A DNA stretch of 64,000 nucleotides from Acidimicrobiales bacterium. GTDB lineage: Bacteria; Actinomycetota; Acidimicrobiia; Acidimicrobiales; Iamiaceae. The DNA is taken from NCBI GenBank assembly GCA_035630295.1, contig DASQKY010000030.1:1426-65425 (forward strand), given 5' to 3'. The notes under the pieces were generated by a model. The model was not told where the DNA came from and made no database searches. It worked only from the letters and a program-made list of their open reading frames with translations. Made by a program: the position numbers and the translations under genes. Positions 1-64,000 of the stretch are shown here, piece after piece; within the stretch, counting starts at the first letter, position 1; the number at the start of each line of letters is the position of its first letter.

Positions 1-2
1 GC

Positions 3-419
3 AAGCGCGAGCTGGCCGAGGTCACCGCCTTCGAGCTGGTCATCCTCGTGATCCTCGGCGACATCGTCCAGCAGGGCGTCACCCAGGAGGACATGTCGGT
101 CACCGGAGCCGCCCTGGCCGTGTCCACCATGGGCCTGCTGGCAGTGGGCACGTCCGTGGTCGGCCGGCGCTACCGGGCCGTCCGGCCGCTGCTGGAGGGC
201 CGGCCCTCGATCGTGGTGCACGACGGCCGGATCCTCGACGACGTCCTGCGCCGCCAGCGCATCCCCCGGGCCGAGCTCGACGAGGCCGCCCGCAAGCGGG
301 GCCTCCCCGACCTGGCCGACGTGGCCTGGGGCATCGTCGAGACCGACGGCACCTTCTCCTTCGTCGAGCGCAGCGCCGACACCGCCGACCAGCTCGACCC
401 GCAGGAGGGCCAGCACTGA
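3..419 (+). CDS. DUF421/YetF-family membrane protein, 5' end outside window
   Basis: Frame is open from base 3 (KRELAEVTAFELVILVILGDIVQQG). C-terminal part has the YetF-type signature (IVVHDGRIL...LRRQRI...AARKRG...IVETDGTFS). Confidence 0.8.
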   Translation, partial: KRELAEVTAFELVILVILGDIVQQGVTQEDMSVTGAALAVSTMGLLAVGTSVVGRRYRAVRPLLEGRPSIVVHDGRILDDVLRRQRIPRAELDEAARKRGLPDLADVAWGIVETDGTFSFVERSADTADQLDPQEGQH

Positions 420-514
420 CCGGGTCAGGGGCTCTGGCGAGCGATGCGATGCCCCGCCCGGAGGTCGAACACCGGCCCGGCTCGGGCGCGGCGCGGCCCG
501 GGACGGGGGCGGCA

Positions 515-1537
515 TCACGACCGGGGCCGGTCGCCGCGGCGAAGGGAGCGGGGGGAGCTGGCGGCGGTGCGGAGGCGGCCGTCGCGGTAGCGGACGCCGC
601 CCCGGGCCAGGCGGCACCCGACGGCCAGCCACGAGGTCACGGCCCGCTCCCCCACCCACAGCGGGGCCCACAGGGCGCTGGTGGCCGGGTACCAGCCCCG
701 CCCCCCGCCCCGGCGCCGCCCGGCCTCGGCCAGCGCCACCGCCCCGACGGCCAGGGCCAGCACGGCCCGGCGACCCCCAAGCACGGCGACGGGTAGGACG
801 GCCAGCTCGGCGGCCAGGTGGGCCGGCCGGGCCAGCTCGTCGTAGGCCTGCCGCACCCGCTGCTCGGCGAAGCGGCGGGGCTGGGGCGGGTCCCGCGGCA
901 CGACCAGGGCCAGGTCGACGGCGGTGCGGCCGCCCCGGGCCGCCAGGGTGCGCTCCAGCTCGAGGTTCTCGAACAGCACGTCGCCCCGGTAGCCGCCATC
1001 GAGCAGGGCGGCCCGCCGCACGACCAGCGTGCCGGGCCAGTCCCCGCCCACCGCCCGCTGGACCAGGCTCCGGGCCGTGTCCCACCGGGCCACCGGCGTC
1101 AGCGGGCGGTAGCAGTTCTGCGGCCGGAGGGCGGCCAGGCCCTCGGCCTCCATGCGGGCCAGGGCCCGCTCCAGGGTCGGCCGGTCCCAGTGCACGTCGT
1201 CGTCGGCCAGCACCACGACCTCCTGGCCGGCGGCCCGGGCCCCGGCCAGGACGCCACCAACCTTGCCGTTCGGCGTCCGGTCGGCCTCGGCCAGCTGCAC
1301 CCGGCGGACGGTCGGGGGCCACGCCCGGGCGTGGGCCTCCTGCACCTCGGGGGGCGAGCCGTCGGCCACGATCACCTCGGCCACCTCGCCGGCCAGGCGC
1401 CCCAGCCGGTGGCCCAGCTCCGGGACGGGGTGCTCGGTCCGCAGCGGGACGACCACGCTCAGGGCCAGCGGCGCCGCGGCCTCGACGGGCGGGGTGGCGG
1501 GCAGAGCGGCCGGGTCCAGCGGGAGCACCAGGGTCAC
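515..1537 (-). CDS. Glycosyltransferase family 2 protein, probably leaderless
   Basis: SVVVP N-terminal strand, VIVADGS, NGKVGG, LADDDV (DxD motif), hydrophobic C-terminus. GTG start lies about 8 nt below a GGGCAG -10-like box. Confidence 0.8.
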   Translation of the reverse strand: MTLVLPLDPAALPATPPVEAAAPLALSVVVPLRTEHPVPELGHRLGRLAGEVAEVIVADGSPPEVQEAHARAWPPTVRRVQLAEADRTPNGKVGGVLAGARAAGQEVVVLADDDVHWDRPTLERALARMEAEGLAALRPQNCYRPLTPVARWDTARSLVQRAVGGDWPGTLVVRRAALLDGGYRGDVLFENLELERTLAARGGRTAVDLALVVPRDPPQPRRFAEQRVRQAYDELARPAHLAAELAVLPVAVLGGRRAVLALAVGAVALAEAGRRRGGGRGWYPATSALWAPLWVGERAVTSWLAVGCRLARGGVRYRDGRLRTAASSPRSLRRGDRPRS

Positions 1538-1545
1538 CCCCGTCG

Positions 1546-1571
1546 CTGCCCCGGCCGGCGGTCGCTCACAC
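1546..1571 (-). promoter_or_regulatory. Putative SigB/SigF-type promoter of GT2 gene (GTGTG-N15-GGGCAG)
   Basis: -10 box identical to the other island promoters; -35 is degenerate. Confidence 0.45.
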
Positions 1572-1585
1572 AGGCGCGGATCTTC

Positions 1586-1610
1586 GGTTCACCGCCGCCG
1601 GCCCGGGCAG
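1586..1610 (+). promoter_or_regulatory. Putative SigB/SigF-type promoter of ferritin-like pair (GGTTC-N14-GGGCAG)
   Basis: Motif about 35 nt upstream of ATG 1645; AGGAGG RBS lies between them. Confidence 0.55.
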
Positions 1611-1644
1611 CAGGGCGCCCACCCACCGGCGCGCAGGAGGATCC

Positions 1645-2868
1645 ATGGGCTTCAACCCGCTCGAGCACGAGGGCATCCCGGTCGACCAGCAGTTCCGCAG
1701 CTGGAAGGAGCTGAACGTCGACCCGCTCCCGGCTCGGCCCGACGACCCCTACACGATGACCCGGGTCATCCTCATGAACGGGATCGAGGTCGAGGCGGCG
1801 ATGTTCTCCCACCAGTTCGCCCGCCACACCGACAACCCCGAGATCAAGCGGTCCCTGGCCGTGAGTCGGCGGATCGAGCAGCAACAGCAGAAGGCGGTGA
1901 ACTGGCTGCTGCCGGGCGAGAACTCGGTCCTGGAGACCACCATCGGCTACGAGCAGGTGGCCGTGGACCTGACCGCCTGGCTGGCCCGCAACGAGCCCGA
2001 CCCCCACCTCAAGCAGGCCCTCGACTTCGCCCTGCTGGAGGACTTCGACCACCTGTACCGCTACAGCAACCTCTACGAGATGATCCAGAGCGGGCGGGCC
2101 GCCGAGCTGACCAAGGGCCTGACCGAGATCACCCCGGGCCGCCCCACCTTCGCCCACCACCGCCATCCCGTGGACGAGCTGCGCCGCCACTACGCCACCC
2201 AGACGGTGAACCCGCTCTCCCGCCTCCACGTCATGACCATCGTCGCCGCCGAGCAGCAGACGATGAACTACTACATGAACACCGGGCCCGACTTCATCGA
2301 GCCCATCGCCCGCAGCCTCTACCTGGAGATCGCCCAGGTCGAGGAGCAGCACGTCTCGCACTACGAGTCGCTGCTCGACCCGCTGGACTCGTGGCTGGCC
2401 AACCTCCTCTACCACGAGGCCACCGAGGTCTACCTGTACTGGTCCATGTTCCAGCAGGAGTCCGATCCGCGGGTGAAGCAGCTGTGGGAGCTGCACCTGA
2501 ACTTCGAGATCGGCCACCTCCAGGAGGCGGCCCGGATGCTGCGGCGCTTCGAGGGCCGGGAGCCCGAGGAGTTGCTGCCGCCCGAGCTGCCCGGCATCCC
2601 GCTCACGTTCGAGACCAACAAGGACTACGTCCGCTCGGTGCTGGCCGCCCAGCTCGACCTGCGGACCGACGAGGAGGACTACGTCCCGGTCGACGACCTC
2701 CCCGCCGACCACCGCTTCTTCGCCTTCCAGGACAAGGCCAACGGCGACGGCGTGCCCAGCGAGGACGTCATCACCCAGAACGTGGAGGCCAACGGCCGCG
2801 ACTACCGGGACGAGACCGAGGGACCGAACCCCATCGTCGACCTGCGCCAGCCCGCCGGCCAGGCCTGA
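1645..2868 (+). CDS. Tandem two-domain ferritin-like (di-metal carboxylate) protein
   Basis: AGGAGG RBS and strong GC3 bias. Two sets of helix-bundle ligand motifs: GIEVEA/EQQQ/YEQV/EDFDH and AEQQ/EEQH/HEATE/EIGH. Confidence 0.7.
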   Translation: MGFNPLEHEGIPVDQQFRSWKELNVDPLPARPDDPYTMTRVILMNGIEVEAAMFSHQFARHTDNPEIKRSLAVSRRIEQQQQKAVNWLLPGENSVLETTIGYEQVAVDLTAWLARNEPDPHLKQALDFALLEDFDHLYRYSNLYEMIQSGRAAELTKGLTEITPGRPTFAHHRHPVDELRRHYATQTVNPLSRLHVMTIVAAEQQTMNYYMNTGPDFIEPIARSLYLEIAQVEEQHVSHYESLLDPLDSWLANLLYHEATEVYLYWSMFQQESDPRVKQLWELHLNFEIGHLQEAARMLRRFEGREPEELLPPELPGIPLTFETNKDYVRSVLAAQLDLRTDEEDYVPVDDLPADHRFFAFQDKANGDGVPSEDVITQNVEANGRDYRDETEGPNPIVDLRQPAGQA

Positions 2869-2882
2869 GAGGAGCACACGAC

Positions 2883-3593
2883 ATGCCGACCAACGCCGCC
2901 TACCACCTCGGGGCCACGTCGAAGCCCATGCCCATGGTGTATGTCGACCCCGAGCGGGCTGTCACCGACGAGCAGCTGGCCGCCGTGGCCGAGGGCACCG
3001 GCCTCAACGGGGCCTTCATCGCCGACGTGCTCTCCGACGCCCTCATGCACGAGCGCTGCGGGTTCCACCTGTACCGCTCGGTGGCGGGGCGCACCAACAA
3101 CCCGATCCTGAAGCGCCGCTACCAGGAGCTCGGCGACGAGACCCTCACCCACGTCACCGTCCTGGAGGAGCTCATCGCCGCCGTGGGCGGCGACCCCGGC
3201 TACGTGAGCCCCGCGGCCCGGGGCACCGAGAAGCTGGACATGGGCGCCCTGGAGGGCTCGTTCATGCTGTCCGGCTCGGTGGACCTGATGACCCAGGAGC
3301 TGATGATGCTCAACGCCGTGGTGCTGGCCGAGGCCATCGACCACGCCAACTGGGAGACCATGGCCGCCCTGGGCGCGGCCTGCCCGGACGGACCGGTGAA
3401 GGACGCCATGGTCCGGGCCGTGGAGCAGGTCCTGCCCCAGGAGGAGGAGCACGTCACCTGGGCCCGCGACATGCGCCAGCGGATGATCCTGCTCCAGGCC
3501 CAGAGCAAGGCCATGACCCGGGTGGGGGCCACCATGGAGACGATGGTGGCCAGGATCAGTTCCATGTTCGACGACGCGCCGGTACCCGGCTGA
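2883..3593 (+). CDS. Ferritin-like domain protein (YciF/rubrerythrin-like)
   Basis: GAGGAG RBS then ATG 2883, inside ORF 1152..3593. Motifs HERCG, DETLTH, LAEAIDH, QEEEH. Confidence 0.75.
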   Translation: MPTNAAYHLGATSKPMPMVYVDPERAVTDEQLAAVAEGTGLNGAFIADVLSDALMHERCGFHLYRSVAGRTNNPILKRRYQELGDETLTHVTVLEELIAAVGGDPGYVSPAARGTEKLDMGALEGSFMLSGSVDLMTQELMMLNAVVLAEAIDHANWETMAALGAACPDGPVKDAMVRAVEQVLPQEEEHVTWARDMRQRMILLQAQSKAMTRVGATMETMVARISSMFDDAPVPG

Positions 3594-3622
3594 CAGCCCC
3601 GATCGGCCGCAGCGCCGCCCGG

Positions 3623-5248
3623 CTACAGGTCGGGCAGGCGCTGCGGCAGGCCGACCAGGGGCCGGAGCGGGTCCCCGGTGGTGGCCAGGCGATCGAGCAC
3701 GGTGCGCACCGTCCACCGGTCGGGGGCGAGGTCGGGGTCGTCCAGCTCCTCCCAGGCGATGGGCACCGAGACCGGCGCGCCCGGGGCGGGGCGGGTGGTG
3801 AACGGCGCCACCAGCGTCTTGTTGATGGCGTTCTGGGTGTAGTCGAGGCGGGCCAGCCCGCCCCGGTCGCGCTTGGTCCAGGCCCAGCTCACCATCTCGG
3901 GCACCACCTTCCCCACCGCCCGCGAGATGGTCTCCACCCACCCCCGGGTGTCGTCGAAGGACGGCCCGGGCGCCACCGGGATCCAGATCTGGATGCCCCG
4001 CTTGCCGGTGACCTTGGCCCCGGCCTGCACGCCGACGCGGTCGAGGGCCACCTTGTGCAGGCGGGCCAGGACGATCACGTCGTCGAAGGTGCTCTTGGGC
4101 CCGGGGTCGAGGTCGATCAGCGCCCAGGTGGGCTGGCGCCAGGCCGAGGCCGGCGACGTCCAGGGGCTGAGCTCGAGGGCCGCGTAGTTGGCCAGCCAGG
4201 CCAGGGCGGGCGGGCTGTCGGCCACGATGTAGGTCTGGGTATCGCCCGGATCCGCGTCCGGGTAGGTCCACCGGGTGATCCACGACGGCGCGTGCGACGG
4301 GGCTTCCTTGTGCCAGAAGCCCGGGCGTTCGACCCCGTCGGGGAAGCGGAGGGTGTTCACGGGCCGGTCGTAGAGGTACGGCAGCAGGGCCGGGGCCACG
4401 CGGGCGTGGTAGCGGATCACGTCGCGCTTGGTCACCGCCTCGCCGCCCTCCCGCCCCGGGAACAGCACCTTGTCCAGGTTGGTGAGCTTGAGGGTCCGGC
4501 CCTGCAGCTCCCACTCGCCCTTGGCCCCCAGCGCGTCGAGGGCGGCCAGCTCGTCGGGGGTGGGCGGGTCCCACGTGGGGATCTCGGGCCGGGCCCCGTC
4601 CGCCATCGCCTCGTCGCCGGGCCCGGCCCCCCCGGTGACCAGGCCCTCGGTCGAGGACCAGGTGGCGTCGCCGGCGGCCCGCACCTCGTCGTTGGTGCGG
4701 CCGGTCTTGACCGAGGTGGGGTGGTCCTCGGCGTCCCAGCCGGCCACGGCGTGGTCGTCGTGCTTGTGGAGGAGCAGCCAGTCGTCGCCCCCGCCCTTGC
4801 GCACGAAGACGAAGCGCCCGGCCAACCGCTCCCCGGCCAGGTCGACGTGCAGGTCGCCACCCTCGACCGCGGCCAGCGGGTCGTCACCCTTCGCCAGCGA
4901 CCACGTGCCCCAGTCCCAGACGATGACGTCGCCCCCGCCGTACTCGCCGCGGGGGATGGTGCCCTCGAAGTCGAAGTAGTCGAGTGGGTGGTCCTCGACG
5001 TGCACGGCCAACCGGCGGGCGTCGGGGTCCAGGGTGGGACCCTTGGGGACGGCCCAGCTGACCAGGACCCCGCCCATCTCCAGCCGGACGTCGTAGTGCA
5101 GGCGCCGGGCTCGGTGGCGCTGGACGACGAAGCGGTGGCCGTCCCCGGCCGGCGGCGGGCCGGCGCCCGCCGGCTCCGCCGTGACCGAGAAGTCCCGCTT
5201 GTCCCGGTAGCGCCGGAGCCGGTCCTCGTCCGGGGGGGTCATGCCCAC
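3623..5248 (-). CDS. LigD-type 3'-phosphoesterase + primase/polymerase fusion, no ligase domain
   Basis: N-terminal YRDKRDF..TAEP, FVVQRH.ARRLHYD.RLE, SWAVPKGP, VEDHP (PE domain). C-terminal LTNLDKVLFP, DLDP, TGKRGIQ, DYTQN, APFTTR (POL domain). Start is 5248 or 5242. Confidence 0.85.
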   Translation of the reverse strand: MGMTPPDEDRLRRYRDKRDFSVTAEPAGAGPPPAGDGHRFVVQRHRARRLHYDVRLEMGGVLVSWAVPKGPTLDPDARRLAVHVEDHPLDYFDFEGTIPRGEYGGGDVIVWDWGTWSLAKGDDPLAAVEGGDLHVDLAGERLAGRFVFVRKGGGDDWLLLHKHDDHAVAGWDAEDHPTSVKTGRTNDEVRAAGDATWSSTEGLVTGGAGPGDEAMADGARPEIPTWDPPTPDELAALDALGAKGEWELQGRTLKLTNLDKVLFPGREGGEAVTKRDVIRYHARVAPALLPYLYDRPVNTLRFPDGVERPGFWHKEAPSHAPSWITRWTYPDADPGDTQTYIVADSPPALAWLANYAALELSPWTSPASAWRQPTWALIDLDPGPKSTFDDVIVLARLHKVALDRVGVQAGAKVTGKRGIQIWIPVAPGPSFDDTRGWVETISRAVGKVVPEMVSWAWTKRDRGGLARLDYTQNAINKTLVAPFTTRPAPGAPVSVPIAWEELDDPDLAPDRWTVRTVLDRLATTGDPLRPLVGLPQRLPDL

Positions 5249-5280
5249 AGGTTGCCCGGCGGGCCGCCCCCCCGGGGTGA

Positions 5281-5901
5281 TCAGGAGCCGGTGACCTGGT
5301 CCTTGGCCCCCTGGGCCCGCTCGGTGACCTGCTGCTGGGCCTCCTGGGCCCGCTCGGTGACCTGCTGCTGGGCCTCCTGGGCCTGGTCGCGCACCTCGGA
5401 CATGGCCTCGGTGGCGGCCTCGCGCGCCGCGCCGGCCACCTCCTGCCCCATGGCGGTGGCCTGTTCCTGGAGGGGATCCAGGACCTTGCCGGCCACCTCG
5501 ACCTCCTCCCGAGTGGGCGGGGCCATCGACCCGACCAGGACGCCGAGGCCGAAGGCCACGGCTCCCGCGGCCAGGGGGTTGCCCTCGGTGCCCTGCCGGA
5601 TGCGGTCGGGCGCCTGGGCGACCTGGTCGCCGAGCGACGAGGCCGCCTCGGACACCGCCGAAGCCGCGCCGGACACCGTGGAGGTGGCACCCGAGACGCC
5701 CGAGCTGGCGGCGCCCACCGCCTGGCGTGGGGGCCCCATGACCTGGTGGCGGACACGGGTGGAGACTCGACGCACCTTGTCCATGCGGCGACCCACCACC
5801 CGCCCGGGACTGACCCGGTCGCCGATGGCGTCGACCGTGCCCGTCATGCGGGCCCGGGTCTGCTCGATGTCGTGCCTCAACTCCGTCGTTCGCTCAGCCA
5901 C
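5281..5901 (-). CDS. DUF3618 domain protein with ElaB/YqjD-like membrane segment and 11-mer repeats
   Basis: GTG 5901. LRHDIEQTRARMTGTVDAIGDRVSP (DUF3618) and NPLAAGAVAFGLGVLVG. Start overlaps the upstream gene's end. Confidence 0.8.
   Translation of the reverse strand: MAERTTELRHDIEQTRARMTGTVDAIGDRVSPGRVVGRRMDKVRRVSTRVRHQVMGPPRQAVGAASSGVSGATSTVSGAASAVSEAASSLGDQVAQAPDRIRQGTEGNPLAAGAVAFGLGVLVGSMAPPTREEVEVAGKVLDPLQEQATAMGQEVAGAAREAATEAMSEVRDQAQEAQQQVTERAQEAQQQVTERAQGAKDQVTGS
5311..5383. repeat. Perfect 33-bp tandem repeat (about 2.2 copies) encoding QEAQQQVTERA
   Basis: ctgggcccgctcggtgacctgctgctgggcctc at 5311-5343 and 5344-5376, plus a partial copy to 5383. Confidence 0.95.
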
Positions 5902-6275
5902 TGCGCGTCCTCCTTGAGGGTCTGGATGGTCTGCTCCGGCGCCGGGTCCAGCGCCTTCGCCTCGGCCCGTCCCCGCTGGGCGAGGACGGCGGCCGCCGCG
6001 CCGAGCACGGCCGTGACGATCAGGAAGGCCAGCCACGTGGGCATGACCTCGTCCAGGGCGAAGCCCAGGGTCAGCACCAGGCCGATGCCGGCCAGCAGGG
6101 CGACGACGGCCGCGGCCCCGAAGGCCGCTCCCGCCCGCCCGGCCTTGCGGCCCTCGATCTTGAGCTCCTCCTTGGCCAGGTCGACCTCCTGGCGGAAGAG
6201 CGTGGACAGCTCCTGGCTCAGCTCGCCGAGCAGCTCGGGGAGCGAGCGTTCGGGGCGCAGCGGCTCGTCGCTCAT
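5877..6275 (-). CDS. Actinobacterial phage-holin-like (Phage_holin_3_6/YqjE-like) membrane protein
   Basis: SLPELLGELSQELSTLFRQEVDLAKEELK, two TM helices, PEQTIQTLKEDAQWL tail. ATG overlaps the upstream TGA. Confidence 0.8.
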   Translation of the reverse strand: MSDEPLRPERSLPELLGELSQELSTLFRQEVDLAKEELKIEGRKAGRAGAAFGAAAVVALLAGIGLVLTLGFALDEVMPTWLAFLIVTAVLGAAAAVLAQRGRAEAKALDPAPEQTIQTLKEDAQWLSERRS

Positions 6276-6919
6276 GCGCCACCCACCCATCCGGCGGTGG
6301 AGCCGCCGGGATCGGTGCCGGGCATGGCCGGGGGCGGCGGCGGCGACGGGACCGGCGGAGGCAGCGGCGCGGCGGGCGCCGGCATGCCGGCCGCCGGGGT
6401 GGGGGTGACAGCACCGTTGCCGTTGCCGTCGCCCTCGTCGGATCGGGCCTCTCGGCCGGCCCGGGCTAGCCGGCCCACCAGCACGCCGGCGGCGGCGGCC
6501 CCGGCCAGGAAGACCACCGGCCGGCGGCGGGCCATGTCACCGACCTCCTGCACGACGCCCTGGACGCCCATCTCCTCGGCCCGGTCGGCCATCCGGCCCA
6601 GGTGCTCGCTGGCCTGCCGGGCCAGGTCTCGGGTCCGGCCGGCATCGTCGGGCCGGCCGTCGCACAGGGCCTCCAGCTCGTTGGCCGTGCCCCGGGCCGC
6701 ACCGGCCAGGTCGCGCAGGCGCTGCTCGAGCTGGTCGCGCACCTCGCCGGTGGCGGAGTCGAGGACGCCGCGGGCCTGCTCCACGGCTTGGCCGCCCACG
6801 GAGGCGGCCTGCTCGGCGGCGGTGCCCATCACCTCCCGGGCCTGCTCGGCGGCGGTGGAGGCCACCTGCCGGCCCTCGTCGGCGGCGGTGCGCATCGTGT
6901 CGGTCGTCGTGTCGGTCAT
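6272..6919 (-). CDS. ElaB/DUF883-like stress protein with 11-mer repeats
   Basis: GAGGAG RBS, ATG 6919. C-terminal ARRRPVVFLAGAAAAGVLVGRL anchor. Confidence 0.7.
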   Translation of the reverse strand: MTDTTTDTMRTAADEGRQVASTAAEQAREVMGTAAEQAASVGGQAVEQARGVLDSATGEVRDQLEQRLRDLAGAARGTANELEALCDGRPDDAGRTRDLARQASEHLGRMADRAEEMGVQGVVQEVGDMARRRPVVFLAGAAAAGVLVGRLARAGREARSDEGDGNGNGAVTPTPAAGMPAPAAPLPPPVPSPPPPPAMPGTDPGGSTAGWVGGA

Positions 6920-6970
6920 CGGGGCTCCTCGTCGGATGGCTGACGTGGTCGCTGCGGTCGTGGGGCCCGA

Positions 6971-6997
6971 CTGCCCGCGGCCCCAGGCGGTGAAACG
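6971..6997 (-). promoter_or_regulatory. Putative SigB/SigF-type promoter (CGTTT-N16-GGGCAG)
   Basis: About 50 nt upstream of ATG 6919; heads the 6919-3623 minus-strand unit. Confidence 0.6.
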
Positions 6998-7390
6998 TGC
7001 GCCGCCGAGCACGATGCGACGTCAGCGGAGCGGTTGGACCCGCCGATCGCGCTGCTTCAGCAACAAGTGGACCGATCACTAACCGCAAACATCCTTACGC
7101 CTCTTGACCAACCACGAGCCGTGGGACTTGACGCACTAGATGTTGCCGTCTTCACCACATCTCAACATTTTCCCCCTTCGCGCACGGGTCGCAAGGGCGG
7201 TTGTGGTTGCTTCGCCCCCAACGACTTCTCGCCGGACGCCCCACATCCGTTGCGGCCAGAACCTGCGAGCACCGACGAGATCTTTGGCGGCGACACCGAG
7301 ACACTTGCGTATCGAGTCACCACTCAAACGTCGGAGAAACGACAACACAACAACGTCATCTGCAACATCATCGAAGTGGAGGGACCAAAG

Positions 7391-8209
7391 GTGATCGAGA
7401 CGTCACGCTACTCATGGGAGGGCGCTGAGGAGGTCGAGGGTCTCCGCGAGCTCAAACGATCAGTGGACGAGAACCGCAAGAGGATCCTCGCTCACCCCAT
7501 CTACAACGAGCTGGACACCGTTGCGGATCTTCGCATCTTCATGAGCTACCACGTCTTCGCGGTGTGGGACTTCATGTCTCTGCTGACCGCCCTCCAACGG
7601 CGGTTCACGTGCGTCGACATCCCCTGGCGACCACGAGGTGCGCACCTGGCCCGCCGCCTGGTCAACGAGATCAAGCTGGTCGAGGAGAGCGACGGCATCG
7701 ACGGTGAGTACGTCAGCCACTTCGAGCTCTACCTCGATGCCATGGACGACATCGGGGCCGACACCACCACCATCCGGACCTTCCTGGACCGCATCGAAGC
7801 CGGTGTCGACGTGCCCGAAGCCCTGCGCCAGGCGGAAGTCCCCGAGGCCGTGGCCAGCTTCGTGGGCACGACGTGGGACGTGGTGCAGACGGCACCGGAT
7901 CACGTGATCTCGGCCATGTTCGCCCTCACCCGGGAGGACCTCATCCCCGACATGTTCGAGCGGGTGGTGGCCGGTGCCGCGCACGAGGACAGCCTGGCCA
8001 AGTTCCTCACCTACCTGCACCGGCACATCACCGTGGACGCCGAGGAGCACACCCCCATGGCCATGGCCCTGCTCCAGAGCCTGTGCACCGACGACGAGCA
8101 CTGGAACGAGTGCGAGAAGGCCAGCGGCCGCTGCCTGGACGAGCGGCTGAACCTCTGGACCGCCGTCCACGACGCCATCGTCACGGAACGAGAGCTGGTG
8201 GCCCCATGA
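7391..8209 (+). CDS. DUF3050 heme-oxygenase-like diiron oxidase (HDO)
   Basis: HPIY..L....DL.IFM.YHVFAVWDFMSLL.ALQ...TCV..PW.P, NEI.L.EESD, SHFELYLDAM, REDLIP.MF, YL.RHI.VDAEEH.PMA. GTG 7391 follows GGAGGGA; the ORF caller extends the frame to TTG 7034. Confidence 0.85.
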   Translation: MIETSRYSWEGAEEVEGLRELKRSVDENRKRILAHPIYNELDTVADLRIFMSYHVFAVWDFMSLLTALQRRFTCVDIPWRPRGAHLARRLVNEIKLVEESDGIDGEYVSHFELYLDAMDDIGADTTTIRTFLDRIEAGVDVPEALRQAEVPEAVASFVGTTWDVVQTAPDHVISAMFALTREDLIPDMFERVVAGAAHEDSLAKFLTYLHRHITVDAEEHTPMAMALLQSLCTDDEHWNECEKASGRCLDERLNLWTAVHDAIVTERELVAP

Positions 8210-9348
8210 CCATGACGCAGAAGCTCATCATCGACGGCCTGCTGGTCGTCGGGTTCGGGGTCCAGCACTCCATCCTCGCCTCCCTACGGGTGAAGCGGGT
8301 GGTGAAGGCCAAGACCCGCATGGAGGCCCTGGCCTGGCGGTCGGTCGAGTCCCTCACCAACGCCGTGTACATCCTGGCCGCCGCCGCCCTGTGGCAGCGG
8401 ACCGGCGACGTAGTCTGGGCCTTCTCGGGCACCGCCATGGTGGCCGTGGGCGCCGTGGCCGTCGTGTCCTGGCTCTGGTACTGGCAGCTCCACCTGTTCG
8501 AGGCCGACTGCGGCCTCGCCTTCGGAGCCACCACCCTGGTGGCCCACATCGCCCGGACGGAGCAACCCAAGTCGGTGCCGTGGGCGGTGGGGAGCCGGCG
8601 GTGGATCCGGTTCCCGGTCCACACCGCCTTCTTCGGGATGTTCTTCTTCCTGCCCACGATGACGGCGGACCTGCTGGTCCTGGCCATCATGGCCAACCTC
8701 TACAACATCATCGGCAGCATCCTGTACGACAACCGGCTCAAGACCCTGGCCGGCGAGAGCTACATGCGCTACGTGAACGTCACGGGGCTCATGTTCCCGC
8801 CCGTCTACCGGGCCCCGCGGGGGGCCAAGGGCATGGACATGCCCGGCCCCCACCACTGGCGCCGGCCGCTGGTGCACACGTCCGGCGTCGTCGCCGGGTT
8901 GGGCATCGGCCTGCTGTACCTGGCCATCATCGGCCCCCGGGCCACCTCCGGCCGGGACATGCTCGTGGCCGGCCTCACCGCCGTGCTGGCTGCGGTCCTG
9001 GTCGGGGTCGTCCTGGGCAACCTCCGGAAGCCCGACCGCACCGTGGACTGGCACCAGCAGCAGACCGACCTGGCCACCACCATCTCGCTGGCCTCGGCCC
9101 TCGGCGTCGTCAGCTGGGCCGGGTTCGGCTGGATCAGCTCCGGGCAGGCCCCGTACTTCGCCGCCTTCCTCCCGCTGTGGTTCATGGTCCAGTACCTCGG
9201 GCACGTGATCGCCTTCCTGGCCGCCCGCCAGAAGTGGTCGGCGGACGTGGTGCCCCTCGAGGTCCCGGCGGATGCGCCTGCGCGGGAACCCGCCCTGGTC
9301 GGCCTGGCCGAGCCGGCCGCGGCCCGGGGCAGCCTCTCCGCCTCCTGA
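8206..9348 (+). CDS. MddA/NURIM/ICMT-like membrane methyltransferase homolog with extra C-terminal TM domain
   Basis: ATGA overlap with the DUF3050 gene. FGVQHSILA, W.....VW, IRFP (RHP-like), PTMTAD.L, G..Y..Y...T.LMFP; about 4 further TM helices. Confidence 0.55.
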   Translation: MTMTQKLIIDGLLVVGFGVQHSILASLRVKRVVKAKTRMEALAWRSVESLTNAVYILAAAALWQRTGDVVWAFSGTAMVAVGAVAVVSWLWYWQLHLFEADCGLAFGATTLVAHIARTEQPKSVPWAVGSRRWIRFPVHTAFFGMFFFLPTMTADLLVLAIMANLYNIIGSILYDNRLKTLAGESYMRYVNVTGLMFPPVYRAPRGAKGMDMPGPHHWRRPLVHTSGVVAGLGIGLLYLAIIGPRATSGRDMLVAGLTAVLAAVLVGVVLGNLRKPDRTVDWHQQQTDLATTISLASALGVVSWAGFGWISSGQAPYFAAFLPLWFMVQYLGHVIAFLAARQKWSADVVPLEVPADAPAREPALVGLAEPAAARGSLSAS

Positions 9349-9355
9349 GCGCCAC

Positions 9356-9382
9356 GCCCGTCGTCGGGGGGCGACGACGGGC
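9356..9382 (+). terminator. GC-rich hairpin after the methyltransferase-like gene
   Basis: gcccgtcgtcg-ggggg-cgacgacgggc, an 11-bp perfect stem 8 nt after the stop; no U-tract. Confidence 0.6.
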
Positions 9383-9409
9383 ACCGGCCGCCGCCCGGGG
9401 CGTCACCTC

Positions 9410-9435
9410 CGTTTCCCCTGCCCCCTTGGGGGCGA
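9410..9435 (+). promoter_or_regulatory. Putative SigB/SigF-type promoter of DUF72 gene (CGTTT-N15-GGGCGA)
   Basis: Matches the island motif with a variant -10. Confidence 0.4.
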
Positions 9436-9489
9436 GTGGGCGAAGGTGACGCCTCAGGACGGCCGCCGCGACGCCACCCGGCCCGGCCC

Positions 9490-10254
9490 GTGAGAACGGG
9501 ACCGGGCCGGGCCCGCGTCGGCTGCTCGGGCTGGGTGTACCGCGACTGGCGGGGCCCGGTGTACCCGGCCGACCTGCCCCAGCGGGCGTGGTTCGCCTGG
9601 TACGCCGAGGCCTTCGACACCGTCGAGCTCAACAGCACCCACTACCGGCTGCCGGCGCTGTCGACCGTGCAGGGGTGGGCCGCCCAGGCCCCACCCGGCT
9701 TCTGCTACGCGGTGAAGGTCGGGCGCTACGGCACCCACCGCAAGAAGCTCCGCGACGCAGCCGTGTGGCTGCCCAACCACCTCGACCGGGTGGCTGCCCT
9801 CGGCCCCCACCTGGGGCCCCAGCTGGTCCAGCTGCCACCGCGGTGGCGCCGGGACGTGGGCCGCCTCGACGAGCTGCTGGCGGAGGCGCCTGGCGACCTG
9901 CGGTGGGCCGTCGAGGTGCGGGACCCGTCGTGGTTCCACGACGACGTCCTCACCTGCCTGCAGCGCCACGGCGCCGCCCTCTGCCTGCACGACCTCCTGG
10001 CCGGCCACCCGTGGGAGCTGACCACCGACTGGACCTACGTACGCTTCCACGGGCCCCGAGCCGTCGACGAGCCCTACCGGGGCCGGTACGGCGGGCGCCG
10101 GTTGTGGCGGGCCGCTGACCGGTTGGGCGCCTGGCAGGCCTCCGGCACCGACGTGTTCGCCTACTTCAACAACGACTACGAGGGCCACGCCGTGACCGAT
10201 GCCCGCTGGCTGCGGGAGCGCCTGGCCGGGTCCCGGGCCGGAACCGCGTCCTGA
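9490..10254 (+). CDS. DUF72 family protein
   Basis: VGCSGW.Y..W.G..YP, FDTVELNST.Y.LP, FCYAVK, LGPQLVQLPP, AVEVR..SW, YVRFHG, YFNND..GHA..DA. Start 9490 preferred over 9436. Confidence 0.9.
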   Translation: MRTGPGRARVGCSGWVYRDWRGPVYPADLPQRAWFAWYAEAFDTVELNSTHYRLPALSTVQGWAAQAPPGFCYAVKVGRYGTHRKKLRDAAVWLPNHLDRVAALGPHLGPQLVQLPPRWRRDVGRLDELLAEAPGDLRWAVEVRDPSWFHDDVLTCLQRHGAALCLHDLLAGHPWELTTDWTYVRFHGPRAVDEPYRGRYGGRRLWRAADRLGAWQASGTDVFAYFNNDYEGHAVTDARWLRERLAGSRAGTAS

Positions 10255-10276
10255 GCGCCCGGTCGGCGGACAGGGG

Positions 10277-10507
10277 TCAGGCGCCGTCCCGGCGGGTCGG
10301 GCCGACCGGGTCCTCGGCGTCGGGTCCCGCCGGGCGGTCCGTGGTGGCGTAGAAGCGCTCCGAGGCGGTGTCGCGGCCGGAGGCGTCGGCCGGATCGTCG
10401 TGCCCGGCGGTCTGCTCCGGATGGTTGACGTGGCGCGCCAGCCAGACCGACGCCGCCACCACCAGCATCACCACCAGGGCCACGAGGAGGCCCTCGGCCC
10501 CGCCCAT
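10277..10507 (-). CDS. Small single-TM protein with acidic tail
   Basis: TGATG overlap with the upstream STAS-like gene. MGGAEGLLVALVVMLVVAASVWLARH followed by a D/E/P-rich tail. Confidence 0.55.
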   Translation of the reverse strand: MGGAEGLLVALVVMLVVAASVWLARHVNHPEQTAGHDDPADASGRDTASERFYATTDRPAGPDAEDPVGPTRRDGA

Positions 10508-10887
10508 CAGGCCGGAGCCGTCGGGGAGAGGGCGGCGGCCGGCACCGGGGCCGGAGCAGGGGCGGCCGGACGGGGGGCCCGGGCCGCCCAGGGCAGCACC
10601 ACCGCCACCTCGGGCGGGAGGAACCGGCGTAGGAGCTGGCGCCCGCTGAGCCGGGAGCAGGCCACCTCCACCTCGGCCCCGGCCGCCGAGGCCACAGCCA
10701 CCAGGCGGGCCACCCGGACCATCTCGGCCGGTACCATGGTGAGGCCGCTCACATCCAGCGTGACCACGGCGTGGCCCACCACCACGGACGACAGCTCCAC
10801 GCCTCGTCGGGCCCACTCGGCCTCGTCGGCGGCGCCGTCGATGGCCACGTGCAAAGCGGCGCCCCGCGAGATGAGCTGGTCGACCAC
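10507..10887 (-). CDS. Divergent STAS (anti-anti-sigma-like) protein
   Basis: AGGAGG RBS. VVTLDVSGLTMV (cf. V.lDls.v.f.DS), AAGAEVEVAC, RQLLR; the phosphoacceptor DS is absent. Confidence 0.5.
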   Translation of the reverse strand: MVDQLISRGAALHVAIDGAADEAEWARRGVELSSVVVGHAVVTLDVSGLTMVPAEMVRVARLVAVASAAGAEVEVACSRLSGRQLLRRFLPPEVAVVLPWAARAPRPAAPAPAPVPAAALSPTAPA

Positions 10888-10915
10888 GGGCCCTCCTGGT
10901 GTCGTGCGGGCCTCC

Positions 10916-10942
10916 CTGCCCGCCCGGCGCAGGAGTGAAACC
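10916..10942 (-). promoter_or_regulatory. Putative SigB/SigF-type promoter (GGTTT-N16-GGGCAG)
   Basis: About 30 nt upstream of GTG 10887. Confidence 0.65.
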
Positions 10943-10956
10943 TCGGCGACCGGCGA

Positions 10957-11502
10957 TCAGGAGGCGCGGCGGACCGCGGCCCGCAGCTCCCGGGCAAAGG
11001 CCTCGGGGTCCTCGACCGTCACCGTCACCGCCGGGTGGCGCAGGAGGTTGGACGGCAGCAGGACGGGGACCCGGCGCCGGAAGCGGACGCAGGCCCCGGC
11101 CCGGGTGGAGGTGGCGAAGGTGAGGCCCCCGTCGGACAGGGACAGGTGGGGCGGGCCGGCCACCTTGAGCCAGCTGTAGGGCCCGGTGACGGTCACCTCG
11201 TCCACGTTGGCCAGGGGCGTGCGCAGCGACCAGGGCCCGAAGCGGACACGGAGGTCCTCCTCCCCCACCACCACCTCGGCGGTTCGGGGCATCACCCCCA
11301 CCGCCAGGGCCGGCACCACCATGGAGCGCTCGAAGTGGAACGGGAACCGGGTGGTCCGGGGGATCGAGGCCGCCGGCCGGGGCGGGGGCCCGCTCGGCTT
11401 GTCCTGTTCGACCTCGGGGTGGTGGCCGGGCCGGTTGGCCTCCGGCACCGGGCCCGCGGACTCGTCCGCACCGCTGCGGGTGCTCGGGGAGCGGGGGGGC
11501 AT
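10957..11502 (-). CDS. Conserved actinobacterial hypothetical protein (beta-rich)
   Basis: GGAGGA RBS before ATG 11502. RFPFHF...VRFGPW...TPLANV...GPY.W...GP.LS..D.GLTF.T....G.CV.F, with good GC3 bias. Confidence 0.6.
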   Translation of the reverse strand: MPPRSPSTRSGADESAGPVPEANRPGHHPEVEQDKPSGPPPRPAASIPRTTRFPFHFERSMVVPALAVGVMPRTAEVVVGEEDLRVRFGPWSLRTPLANVDEVTVTGPYSWLKVAGPPHLSLSDGGLTFATSTRAGACVRFRRRVPVLLPSNLLRHPAVTVTVEDPEAFARELRAAVRRAS

Positions 11503-11537
11503 GCGTGTCCTCCGTTGGGTGGGGGTGGTCGGGGTGG

Positions 11538-12722
11538 TCAGGGCTGGAAGACGACCTTCACGACCCCGTCCTCCTTGGCCTGGAACCGGGCGTAGGCGTC
11601 CGGCGCCTCGTCCAGGCCCAGGTGGTGGGTGGCGAAGCCGTCGACCCCGAGCGGGTCGTCGTCGCCTTCCAGGAGCGGCAGGATGTCGTCGACCCAGCGG
11701 CGGACGTTGGCCTGGCCCATCCGCAGCTGCACCTGCTTGTCGAACATGGTCAGCATGGGCAGCGGGTCGGCCATGCCGCCGTACACCCCGGTCAGGGAGA
11801 TGGTGCCGCCCCGCCGCACCGCGTCGATGGCGGTGTGGAGGGCGGCCAGCCGATCCACCCCGGCCGTGGTCATGAGCCGCTCGGCCAGGGCGTCGGGCAG
11901 GAGGGACGTGAGCTTGTGGGCCGCGTGAGCGCCCGGGGAGCCGTGCGCCTCCATCCCCACCGCGTCGATGACGGCGTCGGCACCCCGGCCCCCGGTCAGC
12001 TCTCGGATGGCCTCGCCGATGTCGTCGTGGTCCTCGAGGCGCAGGGCGGTGACGCCCCGATCCGCCGCCCGGGCCACCCGGTCCCCCTCGACGTCGACGC
12101 CGATGACCTGCTCGATGCCGAGGTGGCGGGCCACCCGCGCCGCCATGTCGCCGATGGGGCCCAGGCCCAGCACGACCAGGCTGTCACCCGGGGCCACCCC
12201 GGCGTAGGCCACGGCCTGCCAGGCCGTGGGCAGCACGTCCGAGAGGTACAGGTAGCGGTCGTCCGGGGGCCCGTGAGGCACCTTGACCGGGCCGTACTGG
12301 GCCTGCGGCACCCGGAGGTACTCGGCCTGGGCTCCGGGGACCTGGCCGTAGAGCTTGGTGTAGCCGAACAGGGCGGCGCCCATCCCGTGCTCGCGGACCT
12401 GGGTGGTCTCGCACTGGGTCTGGAGGTCCTGGGTGCACATGGCGCAGGTGCCGCAGGCGATCTGGAAGGGGATCACCACCCGGTCGCCGGGGGCCAGGTG
12501 GGTCACCTCCGGCCCCACCGCCTCCACGATGCCCATGGGCTCGTGGCCCAGCACGTCGCCCTCGGTCATGAAGGGGGCCATGACCTCGTAGAGGTGCAGG
12601 TCCGACCCGCACAGCCCGCTCGAGGTGATGCGCACGACGGCGTCGGTGGGCTCCTCGATGGTCGGGTCGGGCACCTCCTCGACCCGTACGTCCTTCGGGC
12701 CCTGCCAGGTCACTGCTCTCAT
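11538..12722 (-). CDS. Zinc-dependent alcohol dehydrogenase (glutathione-independent formaldehyde dehydrogenase-like)
   Basis: MRAVTWQG, CGSDLH, GHEPMG, CGTC.MC...C, GQAEYLRVP, LSDVLPT, GLGPIG, DAVIDAVG. GGAGGAG RBS. Confidence 0.92.
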   Translation of the reverse strand: MRAVTWQGPKDVRVEEVPDPTIEEPTDAVVRITSSGLCGSDLHLYEVMAPFMTEGDVLGHEPMGIVEAVGPEVTHLAPGDRVVIPFQIACGTCAMCTQDLQTQCETTQVREHGMGAALFGYTKLYGQVPGAQAEYLRVPQAQYGPVKVPHGPPDDRYLYLSDVLPTAWQAVAYAGVAPGDSLVVLGLGPIGDMAARVARHLGIEQVIGVDVEGDRVARAADRGVTALRLEDHDDIGEAIRELTGGRGADAVIDAVGMEAHGSPGAHAAHKLTSLLPDALAERLMTTAGVDRLAALHTAIDAVRRGGTISLTGVYGGMADPLPMLTMFDKQVQLRMGQANVRRWVDDILPLLEGDDDPLGVDGFATHHLGLDEAPDAYARFQAKEDGVVKVVFQP

Positions 12723-12778
12723 GGCGCTCCTCCGATCGGTCGAGGCCCGACCGCGACGGCGCGCCCGGGTCCCGCGGG

Positions 12779-12804
12779 CTGCCCGCGCTCCCCGGCGGCG
12801 AAAC
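12779..12804 (-). promoter_or_regulatory. Putative SigB/SigF-type promoter (GGTTT-N15-GGGCAG)
   Basis: About 55 nt upstream of the ADH start. Confidence 0.65.
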
Positions 12805-12838
12805 CGGCCGGCCGCGGGCTGCTCGGCCGGCGGGCCGC

Positions 12839-13033
12839 TCACCCGCTGGGGGCCGCCCCCTCCATGGGGTCGTCGCCCGCCGGCGGGAGGCCCGGCTCGT
12901 CGCCGTCGCCGTCGGTGTCGCCGGACTCCGGCTCGGTCTCGGCGTCGGCCCCGTCGGCCAGGAGCCCATCGCCCTCGGCCGGACCCTGGTCGCGGGTGTC
13001 GTCGCCGCGGGACGGCTGGCCGTGGGGATCCAT
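12839..13033 (-). CDS. Small acidic, probably disordered protein (64 aa)
   Basis: GGAG RBS, 10 nt after the upstream stop. D/E/G/P-rich with no hydrophobic core. Confidence 0.5.
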   Translation of the reverse strand: MDPHGQPSRGDDTRDQGPAEGDGLLADGADAETEPESGDTDGDGDEPGLPPAGDDPMEGAAPSG

Positions 13034-13042
13034 GGGCTGCTC

Positions 13043-13690
13043 CTATCGGGACCGACGCCGGGGCTCGACGTCGCGTTCGCGGGCGAAGTTGCGGCCCAGC
13101 TCCTCGGCGATGCCGCCCTCGGAGCTGGCCTCCTCGGTGATCACCGGCCCGATGGGCTCGCCGTCGGCGCCCAGGCGATCGAGCCGGAGCGGTTCGGCCT
13201 CGACCATGACCGCCTCCACCTCCGGCGCCCACCGAGACACCCGCACGACCTGGCCCCGCTGGGCGGCCGAGGGCACGTCCTGGTTCTTCACGGCCATGGC
13301 CGGCAGCACGATGACGGCGATGGTGCCGCCCACCGCGCCCCCGCACAGGGCGCAGATGAGCAGCCGGAGCCAGAGGGGGATGTCGTCGGGCAACAGGACA
13401 GCCACGGGCAGGGCCACGACCACGCCGATGGCGGTCAGGATCGGGCCGAGCAGGCTGGTGGCCTTGGTGGCCTCCTTCGAGTACAGGATGCCGGCCTGCG
13501 GCATCACCATGCTCTCGGTGGCCTCCTCCCGCATCTCGGCCCGCAGCGAGGTGCGCTCGTCCTGCCCGGCGTCGGTGCGGATCTCCTGGTCGCGCACCCC
13601 GACGTGGGCCAGCCGGCGGCGGAGGTCCGGCACCCGGTCGGGGGCGTACACACCGAGCAGGGCGTGGGCCGGCGTCTGCTGATCACTCAT
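13043..13690 (-). CDS. Two-TM stress membrane protein (YflT-like N-terminus)
   Basis: ATG 13690. LLGVYA...LRRRLAHVGV...I, two TM helices with a GGAVGG glycine zipper. Confidence 0.55.
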   Translation of the reverse strand: MSDQQTPAHALLGVYAPDRVPDLRRRLAHVGVRDQEIRTDAGQDERTSLRAEMREEATESMVMPQAGILYSKEATKATSLLGPILTAIGVVVALPVAVLLPDDIPLWLRLLICALCGGAVGGTIAVIVLPAMAVKNQDVPSAAQRGQVVRVSRWAPEVEAVMVEAEPLRLDRLGADGEPIGPVITEEASSEGGIAEELGRNFARERDVEPRRRSR

Positions 13691-13699
13691 GGCCGCCCC

Positions 13700-13724
13700 C
13701 TCCCCCGGCCCCCGGGGGGCAACC
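13700..13724 (-). promoter_or_regulatory. Putative SigB/SigF-type promoter (GGTTG-N14-GGGGAG)
   Basis: Ends 10 nt above ATG 13690, implying a near-leaderless mRNA. Confidence 0.45.
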
Positions 13725-13763
13725 ACATCCCGTCCGGCGCCCGGCGCCCCGGCCGCCTACCGT

Positions 13764-13790
13764 GGTTTCACCCGCTCGCCCGCCGGGCAG
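13764..13790 (+). promoter_or_regulatory. Putative SigB/SigF-type promoter (GGTTT-N16-GGGCAG)
   Basis: About 30 nt upstream of ATG 13820. Confidence 0.65.
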
Positions 13791-13819
13791 CGGTCCCGCC
13801 GGTCCCAGAGGAGGCACGG

Positions 13820-14074
13820 ATGCCGGTCAGCTCGTTCACGTGCGCCGCCGAGGCGTGGACGCCCGTGGGCCACAAGGTGCCGTGGGACCAGAGCCGGCTC
13901 CTCCCGGTGGGCCCCATCCACGCCGCCGAGCCCCAGGACGCCACGGCGGTGTGCTCCGGCGACCCGCTGGTGCCGGACAGCTCCGGGCGCAGCTTCGTGC
14001 CCTGGGCCCCGGGGACCTGTGAGGGGTGCAGCGCAGCGCTGGCCCCCCGGGCCCAGGAGGCCCCCAGCCCCTGA
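13820..14074 (+). CDS. Small Cys/His-containing protein (84 aa), possible metal-binding module
   Basis: GAGGAGG RBS and its own promoter motif. Contains IHAA...AVC...W..GTCEGC. Confidence 0.6.
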   Translation: MPVSSFTCAAEAWTPVGHKVPWDQSRLLPVGPIHAAEPQDATAVCSGDPLVPDSSGRSFVPWAPGTCEGCSAALAPRAQEAPSP

Positions 14075-14098
14075 GCCGGTGCCGGCCCGGCCCGGCCC

Positions 14099-14124
14099 GG
14101 TTTGGCATCGGCGGTCGGGGGGAG
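14099..14124 (+). promoter_or_regulatory. Putative SigB/SigF-type promoter (GGTTT-N15-GGGGAG)
   Basis: About 35 nt upstream of GTG 14159. Confidence 0.6.
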
Positions 14125-14158
14125 CCGCACCCCACCCCCGCCGCCCCCAGGAGGCACC

Positions 14159-15682
14159 GTGCAGGAGACCGTGCCAGGCCCCCCCGGCGGCCCGTGGACC
14201 CAGCCGGCGGCCCGCTACCCGGCCCTGTCGGGCCCGGCCCGCGCCGACGTCGTGGTGGTCGGGGGTGGCATCGCCGGCCTGACCACCGCCGTGCTGCTGG
14301 CCCGGGCCGGGGCCCGTGTGCGGGTCCTGGAAGCCGGCGCCGTCGGGCAGGGGACCACCGGGGGCAGCACGGCCAAGGTGACGGCCCTGCAGGCCCGCCG
14401 CCTGTCCCATCTGCGCGAGGTGCACGGCGACGCCGTGCTGGCCCCCTACGTGGAGGCCCAGCTGGCCGGCCAGCGCTGGATCGAGGCCCGGGCCGGGGAA
14501 CGGGACGTGGCCTGCGGCCTGGAGCGCCTGCCGGCCTCCACCTACGTCACCGACCCCGAGCGGGTGGGCTCCATCGACGACGAGGCCGAGGCGGCCCGTC
14601 TGGCCGGCCTGCCCGTCGAGGTGGTCGACGACGACCCCGACCTGCCCTTCGCCACCGCCCGGGCCGTGCGCCTGGCCGACCAGCTCCAGGTCGACCCCCG
14701 GGCCTGGGTCGCCGACCTGGCCGCCGAGGTGGCGGCCCAGCCCGGGTGCGCCGTGCACGAGGGCAGCCGCGTGGTCGACGTGGCCGCCGGCCACCGCTCG
14801 GTGGCCACCGAGGACGGGCGGGTCGAGGCCGGCCACGTGGTCCTGGCCACGCTCCTGCCCATCAGCGACCGGGGGCTGCTCTTCGCCCGCACCGAGCCGA
14901 CCATGTCCTACGGCCTGGCCCTGGAGGTGGCCGGCTCACGGCCGCCGGTCATGGCCTACGGGGCCGACCGCTCCACCCGCTCGCTGCGCCCGGCCCGGAT
15001 CGGCGAGGGCCCGGTGCTGCTGGTCGGGGGTGAGGGCCATCCGGTGGGCCGGGGCCGGGGGACCGAGCAGCAGAGCCGGCTGCTGGAGTGGGCCCGGTCC
15101 CACTTCGAGGTCACCGCCGTGCGCCACCGGTGGGCCGCCCACGACCTGCAGAGCACCGACCTGCTCCCCTTCGCAGGCCGGGCCGACCGGCTGCCCGGGA
15201 GCCCCTGGGTGGCCTCCGGCTTCGGCAAGTGGGGCCTCACCAACGGCACGGCGGCGGCCATGACCATCGCCGGCCGCATCACCGAGCCCTCCGGCGACGG
15301 GCGGGCCTGGGACGCGCTCTTCGACCCCCGGCGCTCCCACCCCCTGGCCGGCTACCGCTCGGCCGCCCGGCACAACGCCGGGGTCGCCGCGCAGATGGCC
15401 CGGGGGTGGGCCTCGGCCGGCTCGGCCACCACCGCCCGGGGGCCGGAGGTCACCCGCCAGGGCCTGGTCCCGACGGCCGCCGGACCGGGGGGCTGCCGCC
15501 TGTCGCTGGCCTGCACCCACCAGCGGGGCATCGTCCGCTGGAACGAGGCCGAGCGCACCTGGGACTGCCCGCTTCACGGCTCGCGCTTCGCCGAGGACGG
15601 CTCGGTGGTGGCCGCCCCCGCCCGCCGCCCCCTCCGCCGCGTCGAAGGTCCCTCCGACGGGGACGACGACGGAGCTGGTTGA
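14159..15682 (+). CDS. FAD-dependent oxidoreductase with C-terminal Rieske domain (YhfW/PuuB-like)
   Basis: AGGAGG RBS. VVVVGGGIAGLTTA, GTTGGSTAK, SGFGKWGLTNGT, CTH...WDCPLHGSRF. Confidence 0.9.
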   Translation: MQETVPGPPGGPWTQPAARYPALSGPARADVVVVGGGIAGLTTAVLLARAGARVRVLEAGAVGQGTTGGSTAKVTALQARRLSHLREVHGDAVLAPYVEAQLAGQRWIEARAGERDVACGLERLPASTYVTDPERVGSIDDEAEAARLAGLPVEVVDDDPDLPFATARAVRLADQLQVDPRAWVADLAAEVAAQPGCAVHEGSRVVDVAAGHRSVATEDGRVEAGHVVLATLLPISDRGLLFARTEPTMSYGLALEVAGSRPPVMAYGADRSTRSLRPARIGEGPVLLVGGEGHPVGRGRGTEQQSRLLEWARSHFEVTAVRHRWAAHDLQSTDLLPFAGRADRLPGSPWVASGFGKWGLTNGTAAAMTIAGRITEPSGDGRAWDALFDPRRSHPLAGYRSAARHNAGVAAQMARGWASAGSATTARGPEVTRQGLVPTAAGPGGCRLSLACTHQRGIVRWNEAERTWDCPLHGSRFAEDGSVVAAPARRPLRRVEGPSDGDDDGAG

Positions 15683-15702
15683 GGGTCGGCGCGCCGGGGG
15701 AG
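15677..15702 (+). promoter_or_regulatory. Putative SigB/SigF-type promoter (GGTTG-N15-GGGGAG)
   Basis: Overlaps the upstream stop; about 30 nt above ATG 15734. Confidence 0.5.
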
Positions 15703-15733
15703 GTGCCCGGTCCCGACCACGAGAGGAGCCCCC

Positions 15734-15964
15734 ATGGACGGCGGCGAGGACAGCGGAGAGATCAAGGAGCCCGACAACAGCACCGTCGACGACTGGCTGG
15801 GCCAGGACGTGGCCCGCGACACGGAGGTGGCCGAGCGGGTCGCCCGCGAGAGCGACACCGAGGAGGAGGCCGAGGAGCGCTTCGAACGGGAGGCCTCGGG
15901 CGAGGAGCACCACCGCGCCGCCTACCCCCGGCCCGACGACGCCCCCGACGGCGGCCCGGCCTGA
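15734..15964 (+). CDS. Small highly acidic protein (76 aa)
   Basis: GAGAGGAG RBS and GC3 bias. NSTVDDWLGQDVARD...EEEAEERFERE. Confidence 0.65.
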   Translation: MDGGEDSGEIKEPDNSTVDDWLGQDVARDTEVAERVARESDTEEEAEERFEREASGEEHHRAAYPRPDDAPDGGPA

Positions 15965-16123
15965 CCACGCCGCCAGCTCCCCGGCCGCGAGGGCACGAAC
16001 GGGGGTCATGCGGGCTCAGCCCTTTGCACGGGACCGGCGGTGTGCTTGTGTGGGAGACGGCGTTCAGCACCGAGGGCCTTCCCATCGATCCGGCCATCCC
16101 CGAGGCCGGTGGAAGCAGGAAGC

Positions 16124-17065
16124 ATGTCCACGCTGGCCCCCTCGACGTCAGGGACCCCTGACGCCCCTTCGCCCCCCCCTCCCGCGGACGAGGCGGACCT
16201 CCGCGCCCTCTGCGCCCGCCGCCGAGACGAGCTTCGCCGCCGCCTCGACACCCTGGCCGATCGCCTCGACGTCGGCCGGGCCTGGCGGACGGTCCCCCTC
16301 GGGGACTCGGCCCGCGACCCGCGCCGCACGCCGGGGGTCGACATCGGCACCTGGATCCTCCACGTTCGCTACCAGCGCACGCGCGACGAGGCCGTGCTGG
16401 CCGCCCTGGTGGAGGAGTACACGCCCTACGCCACCGCCATCGCCCGCCGCCTGCACCGCGGCGGGGAGCCGAACGAGGACATCCACCAGGTGGCCATGGA
16501 GGCTCTGGTGACGTCGCTTTCGCGCTTCGACGTGGCCCGCCGGCGGCCTTTCCCGGCCTACGCCACCCCGACCATCACCGGGGCGGTCAAGCGCCACTAC
16601 CGGGACCGGGGCTGGAGCATCCGCACCTCTCGGGTGGTGCACGACACCGCCGGCCCCCTCCGGGAGGCCGAGGACCGCCTGGGCCGCACCCTGGGCCGAC
16701 CCCCCACGCCGTCCGAGCTGGCCGCCGAGATGGGCATCGACGAGGCCACGGTGACCGAGACCCAGCTCGCCACCCGGGCCCGGGCCGTCACCTCGCTCGA
16801 CCGCCCGGCCGTGGAGGGGGGCCAGCCGCTGGCCGAGTCCATCGGGGCCGCCGACGACGACCTCCTGCGGGCCGAGAACCGGGTGGCGCTGGTCGACGCC
16901 CTCTCCGACCTGGACGAACGGGACCGGACCGTGCTCACCCTGTACTACTTCGAGGAGATGTCGCAGCGGCAGATCGCCGAGCGCTACGGCGTCAGCCAGA
17001 TGCAGGTGTCACGCTGGCTGTCGAGCATCCTCGCCCGGCTGCGACAGCGCCTGGTGGCGGCGTGA
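16124..17065 (+). CDS. SigB/SigF-family RNA polymerase sigma factor (copy 1)
   Basis: EDIHQVAMEALV..L.RFD, FPAYATPTITGAVKRHYRD.GWSIR, PTPSELAAEMG, SLD, LSDLDERDR..L.LYYFEEMSQRQIA...GVSQMQVSR. Confidence 0.92.
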   Translation: MSTLAPSTSGTPDAPSPPPPADEADLRALCARRRDELRRRLDTLADRLDVGRAWRTVPLGDSARDPRRTPGVDIGTWILHVRYQRTRDEAVLAALVEEYTPYATAIARRLHRGGEPNEDIHQVAMEALVTSLSRFDVARRRPFPAYATPTITGAVKRHYRDRGWSIRTSRVVHDTAGPLREAEDRLGRTLGRPPTPSELAAEMGIDEATVTETQLATRARAVTSLDRPAVEGGQPLAESIGAADDDLLRAENRVALVDALSDLDERDRTVLTLYYFEEMSQRQIAERYGVSQMQVSRWLSSILARLRQRLVAA

Positions 17066-17593
17066 GCGAGCGGGGGGCCGCCGGCCGGCCGAGCGGACCA
17101 GGACCACGGCGTCGACCCGCTCCGAGCGGGCGCCCCGGGCGGGGTGGGCGGTGAAGTCCTCGGCGCCCTCCACCTCCACCGGCGGGGGGGCCCCGGTGAG
17201 GTCGACCTCGTCGCCGGCCAGGAGCCGACGGGCGGCGGCGGCCAGAGCGGCGGCGGGCAGGTCCCGACCCCGGAGGGACGAGAGCGAGCGCCCCACGGCC
17301 TGGGCCGCCGGGGTGCCGTAGGCCTCCTCGGCCCCGTGGCTCCAAGCCTGGACCCGCAGGTCGGGGCCGACCACCAGGAGGACGGTGTCGCACCAGCCCA
17401 GCACCTGGTCGAGGAGGTCGTGCAGGGCGTCGACCTGGGCCACGCGCTGGCGGACCTCGTCGTTGAGCCGAGCCGCCTCCGCCGCGGCCTCGTCCAGCAC
17501 CCGCTCGGCCCGCTGCATCTCCTCGACGAGGGCCTGCAGTTCGGCGGCGGCGGGGTCGAGCTCGTCGGCCCCTTCGGTGGCATCCGGTCCCAT
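17009..17593 (-). CDS. Coiled-coil + PAS domain protein with no output domain
   Basis: ELQALVEEMQRAE...LNDEVRQR coil, then VLLVVGPDLRVQAWSHGAEEAYG..AAQAVGRSL (PAS; resembles the CheR-associated PAS region). Overlaps the sigma 3' end by 57 bp. Confidence 0.65.
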   Translation of the reverse strand: MGPDATEGADELDPAAAELQALVEEMQRAERVLDEAAAEAARLNDEVRQRVAQVDALHDLLDQVLGWCDTVLLVVGPDLRVQAWSHGAEEAYGTPAAQAVGRSLSSLRGRDLPAAALAAAARRLLAGDEVDLTGAPPPVEVEGAEDFTAHPARGARSERVDAVVLVRSAGRRPPARSRRHQALSQPGEDARQPA

Positions 17594-17603
17594 GGGCCGG
17601 CCC

Positions 17604-17628
17604 TCGCCCGGCGGGGCGCGCCGAAACC
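17604..17628 (-). promoter_or_regulatory. Putative SigB/SigF-type promoter (GGTTT-N14-GGGCGA)
   Basis: Ends 11 nt above ATG 17593. Confidence 0.5.
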
Positions 17629-17747
17629 GCGACCACCCGGCGGAGGGCTGCGGGGCGTGGGTCCTTGACCCGCCGACCCATCGTCCGTACCGTCCGCGGG
17701 GCGAGTTCAACCGGCAGCTCCCGCCCCCCGCCTCCCCCCCGAGCGCC

Positions 17748-18122
17748 ATGAGCCCCCCACCGCCCCGCCTCGTCGTGTCCGTCGACCGGGCCGTCGTGCC
17801 CGTGCTGCACCTCGACGGCATCCTCGACCAGCGCACCACCCCCCTCCTCCGGGCCGAGGCCGCCCGGGTCCTGGTCGACCAGCCCCAGGACGTCGTGCTG
17901 GAGTGCCGCGGCCTCCTCGACGTGGACGCGGCCGGGCTCCGGACCCTCCTCGACATCCGTCGCCACCTCCCCCACCCCGGGGAGCTGCTGGTGGTCGGGG
18001 CGTCGGACACGCTGCGCGAGCTGCTCCGGGTCACCGCCCTGGACCAGAGCGTCCACGTCATCGCCCCCGGCCACGCCGAGGCCGCTGGCGACACCGCGGG
18101 CGCCGATCCCACTCGGGTCTGA
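17748..18122 (+). CDS. STAS anti-sigma-factor antagonist
   Basis: VLHLDGILD..T.P.LR, VVLEC.GL..VDAAGL..L, LRELLRVTALD. Asp is present but Ala replaces the usual phosphoacceptor Ser (DAAG). Confidence 0.8.
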   Translation: MSPPPPRLVVSVDRAVVPVLHLDGILDQRTTPLLRAEAARVLVDQPQDVVLECRGLLDVDAAGLRTLLDIRRHLPHPGELLVVGASDTLRELLRVTALDQSVHVIAPGHAEAAGDTAGADPTRV

Positions 18123-18390
18123 CCCACCTCCGAGCGCGGTGCGTGGCTGTCGGGGGCCGTGGTAAGCGAACCTCGGGGAGGCGTCCGGTTCAAACCGAGA
18201 GCCGGGCGCCTCCCTCGGGGTGGCCCGGGGCAGGTCGCAGTGGTCCGGGTGTGACGTCTCCCGGAACTCGGGTGTGAGTCGCGACCGGACGGGGAACGGT
18301 TGGGGCCGCTGATGCCCTTCAAACCGCGAGCGGGCCAGCAGAGCGCGTCACCCCACGTCGACCCTGCCCTGTGCTTGCGAAGGAGTGCCC

Positions 18391-19257
18391 ATGACTCCCA
18401 CGTCCCACCTCGACCTCACCTCCGCCGCCGAGGACGCCGTCGTCGAGCGCACCATCCCCCGGGCTCTGTCCACCGAGTCCGCCAGTCCCCCTCCGGCGTG
18501 CGACGCCGACACGTGGCTGCTCCACGTCCGCTTCCAGCGCACCGGCTCCCCCGAGGCCCTGGAGGCGCTGGTGGAGGAGTACCGGGCCATGGCCCTCTCC
18601 CTGGCCCGCCGCATGCACCGCGGCGCCGAGCCCCTCGACGACCTCCAGCAGGTGGCGCTGGAGGCGCTGGTGCGCTGCCTGCGGGGCTTCGACTGCAACC
18701 AGAGCACCCCCTTCGTCGGCTACGCCACCCCCGCCATCCTGGGCGCCCTCAAGCGCCACTACCGCGACCACGGGTGGAGCCTGCGGGTCCCCCGCCGAGC
18801 CCACGAGCTGGCCGCCCCGGCCCGGGACGCCGACGAGCGCCTGACCGCCCAGCTGGGCCGGCGCCCGACCACGGCCGAGACGGCCGCCGCCCTGGGCGTG
18901 GACGCCCGGGAGCTGGAGGCGGCCGAGGCCGCTCGCCGAGCCCGGGGCCTGGTGCGCCTGGACGCCCCGGTCCACGTCGAGGACGGTGAGGGCCCCGGCC
19001 GGGACGTCCCGGTGCTGGAGGCCGGCTTCGACGAGGCCGAGAGCCACCTGGCCCTGTCCCGGGCGCTGCAGCACCTCGACGAGCGCGAGCGGACGGTGCT
19101 GGGCCTCTACTTCTTCGAGGACCTCACGCAGTCCGAGATCGCCCAGCGCTTCGGGGTCAGCCAGATGCAGGTGTCGCGCTGGATCCGGTCGTCCCTGGCC
19201 CGGCTGCGCAGCCGGATGGAGGCCGAGGACGGGACCCCCCTGGCCTGCGCCAGCTGA
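18391..19257 (+). CDS. SigB/SigF-family RNA polymerase sigma factor (copy 2)
   Basis: AAGGAG RBS. DDLQQVALEALV...RGFD, FVGYATPAILGALKRHYRD.GWSLR, YFFEDLTQSEIA..FGVSQMQVSR. Confidence 0.92.
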   Translation: MTPTSHLDLTSAAEDAVVERTIPRALSTESASPPPACDADTWLLHVRFQRTGSPEALEALVEEYRAMALSLARRMHRGAEPLDDLQQVALEALVRCLRGFDCNQSTPFVGYATPAILGALKRHYRDHGWSLRVPRRAHELAAPARDADERLTAQLGRRPTTAETAAALGVDARELEAAEAARRARGLVRLDAPVHVEDGEGPGRDVPVLEAGFDEAESHLALSRALQHLDERERTVLGLYFFEDLTQSEIAQRFGVSQMQVSRWIRSSLARLRSRMEAEDGTPLACAS

Positions 19258-19485
19258 GGCCCGCTCCGGTCGCCCCTCGCCGGCGACGTCGGCGGTGCGG
19301 ACGCCCTCCCCCGAGCACCCTCACCGCCGACGCCCGCCCGGGAGCACCGGGGTGCGTCCCGACCCGTCGAGCGGGTCGGCGACACCATGCAAGCAGGACG
19401 ACATTGCCAGGCGTGCGCGACGGGGCCCCGGCCGCACGCGGCCGGGGCCCTCGACTGGTCGGTTCCCGCCCCGGGGCGGGCCGCG

Positions 19486-21300
19486 TCAGCCGCCGACGGC
19501 CTCGGCGGTGGTGTTCACCGAGGTGCGGATCCGGGTCGCTTCCTTCTCGGTCCTGGCCACCAGGATCTTCTCGTCGGTGGTGGCCGCCCGGCCCAGCACG
19601 TCCAGGTAGGCCGCACCGGCCTGGTACCGCCCGGCCTCGGACGACCCCATCAACGAGCGGACCATGGTGTAGCGGGAGTACCCGCCGGCCAGCTGCGCGA
19701 CCCAGTAGCTGGAGGACGGCCCGTCGACGGGCCGGTTGAGGGTGACCTGGTAGGCCTTGGCCACGAAGGCCGTGTCGGTGTAGGCGTCGAAGGTGGAGGC
19801 GCTCATCATCTTGGCCACCAGGACGGTGTAGTCCCAGCCCGGCTTGGTCAGCTCCCCGGCCCAGAAGGCCAGGGCGCCGGCGTCCGGTGACCAGCCGAAG
19901 ACGGCCTGGTAGGCCCGGCGCACGGTCTGCTTCCGGCCGTCCAGGGAGGCCGTCAGGGAGGCCGAGAACGACCGGGTGCTGACCGTCCGGCCCTGCAACT
20001 TGGGCCGCCAGTGGTCCTTGGCTGCGGCGTCGGCCGAGAAGCCGAGCAGGGCGTCGTAGCTCCGGTCGATGTAGTTGTTGAGGTGGGTCGAGGCGTAGGT
20101 GCGCAGGTCGACGGCCAGCAGCCGGATCTCACCGGTGAAGATCACACCCAGGCGGTGGAAGTAGCTGACCATCAGGACCCCGTCCGAGGACAGCTCGGGG
20201 TGCTGGGTCCACGCGTAGTCGCCGAAGGAGCCGTCGTCGTAGTACGGCAGGCCGGTCACGAACTGCTGCGGCGCCGACCACGGTCCCCAGGGGTTGTCGG
20301 CGGTCCGGAAGCGGGACGTGTGGCCGATGCCGTCCAGGGCCAGGTACTTGCCCAGGGTGGCGTTCCACGCCACGTCGGCGCCCCCCAGGATCCCGGGGAA
20401 CACGGTGACGGTCTGGTTGGGGTCCGAGCTCCACCCCGAGCCGTCCCAGTACCGGTAGGCGCCCCGGGTGCCGGCGTCGCTCAGGAGCACCCGGGCCACG
20501 CCCACCGGGCTGCCCTGGGCCGGGTCGGGGAGCGAAGGCCGCCGGGGGCAGTAGTCCTTCTCGGCCTCGGGGGAGGTGAGGTCGGCGTAGGTGTAGAGGT
20601 AGCCGTCCTGGGCCGCGAACTGCGCCGACCACTGGCAGTCCTCCCCGCCGAAGAGCAGGGTGGCGCGCCGGTCGGCCCGCAGGTCGTTGTTGTCGAGGTC
20701 GGCGGCGCTGATGTCGGCGATGCCCACCCCCCGTGAGCCGCTCTCGAAGACGCCGTTCACCGTCTTGCCCCGCAGGAAGAAGATCATGGCGTCCTGGGTC
20801 CCGCCCGGGATCACGGCCGAGGGCCAGGTGATGTAGCGGGTCCCGGCCTGCCCGGCGTGCTGGGCGTTGAAGCTCTCCTCGGCCGCCGTGTACGGGACGA
20901 GCAGGTCGGCGGGCCCCCCGGTCGAGTCCAGCGGCTCGGTCAGCGGGTAGTAGCCGGGGCCGTTGACGGCCCCGGTGTTCGAGAGGCCGGACTTCCCGTC
21001 GGCGTTGGCGGGGTTCATGATCGTGTCGCCGAAGGTCCACAGGGATCGGCCGTCGACCAGGCCCGACTCCAGGCCGTCCCGGCTCAGCACGTTGCCGGGC
21101 TGGCCCAGCACGCCGAGGTCGTAGGCCGGGTAGGCGTCGTTGGCGGGGTTGCCCGACACCGTCGGGGGCAGCAGGCGGAGGCCGCCCGACACCGGCCCCC
21201 CCAGTGGCCCGGCGGGCACCGGCCCGCTGCCGGACGCCACCAGCACGAGGGTGACGATGAGGGTGATGGCCGATCCGCCGGCACGTCTGTGAACGCGCAC
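19486..21300 (-). CDS. Secreted DUF4185 (beta-propeller glycoside hydrolase-like) protein with C-terminal DUF4214 surface-anchor repeats
   Basis: GGAGGA RBS, GTG 21300, signal peptide. RDG.....DG..LWTFGDT, DGYLY.Y, YRYWDG.GWS, VAWN..LGKY, A..PWGPWS, HPEL; repeats of Y..(L/F)G..pD.....W. Confidence 0.7.
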   Translation of the reverse strand: MRVHRRAGGSAITLIVTLVLVASGSGPVPAGPLGGPVSGGLRLLPPTVSGNPANDAYPAYDLGVLGQPGNVLSRDGLESGLVDGRSLWTFGDTIMNPANADGKSGLSNTGAVNGPGYYPLTEPLDSTGGPADLLVPYTAAEESFNAQHAGQAGTRYITWPSAVIPGGTQDAMIFFLRGKTVNGVFESGSRGVGIADISAADLDNNDLRADRRATLLFGGEDCQWSAQFAAQDGYLYTYADLTSPEAEKDYCPRRPSLPDPAQGSPVGVARVLLSDAGTRGAYRYWDGSGWSSDPNQTVTVFPGILGGADVAWNATLGKYLALDGIGHTSRFRTADNPWGPWSAPQQFVTGLPYYDDGSFGDYAWTQHPELSSDGVLMVSYFHRLGVIFTGEIRLLAVDLRTYASTHLNNYIDRSYDALLGFSADAAAKDHWRPKLQGRTVSTRSFSASLTASLDGRKQTVRRAYQAVFGWSPDAGALAFWAGELTKPGWDYTVLVAKMMSASTFDAYTDTAFVAKAYQVTLNRPVDGPSSSYWVAQLAGGYSRYTMVRSLMGSSEAGRYQAGAAYLDVLGRAATTDEKILVARTEKEATRIRTSVNTTAEAVGG

Positions 21301-21415
21301 AGTTTCCTCCCTGAGGTCCCGCCACGAGCAGGGCACCCGCCGCGGGGCGGGGTCTACGTCAGCGAACATTGCTGAACTTGCGCGACGGCAAGGACCGAGG
21401 CCCGAGCGGCCGCCG

Positions 21416-21895
21416 TCAGGGCCGGAGCTCAGCGGCGGCCAAGGGCCCGGGGCGCACCAGGTCGAGGAACAGCAGCACGCCCAGGGCGGCCAGCGCCCCC
21501 TCCAGAGCCCGGCGGAAGTAGTGGGCCATCGACGCCGCCACGTCGTCCGGCAACGGCACCCCCAACACCGACCGCAGCGGCCCCTCGGCGCTGCACACCA
21601 GGGCCAGGGCCAACAGGCCGGCGTAGACGGCGGCCCGGGCCGCGGCCCCCCGGGGTGCCACCGCCCACCGGCCGTCGTCGCCCCGGTGGAGCCCGTGCAC
21701 CTGGTCGAGGACCAGCACCACCAGCAGCACGTTGACGAACGACTCCACCTGGAGGTCCCAGAACACCGCCAGGGACGAGCCCACGTCGTCACCGAGGACG
21801 GCCCGCCAGGCATCGTGGGTGCCGGCCCACCCCGAGAGCGGCATGCAGGCCAGGAGCACGGCCACGAACAGGCCCCGGCGGGCCCGAACGCTCAC
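21416..21895 (-). CDS. Hypothetical four-TM protein made of two copies of a roughly 75-aa module
   Basis: GTGA overlap with the upstream gene; two DD-x13-E-x11-LDxV modules. Confidence 0.65.
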   Translation of the reverse strand: MSVRARRGLFVAVLLACMPLSGWAGTHDAWRAVLGDDVGSSLAVFWDLQVESFVNVLLVVLVLDQVHGLHRGDDGRWAVAPRGAAARAAVYAGLLALALVCSAEGPLRSVLGVPLPDDVAASMAHYFRRALEGALAALGVLLFLDLVRPGPLAAAELRP

Positions 21896-22137
21896 CCTCG
21901 GGCCGCGGGGGCGTCGTCGGGGCGGGAGCGGTGCCGCAGCACGACGTCCAGGTAGAGGGCGATGGCGATGACGGAGATGGGCGCCTCGACGTTGGTGCGG
22001 ACGAAGGAGTAGAGGTCGGCCCCGGTGTCGTCGCCCAGCAGCGAGGTGAGGGCGTCCTCGAACCAGCTCTGGCACATGACCACCACGGCCAGGAGGGTGC
22101 CGCCGTAGAACAGCGTGCGGGCCAGCACGGGCCGCAT
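21892..22137 (-). CDS. Hypothetical two-TM protein (81 aa), single copy of the same module
   Basis: GAGGAGGAG RBS, ATG 22137; contains DD-x13-E-x11-LDVV. Confidence 0.7.
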   Translation of the reverse strand: MRPVLARTLFYGGTLLAVVVMCQSWFEDALTSLLGDDTGADLYSFVRTNVEAPISVIAIALYLDVVLRHRSRPDDAPAARG

Positions 22138-22189
22138 GGGCACTCCTCCTCGTCCGGTGGCGGACCGGTTCCGCACCCGGCCCGGGAGC

Positions 22190-23086
22190 CTAGGTGGCGG
22201 TGTGCCGACCGCCCGTCGCCGGCGGGGCACCCAGGTCGGCGTTGAGGTTCCCGGTCCGGAACCCCTCCAGGTCCAGCGTGACCCGGCGGTAGCCGGCGGC
22301 CCGCACCGCGTCGACCACCGGGCCCCGGGCCCCGACGACGGCCCCCAGGCGGTCGAGGGGCACCTCGACCCGGGCGGTGGCCCCGTGGTGGCGCACCCGC
22401 ACCTCGGCGAAGCCCAGAGCGCGGAGGGCGGCCTCGGCCCGCCCCACGCGATCCAGGGCCCCCACCGTGACCGGCGTGCCGTAGGGCAGGCGCGACGAGA
22501 GGCACGGCGCCGCCGGCCGGTCCCAGGTGCGCAGGCCCAGGGCCCGGGACGCGGCCCGGACCATGGCCTTGGTGAAGCCGGCCTCGACCAGGGGGAAGGC
22601 AGCCCCGGCCTCGGCCGCGGCCTGCTGGCCCGGGCGGTGGTCGGCCAGGTCGTCGACGTTGACCCCCAGCACCACCGTGGCCCGCCGCGCCACGGCCAGG
22701 GGGGCCAGTTCGTCCATCAGCGCCGTCTTGCACCACCGGCACCGGTCGCCGTCGTTGGCGACGTAGCGGGGGTCCTCCATCTCCGCGGTGGGCCGGGCCT
22801 CCCAGGCCAGACCCCACTCGGCGGCCAGCTCCCGGCAGTGGGCCAGCTCGTCGGGGGCCAGCGACGGCGACACCGCGGTGGCGGCCAGGGCCCGGGTCCC
22901 GAGGGTGGCGTGGGCCACCCAGGCCAGCAGGGCCGAGTCCACGCCCCCGCTGAAGGCCACGACCACCGCGCCCAGATCGCCCAGGCCCGACCGGAGGGCG
23001 GCCAACGGCACCCCCAGGTCGGCCGGGAGGGCGGCGCCGGCCGGATCGAGGGGGGCGTCCGTCGGGGGCACGGCGCCGGGAGGCAT
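22190..23086 (-). CDS. larE: LarE ATP-dependent sulfur transferase (NPN cofactor biosynthesis)
   Basis: PP-loop AFSGGVDS, NDGDRCRWCK, G.N.DDL.D.RPG, TWDRPAAPCLSSRLPYG, VRVRHHG..ARVE. Start is uncertain (23086 chosen). Confidence 0.9.
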   Translation of the reverse strand: MPPGAVPPTDAPLDPAGAALPADLGVPLAALRSGLGDLGAVVVAFSGGVDSALLAWVAHATLGTRALAATAVSPSLAPDELAHCRELAAEWGLAWEARPTAEMEDPRYVANDGDRCRWCKTALMDELAPLAVARRATVVLGVNVDDLADHRPGQQAAAEAGAAFPLVEAGFTKAMVRAASRALGLRTWDRPAAPCLSSRLPYGTPVTVGALDRVGRAEAALRALGFAEVRVRHHGATARVEVPLDRLGAVVGARGPVVDAVRAAGYRRVTLDLEGFRTGNLNADLGAPPATGGRHTAT

Positions 23087-23204
23087 GGGGCCAGTGTGGC
23101 CCAGACGGGGGGCGGGCGACCCCACGAAACGGTCCCCGGCCGCCCGCCCCGGCGCCGGTGGTGGCCGAGATCGTGGGACATCTGTCATTGCCGCCACGGC
23201 GGGG

Positions 23205-24176
23205 ATGGGTCACCATCACCCCGTGCCCGCTCCCCGCCCGGTGGTCGTCGTGGCCTACGACGCTCTCAACTCCCTGGACCTGTCGGGCCCCGTCGAGGTG
23301 TTCCACACCGCCGGCGGCTACGACCTCACCATCGCCGCCCCCCACCCCGGGCCGGTCACCTCCACCAGCGGGCTCCGGGTGGCGGTGGACACCACCCTGG
23401 CCGAGGTCTGCGGGCCCATCGACACCCTGCTGGTGGTGGGGGGCGAGGGCGCCCGGGCCGCGGTGGCCGACCCCGACGTGGTGGCCGCCGTCCGGCGCCT
23501 CTCGGGCCGGGCCCGGCGCACCGCCTCGGTGTGCTCGGGCGCCTTCGTCCTGGCCGCCGCCGGCCTCCTGGACGGGCGGCGGGCCACCACCCACTGGTCG
23601 GTGTGCGACCTGCTGGCCGCCACCTTCCCCGCCGTGGACGTGGCCGCCGACCCCATCTACGTCCGGGACGGCGACATCTGGACCTCGGCCGGCGTCACCG
23701 CCGGGATGGACCTGGCCCTGGCCCTGGTGGAGGACGACCGGGGCCGTGACGTGGCCCTGGCCGTGGCCCGCCAGCTCGTCCTGTTCCTGCACCGGCCCGG
23801 GAACCAGCGCCAGTTCTCGGCCCAGCTCGACGCGCAGCTGGCCGACCGCGACGCGCTCCGCGACCTGCAGGCCCACATCGTCGACCACCCCGAGGACGAC
23901 CTCACGGTGGCCGCCCTGGCCCGCCGGGCCGGCCTGAGCGAGCGCCACCTGGCCCGCTGCTTCACCGACGAGGTGGGGGTCACCCCGGCGCGCTACGTGG
24001 AGCGGGCCCGGGTCGAGGCCGCCCGCCGGCGGCTGGAGGACACCGACGACGCGGTCGCGGTGGTCGCCGCCACCTGCGGCTTCGGCACCGCCGAGACCCT
24101 GCGCCGCACCTTCCTCCGCGCCGTCCGCACCACCCCCACCGAGTACCGGCGGCGGTTCCGCACCGCCTCGGCCTGA
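23205..24176 (+). CDS. GlxA-family (DJ-1/PfpI + AraC HTH) transcriptional regulator
   Basis: LDLSGPVEVF, SVCSGAF.LA..GLLDGRRATTHW, TSAGVTAGMDLAL, RPGNQRQFS, LSERHL.R.F, CGFGTAETLRR.F. Confidence 0.92.
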   Translation: MGHHHPVPAPRPVVVVAYDALNSLDLSGPVEVFHTAGGYDLTIAAPHPGPVTSTSGLRVAVDTTLAEVCGPIDTLLVVGGEGARAAVADPDVVAAVRRLSGRARRTASVCSGAFVLAAAGLLDGRRATTHWSVCDLLAATFPAVDVAADPIYVRDGDIWTSAGVTAGMDLALALVEDDRGRDVALAVARQLVLFLHRPGNQRQFSAQLDAQLADRDALRDLQAHIVDHPEDDLTVAALARRAGLSERHLARCFTDEVGVTPARYVERARVEAARRRLEDTDDAVAVVAATCGFGTAETLRRTFLRAVRTTPTEYRRRFRTASA

Positions 24177-24191
24177 CCCAGGAGACATCCC

Positions 24192-24833
24192 ATGGACATC
24201 GCCATCCTGCTCTACGACGGCTTCACCGCCCTCGACGCCGTCGGCCCCTACGAGGTGCTGGTCCGGGTGCCCGGGGCCACCGTCACCTTCGTGGCCACCG
24301 AGGCCGGGCCGATCCGCACCGACACCCGCCGCCTGGAGGTCACCGCCGACGCCGCCCTGGCCGACCTGGCCTCCCCCGACATCGTGGTCGTGCCCGGTGG
24401 GCCCGGCCAGGAGGACCACATGGGCGACGAGGCCGTCCTGGGCTGGCTGCGGGCCGCGGATGCCACCGCCCGGTGGACCACGTCGGTGTGCACCGGCTCG
24501 CTCCTCCTGGCTGCCGCCGGCCTCCTGGAGGGCAAGCGGGCCACCTCCCACTGGTTGGCCGTGGACCGCCTGGCCGACTTCGGGGCCGTCCCCACCGCCG
24601 AGCGGGTGGTAGTCGAGGGCCGCACCATCACCGCGGCCGGGGTCAGCGCCGGCATCGACATGGCCCTCCACCTGGTGGCGGCCGAGGCCGGTGACGTGGT
24701 GGCGCAGGCCATCCAGCTCGGCATCGAGTACGACCCCCAGCCCCCCTTCGCAGCCGGCTCCCCCACCACCGCCCCGGCCGAGATCACCGACTTCCTCCGG
24801 GCCAACAGCCGCCACGTGCTGGAACGGAGCTGA
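24192..24833 (+). CDS. DJ-1/PfpI family protein (isonitrile hydratase InhA-like)
   Basis: AGGAGA RBS. LDAVGPYE, VPGG, TSVCTGS, TAAGVSAGID, QLGIEYDPQPPF.AGSP. Confidence 0.9.
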   Translation: MDIAILLYDGFTALDAVGPYEVLVRVPGATVTFVATEAGPIRTDTRRLEVTADAALADLASPDIVVVPGGPGQEDHMGDEAVLGWLRAADATARWTTSVCTGSLLLAAAGLLEGKRATSHWLAVDRLADFGAVPTAERVVVEGRTITAAGVSAGIDMALHLVAAEAGDVVAQAIQLGIEYDPQPPFAAGSPTTAPAEITDFLRANSRHVLERS

Positions 24834-24868
24834 CCGCCGCTGGGCCGCCGGGGGCCCCGGCGGCCAGG

Positions 24869-25639
24869 ATGGGCGCCGTGGACGAGGGTGCCCTCCGGGA
24901 CCTCCTGGTCGCGGTGCGTGACGGCGAGGTCACGGCCGACGACGCCGTGGCCCGGCTCCGCCGGCTCCCGTTCGCCGACCTGGGCTTCGCCCGGGTCGAC
25001 CACCACCGCACCCTGCGCACCGGGCTGCCCGAGGCGGTGTACGGCCCGGGCAAGACCCCCGAGCAGTGCGCCGCCCTGGTGGGCGAGCTGCTGGCCGGCG
25101 GCGACGGGCCGGTGCTGCTGACCCGGGCCGACGGCGCCCAGGCCGACGCGGCCCTGACCGCCCACCCCGGTGGGGTGGTGACCGGCGACCGGCACCGCCT
25201 GGTGGCCTGGCGCCCGGTCCCGCCCCGGGCCGCCCACGTGGTGGTGGTGGCGGCCGGCACCGCCGACCTGCCGGTGGCCGACGAGTGCGCGGCCACGCTC
25301 ACCGCCCTGGGCCTCCCCCCCGACCGCCTCACCGACGTGGGCGTGGCCGGGGTGCACCGCCTGCTGGCCGACGCCGACCGGCTGGCCGTGGCCGACGCCG
25401 TGGTGGTGGTGGCCGGCATGGAGGGGGCGCTGGCCAGCGTGGTCGGCGGCCTGGCCCCGGCCCCGGTGGTGGCCGTGCCCACCAGCGTGGGCTACGGCGC
25501 CGCCCTGGAGGGGGTGACCGCCCTGCTGGCCATGCTGTCGTCGTGCGCGGCGGGCGTCACCGTGGTGGGCATCGACAACGGGTACGGGGCGGCGTGCGCC
25601 GTGCGCCGCCTCCTGGGCCCGGTGTTGGCCCGTGGCTGA
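24869..25639 (+). CDS. larB: LarB (PurE/AIR-carboxylase-like; NPN cofactor biosynthesis)
   Basis: DLGFARVDHHR..R.G.PE.VYG.GKT, AAGTADLPVA.E, DVGVAGVHRL, AGMEGAL.SVVGGL, VPTSVGYG, VVGIDNGYGAA. Confidence 0.93.
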   Translation: MGAVDEGALRDLLVAVRDGEVTADDAVARLRRLPFADLGFARVDHHRTLRTGLPEAVYGPGKTPEQCAALVGELLAGGDGPVLLTRADGAQADAALTAHPGGVVTGDRHRLVAWRPVPPRAAHVVVVAAGTADLPVADECAATLTALGLPPDRLTDVGVAGVHRLLADADRLAVADAVVVVAGMEGALASVVGGLAPAPVVAVPTSVGYGAALEGVTALLAMLSSCAAGVTVVGIDNGYGAACAVRRLLGPVLARG

Positions 25640-26861
25640 GGACCGCCCCGGCGCCGACGGCCTGGACGGCTCGGGCGGGGAGCGCACCGTGGCCTGGTTC
25701 CACTGCTTCGCCGGGGTGGCCGGCGACATGGCCCTGGGGGCCCTGGTCGACGCCGGGGCCGACCTGGCCGAGGTCGAGGCCCTCGTCCGCCGCCTGCCCG
25801 TCGAGGGCTGGACCCTGGAGGCCGAGCCCGTCCTGCGGGGTGGGGTGGCCGCCACCCAGGTCCACGTCCGGCTCCCGGCCGCCGAGCACCACCACCGCAC
25901 CTGGGGCACCGTTCGGGCCCTGCTGGAGGGGGCCGGCCTGCCGGAGCGGGTCCGCACCCGGGCCACCGCCACCTTCGCCGTCCTGGCCCGGGCCGAGGGG
26001 GCGCTCCACCGGATGCCCCCCGAGGACGTCCACTTCCACGAGGTGGGCGCGGTCGACGCCCTGGTCGACGTGGTGGGCACCTGCGCGGCCCTGGAGGTGC
26101 TGGGCGTGGACGACGTGGCCTGCTCGCCGGTGGCCGTGGGCCGGGGCACCGTCCGGGCCGCCCACGGCACCCTGCCCAACCCGGCCCCGGCCGTGGTGCG
26201 GATCCTGGCCGAGGCGGGGGCGCCGGTCCACGGCGTGGACTCCCCGGTCGAGCTGACCACCCCCACCGGGGCGGCCCTCATGGCCGCCCTGGCCTCGACC
26301 TTCGGGCCCGTCCCCGCCCTGGCCCTGCGGGCCACCGGCTTCGGGGCCGGCACCGCGGACCCCGACGGCACGGTCAACGCCACCCAGGTGGTGATCGGCC
26401 GGGCCGCCCCCACCGGCCCGGCCACCGGGGCCGGCCAGCCCGTGGTGGTGGTGGAGGCCACCCTGGACGACGCCACCGGCGAGGTGCTGGGAGCGGCGGT
26501 GCCCGCCCTGCTGGCCGCCGGGGCCCATGACGCCTGGATCACCCCGGTGGTCATGAAGAAGGGCCGGCCCGGCCACGTCGTCTCCGCCCTGGCCGACGAG
26601 GGCCGGGCCGCGGCGGTGGCCGAGGCTCTGCGGTCCGCCACCGGCAGCCTCGGGGTCCGGGCCGCCACCCACCGGCGCTGGCCGGCCCAGCGGGCCACCG
26701 CCGAGGTCGAGGTGGACGGCCACCGGGTGCGGGTCAAGGTCTCCCCGGTGCGGGCCAAGGCCGAGCACGACGACGTGGTGGCCGCGGCCGCGGCGCTCGG
26801 GCTCTCACCGGTCGAGGTGGCGGCCCGGGCCGAAGCCGCCTGGTGGTCCTCCCACCCCTGA
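25632..26861 (+). CDS. larC: LarC nickel-insertion protein
   Basis: HCFAGVAGDMALGAL.D, HHH, VHFHEVGAVDA.VD, P.PAPA, ELTTPTGAAL, E.TLDD.TGE, MKKGRPG, AEHDD. Confidence 0.93.
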   Translation: MAEDRPGADGLDGSGGERTVAWFHCFAGVAGDMALGALVDAGADLAEVEALVRRLPVEGWTLEAEPVLRGGVAATQVHVRLPAAEHHHRTWGTVRALLEGAGLPERVRTRATATFAVLARAEGALHRMPPEDVHFHEVGAVDALVDVVGTCAALEVLGVDDVACSPVAVGRGTVRAAHGTLPNPAPAVVRILAEAGAPVHGVDSPVELTTPTGAALMAALASTFGPVPALALRATGFGAGTADPDGTVNATQVVIGRAAPTGPATGAGQPVVVVEATLDDATGEVLGAAVPALLAAGAHDAWITPVVMKKGRPGHVVSALADEGRAAAVAEALRSATGSLGVRAATHRRWPAQRATAEVEVDGHRVRVKVSPVRAKAEHDDVVAAAAALGLSPVEVAARAEAAWWSSHP

Positions 26862-26930
26862 CCCCACCAACTTCGGACCGGAGTCCGCCCCGGTCGTCTC
26901 TGGTCCGAGGTTCGGGGCGATGGTGGCGGG

Positions 26931-28547
<1,617 letters not shown>

Positions 28548-28624
28548 CGGCGGCCCGAGGATAGGGGTCGGGCGCGGGCGTGGCTGCGTGGGGGGTGCGG
28601 GAGCGGCCGCTAGCCTCCGGCCCC

Positions 28625-29236
28625 ATGGCTCCGCCTCAGATCTCCGTGCCCCCCGTCGCCCAGTCCGGTGGGGGCTTCGACCCGCAGAGCGAGGTCTACA
28701 ACCGCCTCCTGCGCAACCGCATCGTGTTCCTCGGGTCCGAGGTCAACGACACCATCGCCAACCTCATCACCGCCCAGCTCCTGTACCTGGAGAGCGAGGA
28801 CGCCGACAAGGACGTCTGGCTCTACATCAACTCCCCCGGCGGGTCGGTGACGGCCGGCATGGCCATCTACGACACCATGCAGCTCATCGCCCCCGAGGTC
28901 GGCACCATCTGCATGGGCCTGGCCGCCTCCATGGGCCAGTTCCTGCTCTCGGCCGGGGCCAAGGGCAAGCGCTTCGCCCTCCCCCACGCCCGGGTGATGA
29001 TGCACCAGCCCTCCGGCGGCTTCCAGGGCCAGGCCTCCGACATCCAGATCCAGGCCGAGCAGATCCTCTACGTGAAGCGGCTGATGGCCCAGCGCATCGC
29101 CGAGCACACCGGGCAGAGCGTCGAGCAGGTCGAGGCCGACTCCGAGCGCGACCGCTGGTTCACGGCCGAGGAGGCCAAGGCCTACGGCATCGTCGACCAG
29201 GTCGTGAGCCGGCGCCAGGAGATGGCCGACACCTGA
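28625..29236 (+). CDS. clpP: ATP-dependent Clp protease proteolytic subunit
   Basis: [44 protein letters not shown] (Ser), MMHQP (His), ERD (Asp). Confidence 0.95.
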
Positions 29237-29242
29237 CCGGGC

Positions 29243-29761
29243 TCAGCCGCCGTCCCCGGTGCCGGGGGCAGTGGTGGTGTCGTCCCCACCCTCGGTCGTC
29301 GAGCCGCCCGTGTCCGGCTCGGTGGCCGGCCGGGAGTCCTGGCCGAAGCCGGTGAGGTCGCACTCGGCCTCGGCGTCGGCGGCCACCCGGCTGCCGGCCT
29401 GGGCCAGGCCCGACAGCTCGTCGGTCTCGGCCAGGATGTCCTGGCGGGCCCCGGGCAGGTCGCCGGGGTTGTCGCGCACCGCCTCCAACACCAGCTCGAC
29501 GCCCTGGCGCAGCCGGGCCACGTCGGCCTTGATCCGCCCGGGGGCCTCGGCCTCCAGGGCCCGGAACTCGGCCAGGGCCTCCTCGATGCTGCTCTCCAGC
29601 CCGCCCGGGTCGCTGGCGTCGAGGGAGGACAGGATCTGCTGCACGTCGGGCACCGAGGCGATGCGGTCGCAGTAGGCGTCCTGGTCGCCCTCGTCGGTGC
29701 AGGCCGCCGGCCCCAGGGTCAGCGCCCCGGCCACGGCCACCGCCAGCAGACGGGCCCTCAC
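29243..29761 (-). CDS. Hypothetical lipoprotein
   Basis: GTGA overlap with rpe. Lipobox-like GPAAC, YC...C pair, T/G/D-rich tail. Confidence 0.6.
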   Translation of the reverse strand: MRARLLAVAVAGALTLGPAACTDEGDQDAYCDRIASVPDVQQILSSLDASDPGGLESSIEEALAEFRALEAEAPGRIKADVARLRQGVELVLEAVRDNPGDLPGARQDILAETDELSGLAQAGSRVAADAEAECDLTGFGQDSRPATEPDTGGSTTEGGDDTTTAPGTGDGG

Positions 29762-30459
29762 GCCGCCCCCGCCCGGGCCGCCTCGGCCCGGGCCCGCAGG
29801 TCGGCCACGGCGTGGCCCAGGCCCTCGGGATCGCGGTACAGGGCGCTGCCGGCCACCAGGACGTTGGCCCCGGCGGCGGCGGCGCCGGCGATGGTGTCGG
29901 GGCCGATGCCCCCGTCCACCTCGATGTCGACGTCGAGGCCGCCCGCGGTGACCAGGGCCCGGATCTCGGCCACCTTGGGCTCCATGGTGCCGATGTAGGC
30001 CTGGCCCCCGAAGCCCGGGTTCACGGTCATCACCAGCACCATGTCGACCAGGTCGAGCACGTGGACCACCGCCGTGGCCGGGGTGGAGGGGTTGAGGGCC
30101 ACCGCCGGGGACGCCCCCATCTCCCGCACCGCGCCCAGGGTGCGGTGCAGGTGGCGGGTCGCCTCGGCGTGGACGATGAGCACCTCGCACCCGGCGTCCA
30201 CGTAGCGGGAGGCCAGCTCCTCGGGGGCCTCGACCATCAGGTGGGCCTCGAAGGGGATCTCGACGTGCTTCCGGCAGGCGGCGATGACGTCGGGGCCGAA
30301 GGTGAGGTTGGGGACGAAGCGGCCGTCCATCACGTCCCACTGGATGCGGTCGACGCCGGCGTCGGCCAGGGCGACGCACTCCTCCCCGAGCCGGCTGAAG
30401 TCGGCCGGCAGCACCGACGGGACGATCGAGACGGGACGGGGCTCAGCCGGGTCGGTCAC
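29758..30459 (-). CDS. rpe: Ribulose-phosphate 3-epimerase
   Basis: PSVLPADF, DVMDGRFVPNLTFG, EAHLMV, MTVNPGFGGQ, EVDGGI, VAGSA. Confidence 0.95.
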   Translation of the reverse strand: MTDPAEPRPVSIVPSVLPADFSRLGEECVALADAGVDRIQWDVMDGRFVPNLTFGPDVIAACRKHVEIPFEAHLMVEAPEELASRYVDAGCEVLIVHAEATRHLHRTLGAVREMGASPAVALNPSTPATAVVHVLDLVDMVLVMTVNPGFGGQAYIGTMEPKVAEIRALVTAGGLDVDIEVDGGIGPDTIAGAAAAGANVLVAGSALYRDPEGLGHAVADLRARAEAARAGAA

Positions 30460-30513
30460 ACCGGCATGGTAGGCGCCGCCCCCGGGCCCACCGCCCGTCC
30501 CCCGGCCACCCGG

Positions 30514-31431
30514 TCAGGCCGCCCCGGCGGCCAGGGTGGGCCCCAGCCAGCTCGTCCACAGCCAGGCGGCCCCGGCCGCCGACCAGTGCTGGCCGTCCTC
30601 GGGCCGCGGGTCGCCCACGCCGTCCACGGCCCGGGGCCGGTCCCCGGCGCAGACCGCGGCGGCCGGGTCGACGACGAAGGTGCCGGCCGCCGCCGTCTCC
30701 TCGGCCACCGGGGCCACCACCTCGTCGCGGTACCAGGCCTGGGCCCGCCGGTCCTCCTCGTCGGGACCGCAGGGGTCGACCCACAGGCCCACCGGCACCC
30801 CGGTGGCGCCCAGGCGCTGGACCCGGGCCCGGAGGGCGTCGCGCACCACCTGGGTCCAGGCCGGGTCACCGGGGCCCACGGGCCGGCCGTCGCGCACGTG
30901 CTCGGAGCGCTCCCACGCCCCGGTGACCAGCAGGATCACGTCGGGCCCGGCGGCCAGGCCGGCCGCGTCGCCGGCCTCGATGGGCTCCACGCAGCCGTCG
31001 TAGGTGGCCGGCACGCCCAGGGCCACCGCCTCCGGGGGCCGGTCCCCGGTGGTGAGCAGGCCGCAGCCGACCAGAGCCCGGTTGTCGACGGAGCGCACCC
31101 CCGGGAGGGCGGCCGGCAGGTCCTTGCCGATGGTGTAGCCCACGCTGTCGCCCACCAGCATGACCGCCACCGGGGCGGCGCCGGCCGGGACGGTGGCGGT
31201 GGCCGGGGGCGGCGCCTCGGTGGAGGGCGGGGGGCCGGTGGTGGACGGGGTCGTGGGGGCCTCGGTGGAGGGCGGGGCGGTGGTGGTCGAGTCGGCCGTC
31301 GAGACGGCCGTCGAGCCCGTCGAGGGCAAGGGGTCGGCCGACGGGTCGTCCCCGCCGCAGGCGGACACGAGCACCGCGGCGCCGACGAGGACGGCCACCA
31401 GGCGGGCACGGGCGGGGATCGAACGGGTCAC
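30514..31431 (-). CDS. SGNH-hydrolase-type lipoprotein with Thr/Pro-rich linker
   Basis: GGAGG RBS. LVSAC lipobox, VGDSVG, GCG, DGQHW..AGA. Confidence 0.75.
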   Translation of the reverse strand: MTRSIPARARLVAVLVGAAVLVSACGGDDPSADPLPSTGSTAVSTADSTTTAPPSTEAPTTPSTTGPPPSTEAPPPATATVPAGAAPVAVMLVGDSVGYTIGKDLPAALPGVRSVDNRALVGCGLLTTGDRPPEAVALGVPATYDGCVEPIEAGDAAGLAAGPDVILLVTGAWERSEHVRDGRPVGPGDPAWTQVVRDALRARVQRLGATGVPVGLWVDPCGPDEEDRRAQAWYRDEVVAPVAEETAAAGTFVVDPAAAVCAGDRPRAVDGVGDPRPEDGQHWSAAGAAWLWTSWLGPTLAAGAA

Positions 31432-31501
31432 GGCACCTCCAGCGCGGCCCCGGCCGGTGCCGAGGCGCCCCCAGGCAAGCACACCGGGCGAGACTGGCCC
31501 G

Positions 31502-32524
31502 GTGCGCGCCACCGACCTGCCCACGCCCTGCCTCGTCGTGGACGGCGCCGCCCTGGCCGCCAACGTGGCCACCATGGCCGCGGCCCGGCCCGGGCGGGCG
31601 CTGCGCCCCCACGTGAAGGCGTTCAAGTCCACCGGCCTGGCCCGGGAGCTGGCCGCCGCCGGCCACGACGTCTTCTGCTGCGCCACCCCGGCCGAGGTGG
31701 TGGGCATGGCCTCGGTGGGCCTGGGGGCCGACCTGCTGCTGGCCAACGAGGTGGTCGACCGGCGCCGCCTGGCCCGCATGGTGGGGGCGACCGTCGGCTC
31801 CCGGGTGACCGTGGCCGTCGACTCCGAGGAGACGATCGCGGCCGCCGCGGCCGCCGGGGTGCGCGAAGTGCTGGTCGACGTGGAGGTGGGCCTGCCCCGC
31901 TGCGGCTGCCCGGCCGCCGAAGCCGGGGGCCTGGCCGGGACGGCCCGGGCCGCGGGGCTCGCGGTGCGGGGGGTGATGGGCTACGAGGGCCACCTGATGA
32001 TGGAGACCGAGGCCAAGGCGGCCAAGGTCGAGGCGGCCATGGCCATGCTGCTGGCCGCCCACGCCGAGGTGGGGGGCGACGTGGTCTCCGGCGGCGGCAC
32101 CGGGACCTGGGACCTCAACCGGTGGGTCACCGAGCTCCAGGCCGGCTCGTACACCCTCATGGACGGCGACTACGCAAGGCTGGGCACGCCGTTCCGGCCT
32201 GCCCTGTCGGTGCTGGCCACCGTGGTGTCGGTCAACCGGGCCAGGGGGTGGGCCGTGGCCGACGCCGGGCTCAAGGCCCTGGCCACCGACCACGGCCCGC
32301 CCACCGTCGAGGGGGCCACGGTGTGGTTCTGCTCCGACGAGCACACCACCTTCGCCCCGGCCGACGGGGCTCCCCTGCCCGCGGTGGGTGACCGGGTGGC
32401 CCTGCGCCCGGGCCACGTGGACCCCACCGTGGCCCTCCACGACCGCCTCCACGTCCTGGACGGCGACGAGGTGGCCGACGTCTGGCCCGTGGACCTCCGG
32501 GGCTGGGACCCCGTCGTGCCCTGA
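31502..32524 (+). CDS. PLP fold-type III enzyme (D-threonine aldolase/DSD1 D-serine dehydratase-like)
   Basis: LPTPCLVVD, RPHVKAFKS, R.GC, MGYEGH, SGGGTGT, ELQAGSY..MD..Y, DAG.KA...D.G, SDEH, PGHVDPT..LHD. Confidence 0.85.
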   Translation: MRATDLPTPCLVVDGAALAANVATMAAARPGRALRPHVKAFKSTGLARELAAAGHDVFCCATPAEVVGMASVGLGADLLLANEVVDRRRLARMVGATVGSRVTVAVDSEETIAAAAAAGVREVLVDVEVGLPRCGCPAAEAGGLAGTARAAGLAVRGVMGYEGHLMMETEAKAAKVEAAMAMLLAAHAEVGGDVVSGGGTGTWDLNRWVTELQAGSYTLMDGDYARLGTPFRPALSVLATVVSVNRARGWAVADAGLKALATDHGPPTVEGATVWFCSDEHTTFAPADGAPLPAVGDRVALRPGHVDPTVALHDRLHVLDGDEVADVWPVDLRGWDPVVP

Positions 32525-32532
32525 GCCCCGGC

Positions 32533-33138
32533 CTAGGGCTCGGCCACCAGCAGGGCGGCCAGGGCCCGCACGGCCCGGCCCCGGTGGCTGATGGCGTCCT
32601 TCTCGGCCGGGGTGAGCTGGGCCATGGTGAGGCCCCGGCCGCCGGCGGGCCGGAAGACGGGGTCGTAGCCGAAGCCGCCGGTGCCCTCGGGGGCCTCGGC
32701 GATGGTGCCCTCCACGGTGCCGGCCGCCACCAGCTCCCGGCCGTCGGGCCAGCGCGCCAGGGCCACGGTGCGGAAGCGGGCGGTGCGGCTGGCCCGCCGC
32801 ACGGCGGCCATCTCGGCCAGCACCTTGGCCACGTTGCGGCCGGCGTCGCCGTCGTCGCCGGCGTAGCGGGCCGAGCGGACGCCGGGCCGGCCGCCCAGGG
32901 CGTCGACCTCCAGGCCGGTGTCGTCGGCCAGGGCGGGCAGGCCGGTGGCCGCGGCCAGGGCCACCGCCTTCAACCGGGCGTTGCCCTCCAAGGTGTCGGC
33001 GTCCTCCACCACCTCCGGCACCTCCGGGGGCCGGGGCCGCAGGTCCACGTCGAGGCCGGCGGCGGCCAGGATCGACCGGATCTCGGTGGCCTTGTGGGGG
33101 TTGGCGGTGGCCAGGACCAGGCGCAGGGGGCCGCTCAC
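32533..33138 (-). CDS. rdgB: Non-canonical purine NTP pyrophosphatase (RdgB/HAM1)
   Basis: [46 protein letters not shown]. Confidence 0.95.
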
Positions 33139-33863
33139 CGGAGGGCGGGGGCCTCGGCCACGGTGGCGAGCTGGAGCCCGGCCAGGGTGGCGATCCCGCC
33201 CTGGGCCAGGTCGAGCAGGGCATCGAGCTGGGCCCGGTCGAAGGGGGCGCCCTCGGCCGTGCCCTGCACCTCCACCAGCTTGTCGCCGGCCATGACCACG
33301 TTCATGTCCACCCCGGCCCGGACGTCCTCCACGTAGGGCAGGTCGAGCATCGGGGTGCCGTCGATGATCCCCACCGAGATGGCGGTGCACGTGGTGGTCA
33401 GCGGGTGGGCCTTGGCCGCCCCGGCCGCCACCAGGCGGGAGCAGGCGTCGTGGAGGGCGACCCACGCCCCGCAGATCGAGGCCGTGCGGGTGCCGCCGTC
33501 GGCCTGGAGCACGTCGCAGTCGACGGTCACCATGCGCTCGCCCAGCGCCTTCATGTCGCACACGGCCCGCAGCGACCGGCCGATGAGGCGCTGGATCTCC
33601 TGCGTCCGCCCCGACGGCTTTCCGTCCTTCACCTCGCGGCGGATCCGCTCGGCCGACGCCCCGGGGAGCATCGAGTACTCGGCCGTCACCCAGCCGGTGC
33701 CCCGGCCCCGCATCCACCGGGGCACGTCCTCGTCGACCGACGCCGTGCACAGCACGGTGGTGCGGCCGAACCGCACCAGGGCCGAGCCGGCGGCGGCGTC
33801 GGTGTAGTCGCGTTCGAAGGTGACGGGGCGGAGGTCGTCGGGCTGGCGGCCGTCGTGGCGCAT
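33135..33863 (-). CDS. rph: Ribonuclease PH
   Basis: [64 protein letters not shown]. Confidence 0.96.
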
Positions 33864-33927
33864 GAGGTCTCCCGGGAGGCGAGGGGGGCCAGCGTGGGCC
33901 ACCGGGCCGCCGGCGGCAAGCTCGGGC

Positions 33928-34773
33928 TCAGCCCCAGGCCACGTGCTCCACGGTGGCCACCTCGGGGCCGAGGAGCCGGGCTCCCAGCCGCCGGAACCAC
34001 TCGACGTCGCCGGAGGACAGGAAGCGGCGGGTGGGCGGCCCGGCGGCGGGGCTCCGGGGGGCCGGGCCGGCGCCGGACCGGAGCAGGGCCCGCACCTCGA
34101 ACGCCGTCTCGTCGGCCGAGGAGACCAGCACCACGTCCCGCCCGGCCACGTCGCTGATGGTGCGGGCCAGGTACGGGTAGTGGGTGCAGCCCAGCAGCAG
34201 GCTGTCGACCCCGGCCTCGACCACCGGGGCCAGCAACCGCTGGGCCAGCACGTGGACCTGATCGCTGCGGGTCTCGTCCCGCTCCACGAGCTCCACGAAG
34301 CCCGGGCAGGCGGCGCAGGTCAGCTCGACCGGGGCCCCGGCCGAGGCGGCGGCCACGGCCCGCTGGTAGGCCCCCGAGCCGATGGTCCCCACCGTGCCGA
34401 TCACCCCGACCCGGCCCGAGCGGGTGGCCGCCACCACGGCCCGGGCCCCGGGGTCGATCACCCCGACCACGGGGACGCCGGCGGTGCGCTGCAGCTCGTC
34501 GAGGGCGGCCGCGGCGGCGGTGTTGCAGGCGACGACGACCAGCTTGGCCCGGTGCTCCTCGACCAGGTAGCGGGTGATCTGGTGGGCGAAGCCGGCCACC
34601 TCCCCCTGGGGCCGGGGCCCGTACGGGTAGCGCCCGGTGTCGCCCACGTAGACGACGTGCTCGTCGGGCAGGAGGTCGATGACGGCCCGGGCCACGGTCA
34701 GGCCGCCGAAGCCGCTGTCGAACAGGGCGATCGGCCGGTCGTCGGCGGCCGCCACCGTCAGCTGGGCAGGCAC
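33928..34773 (-). CDS. murI: Glutamate racemase
   Basis: [32 protein letters not shown]. Confidence 0.95.
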
Positions 34774-35402
34774 TCGCGCCGGACCGCCGCCTCCATGGCC
34801 TCGGCCAGGATCCGGCTGCCGGCGTCGGTGGGGTGCACCCGGTCGGTGGAGATCAGGTCGGAGCTGGGGTCCGGCCCCTCCGGGGCGTCGACCACGTCAC
34901 GCCAGGCCGGCGAGAGGTGGATGGTCGACACCGGCCGGGTGAGCTCCTCCAGCCTGGTGTTGTAGGCCTCCATCGAGGCCCGGTCGTAGTCGCCCTTGAC
35001 CGGCACCAGCATCCACACCGCGCAGGGCGCCCGGGTGGCCACCTCGACCATGAGCTGCAGCCCGGCCTCGGGGTCGGCCAGCTGCAGGATGTCGTTGTAG
35101 CCGGTCAGCAGCACCAGGGCGTCGGGCCCGTCGGCCAGCAGGTCCTCGGCCACCGGGACCAGCTGGTCGGTGCGGAAGCCGGGCCGGGCCTGGACGTCGA
35201 AGCGATCGGCCCAGTCGAAGCGCTCCTGGAGCACCCCGGCCGACAGGTAGGTGACCGAGTCCCCCACCGCGGCCACGTGGGTGCCCCCCCGGTCGTCGGT
35301 CACCACCAGGACCGCCACCGCCACCACGATGGCGGCGACGACCACGGCGAGGACCCAGCCGCCCACGCCGCGCCGCGGAGGAGACGAGGACGGCGAGGCC
35401 AC
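34758..35402 (-). CDS. Membrane-anchored SGNH/GDSL hydrolase
   Basis: N-terminal TM helix, VGDSVT, TGYND, DRVHPT..G. Start is estimated. Confidence 0.75.
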   Translation of the reverse strand: MASPSSSPPRRGVGGWVLAVVVAAIVVAVAVLVVTDDRGGTHVAAVGDSVTYLSAGVLQERFDWADRFDVQARPGFRTDQLVPVAEDLLADGPDALVLLTGYNDILQLADPEAGLQLMVEVATRAPCAVWMLVPVKGDYDRASMEAYNTRLEELTRPVSTIHLSPAWRDVVDAPEGPDPSSDLISTDRVHPTDAGSRILAEAMEAAVRRECLPS

Positions 35403-35466
35403 CCCCCGATCTCTAGCAGAGCGGACCCGGCCGGGGCCGGAGGCCGCCGGCCGGTGTCGGCCCGGG

Positions 35467-36417
35467 TCAGAAGTAGATGATCGACTCGGCCTTGGCCTCG
35501 GCGGCGTCCAGGTCGTCGGTGTAGGCCCCGGTGGAGAGGTACTTCCAGCCGCCGTCGCACACGATGAAGACGATGGTCCCCTCGTCGATGCGCTCGGCCA
35601 CCTTGGCCGCGCCGGCCAGCGCCGCCCCCGAGGAGATGCCGGCGAACAGGCCGGCCTCGGCCACCAGCCGGCGGGTCCACTCCAGGGACTCGCGGGGGCG
35701 GACGATGCGCTTGCCGTCGAGCAGCTCGAGCCCGCCCCACTTCTCGAACACGGGCGGGATGTAGCCGTCGTCGAGGTTGCGGAGGCCCTCGACCAGCTCC
35801 CCGGCCGGGGGCTCGACGGCCAGGATCTGTACCTCGGGCTTCTGCTCCCGCAGGTACGTGCCCACGCCCATGAGGGTGCCGCTGGTGCCCAGGCCGGCCA
35901 CGAAGTGGGTGATGTCGGGGACGTCGCGCAGGATCTCGGGACCGGTGGTCTCGTAGTGGGCCCGGGGGTTGGCCTCGTTGCCGTACTGGTACAGGAAGAC
36001 CCACTCGGGGTGCTGCGCGGCCAGGGCCTGGGCCCGCCGCACGGCACCGTTGGAGCCCTCGCCCCCGGGCGACAGGATGATCTCGGCGCCGAACACCTCC
36101 AGGAGCTGGCGGCGCTCGATGGAGACGTTCTCGGGGAGGACGATCTTCAGGGGGTAGCCCCGCAGCCGGCAGATCATGGCCATGGCGATGCCGGTGTTGC
36201 CCGACGACGGCTCGATGACGATGCTGCCCGGCTGCAGGGTGCCGTCGGCCTCGGCCTCGTCGATCATCTGGCGGGCGATGCGGTCCTTGACCGACCCGGC
36301 CGGGTTGCCGCCCTCCAGCTTGGCCAGGATGCGGACCCGGGGGTTCGGGCTCAGCGAGCTGACGTCGAGGATCGGGGTCTCGCCGATGAGCTCGGTGATC
36401 GATGCGTAGACGGCCAC
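35467..36417 (-). CDS. cysM: Cysteine synthase B / CysM-type PLP enzyme
   Basis: IGETP, KLEG.NPAGSVKDR, EPSSGNTG, QYGN.AN...HY.TTG.EI, GLGTSGT, GISSGA, CDGGWKYLSTG. Confidence 0.9.
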   Translation of the reverse strand: MAVYASITELIGETPILDVSSLSPNPRVRILAKLEGGNPAGSVKDRIARQMIDEAEADGTLQPGSIVIEPSSGNTGIAMAMICRLRGYPLKIVLPENVSIERRQLLEVFGAEIILSPGGEGSNGAVRRAQALAAQHPEWVFLYQYGNEANPRAHYETTGPEILRDVPDITHFVAGLGTSGTLMGVGTYLREQKPEVQILAVEPPAGELVEGLRNLDDGYIPPVFEKWGGLELLDGKRIVRPRESLEWTRRLVAEAGLFAGISSGAALAGAAKVAERIDEGTIVFIVCDGGWKYLSTGAYTDDLDAAEAKAESIIYF

Positions 36418-36483
36418 GGGGCGCTCCGGGGTGGATCGCGGACGGCCACCCGGAAACCCGAGTGGTTCGATCGGGAATCCTAC

Positions 36484-36927
36484 TCAGAACGGCCCGAGGA
36501 CCACCCTCTCCTCCCGGATCTGCCGGCCGTCGAGCAGGAACGACCGCAGCACCGGCGCCGCGTCCCGCAGGGACACGATGACGTAGTGCCAGCCCTCCAG
36601 CAGCGGGTTGTCGGCCCGGTCCACGTCGGTGGGCGAGGGCCACGCCTCCGAGTGGGTGTGGGAGTGGGCCACACCGACCACGTCGAGGCCCCGGGGCCCG
36701 AGCTGGCGGTCGGCGGCCAGGAACGCCTCGGGGCCGACGGTGTAGGTGCGGGACGAGGCGTCGTGGTTGCGGGCCGGGACGAAGGCCTCGACCGACGCGC
36801 AGGGCAGGCCGTCGGGGTCGGGCTCGGGCCGGGCCCGGCCCCCCAGCAGGCCGCAGGCCTCGTCGGGGAAGCCGCCGAGGGCGTGGGCCACCAGCAGGTC
36901 GCGGGCCGTCCGGTCGAGCGTCAGCAC
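36484..36927 (-). CDS. JAMM/MPN+ metallopeptidase (Mec/CysO-cysteine peptidase-like)
   Basis: P.EACGLL and an intact HSH-x7-S-x2-D motif (HSHTHSEAWPSPTD); HYVIVSL. Confidence 0.88.
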   Translation of the reverse strand: MLTLDRTARDLLVAHALGGFPDEACGLLGGRARPEPDPDGLPCASVEAFVPARNHDASSRTYTVGPEAFLAADRQLGPRGLDVVGVAHSHTHSEAWPSPTDVDRADNPLLEGWHYVIVSLRDAAPVLRSFLLDGRQIREERVVLGPF

Positions 36928-36985
36928 CCGGCGAGCGTACCGACCGGGACCCGGTCGCCAGCCGAACGGTAGCGTCGACCGTCCC

Positions 36986-37474
36986 ATGGCCCCCCGCCCC
37001 CCGGACGGCACCACCGTCGTCGCCACCAACCGCCAGGCCCGCCGCGACTTCGAGATCCTCGACACGTGGGAGGCCGGCGTGGTGCTGCGCGGCTCGGAGG
37101 TCAAGTCCCTGCGCGAGGCCAAGGTCACCCTGGCCGACAGCTACGCCCGGCTGATCGGCAACGAGGTGTGGGTGCTCGGCCTGCACATCACCCCCTACTC
37201 CCACGCTGCCCCCCACCTGGCCCCGGACCCGCGACGCGACCGCAAGCTCCTCCTCCACCGCCACCAGATCGACGTGATGCGCGACCGCCTGGCCCGCGAG
37301 CAGCTCTCGCTGGTGCCGCTCATGCTGTCCTTCAAGCAGGGGCGGGTGAAGCTGGAGATCGGCCTGGCCCGTGGCCGGCGCAAGGCCGACAAGCGCCAGG
37401 CCATCGCCACCCGCGACGCCGAGATGGAGGCCCGGCGGGCCATGGCCCGGGGCGGGCGGGGGCCACGAGGCTGA
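36986..37474 (+). CDS. smpB: SsrA-binding protein
   Basis: ATNRQAR.DF.I.DT.EAG.VL.GSEVKSLR, I.PY, R.RKLLLHR, LVPL, GLARG, DKR. Confidence 0.97.
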   Translation: MAPRPPDGTTVVATNRQARRDFEILDTWEAGVVLRGSEVKSLREAKVTLADSYARLIGNEVWVLGLHITPYSHAAPHLAPDPRRDRKLLLHRHQIDVMRDRLAREQLSLVPLMLSFKQGRVKLEIGLARGRRKADKRQAIATRDAEMEARRAMARGGRGPRG

Positions 37475-37627
37475 ACGCCGCCCTCACTCCTCGTGGGCGG
37501 AGGCGAAGCCCGCCGGGGGGACCGAGAACACGCAGGTCAGAGACCAACGCAGGCCGTCATCCGGCACGTGGGGACACCAGCGGTGTGGATCCTCCACCAC
37601 GCGCCGCGGCGGTGCCAGGATGCCCCG

Positions 37628-39187
37628 GTGCTCCTCCACGACCTGGCCCTGGGGCCGGGCACCGCCGCCGCAGCCCACCGTGACGCCATCCTGACCAGCG
37701 ACGGGGGCTGGAGCCGTGACGAGCTCCGCGACACCGTGCACTCCATGGTGCCACCGCTCGCCACCCTGGCCCCGCGGGGCGGCCGGATCGCGGTGGCCGC
37801 CGACGGGCGACCCGAGGTGGTGGGCCTGCTCCTGGCCATCCCCGCCGCCGGGCGGGTGGCCGTGCCCCTCAACACCCGTCTCACCCCCGACGACTTGGTG
37901 GCCCAGCTCGACGCGGCCGGCGTCGCCGCCATCATCGGCACCGCCGAGGAGCTCGGACGCCTGGCCCCGGTCCTGGGCCAGGCGGCGACGGTCAAGACCA
38001 GCGTGGGCCTCGACCCCGGGGCCGGCGACATCAGCCTGGCGGCCCTGGTGGCCGCCCCCGCCCCGGCGGCCGCCGTCGCCGAGGACGCCGCCGCCCCGGC
38101 CTGGGTCGTGTTCACCAGCGGGACCACCGGCCGGCCCAAGGGGGTGGTGCTGACGGCCCGCAGCCTGGGCGCGGCGGTGGCCACCACCGCCGCGGCCCGG
38201 CCCTTCGCCGACGACGACGTGTACCTCTACCCGTTCCCGCTCTACCACGTGTCGGCCTACAACGTGGTCCACGCCCTCCACCGGGGCCGACCCGTGGTCC
38301 TCCCCCGCCGCTTCGACCCGGCCGAGATCACCCGGCTGGCGGCCGAGCACGACGTGACCGTCATGTCGCTGGCGCCGACCATGCTGCGGCGGCTCCTCGA
38401 CCACCGGGCCCAGGCCCCCGACCCCACCGCCGCGCTGGCCGGGTTGCGCACAGTGGCCTACGGGGCCGCCCCCATGGCCCCGACCCTGCTGGCCGAGGCC
38501 CACGCCGCCCTGGGGGTCGACTTCGCCCAGGGCTACGGCATGACCGAGCTGTCGGGCAACGCGGTGTTCCTCTCCCCGGAGGACCACCGGCGGGGCCTGG
38601 ACGGCGAGGAGCACCTCCTGGCGGCCGCCGGCCGCCCCGGCCCCGGGGTCGAGCTGCGCCTGGTGGCCGAGGACGGGTCCGAGGTGCCGACCGGCACGCC
38701 GGGCGAGATCACGGTGCGGGGCGAGCAGGTCTGCGCCGGCTACTGGGACGAGCCCCAGGCCACCACCGAGCTCATCCGCGACGGGTGGCTCCACACCGGC
38801 GACGTCGGCGTGCTCGACGGGACCGGCCTGCTCACCGTCGTCGACCGGGCCAAGGACATCATCGTGAGCGGGGGCGAGAACATCTCCTCCCGCGAGGTGG
38901 AGGACCTGGTGGCCCAGCACCCGGCGGTGGACCGGGTGGCCGTGGTGGGCGTGCCCGACGACCGGTGGGGCGAGGCGGTGTGCGCCGCGGTGGTGCTCCG
39001 GCCCGGCACCAGTGACGACCGGACCAACCTCACCGCCGAGATCCTGGCCCTCACCGGAGCCCACCTGGCCGGTTTCAAGCGCCCCAAGCGGCTGGTGTTC
39101 GTCGACTCGCTGCCGGTCAACGCCAGCGGCAAGGTCAACAAGCCCGACCTCCGGCGCCGCCTGGCCGCCGGCCCCCAGCCCTACTGA
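37628..39187 (+). CDS. Acyl-CoA synthetase / AMP-binding (FadD-like)
   Basis: FTSGTTGRPKG, P.YHVS, QGYGMTE, GWLHTGDVG, DR.KD.I.SGGEN, SGKV. Start is estimated. Confidence 0.9.
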   Translation: MLLHDLALGPGTAAAAHRDAILTSDGGWSRDELRDTVHSMVPPLATLAPRGGRIAVAADGRPEVVGLLLAIPAAGRVAVPLNTRLTPDDLVAQLDAAGVAAIIGTAEELGRLAPVLGQAATVKTSVGLDPGAGDISLAALVAAPAPAAAVAEDAAAPAWVVFTSGTTGRPKGVVLTARSLGAAVATTAAARPFADDDVYLYPFPLYHVSAYNVVHALHRGRPVVLPRRFDPAEITRLAAEHDVTVMSLAPTMLRRLLDHRAQAPDPTAALAGLRTVAYGAAPMAPTLLAEAHAALGVDFAQGYGMTELSGNAVFLSPEDHRRGLDGEEHLLAAAGRPGPGVELRLVAEDGSEVPTGTPGEITVRGEQVCAGYWDEPQATTELIRDGWLHTGDVGVLDGTGLLTVVDRAKDIIVSGGENISSREVEDLVAQHPAVDRVAVVGVPDDRWGEAVCAAVVLRPGTSDDRTNLTAEILALTGAHLAGFKRPKRLVFVDSLPVNASGKVNKPDLRRRLAAGPQPY

Positions 39188-39274
39188 CCGGGCCTTGCGC
39201 CGGATGGGCGCCGGGCCCGGTACCCTGGACCGGCCCGCTCCGGCGGGCGCTGGACCTTGACATCACCAGCACTC

Positions 39275-39653
39275 GGGGCTGACCGGTTTCGACGTCGAGT
39301 CCGTGACCCCATCGTGCGACCGGAGTTGCTCAGACTCCTTAAACGGGGCACCCAAGTAAACGCCGATGGCGATTACGCTCTCGCCGCCTGACATCTAGTC
39401 GGGTGAAGAGAGACACAGCGACCAGCAATGGCACGCGGGGCCTGACCACGACAGCCCGGCAACAGAAGTCGTGGTGGACGGCGGGAGAGACCGCTGGCCG
39501 CAGGGAAAGACCGCTGACCGCTCGGAAAGACGAGCCGGTGCCGCAAGGCAGCCCACCCGGGGGCGCACCAGCCGCAGAGGTGCAGTCACGGGGATGGTCG
39601 TAGCGCGATCGGTGATCGCTTGGCGGACGGGGGTTCGATTCCCCCCAGCTCCA
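39275..39653 (+). ncRNA. ssrA: tmRNA; tag ORF 39362-39391 encodes (A)ADGDYALAA
   Basis: 5' GGGGCTG pairs with 3' CAGCTCC including the G3.U70 Ala determinant. GGGGG-TTCGATT-CCCCC T arm. AAGTAAAC-GCC resume context and YALAA* tag end. CCA not encoded (A then CGA). Confidence 0.95.
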
Positions 39654-39723
39654 CGACGGTGTCCTTACTCCAAACCCCGCTCAGAGAACGGGGACGGCAC
39701 TCGGGTGACCGCCCCCGGATGGG

Positions 39724-40071
39724 CTACAAGGCCAGATGCAGCCGGAGGGCGTCATCGAGGTCGGTGAGAAGAGAGGGGGTCAGCCGACCCAGCCGGCGGC
39801 CCACCCGCTCCACGGCGATCGACCGGACCTGCTCCGCCTGAGCTTTCGAGTCGCGCGGGAGACCCGTCCCCGATGCCGACAGGAACACCTGGAACGGATG
39901 GATGCGATCGATGGCCGAGGTCACGGGCACGACGGTCACCACACCCCGCCCGAGGCGGTGCGCCACAGCATTGGCTCCGTCATTGCTCACCACCACCGCT
40001 GGCCGACGCTTGTCGGCTTCCGCCCCGCGGGCTGGATCCAGATCGACGAGGCGAATCTCTCCCCGGTCCAT
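39724..40071 (-). CDS. mazF: MazF/PemK toxin (mycobacterial MazF9-like)
   Basis: RGEI..VDLDPARG.EA.K.RPAVVVSND.AN....RLGRGVVTVVPVTS, PFQV, SKAQAEQVRSI. Confidence 0.92.
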   Translation of the reverse strand: MDRGEIRLVDLDPARGAEADKRRPAVVVSNDGANAVAHRLGRGVVTVVPVTSAIDRIHPFQVFLSASGTGLPRDSKAQAEQVRSIAVERVGRRLGRLTPSLLTDLDDALRLHLAL

Positions 40072-40289
40072 CAGGAGATGCCGTCGGCGGCCGTGGCATC
40101 CCACAGCCCTGCAGCGTCGTCGCCACTCCACTCCTCCCAGGCCTGCTCGTAGGCCCCCTCCAGTTCCGAGAGGCGAAGGAGGTGCACAGCCTGCTGGACC
40201 ACGGCCGAGCGAGACCCCACCTGCCGCTGCTGGGCGAAGGTGTCGAGGAAGTCGACGTCCTCCTCGGACAGACTGATACTCAGCTTCAT
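40071..40289 (-). CDS. mazE: MazE-type ribbon-helix-helix antitoxin (MazE9-like)
   Basis: MKLSISLSEEDV..LD.......SRSA....A..LLR...LE..Y..AW.EW; TGATG coupling to the toxin. Confidence 0.88.
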   Translation of the reverse strand: MKLSISLSEEDVDFLDTFAQQRQVGSRSAVVQQAVHLLRLSELEGAYEQAWEEWSGDDAAGLWDATAADGIS

Positions 40290-40365
40290 ACTTTGAATGC
40301 TACCCAAAGTAGGCCTCGTGGCAGGTGTCGTCATGCTCGGCGTCGGTACCCCCAGTCTGGGCGGC

Positions 40366-41259
40366 TCACACCTGGGCGTTGGGCTCGAGCTCGGGGACGT
40401 GGGCTTCTCGGGGGCCGTCGGGGGTGGCGTAGGCGAGGACCACCGGGGGGACGCGGAGGTCGGGGTCGCTCTGGTAGCGCGACCGGATGGCGGGCAGGTC
40501 ACCGGAGAGGGTGAGGGCGGCCACCTCGTCCACCGCGGTGTCGCCGCCGGCCGGCGGGCCCACGCCGGCCAGGCCCTCGCCCCAACCGTCCCAGGGCAGC
40601 ACCTCCACCTTGTTCAGGGCGGCCAGGTCGCGGGCCACGTTGCCGGGGATGAACCACTGGCCCCACTGGTCCAGGATGCCGAAGGTGTCGCCGTCCTCCC
40701 GGCCGGCCCGACATCGCTGCCACGCCTCCCCGGCCGGCAGGAACCGGCCCGGGGGCAGGTCGGCGGGATCGACCTCCAGGCCGAAGGCCTGGCGTTGGAG
40801 GTCGTCGACCTGCGTGTCGAGAGTGACCCAGCGGTCGCCGTCCCAGCGCTCCACCACCCAGTGGTCGACCCACCTCCCGGCCTGGAAGTAGCCGGCGAAG
40901 CCGCACCGGGCCCGGCTCGGCACCCCGGCCCGCCGGAGGAGGGCGACCGTCAGCACCGAGATGTGCCGGCAGTTGCCCGGGAAGCGATCGATCGGAGCCC
41001 GGGCCTCGACCAGCGGGCGGGGGTCCAGCTCCAGCAGGCGCGCCACCATGCCCGCCGCCGGGCGAATCTGCGTGTCCCAGTGGCGCTCGGGCGGCAGCTC
41101 GACGCCGTACAGCGCCCCCAGGTGCGGGTGCAGCACCAGGCCCTGCACCGCGGCCACGATGCCCGCCGGGTCGGTGGGCATCCCCGACAGCGCCTCGTCC
41201 CACCGGCCGAGGCCCGTCAGCACCCCGGGGGTGGCGTAGAACTCCGGTTCGTCGACCAT
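40366..41259 (-). CDS. Transglutaminase-like domain protein
   Basis: GNCRH (Cys), ARCGFA.YF, DHW (His), LDTQ (Asp), D..TFG, RDLAALNKVE.LPWD.W. Start is estimated. Confidence 0.8.
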   Translation of the reverse strand: MVDEPEFYATPGVLTGLGRWDEALSGMPTDPAGIVAAVQGLVLHPHLGALYGVELPPERHWDTQIRPAAGMVARLLELDPRPLVEARAPIDRFPGNCRHISVLTVALLRRAGVPSRARCGFAGYFQAGRWVDHWVVERWDGDRWVTLDTQVDDLQRQAFGLEVDPADLPPGRFLPAGEAWQRCRAGREDGDTFGILDQWGQWFIPGNVARDLAALNKVEVLPWDGWGEGLAGVGPPAGGDTAVDEVAALTLSGDLPAIRSRYQSDPDLRVPPVVLAYATPDGPREAHVPELEPNAQV

Positions 41260-41352
41260 CAGGGGCACTCCGGGGCCGGAGGCGTCGGTCCGCCGCCGGT
41301 CGATGGTGGTCGATCCCCGCCCCGGCGCCACCACGGGCGGCCGGGGCCGGGC

Positions 41353-41937
41353 TCAGGCCAGCTCGTAGACGGTGGGGGCCCGGCCCCGACCGTGGTGATC
41401 GGGCTTGGGGCCCAGGCTGCGGGCCTTGCCGGCGGCGATCAGCTCGTCGACGGCCTTGCGCACCGTCTGCGGCGAGCCGCCGCCCGCGGCCTCGGCCAGC
41501 TCGGCCAGCGTGAACTGCCGTGGCATGCGGAGGGTGGCCGCCTTCAGCTCCTCGATCGACACCTTGGGCGCCCGCGACCCGGGTCCCCCGGCCGGCCGGG
41601 CGCCGGCCCGGCGACCCCGGCGGCCCCCGACCTCGAAACCGGCCCGGCGCAGCACCTCGTCCTCGACCCCGGCGGCCCGGAAGGCCGAGAGGGGGATGGA
41701 CTGGGCCTCGGCGTAGGCCTGGGCGTGGGCCACGAAGTCGGCGGTGACGGCCTCGGAGTCGGCCTGGCGGGCGTGCTCCAGGTCGGCCAGGGCGTGCAGC
41801 CGGGACAGCGGGTCGGCGGCCTCGGCCACCGCGGCCTCGGCCTTGGCGACCGCCTCCGCGTCAACGAGGGAGGTGGGGTCGTCCAGCCACTCGAGGTAGC
41901 GACGGACGGCAGCTTCGGGGGAGGGGGCACCAGGCAT
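41353..41937 (-). CDS. Hypothetical protein: helical N-terminal domain, basic linker, C-terminal winged HTH
   Basis: ATG 41937 within the long ORF. FTLAELAEAAGGGSPQTVRKAVDELIAAG......GRGRAPTVY. Confidence 0.65.
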   Translation of the reverse strand: MPGAPSPEAAVRRYLEWLDDPTSLVDAEAVAKAEAAVAEAADPLSRLHALADLEHARQADSEAVTADFVAHAQAYAEAQSIPLSAFRAAGVEDEVLRRAGFEVGGRRGRRAGARPAGGPGSRAPKVSIEELKAATLRMPRQFTLAELAEAAGGGSPQTVRKAVDELIAAGKARSLGPKPDHHGRGRAPTVYELA

Positions 41938-42060
41938 GGCCCGCACGTCTAGCAGACCGTGACCGCTCGTCCCAGCGCCCGAGGGCCCGGTCGGGCCGGC
42001 CCGGACGGCCACTAGCATCGGGGAGGTCATGCACCCGGGCCCCGACCAGCCGGCGCTCCG

Positions 42061-44886
42061 GTGACCGCTCTCCTCCTGGTCCACCTGGCCTCCGGCCTGG
42101 CCGCGGTGGCCTGGGGGGCCCGGCTGGGGCGACGGGCCCTGCTGCTCGGCGCACTGGGCCCGCTGGCCACCTCGGCCTGGCTGGCCACCCAGCTCCCCGG
42201 CGTGCTCGACGGCCGCCCGGTGGTCGAGGCCATCAGCTGGGTGCCGGCGCTGGGGATCGACCTCGACCTGCGCCTCGACGGGCTGGCCGCCCTCATGGTC
42301 GTGCTGGTGGCCGGCATCGGCGTGCTGGTCGTGGCCTACGCGGCCCGCTACCTGCCGGCCCAGGGGCCGGGGCTGGGCCGCATGGTCGGCCTGCTGGCCC
42401 TGTTCTCCGGGTCGATGCTGGGCCTGGTGGTGGCCGACAACCTGCTCGTCCTCTACGGGTTCTGGGAGCTGACGTCGGTCACGTCGTTCCTGCTCATCGG
42501 CAACGACCACCGCGACGGCAAGGCCCGGGCCGCCGCCCTCCAGGCCCTGCTGGTCACCGGGGCCGGGGGCCTGGCCATGCTGGCCGGGTTCGTGGCCCTG
42601 GGCCAGGCCGCCGGCACCTACCGGATCAGCGCCCTGCTGGCCGACCCGCCCGAGGTGGGCACCACGGTGGCCGCCGCCCTGGTGCTGATCCTGCTGGGGG
42701 CGTTCACCAAGTCGGCCCAGTACCCGTTCCACGGCTGGCTGCCCGGGGCCATGGTGGCCCCGACCCCGGTGAGCGCCTACCTGCACTCGGCCACCATGGT
42801 GAAGGCCGGCGTCTACCTGGTGGCCCGGCTGGCCCCCGCCTTCGCCGAGGTCGGGCTGTGGCGCCCCCTGGTTGTCACCGTGGGCATCGTCACCATGATC
42901 GGTGGTGGGCTGCGGGCCCTGCGCCAGACCGACCTGAAGCTCCTCCTGGCCCTGGGCACGGTCAGCCAGCTCGGCTTCATGACCGCGGTGTTCGGGTGGG
43001 GCACTCCCGAGGCCATGGCCGCCGGGTGCGTGCTGCTGCTGGGCCACGGGGCGTTCAAGGCCGCGGCCTTCATGGTGGTGGGCATCGTCGACCACCAGCG
43101 GGGCACGCGCGACGTGCGCCTGCTCCCCCGGCCCGGCCCGGGGTGGGGGCTGGTCGTGGCCGCCACCCTGGTGGCCGCCGGGTCCATGGCCGGGCTGCCC
43201 CTGGCCCTGGGCTTCGTGGGCAAGGAGGCCGCCTTCGCCGCCCTCGACCACGCCGGGGGCACCAGCGCCGCCCTGGCCCTGGCCGGCGTGGTGGCCGGCT
43301 CGATCCTGACCGCGGGCTACAGCGCCCGGTTCGCGGCGGGAGTCCTGGGCCGGCTGTCCCCCCCCGGCACCGCGGCCCCGGCCGGCGACCACGGCCCGCC
43401 CCCGTTCTCCTTCGTGGCCCCGGCCCTGGTCCTGAGCGGGGCCACGCTGGCCCTGGGCCTGGCCCCCGGCCTGGCCGACGGGCTGGTGGGCCGGGCCACC
43501 GACTCGCTGGCGCCCGGGGGCGAGGCCGTCCACCTCGCCCTCTGGCACGGCCTCGCCACCCCCCTGCTGCTCTCGGCGGTGGCCGTGGCCGGGGGCGCCG
43601 GCCTCCACCTCCTGCGCCGGGCCGTCGAGCCGGTCCTGGCCGCCGGGCACTTCGCCCTGGCCAGCTCGGCCGGCCTCTACGGCTGGTCCCTGCGGGGCCT
43701 GAACACGCTGGCCGACCGGGTCACCGGGGTGTCCCAACCGGGCTCGCTGCCCATCTACGTCGGGGTCATCGCCCTCACCGCCGCGGTGGTGCCCGGCGCC
43801 CTCCTGGTGTCGGGGCCGTGGTGGGGGGGCTGGCCCGAGCTGGTGGCCACCCCGGCCCACGTGCCGGTGGTGGCCCTGGTGGTGGGGGCCGCCCTGGCCG
43901 CCGCCCTGGTGCGCCGGCGCTTCACCGCCGCCCTGTTCCTGGGGGTGGCCGGCTACGCCATGGCCGGGCTGTTCGTGGTCCAGGGGGCCCCCGACCTGGC
44001 CCTCACCCAGGTGGCCATCGAGACCCTGACCACGGTGCTGTTCGTGCTCGTCCTGCGCCGCCTGCCCGACCGCTTCGAGCAGCGGACCCCGGCCGGGCGC
44101 CGGGCCCTGCGGCTGGCCGTGGCCGGTGGCGTGGGCCTCACCGTGTTCCTGCTGGCCTTGTCCACCGGGGCCGAGGACCCCCCCACCCCGGCCTCGGACA
44201 CCATGGTCGAGCAGGCCCTGCCCGCCGGCCAGGGCCGGAACGTGGTCAACGTGATCCTGGTCGACTTCCGGGGCTTCGACACCCTGGGCGAGATCATCGT
44301 CCTCACCGCGGCGGCCATCGGCACCGTGGCCCTGGCCCGGGCCGGCCGGCGGCCGGTGGGGACGACGGGAGCGCCCGGGGGGGCCGGACGCCGCGCCCGG
44401 GGGCCCGTGCCCCCGCCGGTCCGGCTCAGCCGTTTGGTGACCCTCGAGGTGTCCACCCGGGTGGTGTTCACCGCGGTGATGGTGGGGTCGCTGTACCTCC
44501 TCTTCGCCGGCCACAACCAACCCGGGGGCGGCTTCGCCGGGGGCATCGTGGCCGGGGCGGCCGTCGCCCTGCGCTACGTCAACGGCGGCATCGCCGAGGT
44601 CCGACGCCTGTCCCGATCCCAGCCGTGGACGGTGCTGGGCAGCGGGGTGCTGATCGCCGCCGCGGTGGCCCTGGTGCCCCTCCTCCTGGGCGGGGCGGTG
44701 CTGGAGACCGGCTCGCTCACCCTCACGCCCCCGCTGCTGGGGACGGTCAAGCTCACCTCGGCCCTGGCCTTCGACGTCGGCGTGTACCTGGCCGTGGTGG
44801 GCCTGGCCCTCATGGTCTTCGAGTCCTTCGGCGACGACCCCCGCCCCGGCGACGACGCCCGCCCGAACCACGAGGCCCCGGTGTGA
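42061..44886 (+). CDS. mrpA: Mrp/Mnh Na+(K+)/H+ antiporter fused subunit A+B
   Basis: LDGLA..M, WELTSVTSFLLIG, AFTKSAQ.PFH.WLP.AM.APTPVSAYLHSATMVKAG, APDLALTQ, NVILVDFRGFDTLGE, GHNQPGGGF.GG, FD.GVY. Confidence 0.95.
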   Translation: MTALLLVHLASGLAAVAWGARLGRRALLLGALGPLATSAWLATQLPGVLDGRPVVEAISWVPALGIDLDLRLDGLAALMVVLVAGIGVLVVAYAARYLPAQGPGLGRMVGLLALFSGSMLGLVVADNLLVLYGFWELTSVTSFLLIGNDHRDGKARAAALQALLVTGAGGLAMLAGFVALGQAAGTYRISALLADPPEVGTTVAAALVLILLGAFTKSAQYPFHGWLPGAMVAPTPVSAYLHSATMVKAGVYLVARLAPAFAEVGLWRPLVVTVGIVTMIGGGLRALRQTDLKLLLALGTVSQLGFMTAVFGWGTPEAMAAGCVLLLGHGAFKAAAFMVVGIVDHQRGTRDVRLLPRPGPGWGLVVAATLVAAGSMAGLPLALGFVGKEAAFAALDHAGGTSAALALAGVVAGSILTAGYSARFAAGVLGRLSPPGTAAPAGDHGPPPFSFVAPALVLSGATLALGLAPGLADGLVGRATDSLAPGGEAVHLALWHGLATPLLLSAVAVAGGAGLHLLRRAVEPVLAAGHFALASSAGLYGWSLRGLNTLADRVTGVSQPGSLPIYVGVIALTAAVVPGALLVSGPWWGGWPELVATPAHVPVVALVVGAALAAALVRRRFTAALFLGVAGYAMAGLFVVQGAPDLALTQVAIETLTTVLFVLVLRRLPDRFEQRTPAGRRALRLAVAGGVGLTVFLLALSTGAEDPPTPASDTMVEQALPAGQGRNVVNVILVDFRGFDTLGEIIVLTAAAIGTVALARAGRRPVGTTGAPGGAGRRARGPVPPPVRLSRLVTLEVSTRVVFTAVMVGSLYLLFAGHNQPGGGFAGGIVAGAAVALRYVNGGIAEVRRLSRSQPWTVLGSGVLIAAAVALVPLLLGGAVLETGSLTLTPPLLGTVKLTSALAFDVGVYLAVVGLALMVFESFGDDPRPGDDARPNHEAPV

Positions 44887-45350
44887 GCGTGCTCATGGCC
44901 GCCACCGCGGCGCTGCTGTTCGCGCTGGGCACCTACCTGCTGCTCCAGCGCAAGCTGTCCCGCATCATCATCGGCATCGGGCTCCTGGGCCACGGGGCCA
45001 ACGTGCTGTTCGTCAACGCCGGCCGCCGGGGCCGGGCCCCGCTCATCGGGGGCGAGGTCGAGGACTTCGCCGATCCGCTGCCCCAGGCCCTGGTGCTGAC
45101 GGCCATCGTCATCAGCTTCGGGGTCACCGCCCTGCTGCTGGCCCTGGCCTACCGGAGCTGGGTGCTGACCGACGACGACGAGGTGGCCGACGACGTGGAG
45201 GACCGCTCGGTGGCCCGCCACGGCTACGCCGACCGGGAGCTGGCCGACGACGCCGAGCTGGCCACCGCGGTGGCGGCCACCACCGAGGAGGCCGTCCCGG
45301 CGCCGGCCTCCGGCGCCCGCCCCGAGCCCGAGCCCGAGGGGCCCGCGTGA
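44883..45350 (+). CDS. mrpC: Mrp antiporter subunit C
   Basis: GTGA overlap. G.YLLL.R...RII.G..LL.H..N, DPLPQALVLTAIVISFG.TA. Confidence 0.93.
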   Translation: MSVLMAATAALLFALGTYLLLQRKLSRIIIGIGLLGHGANVLFVNAGRRGRAPLIGGEVEDFADPLPQALVLTAIVISFGVTALLLALAYRSWVLTDDDEVADDVEDRSVARHGYADRELADDAELATAVAATTEEAVPAPASGARPEPEPEGPA

Positions 45351-46906
45351 GGGCGCTGCTGCCCCTCCCGGTGCTGCTGCCCCTGCTGGGCGCGGCCCTG
45401 ACCATCCTGGTGGGCCGGTCCCGGGCCGCCCAGCGAGCGGTGGCCCTGGCCACCCTGACCGCGGTGGCCGGCGTCGCCGTGGCCCTCCTGGTGGTGGTGG
45501 ACCGGGACGGGGTGGTGGCCACCCAGGCCGGCGACTGGGCCGCCCCGGTGGGCATCACCCTGGTGGCCGACCGCTTCTCGGCCATCATGCTGCTCACCGC
45601 CTCGGTGATGCTGCTGGCCGTCCTGGTCTACGCCATCGGCCAGCCCGGGGCCGAGCGCAACCACGTGGGCTTCCAGTCCGTGTACTTGATGCTGGCCGCC
45701 GGGGTCAGCGCCGCCTTCCTGACCGGCGACCTGTTCAACCTGTTCGTGGCCATCGAGATGATGCTGACCGCCAGCTACGTCCTCATCACCCTGGGGGGCC
45801 GGCTGGAGCAGGTCCGCTCGGGCATGACGTACGTGGTCATCAGCCTGGTGGCCTCGGTGCTGTTCCTGGCCGCCCTGGCCTTCACCTACGCCGCCACCGG
45901 GACGGTGAACCTGGCTGACCTGGCCGGCGCGGTGGCCACCCTCCCGGGCGGGCTCCGGGCCGGGTTGGCCGGGCTGTTCCTGGTGGTGTTCGGCATCAAG
46001 GCCGGCCTGTTCCCCCTGTACTTCTGGCTGCCCGACAGCTACCCCACCGCCCCGTCGCCGGTGACGGCCATCTTCGCCGGCCTGCTGACCAAGGTCGGCG
46101 TGTACGCCATCGTCCGGACCCAGACCCTGGTCTTCCCGGGGGCCCTGCCCCGGTGGCTGATCCTCACCGTGGCCGGCGCCACCATGATCGTGGGCGTGCT
46201 GGGCGCCATCGCCCAGGACGACGTGAAGCGCATCCTCTCGTTCCACATCATCAGCCACATCGGCTACATGGTCATGGGCCTGGGGGTGGCCACGGTGGCC
46301 GGGCTGGCCGGCACCGTGCTCTACACCGTGCACCACATCCTGGTGAAGACCACCCTGTTCCTGACCGGCGGGCTGATCGAGCACCGGGGCGGCTCCAGCC
46401 GCCTGTCCAAGCTGGGCGACATGGTGCGGACCGCCCCCGCGCTGGCCGTGCTGTTCCTGATCCCGGCCCTCTCGCTGGCCGGCATCCCCCCGCTGTCGGG
46501 CTTCGTGGCCAAGCTGTCGCTCATCGACGCCGCCGCCGCCGAGCGGCAGTGGCCCATCGTGGGGGTGGCCGTGGGGGTCAGCCTGCTCACCGTGTTCGCG
46601 CTGATGAAGATCTGGACCGGCGCCTTCTGGGCCCCGGTCGAGGACGGCGCCACGGCCGGCACCCCCGGGAAGGCGGACGCCGAGGACCGACCGACGTCAC
46701 GGTGGGGCGGCCCCCCGCTGATGGTCATCCCGACCGTGGTGCTGGCCACCGCCACCGTGGTCCTCGGCCTGTTGTCGGGGCCGGTCTACGACCTCAGCCA
46801 CCGGGCCGCCGAGGACCTGGTCGACACCGGCGCCTACCGGGACGCCGTCCTGGGGCCCGGGTCCGAGGGTCGGGCCGGGGCACCCCCCGAGGGGGGCGGT
46901 CCGTGA
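45347..46906 (+). CDS. mrpD: Mrp antiporter subunit D
   Basis: GDLFNLFV..E.ML.ASY, F..KAGLFPL..WLP.SY, GLLTKVG.Y, KRILSFH, GIPPLSGF..K. Confidence 0.95.
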   Translation: MRALLPLPVLLPLLGAALTILVGRSRAAQRAVALATLTAVAGVAVALLVVVDRDGVVATQAGDWAAPVGITLVADRFSAIMLLTASVMLLAVLVYAIGQPGAERNHVGFQSVYLMLAAGVSAAFLTGDLFNLFVAIEMMLTASYVLITLGGRLEQVRSGMTYVVISLVASVLFLAALAFTYAATGTVNLADLAGAVATLPGGLRAGLAGLFLVVFGIKAGLFPLYFWLPDSYPTAPSPVTAIFAGLLTKVGVYAIVRTQTLVFPGALPRWLILTVAGATMIVGVLGAIAQDDVKRILSFHIISHIGYMVMGLGVATVAGLAGTVLYTVHHILVKTTLFLTGGLIEHRGGSSRLSKLGDMVRTAPALAVLFLIPALSLAGIPPLSGFVAKLSLIDAAAAERQWPIVGVAVGVSLLTVFALMKIWTGAFWAPVEDGATAGTPGKADAEDRPTSRWGGPPLMVIPTVVLATATVVLGLLSGPVYDLSHRAAEDLVDTGAYRDAVLGPGSEGRAGAPPEGGGP

Positions 46907-47436
46907 CCCGCGTCGCCTACGCCGTGGCCCTGGCCACCATCTGGGTCCTGGCCTGGGGATCGCCGTCGCCGGCCAACGTCCTGGGGGGGCTGGTGGTGGC
47001 GTCCGTGCTCATCGCCGTGGCCCCCGACACCTGGCCCGCCAGCCGCCGGCTCCGGCTCCGCCCGGTGGCGGCGGCCCGCTTCGCCGCCTACGTGGTGGCC
47101 AAGGCGGTCGAGTCCAACGTGGTCATCACCCGGGAGATCCTGAGCCGCGGCTCTCGGATCCACACCGGGGTGGTGGCCGTCGAGCTCCCCGACTGCTCCG
47201 ACGGGCTCCTCACCCTGATCGCCAACGTCATGGCCCTGACCCCGGGCACCATGCCCCTGGAGGTGACCCAGGGCCCGACGGTGCTCTACGTGCACGTCCT
47301 CCACCTGCACGACGTGGAGGCCACCCGGGCCGAGATCCGCCACCTGGCTGCCCTGGCCTACCGGGCCTTCGGCTCCGCCGCCGCGGTGGCCGCCCTGGAG
47401 GGCGCCCCCGGCCCCGGCCCCGGAGAGGTCCCGTGA
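46903..47436 (+). CDS. mrpE: Mrp antiporter subunit E
   Basis: GTGA overlap. ESNV.I, ANVMALTPGT, LYVHVL. Confidence 0.9.
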   Translation: MTRVAYAVALATIWVLAWGSPSPANVLGGLVVASVLIAVAPDTWPASRRLRLRPVAAARFAAYVVAKAVESNVVITREILSRGSRIHTGVVAVELPDCSDGLLTLIANVMALTPGTMPLEVTQGPTVLYVHVLHLHDVEATRAEIRHLAALAYRAFGSAAAVAALEGAPGPGPGEVP

Positions 47437-47684
47437 CCCCGCTGACCTACGCCGTCCTGGTGGTGGCCTTCGCCCTGTTCACCGTGCGCCTGGGCCGGGG
47501 GCCGTCGCTGGCCGACCGCGTGCTGGCCGTGGACGGCATGCTGGTGGCCGGGGTGGGCATCCTCCTGGTCAACGCCATGGACACCGGCCGGGGCGCCTTC
47601 CTCCAGGTGGCGGTGCTGCTGACCCTGGTCGGGTTCATCAGCACCGCGGTGATCGCCCGCTTCATCGAGGGGCGGGGCGAGTGA
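47433..47684 (+). CDS. mrpF: Mrp antiporter subunit F
   Basis: RL.RGPSLADRV.A.D, L.L.GFIST...ARFI. Confidence 0.9.
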   Translation: MTPLTYAVLVVAFALFTVRLGRGPSLADRVLAVDGMLVAGVGILLVNAMDTGRGAFLQVAVLLTLVGFISTAVIARFIEGRGE

Positions 47685-48055
47685 GCGCCGCCGGGCAGGT
47701 GCTGGCCCTGGCCGGGGCCCTCCTCACCCTGGTGGCCGCGGTCGGCGTCCTGCGGTTCCCCGACGTGCTGGCCCGCATGCACGCCCTGACCAAGGCGTCC
47801 ACCCTCGGCTTCGTGCTCCTGGCCGTGGGGGCCGCTCTGTCGCTGCGCACCGCCAACGACATCACCTCGGCCCTGCTGGCCGCCGGGCTCCAGCTCCTCA
47901 CCCTGCCGGTGGCGGCCAACCTGATCAGCCGCTCCACCTACCTGGCCGAGGGCATCCCCCAGCGGGTCGACTCCATCGACGAGCTGGACCAGGCCCGGCG
48001 GGCCCGGGCCGCCGAGGCCGCCGACGATCAGCCCCCGCCGGCCGGCGACGGGTAG
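47681..48055 (+). CDS. mrpG: Mrp antiporter subunit G
   Basis: G..RFPD...RMHA.TK..TLG, LT.PV.A..I.R. Confidence 0.92.
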   Translation: MSAAGQVLALAGALLTLVAAVGVLRFPDVLARMHALTKASTLGFVLLAVGAALSLRTANDITSALLAAGLQLLTLPVAANLISRSTYLAEGIPQRVDSIDELDQARRARAAEAADDQPPPAGDG

Positions 48056-49737
48056 TCCGGGAACTGGTCCTGCGGCGGCAGCTCGGTGAACAGGGTGGGC
48101 GAGCCCTCGGGGTCGTGGGGGGCCGGGGGGCCGCTGCCCATGCGGCCGGGCAGCGACCGCAGGCCACCGTTGGCGTAGCGCCACATCCCCGGGGCGTCGG
48201 ACTTGTCCTGCTCGTCGGGCCCGGTGGCCTCGGCGTCCCACCAGATCTCGGCCACGTCGTCGACCCCCAGGTAGTCGGGGTTGGGGAAGAAGCCGTGGTT
48301 GCCGAAGGAGATCTGCGGGGTGGTGGGCCCGCCGCCGCTGGGCGGGTAGCTGAACAGGCCGCCCTCGAAGGTCTGGGGGGAGAGGTTGGGGCCGGCCATG
48401 TGGATGCCCAGCATCAGGAGCTGGACGTAGGGCCAGAGGATCCCGCTGGTCAGGCGGGCCTCGGGCGGCTCGCCGAAGTACCACTCGTGGAGCCGCCACT
48501 GCTCCTGCTGCTCGATGGGCCGCCGGCCGGCCAGGTTGGAGACCCCGAAGGCGTGGGTCCACTGGGCCGGGTCGTACAGGCGGCCCAGCGCGGTGGTGTC
48601 GGTCAGCACCGTGCCGGCGATGACCCACTCGGGGAAGTAGTTCTCCCGGGTGGCGGCCTGGGTCAGGTAGGTGGGCATGATCGGGTCGCCCAGGAAGATC
48701 ACGGTGGTGACCCCGGCCGCCTTCATCTTGGCGATGATGGTGGCGGCCCGCTCCGGCAGGCGGGGCAGGTCCAGCAGGTACGTCTCCCCCACCGCAGCCT
48801 CGTAGCCCCGCAGCCGACCCCTGGCGTTGACCTCCTCGGCCACGTCGCTGAACACCGGGGGGTCCTGCTCGAAGTTGATGGTGCCGAACACCCGCTCGCG
48901 CTCCCGGAGCTCCGGCCCCGCGAACTCGGCGGTGCGGCCCAGGAGGCGCCGGACGATGAAGTCGCCGAAGTTGCGCAGGAACTGCTCGGGGGTCGGGAGC
49001 TGGCCCCACATGTGGGGGGCGCTGTCCTGGTACACCGAGTCCGGCACCGACAGCCCGCAGGCGATGCAGATGACCCCGTTGCGGGCCAGCTCCTCGGCGA
49101 AGGCACTGGTCAGAGCCGGGCCGCCGATGACGGCGAAGGGCCCGATCTCCTCCACCACCCGCACCGCGTCGGCCACCGCGGCGGTGACATCGGCGGCCGG
49201 CCCCGAGCCCACCAGCACCTCCACGTCCAGGGTGCGGCCATAGGTCTCGTAGACGTCGGTCAGCATCTCGATGTAGGCCAGGCGGGTGCGCTGCTGGACG
49301 TCCTCGTCGTCGAGCAGCCCCTGGAGGGCGGCGGTGATGTCGTTGCCCGGCGGGGGCTGGTACACGACGATCTTGATGGCCTCGGCGGTGACACCCAGCG
49401 AGGTGGCGCCGCCGTTGTCGCCGGTGGGGACGGGCACGCACGGCGGGGCGTAGACGCTGGGCAACCTGACCCGGCCGGTGATCAGGTCGCACCCGTCGCC
49501 CCAGTCGTGGTCGCCGGCCTCGTTGCGCTCCTCGGCGTCCCGGAAGTACACGGGCAGGTCGGGGTTGTCGGTGGGGTCGGTGGCCCGGGCCCCGCCCCCG
49601 GGCCCGGCGGCCCGGGCCTCCTCGGGGGGACGGCCCTTCACGGTGGCCACCACGGCCACCAGCAGCAGGGCCACCACCACGGCCAGGGGGCCGAAGCGGC
49701 GCAGGGGGCCGGGGCGGGGCGGGGGGGACGTGGCCAT
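48028..49737 (-). CDS. Large membrane-anchored ABC substrate-binding protein (Liv/type I periplasmic-binding fold)
   Basis: N-terminal TM helix, DNGGATSLGVT...IKI, ETYGR, FAVIG, MKAAGVTTV, P.W, M.G..LS. Last gene of the ABC operon. Start is estimated. Confidence 0.7.
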   Translation of the reverse strand: MATSPPPRPGPLRRFGPLAVVVALLLVAVVATVKGRPPEEARAAGPGGGARATDPTDNPDLPVYFRDAEERNEAGDHDWGDGCDLITGRVRLPSVYAPPCVPVPTGDNGGATSLGVTAEAIKIVVYQPPPGNDITAALQGLLDDEDVQQRTRLAYIEMLTDVYETYGRTLDVEVLVGSGPAADVTAAVADAVRVVEEIGPFAVIGGPALTSAFAEELARNGVICIACGLSVPDSVYQDSAPHMWGQLPTPEQFLRNFGDFIVRRLLGRTAEFAGPELRERERVFGTINFEQDPPVFSDVAEEVNARGRLRGYEAAVGETYLLDLPRLPERAATIIAKMKAAGVTTVIFLGDPIMPTYLTQAATRENYFPEWVIAGTVLTDTTALGRLYDPAQWTHAFGVSNLAGRRPIEQQEQWRLHEWYFGEPPEARLTSGILWPYVQLLMLGIHMAGPNLSPQTFEGGLFSYPPSGGGPTTPQISFGNHGFFPNPDYLGVDDVAEIWWDAEATGPDEQDKSDAPGMWRYANGGLRSLPGRMGSGPPAPHDPEGSPTLFTELPPQDQFPDYPSPAGGG

Positions 49738-49780
49738 CACGGGCCTCCGGGTCGGGGTGGGCGGGGAAGGGACGGCGTGC

Positions 49781-52700
49781 TCACGTCGCCCCCGCGGGGT
49801 CGGGGGCGGCACCGGAGCGGGCCGCCGCGGTGCCGGTGCCGAGGTACGAGGCCACCACCTCGGGGTGGGCCAGCACCTCGGCGGGGGGACCGGAGGTGAC
49901 GACCCGACCCTGGTCGAGGGCCAGGAGCCGGTCCGACACCGAGCGGATGAGACCCATGTCGTGCTCCACCACCACCAGGCTGGCCCCCAGGGTGGAACGG
50001 ATGCGCAGCAGGAGCGGCCCCAGGGCCTCGGCCTCGCGCTGGGCGATGCCGGAGGAGGGCTCGTCCAGCAGCACCACCGAGGGCCGGTGGGCCAGGACGC
50101 AGGCCAGGTCCACGATGCGCCGGGACCCGGTGGACAGCTCGCCCACGAACTTGCTGCGAAAGGCGCCCAGGCCCAGCAGCTCGATCAGCTCGTCCACCTC
50201 GGCGGTGACCCGGGCCTCGCTGGCCACCAGGGCGGGCAGCCGGAGGGCGGCGTTGAGCGGGTCGCGCACCGCCACCCACCGCTCCCGGGCCACGGCCACC
50301 GCCTCCTCCACGGTCAGGGACGGGAACAACCGGGAGTCCTGGAAGCTGCGGCCCAGGCCGGCCCGGGCCCGCGCCGCGGCCGACCGGCCGGAGACGTCGA
50401 CGCCATCGAGGGCCACCCGGCCCTCGGCCGCCGGGGTGATCCCGCTGATCAGGTCGAACAGCGTGGTCTTGCCGGCCCCGTTGGGGCCGATCACCCCCAG
50501 CACCTCGCCGGGGGCCACGGCCAGGGACACGTCGTCGACGGCCACCACCCCCCCGAAGCGCACGCCCAGGCCGTGGGCCTCCAGAGCCGGGGTGGCGGTG
50601 CCCCGGCCGCTCCCCTCGGGCCGGGCGGCCACCACCGGGGCGGTCCCGTCGGGGGCCCGGTCCTCCAGGTCCGGGCCGTCCGGGGCCGGGCCGTCGCCGT
50701 TCGCCCCGCCGTCGGCCGCGGCGAGGCCCCGGGTGGCGCCCTCCAGGAAGACCGAGCGCAGGACGTCGGGCCGGTCCAGCAGCTCGGCGGTGGGGCCCTC
50801 GAAGCGGACCTCGCCCTTCTCCAGGAAGTAGGCGCGATCGGCGATGGCCAGGGCCACGTTCACCGACTGCTCGACCACCAGGATGGTGGTGCCCTCGTCC
50901 CGCAGGGCCCGCACCACCTCCAGGAGCTGGTCGACCACCACCGGGGCCAGGCCCAGCGACAGCTCGTCGATGGCCAGGAGCTGGGGCCGGGTCAGGAAGG
51001 CCATGGACAGGGCCAGCATCTGCTGCTGCCCGCCCGACAGGTCGGCGGCCGGGTCGTCGCGCCGGTCCCGGAGCACCGGGAACATCTCGTGCACCCGGGC
51101 CAGCCGTTCCTGCACCTCGGCCCGCTGGTCGCGGGCCGACCACGCCGCCACCCGCAGGTTCTCGGCCACGGTGAGGCCCGGGAACGTGCCCCTGCCCCCC
51201 GGCACCTGGCCGATGCCCAGCACCGCGATCTCCTCGGGCGGGGCGTGGGTGATGTCCCGCCCGTCGAAGATGACCGCTCCCCGGCTGGCCGGCACCACCC
51301 CGGAGATGGCGTTGAGCAGGGTCGACTTGCCGGCCCCGTTGGTGCCCAGCAGGGCCACCACCTCCCCCTCGGTGACCTCCAGGTCGACGCCGAAGAGGAT
51401 GCGCACGTCGCCGTAGCGGACGTCCAGGTCCCGGACCAGGAGCAGCTTCTGGTGCCCCGCCCGGCGCTCCCGCAGCAGCTCGGCCCGGGCTGCGGCCCCG
51501 GCCCACACCTGGTGGACGTCGCCGTCGATGACCCGGCCCACTCGGGCGATGAGCAGGCCCCCGACCAGGAAGGTGGGGCCCAGCACGGCCATGCCCCAGC
51601 GGAAGCCGTGGACCTCCCCGATCCAGCCGATGACCGGGAGCACCACCAGGCCGGGCAGGACGAACAGGGCCCCGATGGAGAACCCCACCGACCGGGCCCG
51701 GGGCGGGATGGCCAGTGACAGGCTGGACAGCACGCCGGGGCCCACGATGACCAGGCAGGCGGCCAGCAGGGCGTTGGCCACCACCGCCAGGGCCACCGTG
51801 GGCGCCCCGGCGAAGGCCAGGGCCAGGGCGGCGGACAGCCAGGCCGCCATCGAGATGAGGCGGAACACGTGGCGCGGCCCCCGGGCCAGCATCCGCACCC
51901 CGAGGCGGGCCCCGACCAGCAGCCCGGCCAGCTCGGCCCCGTACACCGGCACCGCCACCCAGGACCGCTCGATCTCGTCCAGCCCGAAGACCTGCTCGTA
52001 GTGGATCGACGACACGGCCAGCAGGCCGGCGATGGCCGCGGCCAGGAAGGGCAGGGCCACGAAGATGCGGCGCAGGCTCTCGATGGTCCACACCATGCGG
52101 TAGGCCTCGGCGAACGACGGCGGCGGCTCGTCGGTGCCCACCAGGTCGGCATCGGCCCCCATGGCCGCCCGCTCGAAGTGGCCCCGGCCGGGGTCTCGCA
52201 GGCGGAGCCCGACGACCACCAGGACCACGGTGGGCAGCGCGAACACGAAGAACGGCGTGCGCCACCCACCGACCTGGGCCAGCAGGGCGGCCCCGACGGT
52301 GCCGACGATGGCCCCCACCGCGTTGGCCGAGCGGTGGAGGGAGTAGATGCGGGGCCGGACCGACGGCTCGTAGGTGTCGGCCAGCAGGGAGTTGTGGGTC
52401 GGGAAGATGGCGGCGTTGCCGACGGCCGAGCTGCACCGCACCACGACCAGGAACCACGCCGCGAAGGCCACCCCGGTGCCCACCGAGAACAGGGCCCAGG
52501 CCCCGGCGCCCAGCAGGGCGATGCGGTAGCGGTCGCTGCGGTCGGCCCAGTTGGCGATGGGCACGGTGAGCAGCAGGGCCGCGGCGGTGGCGACCGCCAC
52601 CAGGCCCAGGATGCCGGAGTTGTCCAACCCGAAGTGGTCCCGGATGTCGGGCAGCAGCACCGCGAAGGCGCTGCGGTCCAACTCGTCGGCGACGTTCAAC

Positions 52701-52825
52701 CCGCACAGCACCACCAGGGGCAGCAGCGGCGCCCCGCCGGTGAGGCGGGCCCGCAGCCACCCGGCCGCGCCGGCCTCGGCGTCGGCGTCGGCTTCGTCGA
52801 CCGTCACCACGTCCGCCTCGGTCAC
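49781..52825 (-). CDS. Fusion protein: MFS transporter + LivF-like ATPase + LivG-like ATPase
   Basis: MFS motifs (DELDRSAF, LAD..., SLLAD.Y....R), then GTNGAGKST/LSGGQQQMLA/IDELSLGLAP/VEQ, then GPNGAGKTT/LSTGSRRIV/LLDEPSSG/VEH. One 1014-aa frame; GTGA overlap with the permease. Confidence 0.88.
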   Translation of the reverse strand: MTEADVVTVDEADADAEAGAAGWLRARLTGGAPLLPLVVLCGLNVADELDRSAFAVLLPDIRDHFGLDNSGILGLVAVATAAALLLTVPIANWADRSDRYRIALLGAGAWALFSVGTGVAFAAWFLVVVRCSSAVGNAAIFPTHNSLLADTYEPSVRPRIYSLHRSANAVGAIVGTVGAALLAQVGGWRTPFFVFALPTVVLVVVGLRLRDPGRGHFERAAMGADADLVGTDEPPPSFAEAYRMVWTIESLRRIFVALPFLAAAIAGLLAVSSIHYEQVFGLDEIERSWVAVPVYGAELAGLLVGARLGVRMLARGPRHVFRLISMAAWLSAALALAFAGAPTVALAVVANALLAACLVIVGPGVLSSLSLAIPPRARSVGFSIGALFVLPGLVVLPVIGWIGEVHGFRWGMAVLGPTFLVGGLLIARVGRVIDGDVHQVWAGAAARAELLRERRAGHQKLLLVRDLDVRYGDVRILFGVDLEVTEGEVVALLGTNGAGKSTLLNAISGVVPASRGAVIFDGRDITHAPPEEIAVLGIGQVPGGRGTFPGLTVAENLRVAAWSARDQRAEVQERLARVHEMFPVLRDRRDDPAADLSGGQQQMLALSMAFLTRPQLLAIDELSLGLAPVVVDQLLEVVRALRDEGTTILVVEQSVNVALAIADRAYFLEKGEVRFEGPTAELLDRPDVLRSVFLEGATRGLAAADGGANGDGPAPDGPDLEDRAPDGTAPVVAARPEGSGRGTATPALEAHGLGVRFGGVVAVDDVSLAVAPGEVLGVIGPNGAGKTTLFDLISGITPAAEGRVALDGVDVSGRSAAARARAGLGRSFQDSRLFPSLTVEEAVAVARERWVAVRDPLNAALRLPALVASEARVTAEVDELIELLGLGAFRSKFVGELSTGSRRIVDLACVLAHRPSVVLLDEPSSGIAQREAEALGPLLLRIRSTLGASLVVVEHDMGLIRSVSDRLLALDQGRVVTSGPPAEVLAHPEVVASYLGTGTAAARSGAAPDPAGAT

Positions 52826-55029
52826 GGGGTCGACGCCTCCTCGGCCACCGGGGCCGGGACGTGCTCGGCCGCGGCCACCAGCGGGCCCACGTCGTCGGTG
52901 TCGGTGCGCACGTCGGCCACCAGGCTGGGCACCACCAACCCCCGCCGATCGGCCAGGCGGCGCAGCAGGGCGTCCCGGGCCCGGTACACCAGCTCTCCCA
53001 GGCCGCCGGGCAGCACCAGCAGCACCAGCAGCACGCCCAGGGCCGAGGGCAGCAGCTCCCAGTCACCGGAGAGCACCCAGCGCCCGCCGTTGAGGAACAG
53101 GGCGCCGATGACGGCCCCGGTCAACGAGCCCAGGCCCCCCACCACCGCGGCGGTGAAGACGTTGAAGCTGACGGCCGGGCCGAAGGGCTGCTCGGTGTAG
53201 CCCAGGGTGACCTGGGCCAGGAGGCACCCGGCCACCGCGGCCAGGAAGCCGGAGAGGGCGAAGGCCGAGAGCTTGGCCCGGACCACGTCGATGCCGTAGG
53301 AGCGGGCCGCGGCCTCGTTGTCCCGGAGGGCCAGCAGCACCCGGCCGGTGCGGCTGGCCCGCACCCCCCGCACCGCCACCAGGCCCAGCACGGCCACCGT
53401 GGCGCAGGTCCAGAACATGGCCCGCTGGCTGGACAGGTCGATCACCGCGAACAGGCGGGGCCGCACCAGCCTCTCCCGGGGCAGCCACGACACCTGGGAC
53501 CGGTTCAGGAGGTACTGGCTGGAGGCCACCGCGAAGGCCAGGGTGGTGACGGCCAGGAACGGGCCCCGGAGGCGCAGGGCGGGCAGGCCGACCACCACCG
53601 CCACCACCGCACCGGCCGCACCGGCCAGGAGCAGGGCCAGCGACAGGTCGAGCCGCCACGGCCCGGTGGCCTGCACCCCGACCAGGGCCCCCACCGCGGC
53701 GAAGGACATCTGGCCCAACGACACCTGGCCCGCCCAGCCGGTGAGCACCACCACCGAGGCCGCCACCAGCACGAAGCAGGCCACGGTGGCCGCCTCCAAC
53801 TGCTGGCTGGGCCGCAGGGCCAGGGGCAGGGCCACCACGGCGGCGCCCAGCAGGGTCAGGGCCCCGGCTCGGGCCCACCGCACCTCGGGCCGGCGCCGGA
53901 GCTCGGCCGGGATGGGCCGCACCTCCTCGGAGGCCTGCCACGACGTGGTCGTGTCGGTGGCCAGCCGGCTGGTGCCCAGCCGCCGCACCAGCATCACCAC
54001 CACGATGACCCCGCCCAGCACCGGGGCCACCAGCTGGTCGGGGTGGCTGTGCAGCACGCCCTGCTCCAGGATGCCCACGGCCACCGCGGCGGCCCCCACC
54101 GCCACCATGTCGGTGAGGTTGCCCAGCACCAGGGCGGCCAGGGCGGCCAGCAGGGCCCCGAAGCTGAGGGTGGCGGCCACCGGCAGGCCCACCACCCCGG
54201 CCCGCAGCAGCACGCCCAGGAAGCTCAGGCCGGTGGCCAGGCACCAGACCACGGTCTGCAGGCGACGGACCGGGATGCCCAGCAGGGCGGCCCGGTCGCT
54301 GCGCTCCGAGGCGGCCCGGATGGCCACCCCCACGTCGGTGAAGCGCAGGAAGGCGGCCAGGGCCCCGACCACCAGCGGCACCAGGACCAGGGCCAGCAGG
54401 TGGTCGCCCTCCAGGCGGGGCGGGCCCTCGGAGAGCACCACGCGCCAGGGGACGTCGATGTCCTGCTGGACCAGGTCGCGGCCCCACAGGCGGGGCAGGA
54501 CCAGGGAGACGAACGAGAGGAGCTGGGACAGGCCGATGGTGGCCACGGTCAGCACCAGGCGGGGGGCCCGCTGGAAGCGGCGGATGACGGCCATCTCCAC
54601 CACCACCCCCAGGGCCAGGGCCACGGCCAGGCCGATGGGCACCGACACCAGCCAGGGCAGGGCGCTGAAGTTGACCAGGCCCACCACCAGCACGGTGGGA
54701 GCGGTCCCCAGCTCAGCCTGGGCGAAGTTGAGGACCCGGTTGGCCCGGTACACCAGGGCCATGCCCAGGGCCACCAGGGCCGACATCAGCCCCAGGACCA
54801 GCCCGAAGGCCCAGGCCGAGGCGGGCAGCGGGAAGAGCACCACCTGGAGCCACAGGACCCCGGCCACCGGGGCCGCGACGCGGGTCACGGCCGGGCGGCG
54901 GGCCGTCTCGCCGGCCACGGCCACGGCCAGCACCAGCAGCCAGGCCCCGCCGGAGAGCGGCTGGTCCAGGGCTCGGGGCAGGGTCAGGAGGGCGGCGGCC
55001 GCGACGGCCGTGAAGATCGTTGCATGCAT
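52822..55029 (-). CDS. Fused LivH+LivM branched-chain-amino-acid-type ABC permease
   Basis: LVYRANRV.NFAQ, T.VG..IRA.....D.A.LLGI, LTGWAGQVSLGQ, PALRLRG..LAV.TLAF, R.GR.L.A.RDNE..A...G, GGLGS..GA. Confidence 0.9.
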   Translation of the reverse strand: MHATIFTAVAAAALLTLPRALDQPLSGGAWLLVLAVAVAGETARRPAVTRVAAPVAGVLWLQVVLFPLPASAWAFGLVLGLMSALVALGMALVYRANRVLNFAQAELGTAPTVLVVGLVNFSALPWLVSVPIGLAVALALGVVVEMAVIRRFQRAPRLVLTVATIGLSQLLSFVSLVLPRLWGRDLVQQDIDVPWRVVLSEGPPRLEGDHLLALVLVPLVVGALAAFLRFTDVGVAIRAASERSDRAALLGIPVRRLQTVVWCLATGLSFLGVLLRAGVVGLPVAATLSFGALLAALAALVLGNLTDMVAVGAAAVAVGILEQGVLHSHPDQLVAPVLGGVIVVVMLVRRLGTSRLATDTTTSWQASEEVRPIPAELRRRPEVRWARAGALTLLGAAVVALPLALRPSQQLEAATVACFVLVAASVVVLTGWAGQVSLGQMSFAAVGALVGVQATGPWRLDLSLALLLAGAAGAVVAVVVGLPALRLRGPFLAVTTLAFAVASSQYLLNRSQVSWLPRERLVRPRLFAVIDLSSQRAMFWTCATVAVLGLVAVRGVRASRTGRVLLALRDNEAAARSYGIDVVRAKLSAFALSGFLAAVAGCLLAQVTLGYTEQPFGPAVSFNVFTAAVVGGLGSLTGAVIGALFLNGGRWVLSGDWELLPSALGVLLVLLVLPGGLGELVYRARDALLRRLADRRGLVVPSLVADVRTDTDDVGPLVAAAEHVPAPVAEEASTP

Positions 55030-55186
55030 ACTGCAAGGTGTTGGCCGGGCACTGTAGGACATCACCGCCGGCTGTGCCGGACGGCACGCCGAGGGGGCCT
55101 GGACCGTCTACCTACCGGTCGGTAGGCTGGGCGCCGGTCCTCCGCGACCGGCCTCCCCCACCCCCCGACGGCGCCCCCCGGGCGCG

Positions 55187-56365
55187 ATGGAGAGACCGCA
55201 GGTGAGCAGCGCACACGCCCTCGAGCGCGAGCCCGACGAACGGGTCAACTGGGTCGCCTCGATCCCCATGTTCGCCGTCCACGGGCTGTGCCTCCTGGCC
55301 CTCGTCACCGGGATCACCTGGCAGTCGCTCGTCCTGTGCGCCGTCCTCTACGCCGGGCGCATGTGGTTCATCACCGCCGGCTTCCACCGCTACTTCTCGC
55401 ACCGCAGCTACAAGACCAGCCGGGCCTTCCAGTTCGTCCTGGCCTTCGGCGGTGGCAGCGCGGCCCAGAAGGGCGCCCTGTGGTGGGCCAGCCACCACCG
55501 CGACCACCACCGCTTCAGCGACACCGAGCGTGACGTGCACTCGCCCCTCAAGGGCTTCTGGTGGAGCCACATGGGGTGGATCCTGTGCGACCGCTACAAG
55601 GGCTGGGACCCGGACTCCATCAAGGACTTCGCCAAGTTCCCGGAGCTGCGCTTCCTCACCAAGCACGACTGGATCCCGCCTTGGACCGTGGCCGTGGCCT
55701 GCTACTTCATCGCCGGCTGGTCGGGCGTGGTGGTGGGGTTCGTGTGGTCCACGGTGCTGTTGTGGCACGGCACCTTCACCGTCAACTCCCTGGCCCACGT
55801 GATGGGCCGCCGCCGCTACGCCACCACCGACACCAGCCGCAACTCGGCCCTCATCGCCCTGTGGACCGGTGGCGAGGGCTGGCACAACAACCACCACCAC
55901 CACCAGGCCGCGGCCCGCAACGGCTTCTTCTGGTGGGAGTACGACCCCACGTACTACGGCCTGAAGGCGCTGTCCTGGCTCCGCGTCGTGCGCGGCCTGC
56001 GGACCCCGCCGGCCCGGGCCCTCCAGAGCTCCCGGGTGCGCGACGGCTCGTTCGACATGGGCATGTTCAAGGCCCACTGGGGCAAGGCCACCGCCGCCCT
56101 GACCGCCCACGTGCGCCGGTCCGGGGCCGCCGCCCCCGAGGTCGAGGCCGAGCTGGCCCGGGCTCGCGAGCTGGCCACCGCGGCCACCGCCCCCGACCCG
56201 GTCGAGGAGGAGCTGGGGGCCGCGGCCACCCGGCGGGAGTCGATCGAGGAGAAGATGCACGCCAGCCGGGACGCCCTGGAGGACAGCGTGCGCTCGGCCC
56301 TGCGGTCGGCCGAGGAGCTGGCCCAGCTCTCCCGCCGCCAGCGGGCCGTCGCCCCGTCCGACTGA
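55187..56365 (+). CDS. Delta-9-type membrane fatty-acid desaturase with C-terminal coiled-coil extension
   Basis: His boxes HRYFSH, HHRDHH, HNNHH; TVNSLAH..G; GEGWH. Confidence 0.92.
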   Translation: MERPQVSSAHALEREPDERVNWVASIPMFAVHGLCLLALVTGITWQSLVLCAVLYAGRMWFITAGFHRYFSHRSYKTSRAFQFVLAFGGGSAAQKGALWWASHHRDHHRFSDTERDVHSPLKGFWWSHMGWILCDRYKGWDPDSIKDFAKFPELRFLTKHDWIPPWTVAVACYFIAGWSGVVVGFVWSTVLLWHGTFTVNSLAHVMGRRRYATTDTSRNSALIALWTGGEGWHNNHHHHQAAARNGFFWWEYDPTYYGLKALSWLRVVRGLRTPPARALQSSRVRDGSFDMGMFKAHWGKATAALTAHVRRSGAAAPEVEAELARARELATAATAPDPVEEELGAAATRRESIEEKMHASRDALEDSVRSALRSAEELAQLSRRQRAVAPSD

Positions 56366-56381
56366 GGAGGCGCTGGCGCGC

Positions 56382-56861
56382 CTACTTCAGGCCGTCGTTC
56401 AACTTGTCGAGGGCTTCGTCCTCGGTGACGTCGAGGGCGAAGCTGAGCTCGGAGACGAGGATGCCCCGGGCCCGCTCCAGCATCGACTTCTCGGCCGTGG
56501 AGAGGCCCTTGCCCGCCTCCCGCAGGGCCAGGTTCCGGACCACCTCGGCCACCTGGTAGACGTCACCGGACTTCATCTTCTCCTGGTGGTTCTTGAACCG
56601 CCGGCTCCAGTTGGCCGGCTCCCGCACGTCGCGCTTGCCGATGAGGCGGAACAGGTCCTCCACGTCGGAGCGGCTGATGGGCGGGCGCATGCCCACCTCC
56701 TCGGCCTTGTCGACCGGGACCCGGAGGGTGAGCTCCCCGTGCACCATCTGGAGGACGAGGTACTCCTTCTTCTCGCCGAAGGCCTCGATCTTCTCCTTCT
56801 TCTTGACCACCGCGGCACCGTGGTGCGGGTAGACGACGCGGTCACCGACCTTGAAGGTCAC
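56382..56861 (-). CDS. carD: CarD/CdnL family RNA-polymerase-binding regulator
   Basis: FKVGDRVVYPHHGAA, L.VP......G.R, NWSRRFK, SGD....AEVVRNL, LS.AEK.ML..AR..L.SE. Confidence 0.92.
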   Translation of the reverse strand: MTFKVGDRVVYPHHGAAVVKKKEKIEAFGEKKEYLVLQMVHGELTLRVPVDKAEEVGMRPPISRSDVEDLFRLIGKRDVREPANWSRRFKNHQEKMKSGDVYQVAEVVRNLALREAGKGLSTAEKSMLERARGILVSELSFALDVTEDEALDKLNDGLK

Positions 56862-57028
56862 GCTGGGGGGCTCCTGGGGATGGAGGGGCGAGAGCGGACG
56901 CCGACCGGGCCGGCATGCAGTCGACCATTGTGCCACCCCAGCGGCCCCGGACCTCACCCGACCCGGACCGGCCGGGGGGCGGTGGCGCCGGTTCGGGCCC
57001 CGACCGGTGCCCCGGTAGCGTGCCATCG

Positions 57029-58216
57029 ATGACCGACGCCGCCCTCCTCCGGGCCGACAGTCTGCTCCGGGCCGGCGACGCGGCCGGCGCCCGGGCCGCC
57101 GTCGAAGCCCTGCTCGCCAGCGACCGGGCCCCCGCCGCGGCCCGGGCCCGGGCGCTGCTGCTGCGAGCCCGGGCCCAGCACCACCTGGGCGACATGGCCG
57201 CCACCCGGGCCGACGTCGACGCCGCGGTGGCCGCCGCCGAGGAGGCCGGCGACCCGGCGGCGCAGGCCTCGGCCCTGGCCTCGCGGGCCGAGCTCCACCT
57301 CCACGCCGACGACCCGGCCGCCGCGGTGGCCGACCTCGACCGGGCCGTGGCCCTCCTGCCCGAGCCGGGCTCGACCGGCGCCGCCCTGCTGCACGTCCGG
57401 GCCACGGCCCGGGCCCGGCTCGACGACCGGGCCGGGGCCCTGGCCGACCTCGACGCCGTGCTCACCCTCCTCGACCCGGCCGAGGGCACCGAACGGGCCC
57501 ACGCCCACCAGAGCCGGGCCGGGCTGCGCCTCGTGTGCGGCGACCTGGCCGGGGCGGGCCGCGACCTCGACGCCGCCCAGGACCTCCACACGCTCCCCCA
57601 CCCGGGGTGCGAGGGGGCCCGGTACCACCTCGGCGGCCGGCTGCGCCTGCTGCTGGGCGACCTCGACGGGGCGGCGGCCGACCTCGTCCACGCCCACCGT
57701 CGAGCCCAGGAGGCCGGCGACCGGGCCGGGCAGGCGGCCGTGGCCCGCACCACGGCCGAGGTCGGCCTGGCCCGCAACGACATGGTGACGGCCCGGCGCC
57801 AGGTCGACGCGGCGGTGGCCCTCCTCGACCACCTGGGTGACGGCGACGGGGCCGCCGACGCCCGCCGGACCCGAGCCCAGGTCCGCCTGCGCACCGGCGA
57901 CCTGGCCGGCGCGGCCGCCGACCTGGACGCCGTGCTGGGCCGGGTGGCGGGCCGGGACGGCGCGCGCCGGGCTGCGGCCCTGCAGACCCGGGCCGAGGTG
58001 CACGTGCGGGGCGGCCACCTGCTGGAGGCGGCGGCCGACGTCGAGGCCGCGCTGGCCCACCACCGGGCCGCCGGCGACCGGGTCGAGGAGGTCCGGGACC
58101 TCCGCATCCGGGCCTCGCTGCGCGCCATCCGGGGCGACGAGGCCGGCGCGGCCGAGGATCGCCGCCGGGCCGACACCGCCGAGGCCGAGCTGCGGGCCCC
58201 CTTCGCCCCGGGCTAG
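57029..58216 (+). CDS. Tetratricopeptide-like repeat protein (about 9 repeats, no other domain seen)
   Basis: Recurring RA.....GD..(G/A)A.AD(L/V)D.A(V/L) units at roughly 38-40 aa spacing. Confidence 0.75.
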   Translation: MTDAALLRADSLLRAGDAAGARAAVEALLASDRAPAAARARALLLRARAQHHLGDMAATRADVDAAVAAAEEAGDPAAQASALASRAELHLHADDPAAAVADLDRAVALLPEPGSTGAALLHVRATARARLDDRAGALADLDAVLTLLDPAEGTERAHAHQSRAGLRLVCGDLAGAGRDLDAAQDLHTLPHPGCEGARYHLGGRLRLLLGDLDGAAADLVHAHRRAQEAGDRAGQAAVARTTAEVGLARNDMVTARRQVDAAVALLDHLGDGDGAADARRTRAQVRLRTGDLAGAAADLDAVLGRVAGRDGARRAAALQTRAEVHVRGGHLLEAAADVEAALAHHRAAGDRVEEVRDLRIRASLRAIRGDEAGAAEDRRRADTAEAELRAPFAPG

Positions 58217-58222
58217 GTCCAG

Positions 58223-58645
58223 CTAAGCCGCGGGCTCGGCGGTGGGCAGGTGGCGCCCGTCGGGCAGGGGTTCCCACCCCACCACCACCCGATCGCCCAC
58301 GGCCACGGCCCACGGGTCCGTGGGCCCGTGGACCTGGAGCAGCATGCGCACCCCCTCGTCCAGGGCCACCAGGGCCACGGCGTAGGGGGCCCGGCCGGCC
58401 AGGCCCGGGTGGGCGGCCTGGGGCTGCACCGACACGGCGTGGACCTCGCCGGCGCCCGGCGAGGGACGCCACTCCAGATCCTCGCCCAGGCAACGGGGGC
58501 AGAAGCCCCGCGGGTACCAGTGGGGGGCCTCGCAGGCTCGGCACCAGGGCAGGACCAGGCGCCGGTCGCGGCTGGCGGCCCAGAACGGGGCGCCGGCCGG
58601 CGACTCGGGAGGCAGCGGCCGCTCCGGGCCCGGTTCGGCGCTCAC
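58223..58645 (-). CDS. DUF35 Zn-ribbon/OB-fold protein
   Basis: GTGA overlap with the thiolase. PFW.A.....L....C..C....WYPR..CP.C, G.G.V, PY.VALV.L.EG.RM. Confidence 0.9.
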   Translation of the reverse strand: MSAEPGPERPLPPESPAGAPFWAASRDRRLVLPWCRACEAPHWYPRGFCPRCLGEDLEWRPSPGAGEVHAVSVQPQAAHPGLAGRAPYAVALVALDEGVRMLLQVHGPTDPWAVAVGDRVVVGWEPLPDGRHLPTAEPAA

Positions 58646-59829
58646 AGGGTGGCCTCCGTGCCCAGCACCACGGTCGAGAGGGCCGACAGCACGCCCCCGC
58701 TGCCGTGGGCCAGGGCCACCTCGGCCCCGGGCACCTGGCGGTCGCCGGCCTCGCCCCGGAGCTGCCGCACCGCCTCGACCAACAGGAAGATGCCGTACTG
58801 GCCGGGGTGGGTGTAGGCCAGGCCGCCGCCGTTGGTGTTGGCCGGCAGGGCGCCGCCGGGCCGCAGCGGGCCGTCGGCCACGAACGGCCCGCCCTCGCCC
58901 TTGGGGCAGAAGCCCAGGTCCTCCAGGGCCAGGAGCACGGTGATGGTGAAGCTGTCGTACAGCTCGACCACGTCCACGTCCTCGGGCCCCAGGCCGGCCA
59001 CCGCGAAGGCGTCCCGGCCCGAGGTCACGCCGCCGGTCTCGGTCAGGTCCGGCATCTGGCTGATCAGGGCGTGGGTGTGGCAGGTGCCGGCCCCCAGCAC
59101 CGCCACCGGCGGGCGGCGCAGGTGGCGGGCCCGGGCCGTGCTGGTGAGGACCACGGCCCCGGCCCCGTCGGTGACCAGGCAGCAGTCCAGGGTGTGCAGG
59201 GGCGAGGCGGCCACCGGCGAGGCCAGCACGTCGTCCATGGTGACGGGCTGCTGCAGCCGGGCCCGGGGGTTGCCGGTGGCCCACTCCCGGGTCTGCACCG
59301 CGATCTGGGCCAGCTGCTCGGAGCTGGTGCCGTAGAGGTGCATGTGGCGGCTGGCGGCCAGGGCGTAGGCCCCCATGGGCATGCGCAGGCCGTGGGGCAC
59401 CTCCCACTCGCCGCTGGGGGTGGCGCCTCCGGCCGCGGCCCGGCTGCGCCAGCCGCCCCGGCCCGCCTTGTGGTCGGAGCGGGGCGTGGCCGCGTAGGCC
59501 ACCACCACCACCTCGCACAGGCCGAGGGCGATGGCCGCCGCCGCGTGCTGCACGTGGATCTCGAAGCTGGACCCCCCGGCCTGGGTGGAGTCGGTCCAGC
59601 GGGGGCTGATGCCCAGCCGCTCGGCCAGCTCCAGGCTGGCCGCCCACCCCACCGCGTTGTTGGTGCAGATGCCGTCCACGTCGGCCACGGCGAGGCCGGC
59701 GTCGTCCAGGGCCTCCCGGATCATCCGGGCCTCCAGCTGGGCCACGGTGCCGGGGAGCATGCCGGTCGGGTCGGCGGCGTCGGCCACCCCCACCACGGCG
59801 GCGGCGCCCCGAAGCGGGTGGGCGGGCAC
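58642..59829 (-). CDS. Thiolase-like protein (SCP-x/Ltp2-type; N-terminal catalytic Cys replaced by GGSS)
   Basis: AAVVGV, GGSSF, CCLVTDGAGAVV, ELYDSFT, GFC.KGEG, NTNGGGL.YTHPG, HG.GG. Confidence 0.88.
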   Translation of the reverse strand: MPAHPLRGAAAVVGVADAADPTGMLPGTVAQLEARMIREALDDAGLAVADVDGICTNNAVGWAASLELAERLGISPRWTDSTQAGGSSFEIHVQHAAAAIALGLCEVVVVAYAATPRSDHKAGRGGWRSRAAAGGATPSGEWEVPHGLRMPMGAYALAASRHMHLYGTSSEQLAQIAVQTREWATGNPRARLQQPVTMDDVLASPVAASPLHTLDCCLVTDGAGAVVLTSTARARHLRRPPVAVLGAGTCHTHALISQMPDLTETGGVTSGRDAFAVAGLGPEDVDVVELYDSFTITVLLALEDLGFCPKGEGGPFVADGPLRPGGALPANTNGGGLAYTHPGQYGIFLLVEAVRQLRGEAGDRQVPGAEVALAHGSGGVLSALSTVVLGTEATL

Positions 59830-59901
59830 GCCCCGATCCTGCCACGGATGTCACTTGCAGGACGCGTGCAAGTTTCTCGGGGCGGGCGTACGCTCCGGCC
59901 C

Positions 59902-61194
59902 ATGGTCGATGCCCAGGCCCCCACCACCCTGCCCCCGTTGGGGCCGGCCGACGTCGCCACCCCGGGAGGGGACGGCCCGCTGGAGTCGGGGCTGAACCCC
60001 TTCGCCCCCGGGTTCTACGCCGACCCCTACGTCCAGTACCGGCACCTGCGGGAGACCGACCCGGTGCACCACTCCGCCCTGGGCCTGTGGTTCCTGTCCC
60101 GGTGGGAGGACTGCCACCACATCCTGCGCCTGCCCGGCACCAGCGTGGACGAGTCCAACGCCACCCTCCAGCAGCGGGCCGTGGCGCTGGAGGCGGCCAA
60201 CGTCGACATCGGGGCCCGCCGCAGCCGCTCCATCCTGGGCACCGACCCGCCCGACCACACCCGGATCCGGCGCCTGGTGTCCAAGGCCTTCACCCCCCGC
60301 ACCGTGGCCCGGCGCGAGGCCCGCATCACCGACCAGGTCGATGCCCTGCTCGACGCGGCCGTGGCCCACGGCGGCCCGGTCGACCTCATCGCCGAGCTGG
60401 CCTTCCCCCTCCCCTTCCAGGTGATCCACGAGATGCTGGGCATGCCCGACAGCATCGAGACGAGCCGGTTGCGCACCCTGTCCCAGACCGTGACCCAGGT
60501 GCTGGACCCGGTGCTGGCCATGGCCCACACCGCCGAGATCGTGGCCGCCGCCGACGAGCTGGGGCGCGTGGTGGCCGACGCCGTGGCCTGGAAGCGCGAC
60601 CATCGGGGCGACGACCTGCTCACCGCCCTCATCGAGGCCGAGGACGAGGGTCACCACCTGAGCGACGAGGAGCTGCAGGACAACGTCACCCTCCTGTACC
60701 TGGCCGGCCACGAGACCACCGTCAACCTGATCGGCAACGGCACCCTGGCCCTGCTCCGGCACCCCGACCAGGCCGCCCGCCTCCGGGCCGACCCGGCCCT
60801 GGACACCGGGGCCGTCGAGGAGCTGCTCCGCTACGACAGCCCGGTGCAGTTCTCCCGGCGCATCGCCCTGGAGCCGATCACCCTGGGGGACCACACCGTC
60901 GAGCCCGGCGAGATCGTGCTGACCGGCCTGGGGGCGGCCAACCGCGACCCGGCCAAGTTCGGGCCCACCGCCGAGGAGCTCGACCTGGCCCGGCCCGACG
61001 CCAGCCACCACATCTCCTTCGGCAGCGGCGTCCACCACTGCCTGGGGGCGGCGTTGGCCCGCCTGGAGGGCCGCCTGGCCATCCCCCGGCTGCTGCGCCG
61101 CTTCCCCGACCTGGCCCTGGCCACCGACGAGGTGGAGTGGAACGGCCGGATGGTCCTGCGGGGCCTGGCCGCCCTGCCCGTCACCCTGGGCTGA
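59902..61194 (+). CDS. Cytochrome P450
   Basis: DPPDHTRIRRLV...FTPR, AGHETT, EELLR (ExxR), AANRDP, FGSGVHHCLG heme motif. Confidence 0.96.
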   Translation: MVDAQAPTTLPPLGPADVATPGGDGPLESGLNPFAPGFYADPYVQYRHLRETDPVHHSALGLWFLSRWEDCHHILRLPGTSVDESNATLQQRAVALEAANVDIGARRSRSILGTDPPDHTRIRRLVSKAFTPRTVARREARITDQVDALLDAAVAHGGPVDLIAELAFPLPFQVIHEMLGMPDSIETSRLRTLSQTVTQVLDPVLAMAHTAEIVAAADELGRVVADAVAWKRDHRGDDLLTALIEAEDEGHHLSDEELQDNVTLLYLAGHETTVNLIGNGTLALLRHPDQAARLRADPALDTGAVEELLRYDSPVQFSRRIALEPITLGDHTVEPGEIVLTGLGAANRDPAKFGPTAEELDLARPDASHHISFGSGVHHCLGAALARLEGRLAIPRLLRRFPDLALATDEVEWNGRMVLRGLAALPVTLG

Positions 61195-61195
61195 G

Positions 61196-61218
61196 GCGGG
61201 CCGGCGGGCCCGGCCCGC
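61196..61218. terminator. GC-rich hairpin between convergent P450 and ftsX
   Basis: gcgggccgg-cgggc-ccggcccgc, a 9-bp perfect stem; no U-tract. Confidence 0.5.
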
Positions 61219-61235
61219 GGCCCGGGCCCCGCCGC

Positions 61236-62132
61236 TCAGACGTCGAGGAAGCGGCCCACGGCCAGGCCGGCCCCGAGGGCACCGATGATCACGCCGGCCA
61301 CGCCGACCTTGACCGATGCCCACAGCACGGTGGCCATGGTGAAGTCGAAGGCGGTGAAGATCTGGAAGTAGTCGCCGTCGGACAGGGCGCCGAAGAGCAC
61401 GGTGTTGGCCGCCATCATGAACAGCAGGGCCAGGAGGCCGCCGAGCACGGCCTGGACCAGCCCCTCCAGGATGAACGGCACCCGGATGAACCAGTTGGTG
61501 GCCCCCACCAGCTTCATCACCTCGATCTCCCGCCGGCGGGCGAACATGGCCGTGCGGAGGGTATTGTAGATCAGCAGGATGGCGATGAGGCCCAGCACCA
61601 GCGACGAGGCGAAGACGCCCCGGATGAGCTTCTCGCTCAGGTCCTGGATGGCCTTGATGGCCTCGGTGGCGCTCTCCACCTCCCGCACCCCGGGCTCGCC
61701 CTCGTAGACGTCCCGCAGCGAGTTCACCGACTGGACGTCCGGGTTGGTGGGCGTGATCCGGAACGAGGGGGGGACGTCCGCCTCCCGCAGGAGCTGCTGG
61801 GTGGTGGGCTGGTCCTCGAACAGCTCGCGGGCCTCCTCGAAGGCCTGCTGCTGGTTCACGTAGTGGAAGTCCTGGACCTCGGGGTTGTCGTCCAGGGAGG
61901 CGGCCAGCGCCTCGCGCTGGGCGGTGGAGATGTCCGGGTCGAGGAAGACGATGAGCTCGATGTCGCCCCGGAAGTTGCCGGCCAGCTTGTCGACCCCCTC
62001 CTGGACCAGGAGGAACACCCCGGCCAGGGTGAGCGACACGGCGACCGTGATGACGGAGGCCACCGTGAGCGTGGGGTTGCGCCCCAGGTTCTTCGTGGTC
62101 TCGCGGGTGACGTAGCTGACGTTGAGGGCCAT
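61236..62132 (-). CDS. ftsX: Cell-division permease FtsX
   Basis: RN..LT.AS, .VFLD, SF.I, I.NT.R.A.FARR.EI..MKLVGAT.WFIR.PF.LEG. Confidence 0.93.
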   Translation of the reverse strand: MALNVSYVTRETTKNLGRNPTLTVASVITVAVSLTLAGVFLLVQEGVDKLAGNFRGDIELIVFLDPDISTAQREALAASLDDNPEVQDFHYVNQQQAFEEARELFEDQPTTQQLLREADVPPSFRITPTNPDVQSVNSLRDVYEGEPGVREVESATEAIKAIQDLSEKLIRGVFASSLVLGLIAILLIYNTLRTAMFARRREIEVMKLVGATNWFIRVPFILEGLVQAVLGGLLALLFMMAANTVLFGALSDGDYFQIFTAFDFTMATVLWASVKVGVAGVIIGALGAGLAVGRFLDV

Positions 62133-62144
62133 GGGTGCCGGGTC

Positions 62145-62822
<678 letters not shown>

Positions 62823-62970
62823 GCGGTGGAGGCAACCTCGAGGAGGGGGTGGCGGGCGGGAGGGCCCCCGCAGCGGCGGGAGCTCGCCCCTCGACCGACG
62901 GGAAACGTTACCAACGCGTCACGAGCCCGGACGCGCATGGTCGCGTGACCCTTGCCCCACCGCGCCCGGT

Positions 62971-64000
62971 TCAGGCCAGCTCCTCGGCCCGGCGCCAGCG
63001 CAGGTAGGCCTCCATGAACGGCTCCACGTCGCCGTCCAGCACGGCGTCGACCTGGCCGGTCTCGTGCTCGGTGCGGAGGTCCTTGACCATCTGGTACGGC
63101 TGCAGCACGTAGGAGCGGATCTGGCTCCCGAAGCCCACGGAGCGCTGCTCTCCCCGGATGGCGGAGAGCTCCTCCTCCCGCTCCTGGCGGGCCACCTCGG
63201 CCAGCTTGGCCCGCAGCACCTGCATGGCCCGGTCCTTGTTCTGGTGCTGGCTGCGCTCGTTCTGGCAGCTGACCACGATGCCGGTGGACAGGTGGGTGAT
63301 GCGGACCGCCGAGTCGGTGACGTTGACGTGCTGGCCCCCGGCCCCCGACGAGCGGTACACGTCGATGCGGAGGTCCTTGTCGTCGATCTCCACGTCGGGC
63401 ACGTCGTCCAGGAAGGGCGTGACCTTCAGGGCCGCGAAGGCGGTCTGGCGCTTGCCCTGGGCGTTGAACGGGCTCATGCGGACCAGCCGGTGCACGCCGT
63501 GCTCGGCCTTTAGCAGGCCGTAGGCGTGGCGCCCCTTGACCAGGAACAGGGCCGAGGAGATGCCCGCCTCGGAGCCCTCGGACACGTCGTCCAGCTCGGT
63601 GTCGAGGCCCCGCCGCTCGGCCCACCGCAGGTACATGCGCAGCAGCATGTTGGCCCAGTCCTGGGCATCGGCGCCGCCCTCGCCGGACTGGAGCTCGCAG
63701 ATGGCGTCGGCCTCGTCGTGCTCGCCGGTGAACAGGCTGCGCAGCTCCAGGGCGGCCACGTCCGAGCGCACCGCCTCGACGGCCTCGGCGATCTCCGGCT
63801 CCAGCGACTCGTCGCCCTCCTCCCGGGCCATCTCGGCCAGGGTCTCGGCGTCGGAGATGCGGCCCTCCAGGCCCTCGTAGAGCTCGATGTCCTCGATGGC
63901 CGAGGACAGCTCGCCGGTGACGGCCCGGGCCCGGTCCGGCTCGTCCCACAGGTCGGGCCGGCTGGCCTCGGTCTCCAGCTGGGGCCGGCGGTCGCGGAGG
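62971..64000 (-). CDS. prfB: Peptide chain release factor 2, 5' end outside window
   Basis: GGQ motif (GAGGQHVN), SPF tripeptide (RMSPFN), GVHRLVR, FGSQIRSYVL.PY.MVKD. The frame stays open to the window edge (..PDLWDEPDRA..). Confidence 0.96.
   Translation of the reverse strand, partial: LRDRRPQLETEASRPDLWDEPDRARAVTGELSSAIEDIELYEGLEGRISDAETLAEMAREEGDESLEPEIAEAVEAVRSDVAALELRSLFTGEHDEADAICELQSGEGGADAQDWANMLLRMYLRWAERRGLDTELDDVSEGSEAGISSALFLVKGRHAYGLLKAEHGVHRLVRMSPFNAQGKRQTAFAALKVTPFLDDVPDVEIDDKDLRIDVYRSSGAGGQHVNVTDSAVRITHLSTGIVVSCQNERSQHQNKDRAMQVLRAKLAEVARQEREEELSAIRGEQRSVGFGSQIRSYVLQPYQMVKDLRTEHETGQVDAVLDGDVEPFMEAYLRWRRAEELA

Follow-up and report, generated by a model that had tools for sequence, protein, structure and literature searches.

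The window, a stretch of 64,000 nucleotides from an Acidimicrobiales genome of the family Iamiaceae, carries larE on the minus strand, divergent from a same-strand row of four genes, glxA-ich-larB-larC, whose gaps are 15, 35 and -8 nt (Table 1). A sequence-only reading of this DNA had described this arrangement, and all five genes were confirmed in place. The larE start was set by a conserved CCAGTGTG motif that abuts the start of larE in relatives. Elsewhere in the window, membrane-protein genes account for an odd AT skew at 42-55 kb.

Table 1. Features at and around the larE-larBC locus, in positions of the window
Feature	Position	Strand	Evidence
larE	22190-23086 (probable ATG 23086); longest ORF 22190-23197	-	TIGR00268 278.9 bits, cut-off 150
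larE-glxA intergenic region	23087-23204		DNA alignment with G131, L005, L037, L038
glxA-like AraC-family regulator, part of insert	23205-24176 (probable ATG 23205); within ORF 22788-24176	+	Pfam DJ-1_PfpI 105.2, HTH_18 82.1 bits
DJ-1/PfpI protein, predicted isocyanide hydratase (InhA/ICH) clade, part of insert	24192-24833	+	DJ-1/PfpI 104 bits
Spacer from ICH stop to larB start, 35 nt	24834-24868		Spacer comparison with relatives
larB	24869-25639	+	NF033503 236.3 bits, cut-off 175; AIRC fold
larC, single ORF, 8-nt overlap with larB	25632-26861	+	PF01969 401.6 bits
DUF5522 gene (context marker only)	26931-27140	-	PF17653 68.3 bits
RlmD-like rRNA methyltransferase (synteny marker)	27212-28408	-	TIGR00479 191.9 bits

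The lar genes form a real, complete and ordinary gene set for synthesis of the nickel-pincer nucleotide (NPN). LarB and LarE pass their curated cut-offs, and LarC, the sole LarC of the genome, combines in one ORF the LarC1 (TIGR00299, 188.5 bits against a cut-off of 90) and LarC2 (NF052512, 109.6 bits against 50) parts. LarE has an SGGxDS PP-loop (SGGVDS, residues 83-88 in the numbering of the 335-aa ORF, used throughout) and three cysteines, Cys153 and Cys156 in RCRWCK and Cys232 in PCLSSR, which make up a CXXC-C motif, the CXXC plus distal Cys of the [4Fe-4S]-type enzymes. They align with the three cysteines of PDB 8cnz, which we take to be the [4Fe-4S] LarE of Methanococcus maripaludis. Alignment with LarE of Lactiplantibacillus plantarum (PDB 5udq, 144 bits) places Cys232 one residue past Cys176 of that enzyme. 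These residues support the earlier proposal of an Fe-S type LarE, and the protein is predicted to be an ATP-dependent sulfur insertase of the three-Cys, CXXC-C type. The motif is not a distinguishing feature, since the majority of LarE homologues have it (PMC9283937). In the established pathway, with the roles of the lar enzymes as given in PMC7583248, LarB, a predicted NaAD carboxylase/hydrolase, would carboxylate and hydrolyse NaAD to make P2CMN; the CXXC-C LarE would insert two sulfurs via its [4Fe-4S] cluster with no Cys sacrificed; and LarC, a predicted CTP-dependent nickel insertase, would then insert nickel. For nickel uptake, the genome has one CbiM/NikM-type gene (C9:10059-10679) and no NicO or HupE/UreJ gene.

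The absence of a LarA gene from the window, also pointed out earlier, was borne out. In a Lar_N profile search over the whole genome, which is 96% complete, the single match (147.7 bits) sits on another contig, C27. This sole LarA-superfamily homologue returned by the genome search that the sequence-only reading had called for is a 530-aa protein that scores 898 bits on the NCBIfam model NF052592, LarAH14/15/16 (cut-off 740; model positions 2-519 of 520), and 81.3 bits on the canonical LarA model NF033504 (cut-off 460). LarA_C (PF21113) has no match in the genome. By score and residue equivalents the protein belongs with LarAH14/15/16 and not with canonical lactate racemase LarA. It is assigned to Group 14 LarAH, a known orphan family of Desguin 2020 (PMC7583248), on the basis of the curated model for the family together with the published entry in Dataset S2. 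D82/D83, H125, N190, K201 and H215-217 do not vary across the 20 orthologues compared; D82/D83, H125, K201 and H217 (Lys+16) are the equivalents of D72, H108, K184 and H200, and there is no His within residues 184-199 of the orthologues, i.e., no H174 equivalent. The LarAH keeps the putative NPN-tethering Lys, the nickel-binding His and one catalytic His and, because the second catalytic His is missing, is probably not a racemase. It sits in a conserved TetR / acyl-reductase-HAD / Zn-ADH / LarAH cluster. Literature searches on a reductase-LarAH link and on lactate racemase in Acidimicrobiia found nothing relevant. The earlier view that NPN lacks a recognisable client here is not supported, given this gene. 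The suggestion that NPN serves a "distant or unknown apo-enzyme" stands in part: the LarAH is a non-canonical orphan, but a member of the LarA superfamily does exist.

Among 151 genomes of the order, 117 have both Lar_N and LarC, 17 have Lar_N only, four have LarC only and 13 have neither. A Lar_N gene is thus present in 117 of the 121 LarC-positive genomes, and in 134 of 151 overall. One of the LarC-only genomes (G007) has fragmented larC copies only and the other three are 88-93% complete, so that an intact LarC without Lar_N was seen in no complete genome sampled. On one contig (L072), larE-larB-larC directly adjoin a LarAH (63% identity) and its Zn-ADH. The co-occurrence is weak evidence because LarAH is near-universal and related genomes are not independent. 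Moreover, four genomes (G064, G095, G106 and G009; 96-98% complete, in 2-6 contigs) are Lar_N-positive with no LarB, LarC or LarE above cut-off. Orthologues aligned from LarC-negative genomes (G064, G095, G106 and G122) keep every putative NPN-binding residue. Thus, the enzyme evidently can persist without in-house NPN synthesis.

This persistence of a LarAH with intact Lys and His in near-complete genomes without larB, larC and larE favors a different view, in which the Group 14 LarAH makes no use of NPN, which instead serves another, still unrecognised apo-enzyme; in addition, the available part of PMC7583248 records neither activity nor cofactor loading for Group 14. We consider this unlikely, in view of the lack of any intact LarC without Lar_N in the complete genomes sampled, the arrangement at L072, and the absence of DUF362, an alternative client candidate, from the host genome. 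Furthermore, clustering of the larBC neighbors over 79 loci gave genes of housekeeping or variable type (divergent pheA at 56, a metallo-beta-lactamase-fold gene at 21, others scattered) and no recurring candidate client. A more far-reaching proposal, which is speculative and rather unlikely, is that nothing in the order other than the Group 14 LarAH uses NPN, and that this LarAH, kept where larBCE has been lost, is a non-racemase that would carry out one-way hydride transfer in the conserved TetR/acyl-reductase-HAD/Zn-ADH pathway. If so, organisms without larBCE would either obtain finished NPN from neighbors (NPN auxotrophy) or have a LarAH that works without NPN; in the latter case the larBCE of the window would feed an unrecognised client.

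The two genes between larE and larB are of a different kind. The DJ-1 protein matches Pseudomonas fluorescens isocyanide hydratase (PDB 3non/6ni5) with 166-168 bits over residues 3-205; this near-full-length similarity takes in the C-terminal extension and the nucleophile Cys of SVCTGS, which aligns with that of the hydratase structures. On the glyoxalase III model TIGR01383 it scores 68.7 bits, below the cut-off of 131.25, and it is placed in the isocyanide hydratase (ICH) clade, not with glyoxalase III. The D-lactate link that had been suggested through glyoxalase III is not supported by these scores. A D-lactate tie between the DJ-1 protein and a racemase was likewise rejected, given the ICH-clade match and the tested Group 14 enzyme, for which lactate racemase activity was not seen according to the available part of PMC7583248. 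The regulator, with its DJ-1 + HTH_18 architecture, fits only the wider GlxA-type AraC class; it scores 250.1 bits on the FtrA model NF006902, below the cut-off of 425. ICH matches (E<=1e-20) occur in 69 of the 151 genomes. Each of the five best ICH loci (~3.6 kb) has a GlxA orthologue (58-67% identity) immediately upstream of ICH, and none has a Lar protein match. The most similar ICH, at 74% identity, comes from a different family; the same genus has one at another locus, with 52%. GlxA-ICH is a self-contained two-gene module that recurs away from lar genes.

At the window locus the pair is a ~1.75-kb insertion into a larE-larB spacer of ~80 nt, present in this genome alone among those examined. 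In a genome of the same genus (G131, locus L084) and in three close relatives (L005, L037 and L038; LarC 74-75% identical to that of the window), larE is directly divergent from larB, with gaps of 132-221 nt between the tblastn matches, and DUF5522 then RlmD follow beyond larC as in the window. GlxA and DJ-1 matches (E<=1e-8) were found at none of 80 larC loci. Alignment with these relatives shows both ends of the ancestral spacer flanking the insert: the first ~15 nt of the larE-glxA intergenic region (GGGGCCAGTGTGGCC) are its conserved larE-proximal end, and the 3' half of the ICH-larB spacer (CCCCGGCGGCCAGG) is its conserved larB-proximal end. The left edge of the insert is near 23102. The left side of the insert also contains GCGCCGGTGGTGG, a weak match to the larB start motif; this was considered as a target-site duplication and rejected as too weak in GC-rich DNA. 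Thus, "a simple insertion", one of two options that the sequence-only reading had offered for the pair, is borne out. That reading had also named two findings that would tell against it, a canonical larA elsewhere and absence of the pair from syntenic relatives. The second was made, but the LarA-type gene elsewhere is not canonical (81 vs 460 bits on NF033504, and no His174 equivalent).

Functional coupling of GlxA-ICH to NPN synthesis, whether by GlxA regulating larBC or by the DJ-1 enzyme supplying or detoxifying a pathway intermediate, is quite improbable. The tight same-strand spacing speaks for it, as does the lack of any terminator-like site on the plus strand in 22000-27300, including between ich and larB, the lone match being on the minus strand within larC. 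After the insertion, larBC expression probably does depend on transcription across the pair. A consensus promoter scan of the same interval gave 0 sites, which is uninformative at 77% GC. However, the arrangement occurs in one genome and is missing at all other larC loci compared, the same-genus genome included; the pair is widespread as a stand-alone module distant from lar genes; and the enzyme resembles ICH rather than glyoxalase III. That the pair is an assembly chimera of the metagenome bin (53 contigs, estimated contamination 3.5%) can practically be dismissed, since independent Logan contigs of 5139 nt (covering 22000-24251) and 575 nt (24708-25282), both from one soil-metagenome DNA run, span the left and right junctions with 0 differences at an even depth of ~33-37, and the conserved spacer remnants border the insert exactly. 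This run, probably the source sample, was the only DNA run with the stretch in a search over 22000-27000, and no RNA run was listed.

The reading that we favor as likely is that of ordinary NPN genes, a chance GlxA-ICH insertion with no functional tie to NPN, and a Group 14 LarAH as the probable user of the cofactor. In the lineage of the host family, larE and larB-larC are divergent neighbors ~80 nt apart. A ~1.75-kb cassette of a GlxA-type AraC regulator and an ICH-type DJ-1 enzyme would have landed in this spacer, and read-through from the cassette, or else the old larB promoter, may now drive transcription of larBC. The NPN made would probably be used by the LarAH on contig C27, judged by sequence the only LarA-superfamily protein of the genome.

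The locus is largely ordinary because the NPN genes are complete, the pair is an unrelated cassette and the likely user is a known LarAH. Two general points follow from it: where a cluster looks like "larBCE without larA", the whole genome should be searched before any new client is proposed, and an odd gene pair that sits within an operon can have got there recently and by chance. A third concerns the LarAH, a single-histidine orphan LarA relative that is near-universal in Acidimicrobiales and survives even where the cofactor genes are lost. Since it accompanies larC in nearly all LarC-positive genomes yet also occurs without the cofactor genes, the order is a good place for testing NPN use by Group 14 and the reaction it catalyzes.

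The lar operon of L. plantarum comprises larA, larB, larC1/C2, larD and larE. The window likewise has LarB, LarC and LarE, all past curated cut-offs, but differs in four respects: i) neither larA nor larD adjoins larBCE, the LarAH being on a different contig; ii) LarC is encoded by a single ORF and not in two frames; iii) LarE carries the CXXC-C that the L. plantarum enzyme is without; and iv) a foreign gene pair separates larE from larBC. In its SGGxDS PP-loop, CXXC...C and offset third Cys, the window LarE resembles that of Thermotoga maritima, whose [4Fe-4S] enzyme has the third Cys one residue offset from L. plantarum Cys176 (PMC9283937). The inserted DJ-1 protein resembles P. fluorescens ICH in sequence over nearly its full length.

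The best solved relatives of the LarAH are LarASp and LarABw (PDB 9q2u and 9q3j; 132 and 102 bits, both domains), single-histidine enzymes that PMC12611868, in the part available, places in Group 17 with glycolysis and carbohydrate gene neighbors. Like them, the LarAH is without the second catalytic His. Its invariant N190 lies in the same loop as their Asn (PMC12611868), an equivalence that is ambiguous because the LarAH loop is three residues shorter, and the lysine that replaces R75 in these enzymes aligns with a Leu. Frankia sp. Franean1_4168 LarAH14, inactive with NPN in vitro in all seven reactions assayed, has D/H/K/H and no H174 in Dataset S2 (PMC7583248). The LarAH closely resembles it in sequence, as judged by eye, and shares its D72, H108, K184 and H200 equivalents and the missing H174. 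The published Group 14 context (COG0560 HAD, COG1063 Zn-ADH and COG3320 thioester reductase; PMC7583248, Table S1) is found around the LarAH as well, except that a COG0204 acyltransferase was not detected beside it. The reductase-LarAH context is thus not new, having already appeared in Table S1 of Desguin 2020, and the HAD, Zn-ADH and thioester reductase of the host cluster match that description.

The five genes larE, glxA-like, DJ-1, larB and larC lie where a sequence-only reading had placed them, and profile matches agree. That observation is confirmed, and the interpretation built on it is partly supported. The window's lar genes are an ordinary set for synthesis of the nickel-pincer nucleotide (NPN), with LarB, LarE and LarC complete. 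LarE carries the PP-loop SGGVDS and Cys153, Cys156 and Cys232, which line up with their three counterparts in PDB 8cnz; this CXXC-C alignment bears out the predicted Fe-S type. Cys232 aligns one residue past Cys176 of the L. plantarum enzyme, the same offset as in the Thermotoga [4Fe-4S] LarE (PMC9283937). The CXXC-C motif is found in most LarE homologues (PMC9283937); the Fe-S type is therefore the norm and no peculiarity. The G+C content of the window DNA is 70-79%, and related loci are of Acidimicrobiales origin, the closest labeled Iamiaceae or Iamia. The STAS-domain gene, with one of two sigma factor genes on either side of it, lies just upstream of the DUF4185/DUF4214 gene. The AT skew, strong and of opposite sign in the 42-46 kb and 50-55 kb regions, has its source in membrane-protein genes: the plus strand carries an Mrp-type antiporter fusion, the minus strand a branched-chain permease and an MFS/ABC fusion ORF.

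Features of the window and of the loci compared with it
Feature	Location	Strand	Match or remark
larE		minus	TIGR00268, 278.9 bits (cut-off 150)
GlxA/FtrA-type AraC regulator		plus	DJ-1_PfpI, 105 bits; HTH_18, 82 bits
DJ-1/PfpI protein			213 aa; same five-gene set
larB			NF033503, 236 bits (cut-off 175)
larC			PF01969, 401.6 bits; LarC1 and LarC2 in a single ORF; 8-nt overlap with larB
Genes after larC			DUF5522, RlmD-like methyltransferase, clpP
larE-side element, CCAGTGTG	window 23087-23101
larB-side element, CCCGGCGGCCAGGATG	window, just before 24869
Outer spacer motif, CCCGGCGGCCAGG	window 24855-24871
larE-larB spacer motifs, G131	L084:11695-11775
SigB/SigF-type sigma factor genes	window 15965-17062, 18385-19257
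STAS-domain anti-sigma-antagonist-like gene	window 17322-18119
DUF4185/DUF4214 protein gene	window 19486-21813	minus
AT-skew region	window 42016-55107
Lar_N match	C27:61315-61908		147.7 bits
Stretch near LarAH gene	L003:11825-14700 (G000:C27:62824-65699)	both	long ORFs
Matching stretch, same-genus genome	L086:3546-7113
lar locus with LarAH	L072:464-7027
larC copies, G007	C5:159164-160271; C10:6245-7374

The glxA-like and DJ-1 genes form a cassette inserted between larE and larB. Neither protein was matched (tblastn, E<=1e-8) in any of 80 larC loci. In the same-genus genome G131 (L084) and at L005, L037 and L038, whose LarC is 74-75% identical to that of the window, larE is directly divergent from larB and DUF5522 and RlmD follow downstream as in the window; at L004 (LarC 77%) larB, larC and larE stand in a row and the pair is absent too. 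Aligned larE-larB spacers share one conserved element adjoining the larE start and one at the start of larB. Between the two, the window has ~1.75 kb: glxA and the DJ-1 gene behind a 118-nt leader. The insert's right end and the stop codon of the DJ-1 gene are within ~10 nt of each other. The simple insertion, one of the options originally offered, is supported, and among the genomes examined the cassette interrupts the NPN gene set in G000, the genome of the window, alone. An assembly chimera is ruled out because both junctions are bridged, with zero differences, by independent Logan contigs of the only DNA run containing the stretch, probably the sample of origin. In the close relatives (L084, L005, L037, L038) the spacer has CCAGTGTG by larE, and GGGTGGGTGG and CCCGGCGGCCAGG before the larB ATG; the window retains the outer motifs CCAGTGTG and CCCGGCGGCCAGG, not GGGTGGGTGG. 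These conserved motifs could serve as promoter or operator sequences.

Against structures of Pseudomonas isocyanide hydratase (ICH) the DJ-1 protein scores 166-168 bits, in an alignment that spans almost all of it and takes in the nucleophile Cys. An ICH match at E<=1e-20 is present in 69 of 151 genomes of the order (G039 and G135 included), and in about 20 a second DJ-1-domain match, the GlxA partner, lies no more than ~1.1 kb away. Each of the five best ICH loci has a GlxA orthologue of 58-67% identity immediately upstream of the ICH gene, and Lar proteins gave no match within 1.5 kb on either side of that gene. The best ICH identity, 74%, is to a genome of a different family, and the copy in the same-genus genome, which sits elsewhere, is just 52% identical. 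Either movement of the cassette within the order or differential retention of a paralogue would account for this. No link between the GlxA-ICH pair and NPN chemistry was found, and the pair is regarded as an unrelated regulator-enzyme cassette.

The absence of a LarA gene from the window, noticed at the outset, is borne out: a search of the whole G000 assembly (3.33 Mb, 53 contigs, 96% complete, 3.5% contamination) with Lar_N, the N-terminal domain model, gave a single match, on contig C27. The ORF there encodes a LarA-superfamily protein (LarAH) of 530 aa, which scores 898 bits against NCBIfam NF052592 ('NPN-dependent hydroxyacid isomerase, LarAH14/15/16 family'; cut-off 740) and only 81 bits against the lactate racemase model (cut-off 460). 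LarA_C Pfam and DUF362 have no match in the genome. The closest solved structures are single-histidine LarAHs, 9q2u (132 bits) and 9q3j (102 bits); canonical LarA, 5huq, scores 45 bits. Twenty sequences were aligned: the query, one orthologue on L072, and those of 18 genomes of the order picked by long contigs before any look at LarAH neighbours. The orthologues are 63-90% identical to the query, and all 20 agree at 184 of 530 positions, among them D82/D83, H125, N190, K201 and H215-H217; from position 184 to 199, none of the 20 carries a His. G000 thus has one LarA-family gene, with conserved residues. Downstream of it, a stretch of about 2.8 kb contains long ORFs but no Pfam match and no clear codon-position GC signal; its counterpart in the same-genus genome is likewise unassigned.

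Co-occurrence was surveyed in the 151 genomes, each at least 80% complete, by cross-tabulating lists by hand. Lar_N is present in 134 and LarC in 121: both in 117, Lar_N without LarC in 17, LarC without Lar_N in four, and neither in 13. The 117 include three unpublished genomes (G039, G062, G135), on none of which any claim rests singly. The LarC-only genomes are G007, with larC copies broken up and some with stop codons, and G040, G041 and G123, at 88-93% completeness; a solid case of intact larC without LarAH was therefore not seen among the 151 genomes. Both G007 copies are in pieces, one with in-frame stops, and look like decay after client loss, or frameshifts. Contig L072, labeled as a Thermomonospora sp. 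MAG, has larE, larB (two tblastn pieces) and larC (residues 19-256 only matched), and directly beside them a Group 14 LarAH (63% identity) and a Zn-ADH on the opposite strand; it is the only one of 80 related larC loci with a LarAH match. Among the larBC neighbours at 79 loci, pheA is divergent in 56, the others are variable, and no other candidate client was found.

The reverse case covers 17 of the 134 Lar_N-positive genomes. Four genomes at least 96% complete (96-98%) in 2-6 contigs (G064, G095, G106, G009) are Lar_N-positive and LarC-negative, with neither LarB nor LarE at cut-off, and G100 keeps LarE alone. Other such LarC-negative genomes include G122 and G035; LarAH loci of this class are L093, L094, L100 and L101. 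In the LarAHs of G064, G095, G106 and G122 every putative cofactor-binding residue is intact by alignment, these being the counterparts of the NPN-binding Lys, His and Asp residues of LarA. Genomes lacking LarC, LarB and LarE yet keeping a LarAH with these residues speak against the client reading; the C27 LarAH, a known orphan LarA relative, is judged a probable NPN client. The persistence of this orphan in relatives that lost the cofactor genes is worth specialist attention.

By the established pathway (PMC7583248, PMC9283937), LarB would convert NaAD to P2CMN, Fe-S LarE would add two sulfurs catalytically, with a cysteine desulfurase as sulfur source, and LarC would insert nickel. By analogy, the cofactor would be tethered at Lys201 of LarAH with His217 on the nickel. 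The sole nickel-uptake candidate found in G000 is a CbiM/NikM-type transporter gene; NicO and HupE/UreJ are absent by profile search. Judging by spacing, glxA, the hydratase gene, larB and larC may now form one transcript.

The LarAH gene is preceded in 18/18 genomes by a gene for an 812-aa reductase-phosphatase fusion (NAD_binding_4 and HAD-IB), with a Zn-ADH gene in between in 10 and a divergent TetR gene at the locus in 11. Table S1 of Desguin et al. (2020; PMC7583248) already gives COG0560, COG1063 and COG3320 as Group 14 context, so both the protein and its surroundings were already known; Table S3 there lists the group as 'Unknown function'. The proposed D-lactate link of the DJ-1 protein fails on both sides: that protein scores 68.7 bits against the glyoxalase III model (cut-off 131), and the tested Group 14 enzyme, Frankia LarAH14, was inactive in all seven reactions tested (PMC7583248). 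Judged by eye only, the C27 LarAH bears a close likeness to this Frankia 'LarAH14' (Dataset S2, PMC7583248), whose signature is D72=D, H108=H, H174 missing, K184=K, H200=H and K298=N.

Follow-up and report, generated by a model that had tools for sequence, protein, structure and literature searches.

The window analysed here, a stretch of 64,000 nucleotides, comes from a soil actinobacterium of the class Acidimicrobiia and contains three co-directional open reading frames on the minus strand (Table 1), with coding-type GC3 values of 0.94-0.97. A preliminary description of this DNA had named them as a fused LivH-LivM permease (735 aa), a 1014-aa MFS-LivF-LivG polypeptide and a 569-aa anchored binding protein, and the ORF list confirmed this three-gene set at the same positions. 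The permease measures 735 aa when read from the ATG at 55029; the longest frame starts with GTG at 55065 and spans 52822..55065 at most. Its stop and the start of the fusion gene overlap in the GTGA at 52822-52825, as had been reported. Translation of the fusion gene likewise bears out the claim of one uninterrupted frame, in which neither stop nor frameshift falls between the MFS domain and the first nucleotide-binding domain (NBD). The binding protein begins with ATG at 49737, with GGAGG just before it.

Table 1. Features of the three-gene locus, with positions in the window.
Feature	Position	Strand	Evidence
Fused LivH-LivM permease	52822..55029	minus	ORF, translation, Pfam, orthologues
MFS-LivF-LivG fusion gene, 1014 aa	49781..52825	minus	ORF, Pfam, homologues, independent contig, AF2
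Spinster-like MFS domain, residues ~30-432, 12 TM helices	51530..52738	minus	Pfam, hydropathy, AF2, PDB profile search
MFS key residues: D50/R51 (TM1); D95/R96/R99 (motif A); R130 (TM4); N137 (Glu-switch position); D150			
Helical linker TM12-NBD1, residues 433-455	51461..51529	minus	AF2 helix, column conservation
NBD1, LivF/UrtE-type, residues ~460-695	50741..51448	minus	Motifs, Pfam, Foldseek
Inter-NBD linker, disordered, residues ~696-745	50591..50740	minus	pLDDT, column identity
NBD2, LivG/UrtD-type, residues ~746-1000, BCA_ABC_TP_C tail	49826..50590	minus	Motifs, Pfam
Membrane-anchored substrate-binding protein, 569 aa	48028..49737	minus	Translation, orthologues, AF2

The ABC part of the locus shares its components with the LIV-I/HAAT importers (LivJ/K-LivHMGF, TC 3.A.1.4, including the Urt urea and Bra systems). 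The permease contains two BPD_transp_2 stretches (PF02653, E 6e-48), the N-terminal half matching UrtB/LivH and the C-terminal half UrtC/LivM, which supplies the two transmembrane domains of a HAAT/LIV importer; in relatives, its orthologues (707-732 aa) immediately precede the fusion gene. Also common to both are the operon layout, a substrate-binding protein (SBP) of type I (Peripla_BP_6), and NBDs of LivF and LivG type, the latter ending in the BCA_ABC_TP_C tail. Unlike the known importers, this one has its permeases joined in one chain and its NBDs likewise, in the order LivF-LivG, with a 12-TM MFS domain added N-terminal to LivF. Its SBP is about 570 aa long and TM-anchored, and diverges so far that it has no Pfam match of its own, while the UrtB/C and LivH/M equivalog scores are far under the cut-offs. 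Assignment as a urea ABC transporter (UrtABCDE) was rejected, as equivalog-level matches to UrtB, UrtC and UrtD were not reached. The UrtB and UrtC equivalogs scored 79 bits (cut-offs 250-296) and UrtD 302.7 bits (cut-off 304.1), and the UrtE cut-off was passed only through the summed scores of the two NBDs.

Walker A, Walker B, signature and Q-loops of both NBDs are invariant in the family, as in HAAT/LIV ATPase subunits. NBD1 has the Walker A sequence GTNGAGKST, LSGGQQQ and the Walker B sequence IDE, and NBD2 has GPNGAGKTT, LSTGS, LLDEP and the H-loop VEHD. The preliminary description had credited both NBDs with Walker motifs and H-loops; the former are present in both, but the H-loop His is found in NBD2 only, NBD1 having Gln (VEQSVN). 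LivF-type NBDs normally have Gln in place of this His. Similarly, the signatures read LSGGQ and LSTGS as described, but the latter is not degenerate: it is invariant across the family and therefore a family trait rather than a sign of decay. In Foldseek comparisons, NBD1 matches Thermotoga maritima 1ji0 (TMt 0.90), and the top matches for the NBD part as a whole are Mycobacterium tuberculosis DppD and OppD (PDB 8wdb, 8j5q), which also carry two NBDs per chain but belong to a peptide importer family (Type I, BPD_transp_1) and lack a membrane domain. The linker between the NBDs is poorly conserved (column identity 0.33), with pLDDT below 50 at residues 694-742. In the linker between TM12 and NBD1, D436, V440, W441 and R454 are invariant, and column conservation is 0.69-0.72.

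The SBP combines a TM helix at its N-terminus with a low-complexity tether and a type-I PBP core resembling LivJ, the core being extended at both its N- and C-terminal ends. Its sequence has no match in the PDB. Orthologues that are 51-73% identical pass the Peripla_BP_6 threshold, one scoring 37.7 bits against PF13458 (cut-off 31.7), and the AF2 model (pLDDT 86.6) has the predicted fold of a type-I periplasmic binding protein such as LivJ, matching the LivJ, LivK and GABA-B flytrap folds at E 1e-13 with an identity of only 10-16%. By orthologue score and modelled fold, it is thus a cognate type-I (cluster B) SBP of the HAAT/LIV kind. HAAT/LIV family members accept many hydrophobic acids, and in binding proteins of the COG0683/LivK family the ligand is often a fatty, dicarboxylic or aromatic acid and not Leu, Ile or Val (PMC3223731).

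The fusion of MFS and NBDs is genuine and conserved. Full-length homologues (about 1000 aa, 60-87% identical) number more than 120 and come from Iamia, Aquihabitans, Rhabdothermincola, Microthrixaceae and Ilumatobacteraceae, complete genomes among them, and MFS-NBD-NBD occupies a single frame in at least 68 of 82 loci from independent genomes, including those of complete isolates. Wherever the contig extends far enough, the frame is single, four long-read loci with a likely frameshift excepted. In addition, an independently assembled soil-metagenome contig from the source sample matches 51313-53553 with zero differences and crosses the junctions of permease with fusion gene and of MFS with NBD1. 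The probability that a mis-assembly or sequencing frameshift joined two separate genes, an objection that the preliminary description itself had raised, is vanishingly small. It could draw on a few long-read assemblies (L029, L047, L052, L065, L085 and L087) whose MFS and NBDs do not share one frame, but L085 and L087 are error-prone, since their SBP genes are frameshifted too. The single-frame loci and the independent contig already refute this explanation. The AF2 model of the whole chain (pLDDT 86, pTM 0.72) hints at a defined arrangement of the MFS relative to the NBDs.

Several hundred related species encode the same hybrid importer. When the distribution of the architecture was checked, about 507 species genomes carried the MFS signature, and the 80 best among them all belong to Acidimicrobiales. 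The order of permease followed by MFS-NBD-NBD is kept in all 82 related loci examined, with the SBP gene next on the 3' side in nearly all, and permease, MFS-LivF-LivG and anchored type-I binding protein form one conserved unit. Across the wider clade, four gene arrangements occur: LivHM, then MFS-LivF-LivG, then SBP; SBP, X, MFS-LivF and LivH-LivM-LivG (L088); LivF-LivG, X and MFS; and LivH-LivM-MFS-LivF-LivG in a single open frame. The association is kept down to about 32% MFS identity. Because four arrangements join the clade to LivF, LivG, LivH and LivM, the MFS is considered a genuine transporter subunit, and these gene orders support a physical complex of the MFS and ABC parts. The earlier proposal of a coupled primary plus secondary transport machine gains support as regards the complex; import with efflux, flipping and sensing are hypothetical forms of coupling, and the term itself may be wrong, given the loss of the Glu proton switch described below. 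One genome encodes paralogous clusters with different SBPs (L007 and L059), which suggests that the role of the MFS is generic and not substrate-specific. The genes on either side offer no hint of a metabolic context, none being conserved in more than 14 of 83 loci. The divergent desaturase, previously taken as a hint of a lipid-like substrate, adjoins the cluster in only 5 of 83 loci, all from closely related Iamiaceae, and is local synteny only.

The MFS_1 domain (PF07690) was matched at residues 46-383 (E 1e-32), and hydropathy and the AF2 helix list both give 12 TM helices, which together with an invariant motif A (PIAxWADRxxR) place the domain in the MFS superfamily. Orthologues share 53-88% identity in this domain and 70-94% in their NBDs; within the MFS, conservation is highest in the N-domain cavity helices, and D50, R51, R130, D150, D95 and R99 are near-invariant in a census of 278 domains. 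This pattern supports an intact domain under purifying selection rather than the degenerate MFS that the preliminary description had entertained. Among solved MFS structures, the Spinster lipid transporters (HnSpns, human SPNS1 and SPNS2; TC 2.A.1.49) are closest: the PDB profile search, which ranks solved structures only, gave 108 bits (E 5e-30) for HnSpns 6e8j and 81 bits (E 6e-22) for SPNS1, with weaker matches to DgoT and NorA (64 and 61 bits, E 1e-16), and a single-sequence comparison also puts Spinster structures closest. This relationship lends a lipid-like or amphipathic substrate a support that is independent of the desaturase. Spinster cavities are suited to negatively charged lipophilic molecules (PMC9440201).

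Comparison with Spinster also addresses the residues of proton coupling, which the preliminary description had singled out for checking. Of the residues that line the Spinster cavity, Asp41-Arg42 of TM1 corresponds to D50/R51 and Arg122 of the TM4 RxxxG motif to R130; Asp142 corresponds to D150, and motif A (D95, R99) and the '(E/D)PxRG..ER' loop after TM6 are common to both. In contrast, Glu129, the proton master switch of HnSpns, is replaced by N137, and across the clade Q, K, R, N or L stands at this position, with E in 0 of 278 domains. For the periplasmic Asp60(TM2)-Arg289(TM7) salt bridge of HnSpns, the residues that align are N69, a position with N, D or L among family members, and roughly E277/Q278, so that the bridge is not evidently kept, although the C-domain aligns only weakly. 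Other differences from Spinster are an invariant extra acidic pair, D47/E48, in TM1 and the covalent fusion to ABC ATPase domains. The loss of the Glu switch argues against a canonical proton-driven secondary transporter, but the clade may use another proton site, such as D47/E48. It is not tied to the fusion, since stand-alone members of the clade, some of them far from any Liv genes, lack the Glu as well.

No description of an MFS-ABC hybrid importer was found in the literature searched, and the hybrid is both real and uncharacterised. The ArsB carrier functions alone on the membrane potential or, once ArsA is bound, as an ATP-driven pump. As a concept, the ArsAB arsenite pump likewise combines a secondary-carrier fold with a cytoplasmic ATPase, but its families are unrelated to those described here, its association is non-covalent, and it has neither a binding protein nor a second permease. 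LplT-Aas fusions link an MFS lysophospholipid transporter to an acyltransferase/acyl-ACP synthetase; they too join a lipid-handling MFS to a cytoplasmic nucleotide-using partner, which acts on the same substrate, but this partner is an enzyme instead of an ABC ATPase and the MFS family is different.

Several roles can be considered for the MFS within the importer. It might transport nothing and act as a scaffold and ligand sensor (transceptor) gating the ATPase of NBD1, its cavity binding substrate or membrane lipid and thereby holding or releasing NBD1, by analogy with trans-inhibition through the C-terminal regulatory domains of MetN, ModC and MalK. This is somewhat unlikely, even though the Glu switch is gone clade-wide and the equivalent E129Q substitution locks HnSpns in one state, which is inward-closed (PMC9440201). 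The short helical tether to NBD1 is conserved, the presence of several paralogous systems in a genome suggests a generic role, and the fused forms show tighter constraint than the stand-alone ones at the cytoplasmic-loop residues G215, E218, R219 and R376, a comparison biased by the narrower phylogenetic range of the fused set. However, the substrate-binding Arg, TM1 Asp, TM4 Arg and motif A are near-invariant, beyond the needs of a static anchor, motif A being required for alternating access, and the stand-alone members of the clade presumably transport something. The opposite case, that of an autonomous secondary carrier fused for co-expression only and mechanically uncoupled from the ABC cycle, for example as a low-affinity uptake route or a product/overflow exporter for the same metabolite, would suit an intact MFS with stand-alone relatives and a long inter-NBD linker showing that these lineages tolerate fusions in general, of permeases, of NBDs and even of all five domains. 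It is nevertheless unlikely, as the MFS is always fused by its C-terminus to the LivF NBD, with a conserved helix and not a floppy linker in between, the association survives four rearrangements and divergence to ~32% MFS identity, and the canonical proton switch is absent.

The same absence, together with the conserved tether, would be compatible with an ATP-driven MFS, in which NBD1 by itself or both tandem NBDs would bind its cytoplasmic face and drive alternating access, with LivHM in parallel or as a partner; the secondary carrier would have been turned into a primary pump, much as ArsA does to ArsB. The L088 genes resemble two 'half-transporters', MFS-LivF and LivHM-LivG, and the single-chain pTM suggests that AF2 confidently places the NBDs relative to the MFS. 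Yet we know of no MFS with ABC-type coupling helices, LivHM, which requires both NBDs, is never missing, and stand-alone clade members have lost the Glu as well, which makes this possibility quite improbable.

We regard the locus as a LIV/HAAT-type binding-protein-dependent ABC importer, a variant specific to the Acidimicrobiia lineage, with a 12-helix Spinster-like MFS as a built-in fifth module. In the mechanism that we provisionally favour, the ABC part would import an amphipathic organic anion, and the MFS would be a conformationally coupled accessory module and not an autonomous proton pump. The anchored binding protein would capture this anion, not necessarily a branched-chain amino acid, candidate ligands being aromatic, fatty or dicarboxylic acids or a lysolipid-like compound, and would hand it to LivHM, with import driven by the tandem NBDs. 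Next to LivHM in the membrane, the MFS module would form an obligatory subunit; having lost autonomous proton coupling, it would follow the NBD cycle in its conformation by way of the linker helix. It may thus offer the same substrate, which would partition into the membrane, an accessory route or gate, by handing it off or flipping it to the inner leaflet or by releasing an excess, rather than working as an independent proton-driven pump.

The cluster had been described from its sequence as three genes, encoding a fused LivH-LivM permease, a single MFS-LivF-LivG polypeptide and a binding protein (SBP), and the open reading frames, the domains, the single fusion frame and the GTGA overlap of the permease stop with the start of the fusion gene were all confirmed. 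Window G+C is about 75%, and the GC3 of 0.94-0.97 in the three frames is the bias of real genes. The fusion gene carries a LivF-type (NBD1) and a LivG-type (NBD2) ATPase domain. In the alignment and the AF2 model, TM12 is joined to NBD1 by a conserved helix (residues 433-455), whereas the linker between the two NBDs lacks both order and conservation. The preliminary description needed correction on two details of the ATPases. Its H-loop is present in NBD2, but NBD1 has Gln at this position (VEQSVN), as is usual for LivF-type NBDs, and the LSTGS signature of NBD2, although present, is invariant across the family and thus no sign of decay. A urea transporter identity was rejected on NCBIfam cut-offs. 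No riboswitch or leader was found in the 5' region of the cluster, scans for promoters and terminators gave no promoter-like site and no meaningful terminator, and among the sequencing runs matched, the sequence occurs solely in DNA metagenomes.

Features of the cluster and its surroundings (window positions unless residues are given)
Feature	Position	Strand	Description
Permease ORF	52822-55065	-	two BPD_transp_2 halves, LivH/UrtB-like then LivM/UrtC-like
Fusion ORF	49781-52825	-	single 1014-codon frame
MFS_1 domain (PF07690)	fusion residues 46-383		E 1e-32
LivF/UrtE-type NBD	fusion residues ~460-695
LivG/UrtD-type NBD	fusion residues ~746-1000		with BCA_ABC_TP_C tail
SBP ORF	48028-49812	-	start set at ATG 49737, GGAGG upstream
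tRNA-Leu gene	28471-28547	-
tmRNA gene	39275-39656	+	tag peptide ADGDYALAA
Mrp-type multisubunit Na+/H+ antiporter operon	42061-~47900	+	convergent to cluster; MnhA-like protein with MbhD/MbhE/MnhB domains, MnhD-like and MnhE-like proteins
FA_desaturase-family gene	55187-56365	+	divergent; E 2e-15
TPR protein	56915-58216	+
Thiolase	58642-59829	-
FtsE/FtsX pair	61236-62918	-	ABC ATPase and FtsX with extracellular domain

Such a fusion could have arisen in assembly, a possibility now ruled out by the order and frame shared with related loci and by an independently assembled, junction-spanning contig. This contig, from the source soil metagenome, matches 51313-53553 with zero differences and spans both junctions. 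The order of permease, MFS-NBD1-NBD2 and SBP recurs in all 82 loci examined, and in at least 68 of them MFS, NBD1 and NBD2 lie in one open frame; most of the others are cut by contig ends. Four loci (L029, L047, L052 and L065), all from long-read assemblies, split the domains between frames, and apparent splits in two more (L085 and L087) were set aside, since the SBP gene too is frameshifted in these long-read assemblies. In the source sample, contig word depth rises to ~2600x at 50370-50606 (the NBD1-NBD2 linker and the start of NBD2), compared to ~35-60x elsewhere, which probably reflects conserved ABC sequence common to many other genomes in the sample.

Full-length homologues (~1000 aa, 60-87% identity) with both PF07690 and PF00005 number more than 120 and come from Iamia, Aquihabitans, Rhabdothermincola, Microthrixaceae and Ilumatobacteraceae, complete genomes among them; the group is also represented in metagenomes from soil, compost and permafrost. 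Iamia majanohamensis and Aquihabitans sp. G128, which have orthologues, are cultured strains. As a first, broad MFS alignment was too divergent, a narrower one was used to scan one genome per species; the signature THxSLL[AST]D[YT]Y was present in 507 genomes, the best 80 of which all belong to the Acidimicrobiales. Some genomes hold two paralogous copies of the whole cluster, such as the metagenome-assembled Iamia sp. SMAG_U4342, whose two copies (L007 and L059) have MFS identities of 72% and 52% to that of the window.

The domain-architecture search proposed in the preliminary description showed that the architecture varies. With the MFS domain alone as query against 1.84 billion representatives, 249 proteins matched at E<1e-30, and the top 150 comprise MFS-NBD-NBD (MFS identity down to 32%), MFS-NBD (~700 aa), permease-MFS and stand-alone MFS forms. 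Permease-MFS joins are seen in eight representative clusters (proteins P0173, P0179 and P0255 among them). Four gene arrangements join the MFS clade to Liv parts: (i) the window type; (ii) SBP, a protein X, MFS-LivF and LivH-LivM-LivG, in locus L088; (iii) LivF-LivG, a protein X and MFS, in locus L083; and (iv) LivH-LivM-MFS-LivF-LivG in one open frame, in locus L011. Because of these arrangements, the MFS domain is regarded as a subunit of an ABC system. In the fourth (L011:2-5095), the permease runs into the MFS without a stop, and the five-domain frame of at least 1698 aa is a whole transporter in one chain. The second (L088:4134-11898; 495, 450, 694 and 938 aa in gene order) reads like two 'half-transporters', and its SBP is a remote homologue of that in the window (hhalign 97%). 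Neither the 450-aa protein of L088 nor the 315-aa protein of L083 has a family match. Genes for an AMP-binding ligase, a P450, a CoA-transferase, an amidohydrolase_2 and an SDR adjoin L088, a gene set suggestive of the catabolism of a hydrophobic compound.

A degenerate MFS domain, the other reservation attached to the preliminary description, is ruled out by its 12 TM helices (hydropathy and AF2 model), its identity among orthologues (53-88%, where the NBDs have 70-94%) and its near-invariant key residues; conservation is highest in the N-terminal six-helix half. Against solved structures, the clade profile scores best with the bacterial Spinster homologue HnSpns (6e8j, E 5e-30) and next with human SPNS1 (E 6e-22), DgoT, NorA, EfpA and SPNS2 being far behind, and the single MFS sequence gives the same ranking. 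Foldseek with the full fusion model returned NBD-driven matches alone, with nothing informative for the MFS. When residues with described roles in HnSpns (PMC9440201) are mapped, the TM1 pair Asp41/Arg42 corresponds to D50/R51, the TM4 RxxxG Arg122 to R130, the charge-relay Asp142 to D150 and the motif A pair Asp87/Arg91 to D95/R99, all near-invariant in 278 near-complete clade domains. The exception is the proton master switch, Glu129, which is Asn here (N137), mostly Gln in the orthologues of Acidimicrobiales and Lys or Arg in more distant members; among the 278 it is never Glu, fused or stand-alone alike. Given the conserved Spinster residues and this consistent replacement, the domain is, as judged from sequence, an intact module of Spinster-like type whose proton coupling is non-canonical; as one defining Spns feature fails, it is called Spinster-like rather than a Spns member.

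The SBP of the window has no Pfam or NCBIfam match of its own, but it shares 73% identity with the orthologue from Iamia majanohamensis and 51% with one from Microthrixaceae that scores above the Peripla_BP_6 threshold. Its AF2 model (pLDDT 86.6, pTM 0.85) has an N-terminal TM helix and a core that matches LivJ/LivK, aromatic-acid binders and GABA-B flytrap domains at 10-16% identity. As these fold matches are generic and its sequence has no match in the PDB, no ligand was assigned. Unlike LivJ, it has N- and C-terminal extensions of ~100 aa. Two Cys pairs are invariant in the family, C83/C100 in the N-terminal extension and the CxxC pair C224/C227 in the core, and could serve as disulfides or as a metal or redox site. 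Some clusters (L029, L042 and L073) have two tandem SBP genes.

The divergent desaturase had been taken to hint at a lipid-like substrate; this fails, as the gene adjoins the cluster in five closely related Iamiaceae loci only, and as a functional partner it was rejected as local synteny. No flanking gene beyond the three is shared by more than 14 of the 83 loci, and the flanking genes of related loci are housekeeping (Suf, Lon, ArsC and LeuRS). The substrate class is instead suggested by analogy: Spinster cavities prefer anionic lipophilic molecules (PMC9440201) and LivK-family SBPs often bind fatty, dicarboxylic and aromatic acids (PMC3223731), which points to an amphipathic organic anion.

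These analyses show that the cluster encodes a complete SBP-dependent LIV-type importer with an intact, obligatorily associated Spinster-like MFS. How the two work together is a matter of weighing several readings, of which the tentatively preferred one, plausible though short of probable, is LIV-type import of an amphipathic anion with the MFS as a coupled accessory path or gate. The anchored SBP would hand the anion to LivHM, and import would be powered by the tandem NBDs. The MFS, lacking the proton switch and tied to NBD1 by the rigid conserved helix, would cycle with or be gated by the NBDs and would give this membrane-partitioning substrate an additional path or gate.

Replacement of Glu129 also bears on the reading of the MFS as a non-transporting sensor or scaffold, given that HnSpns E129Q is trapped in an inward-closed state (PMC9440201); this reading, set beside the otherwise conserved transport residues, is rather unlikely. 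Some stand-alone MFS relatives have no Liv neighbours, and an independent carrier fused for co-expression is slightly less likely still, the recurrent joining to Liv parts standing on the other side. A reading in which the NBD cycle itself drives or gates the alternating access of the MFS, one ATPase pair powering both LivHM and MFS, has the rigid helix in its favour and is doubtful. An ATP-driven MFS, with which the absence of the proton switch would agree, is the most improbable of these readings.

Full-text searches turned up no account of an MFS-ABC fusion in the literature, Spinster mechanism papers included, and a mycobacterial Spns preprint does not mention one. Public databases already list the proteins, automatically named 'MFS transporter' or 'branched-chain amino acid ATP-binding protein', generic labels that misdescribe a core transporter of Acidimicrobiia. 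In one source, stand-alone clade MFS proteins without an NBD (P0143, P0392, P0409, P0415 and others) are called 'branched-chain amino acid transport system ATP-binding protein', a label apparently carried over from the fusions. What is new here is that an MFS module is built into an importer of the LIV type.

ABC and MFS proteins are the two largest transporter superfamilies and are treated as mechanistically separate, ATP-driven and gradient-driven respectively. Across hundreds of species, an intact Spinster-type MFS is stably and covalently part of an ABC importer, kept through at least four rearrangements and never lost, so that nature itself supplies a system in which to ask whether an ATPase can be coupled to an MFS fold, gate it or be regulated by it. 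Because its proton master switch is replaced, the clade is also a bacterial entry point to how the Spinster family works. If the NBDs do drive or gate the MFS, the domain would be primary-active or ATP-gated and the cluster would encode the first ABC/MFS hybrid engine of natural origin, and an amphipathic substrate might be moved through both the water phase and the bilayer by one machine.
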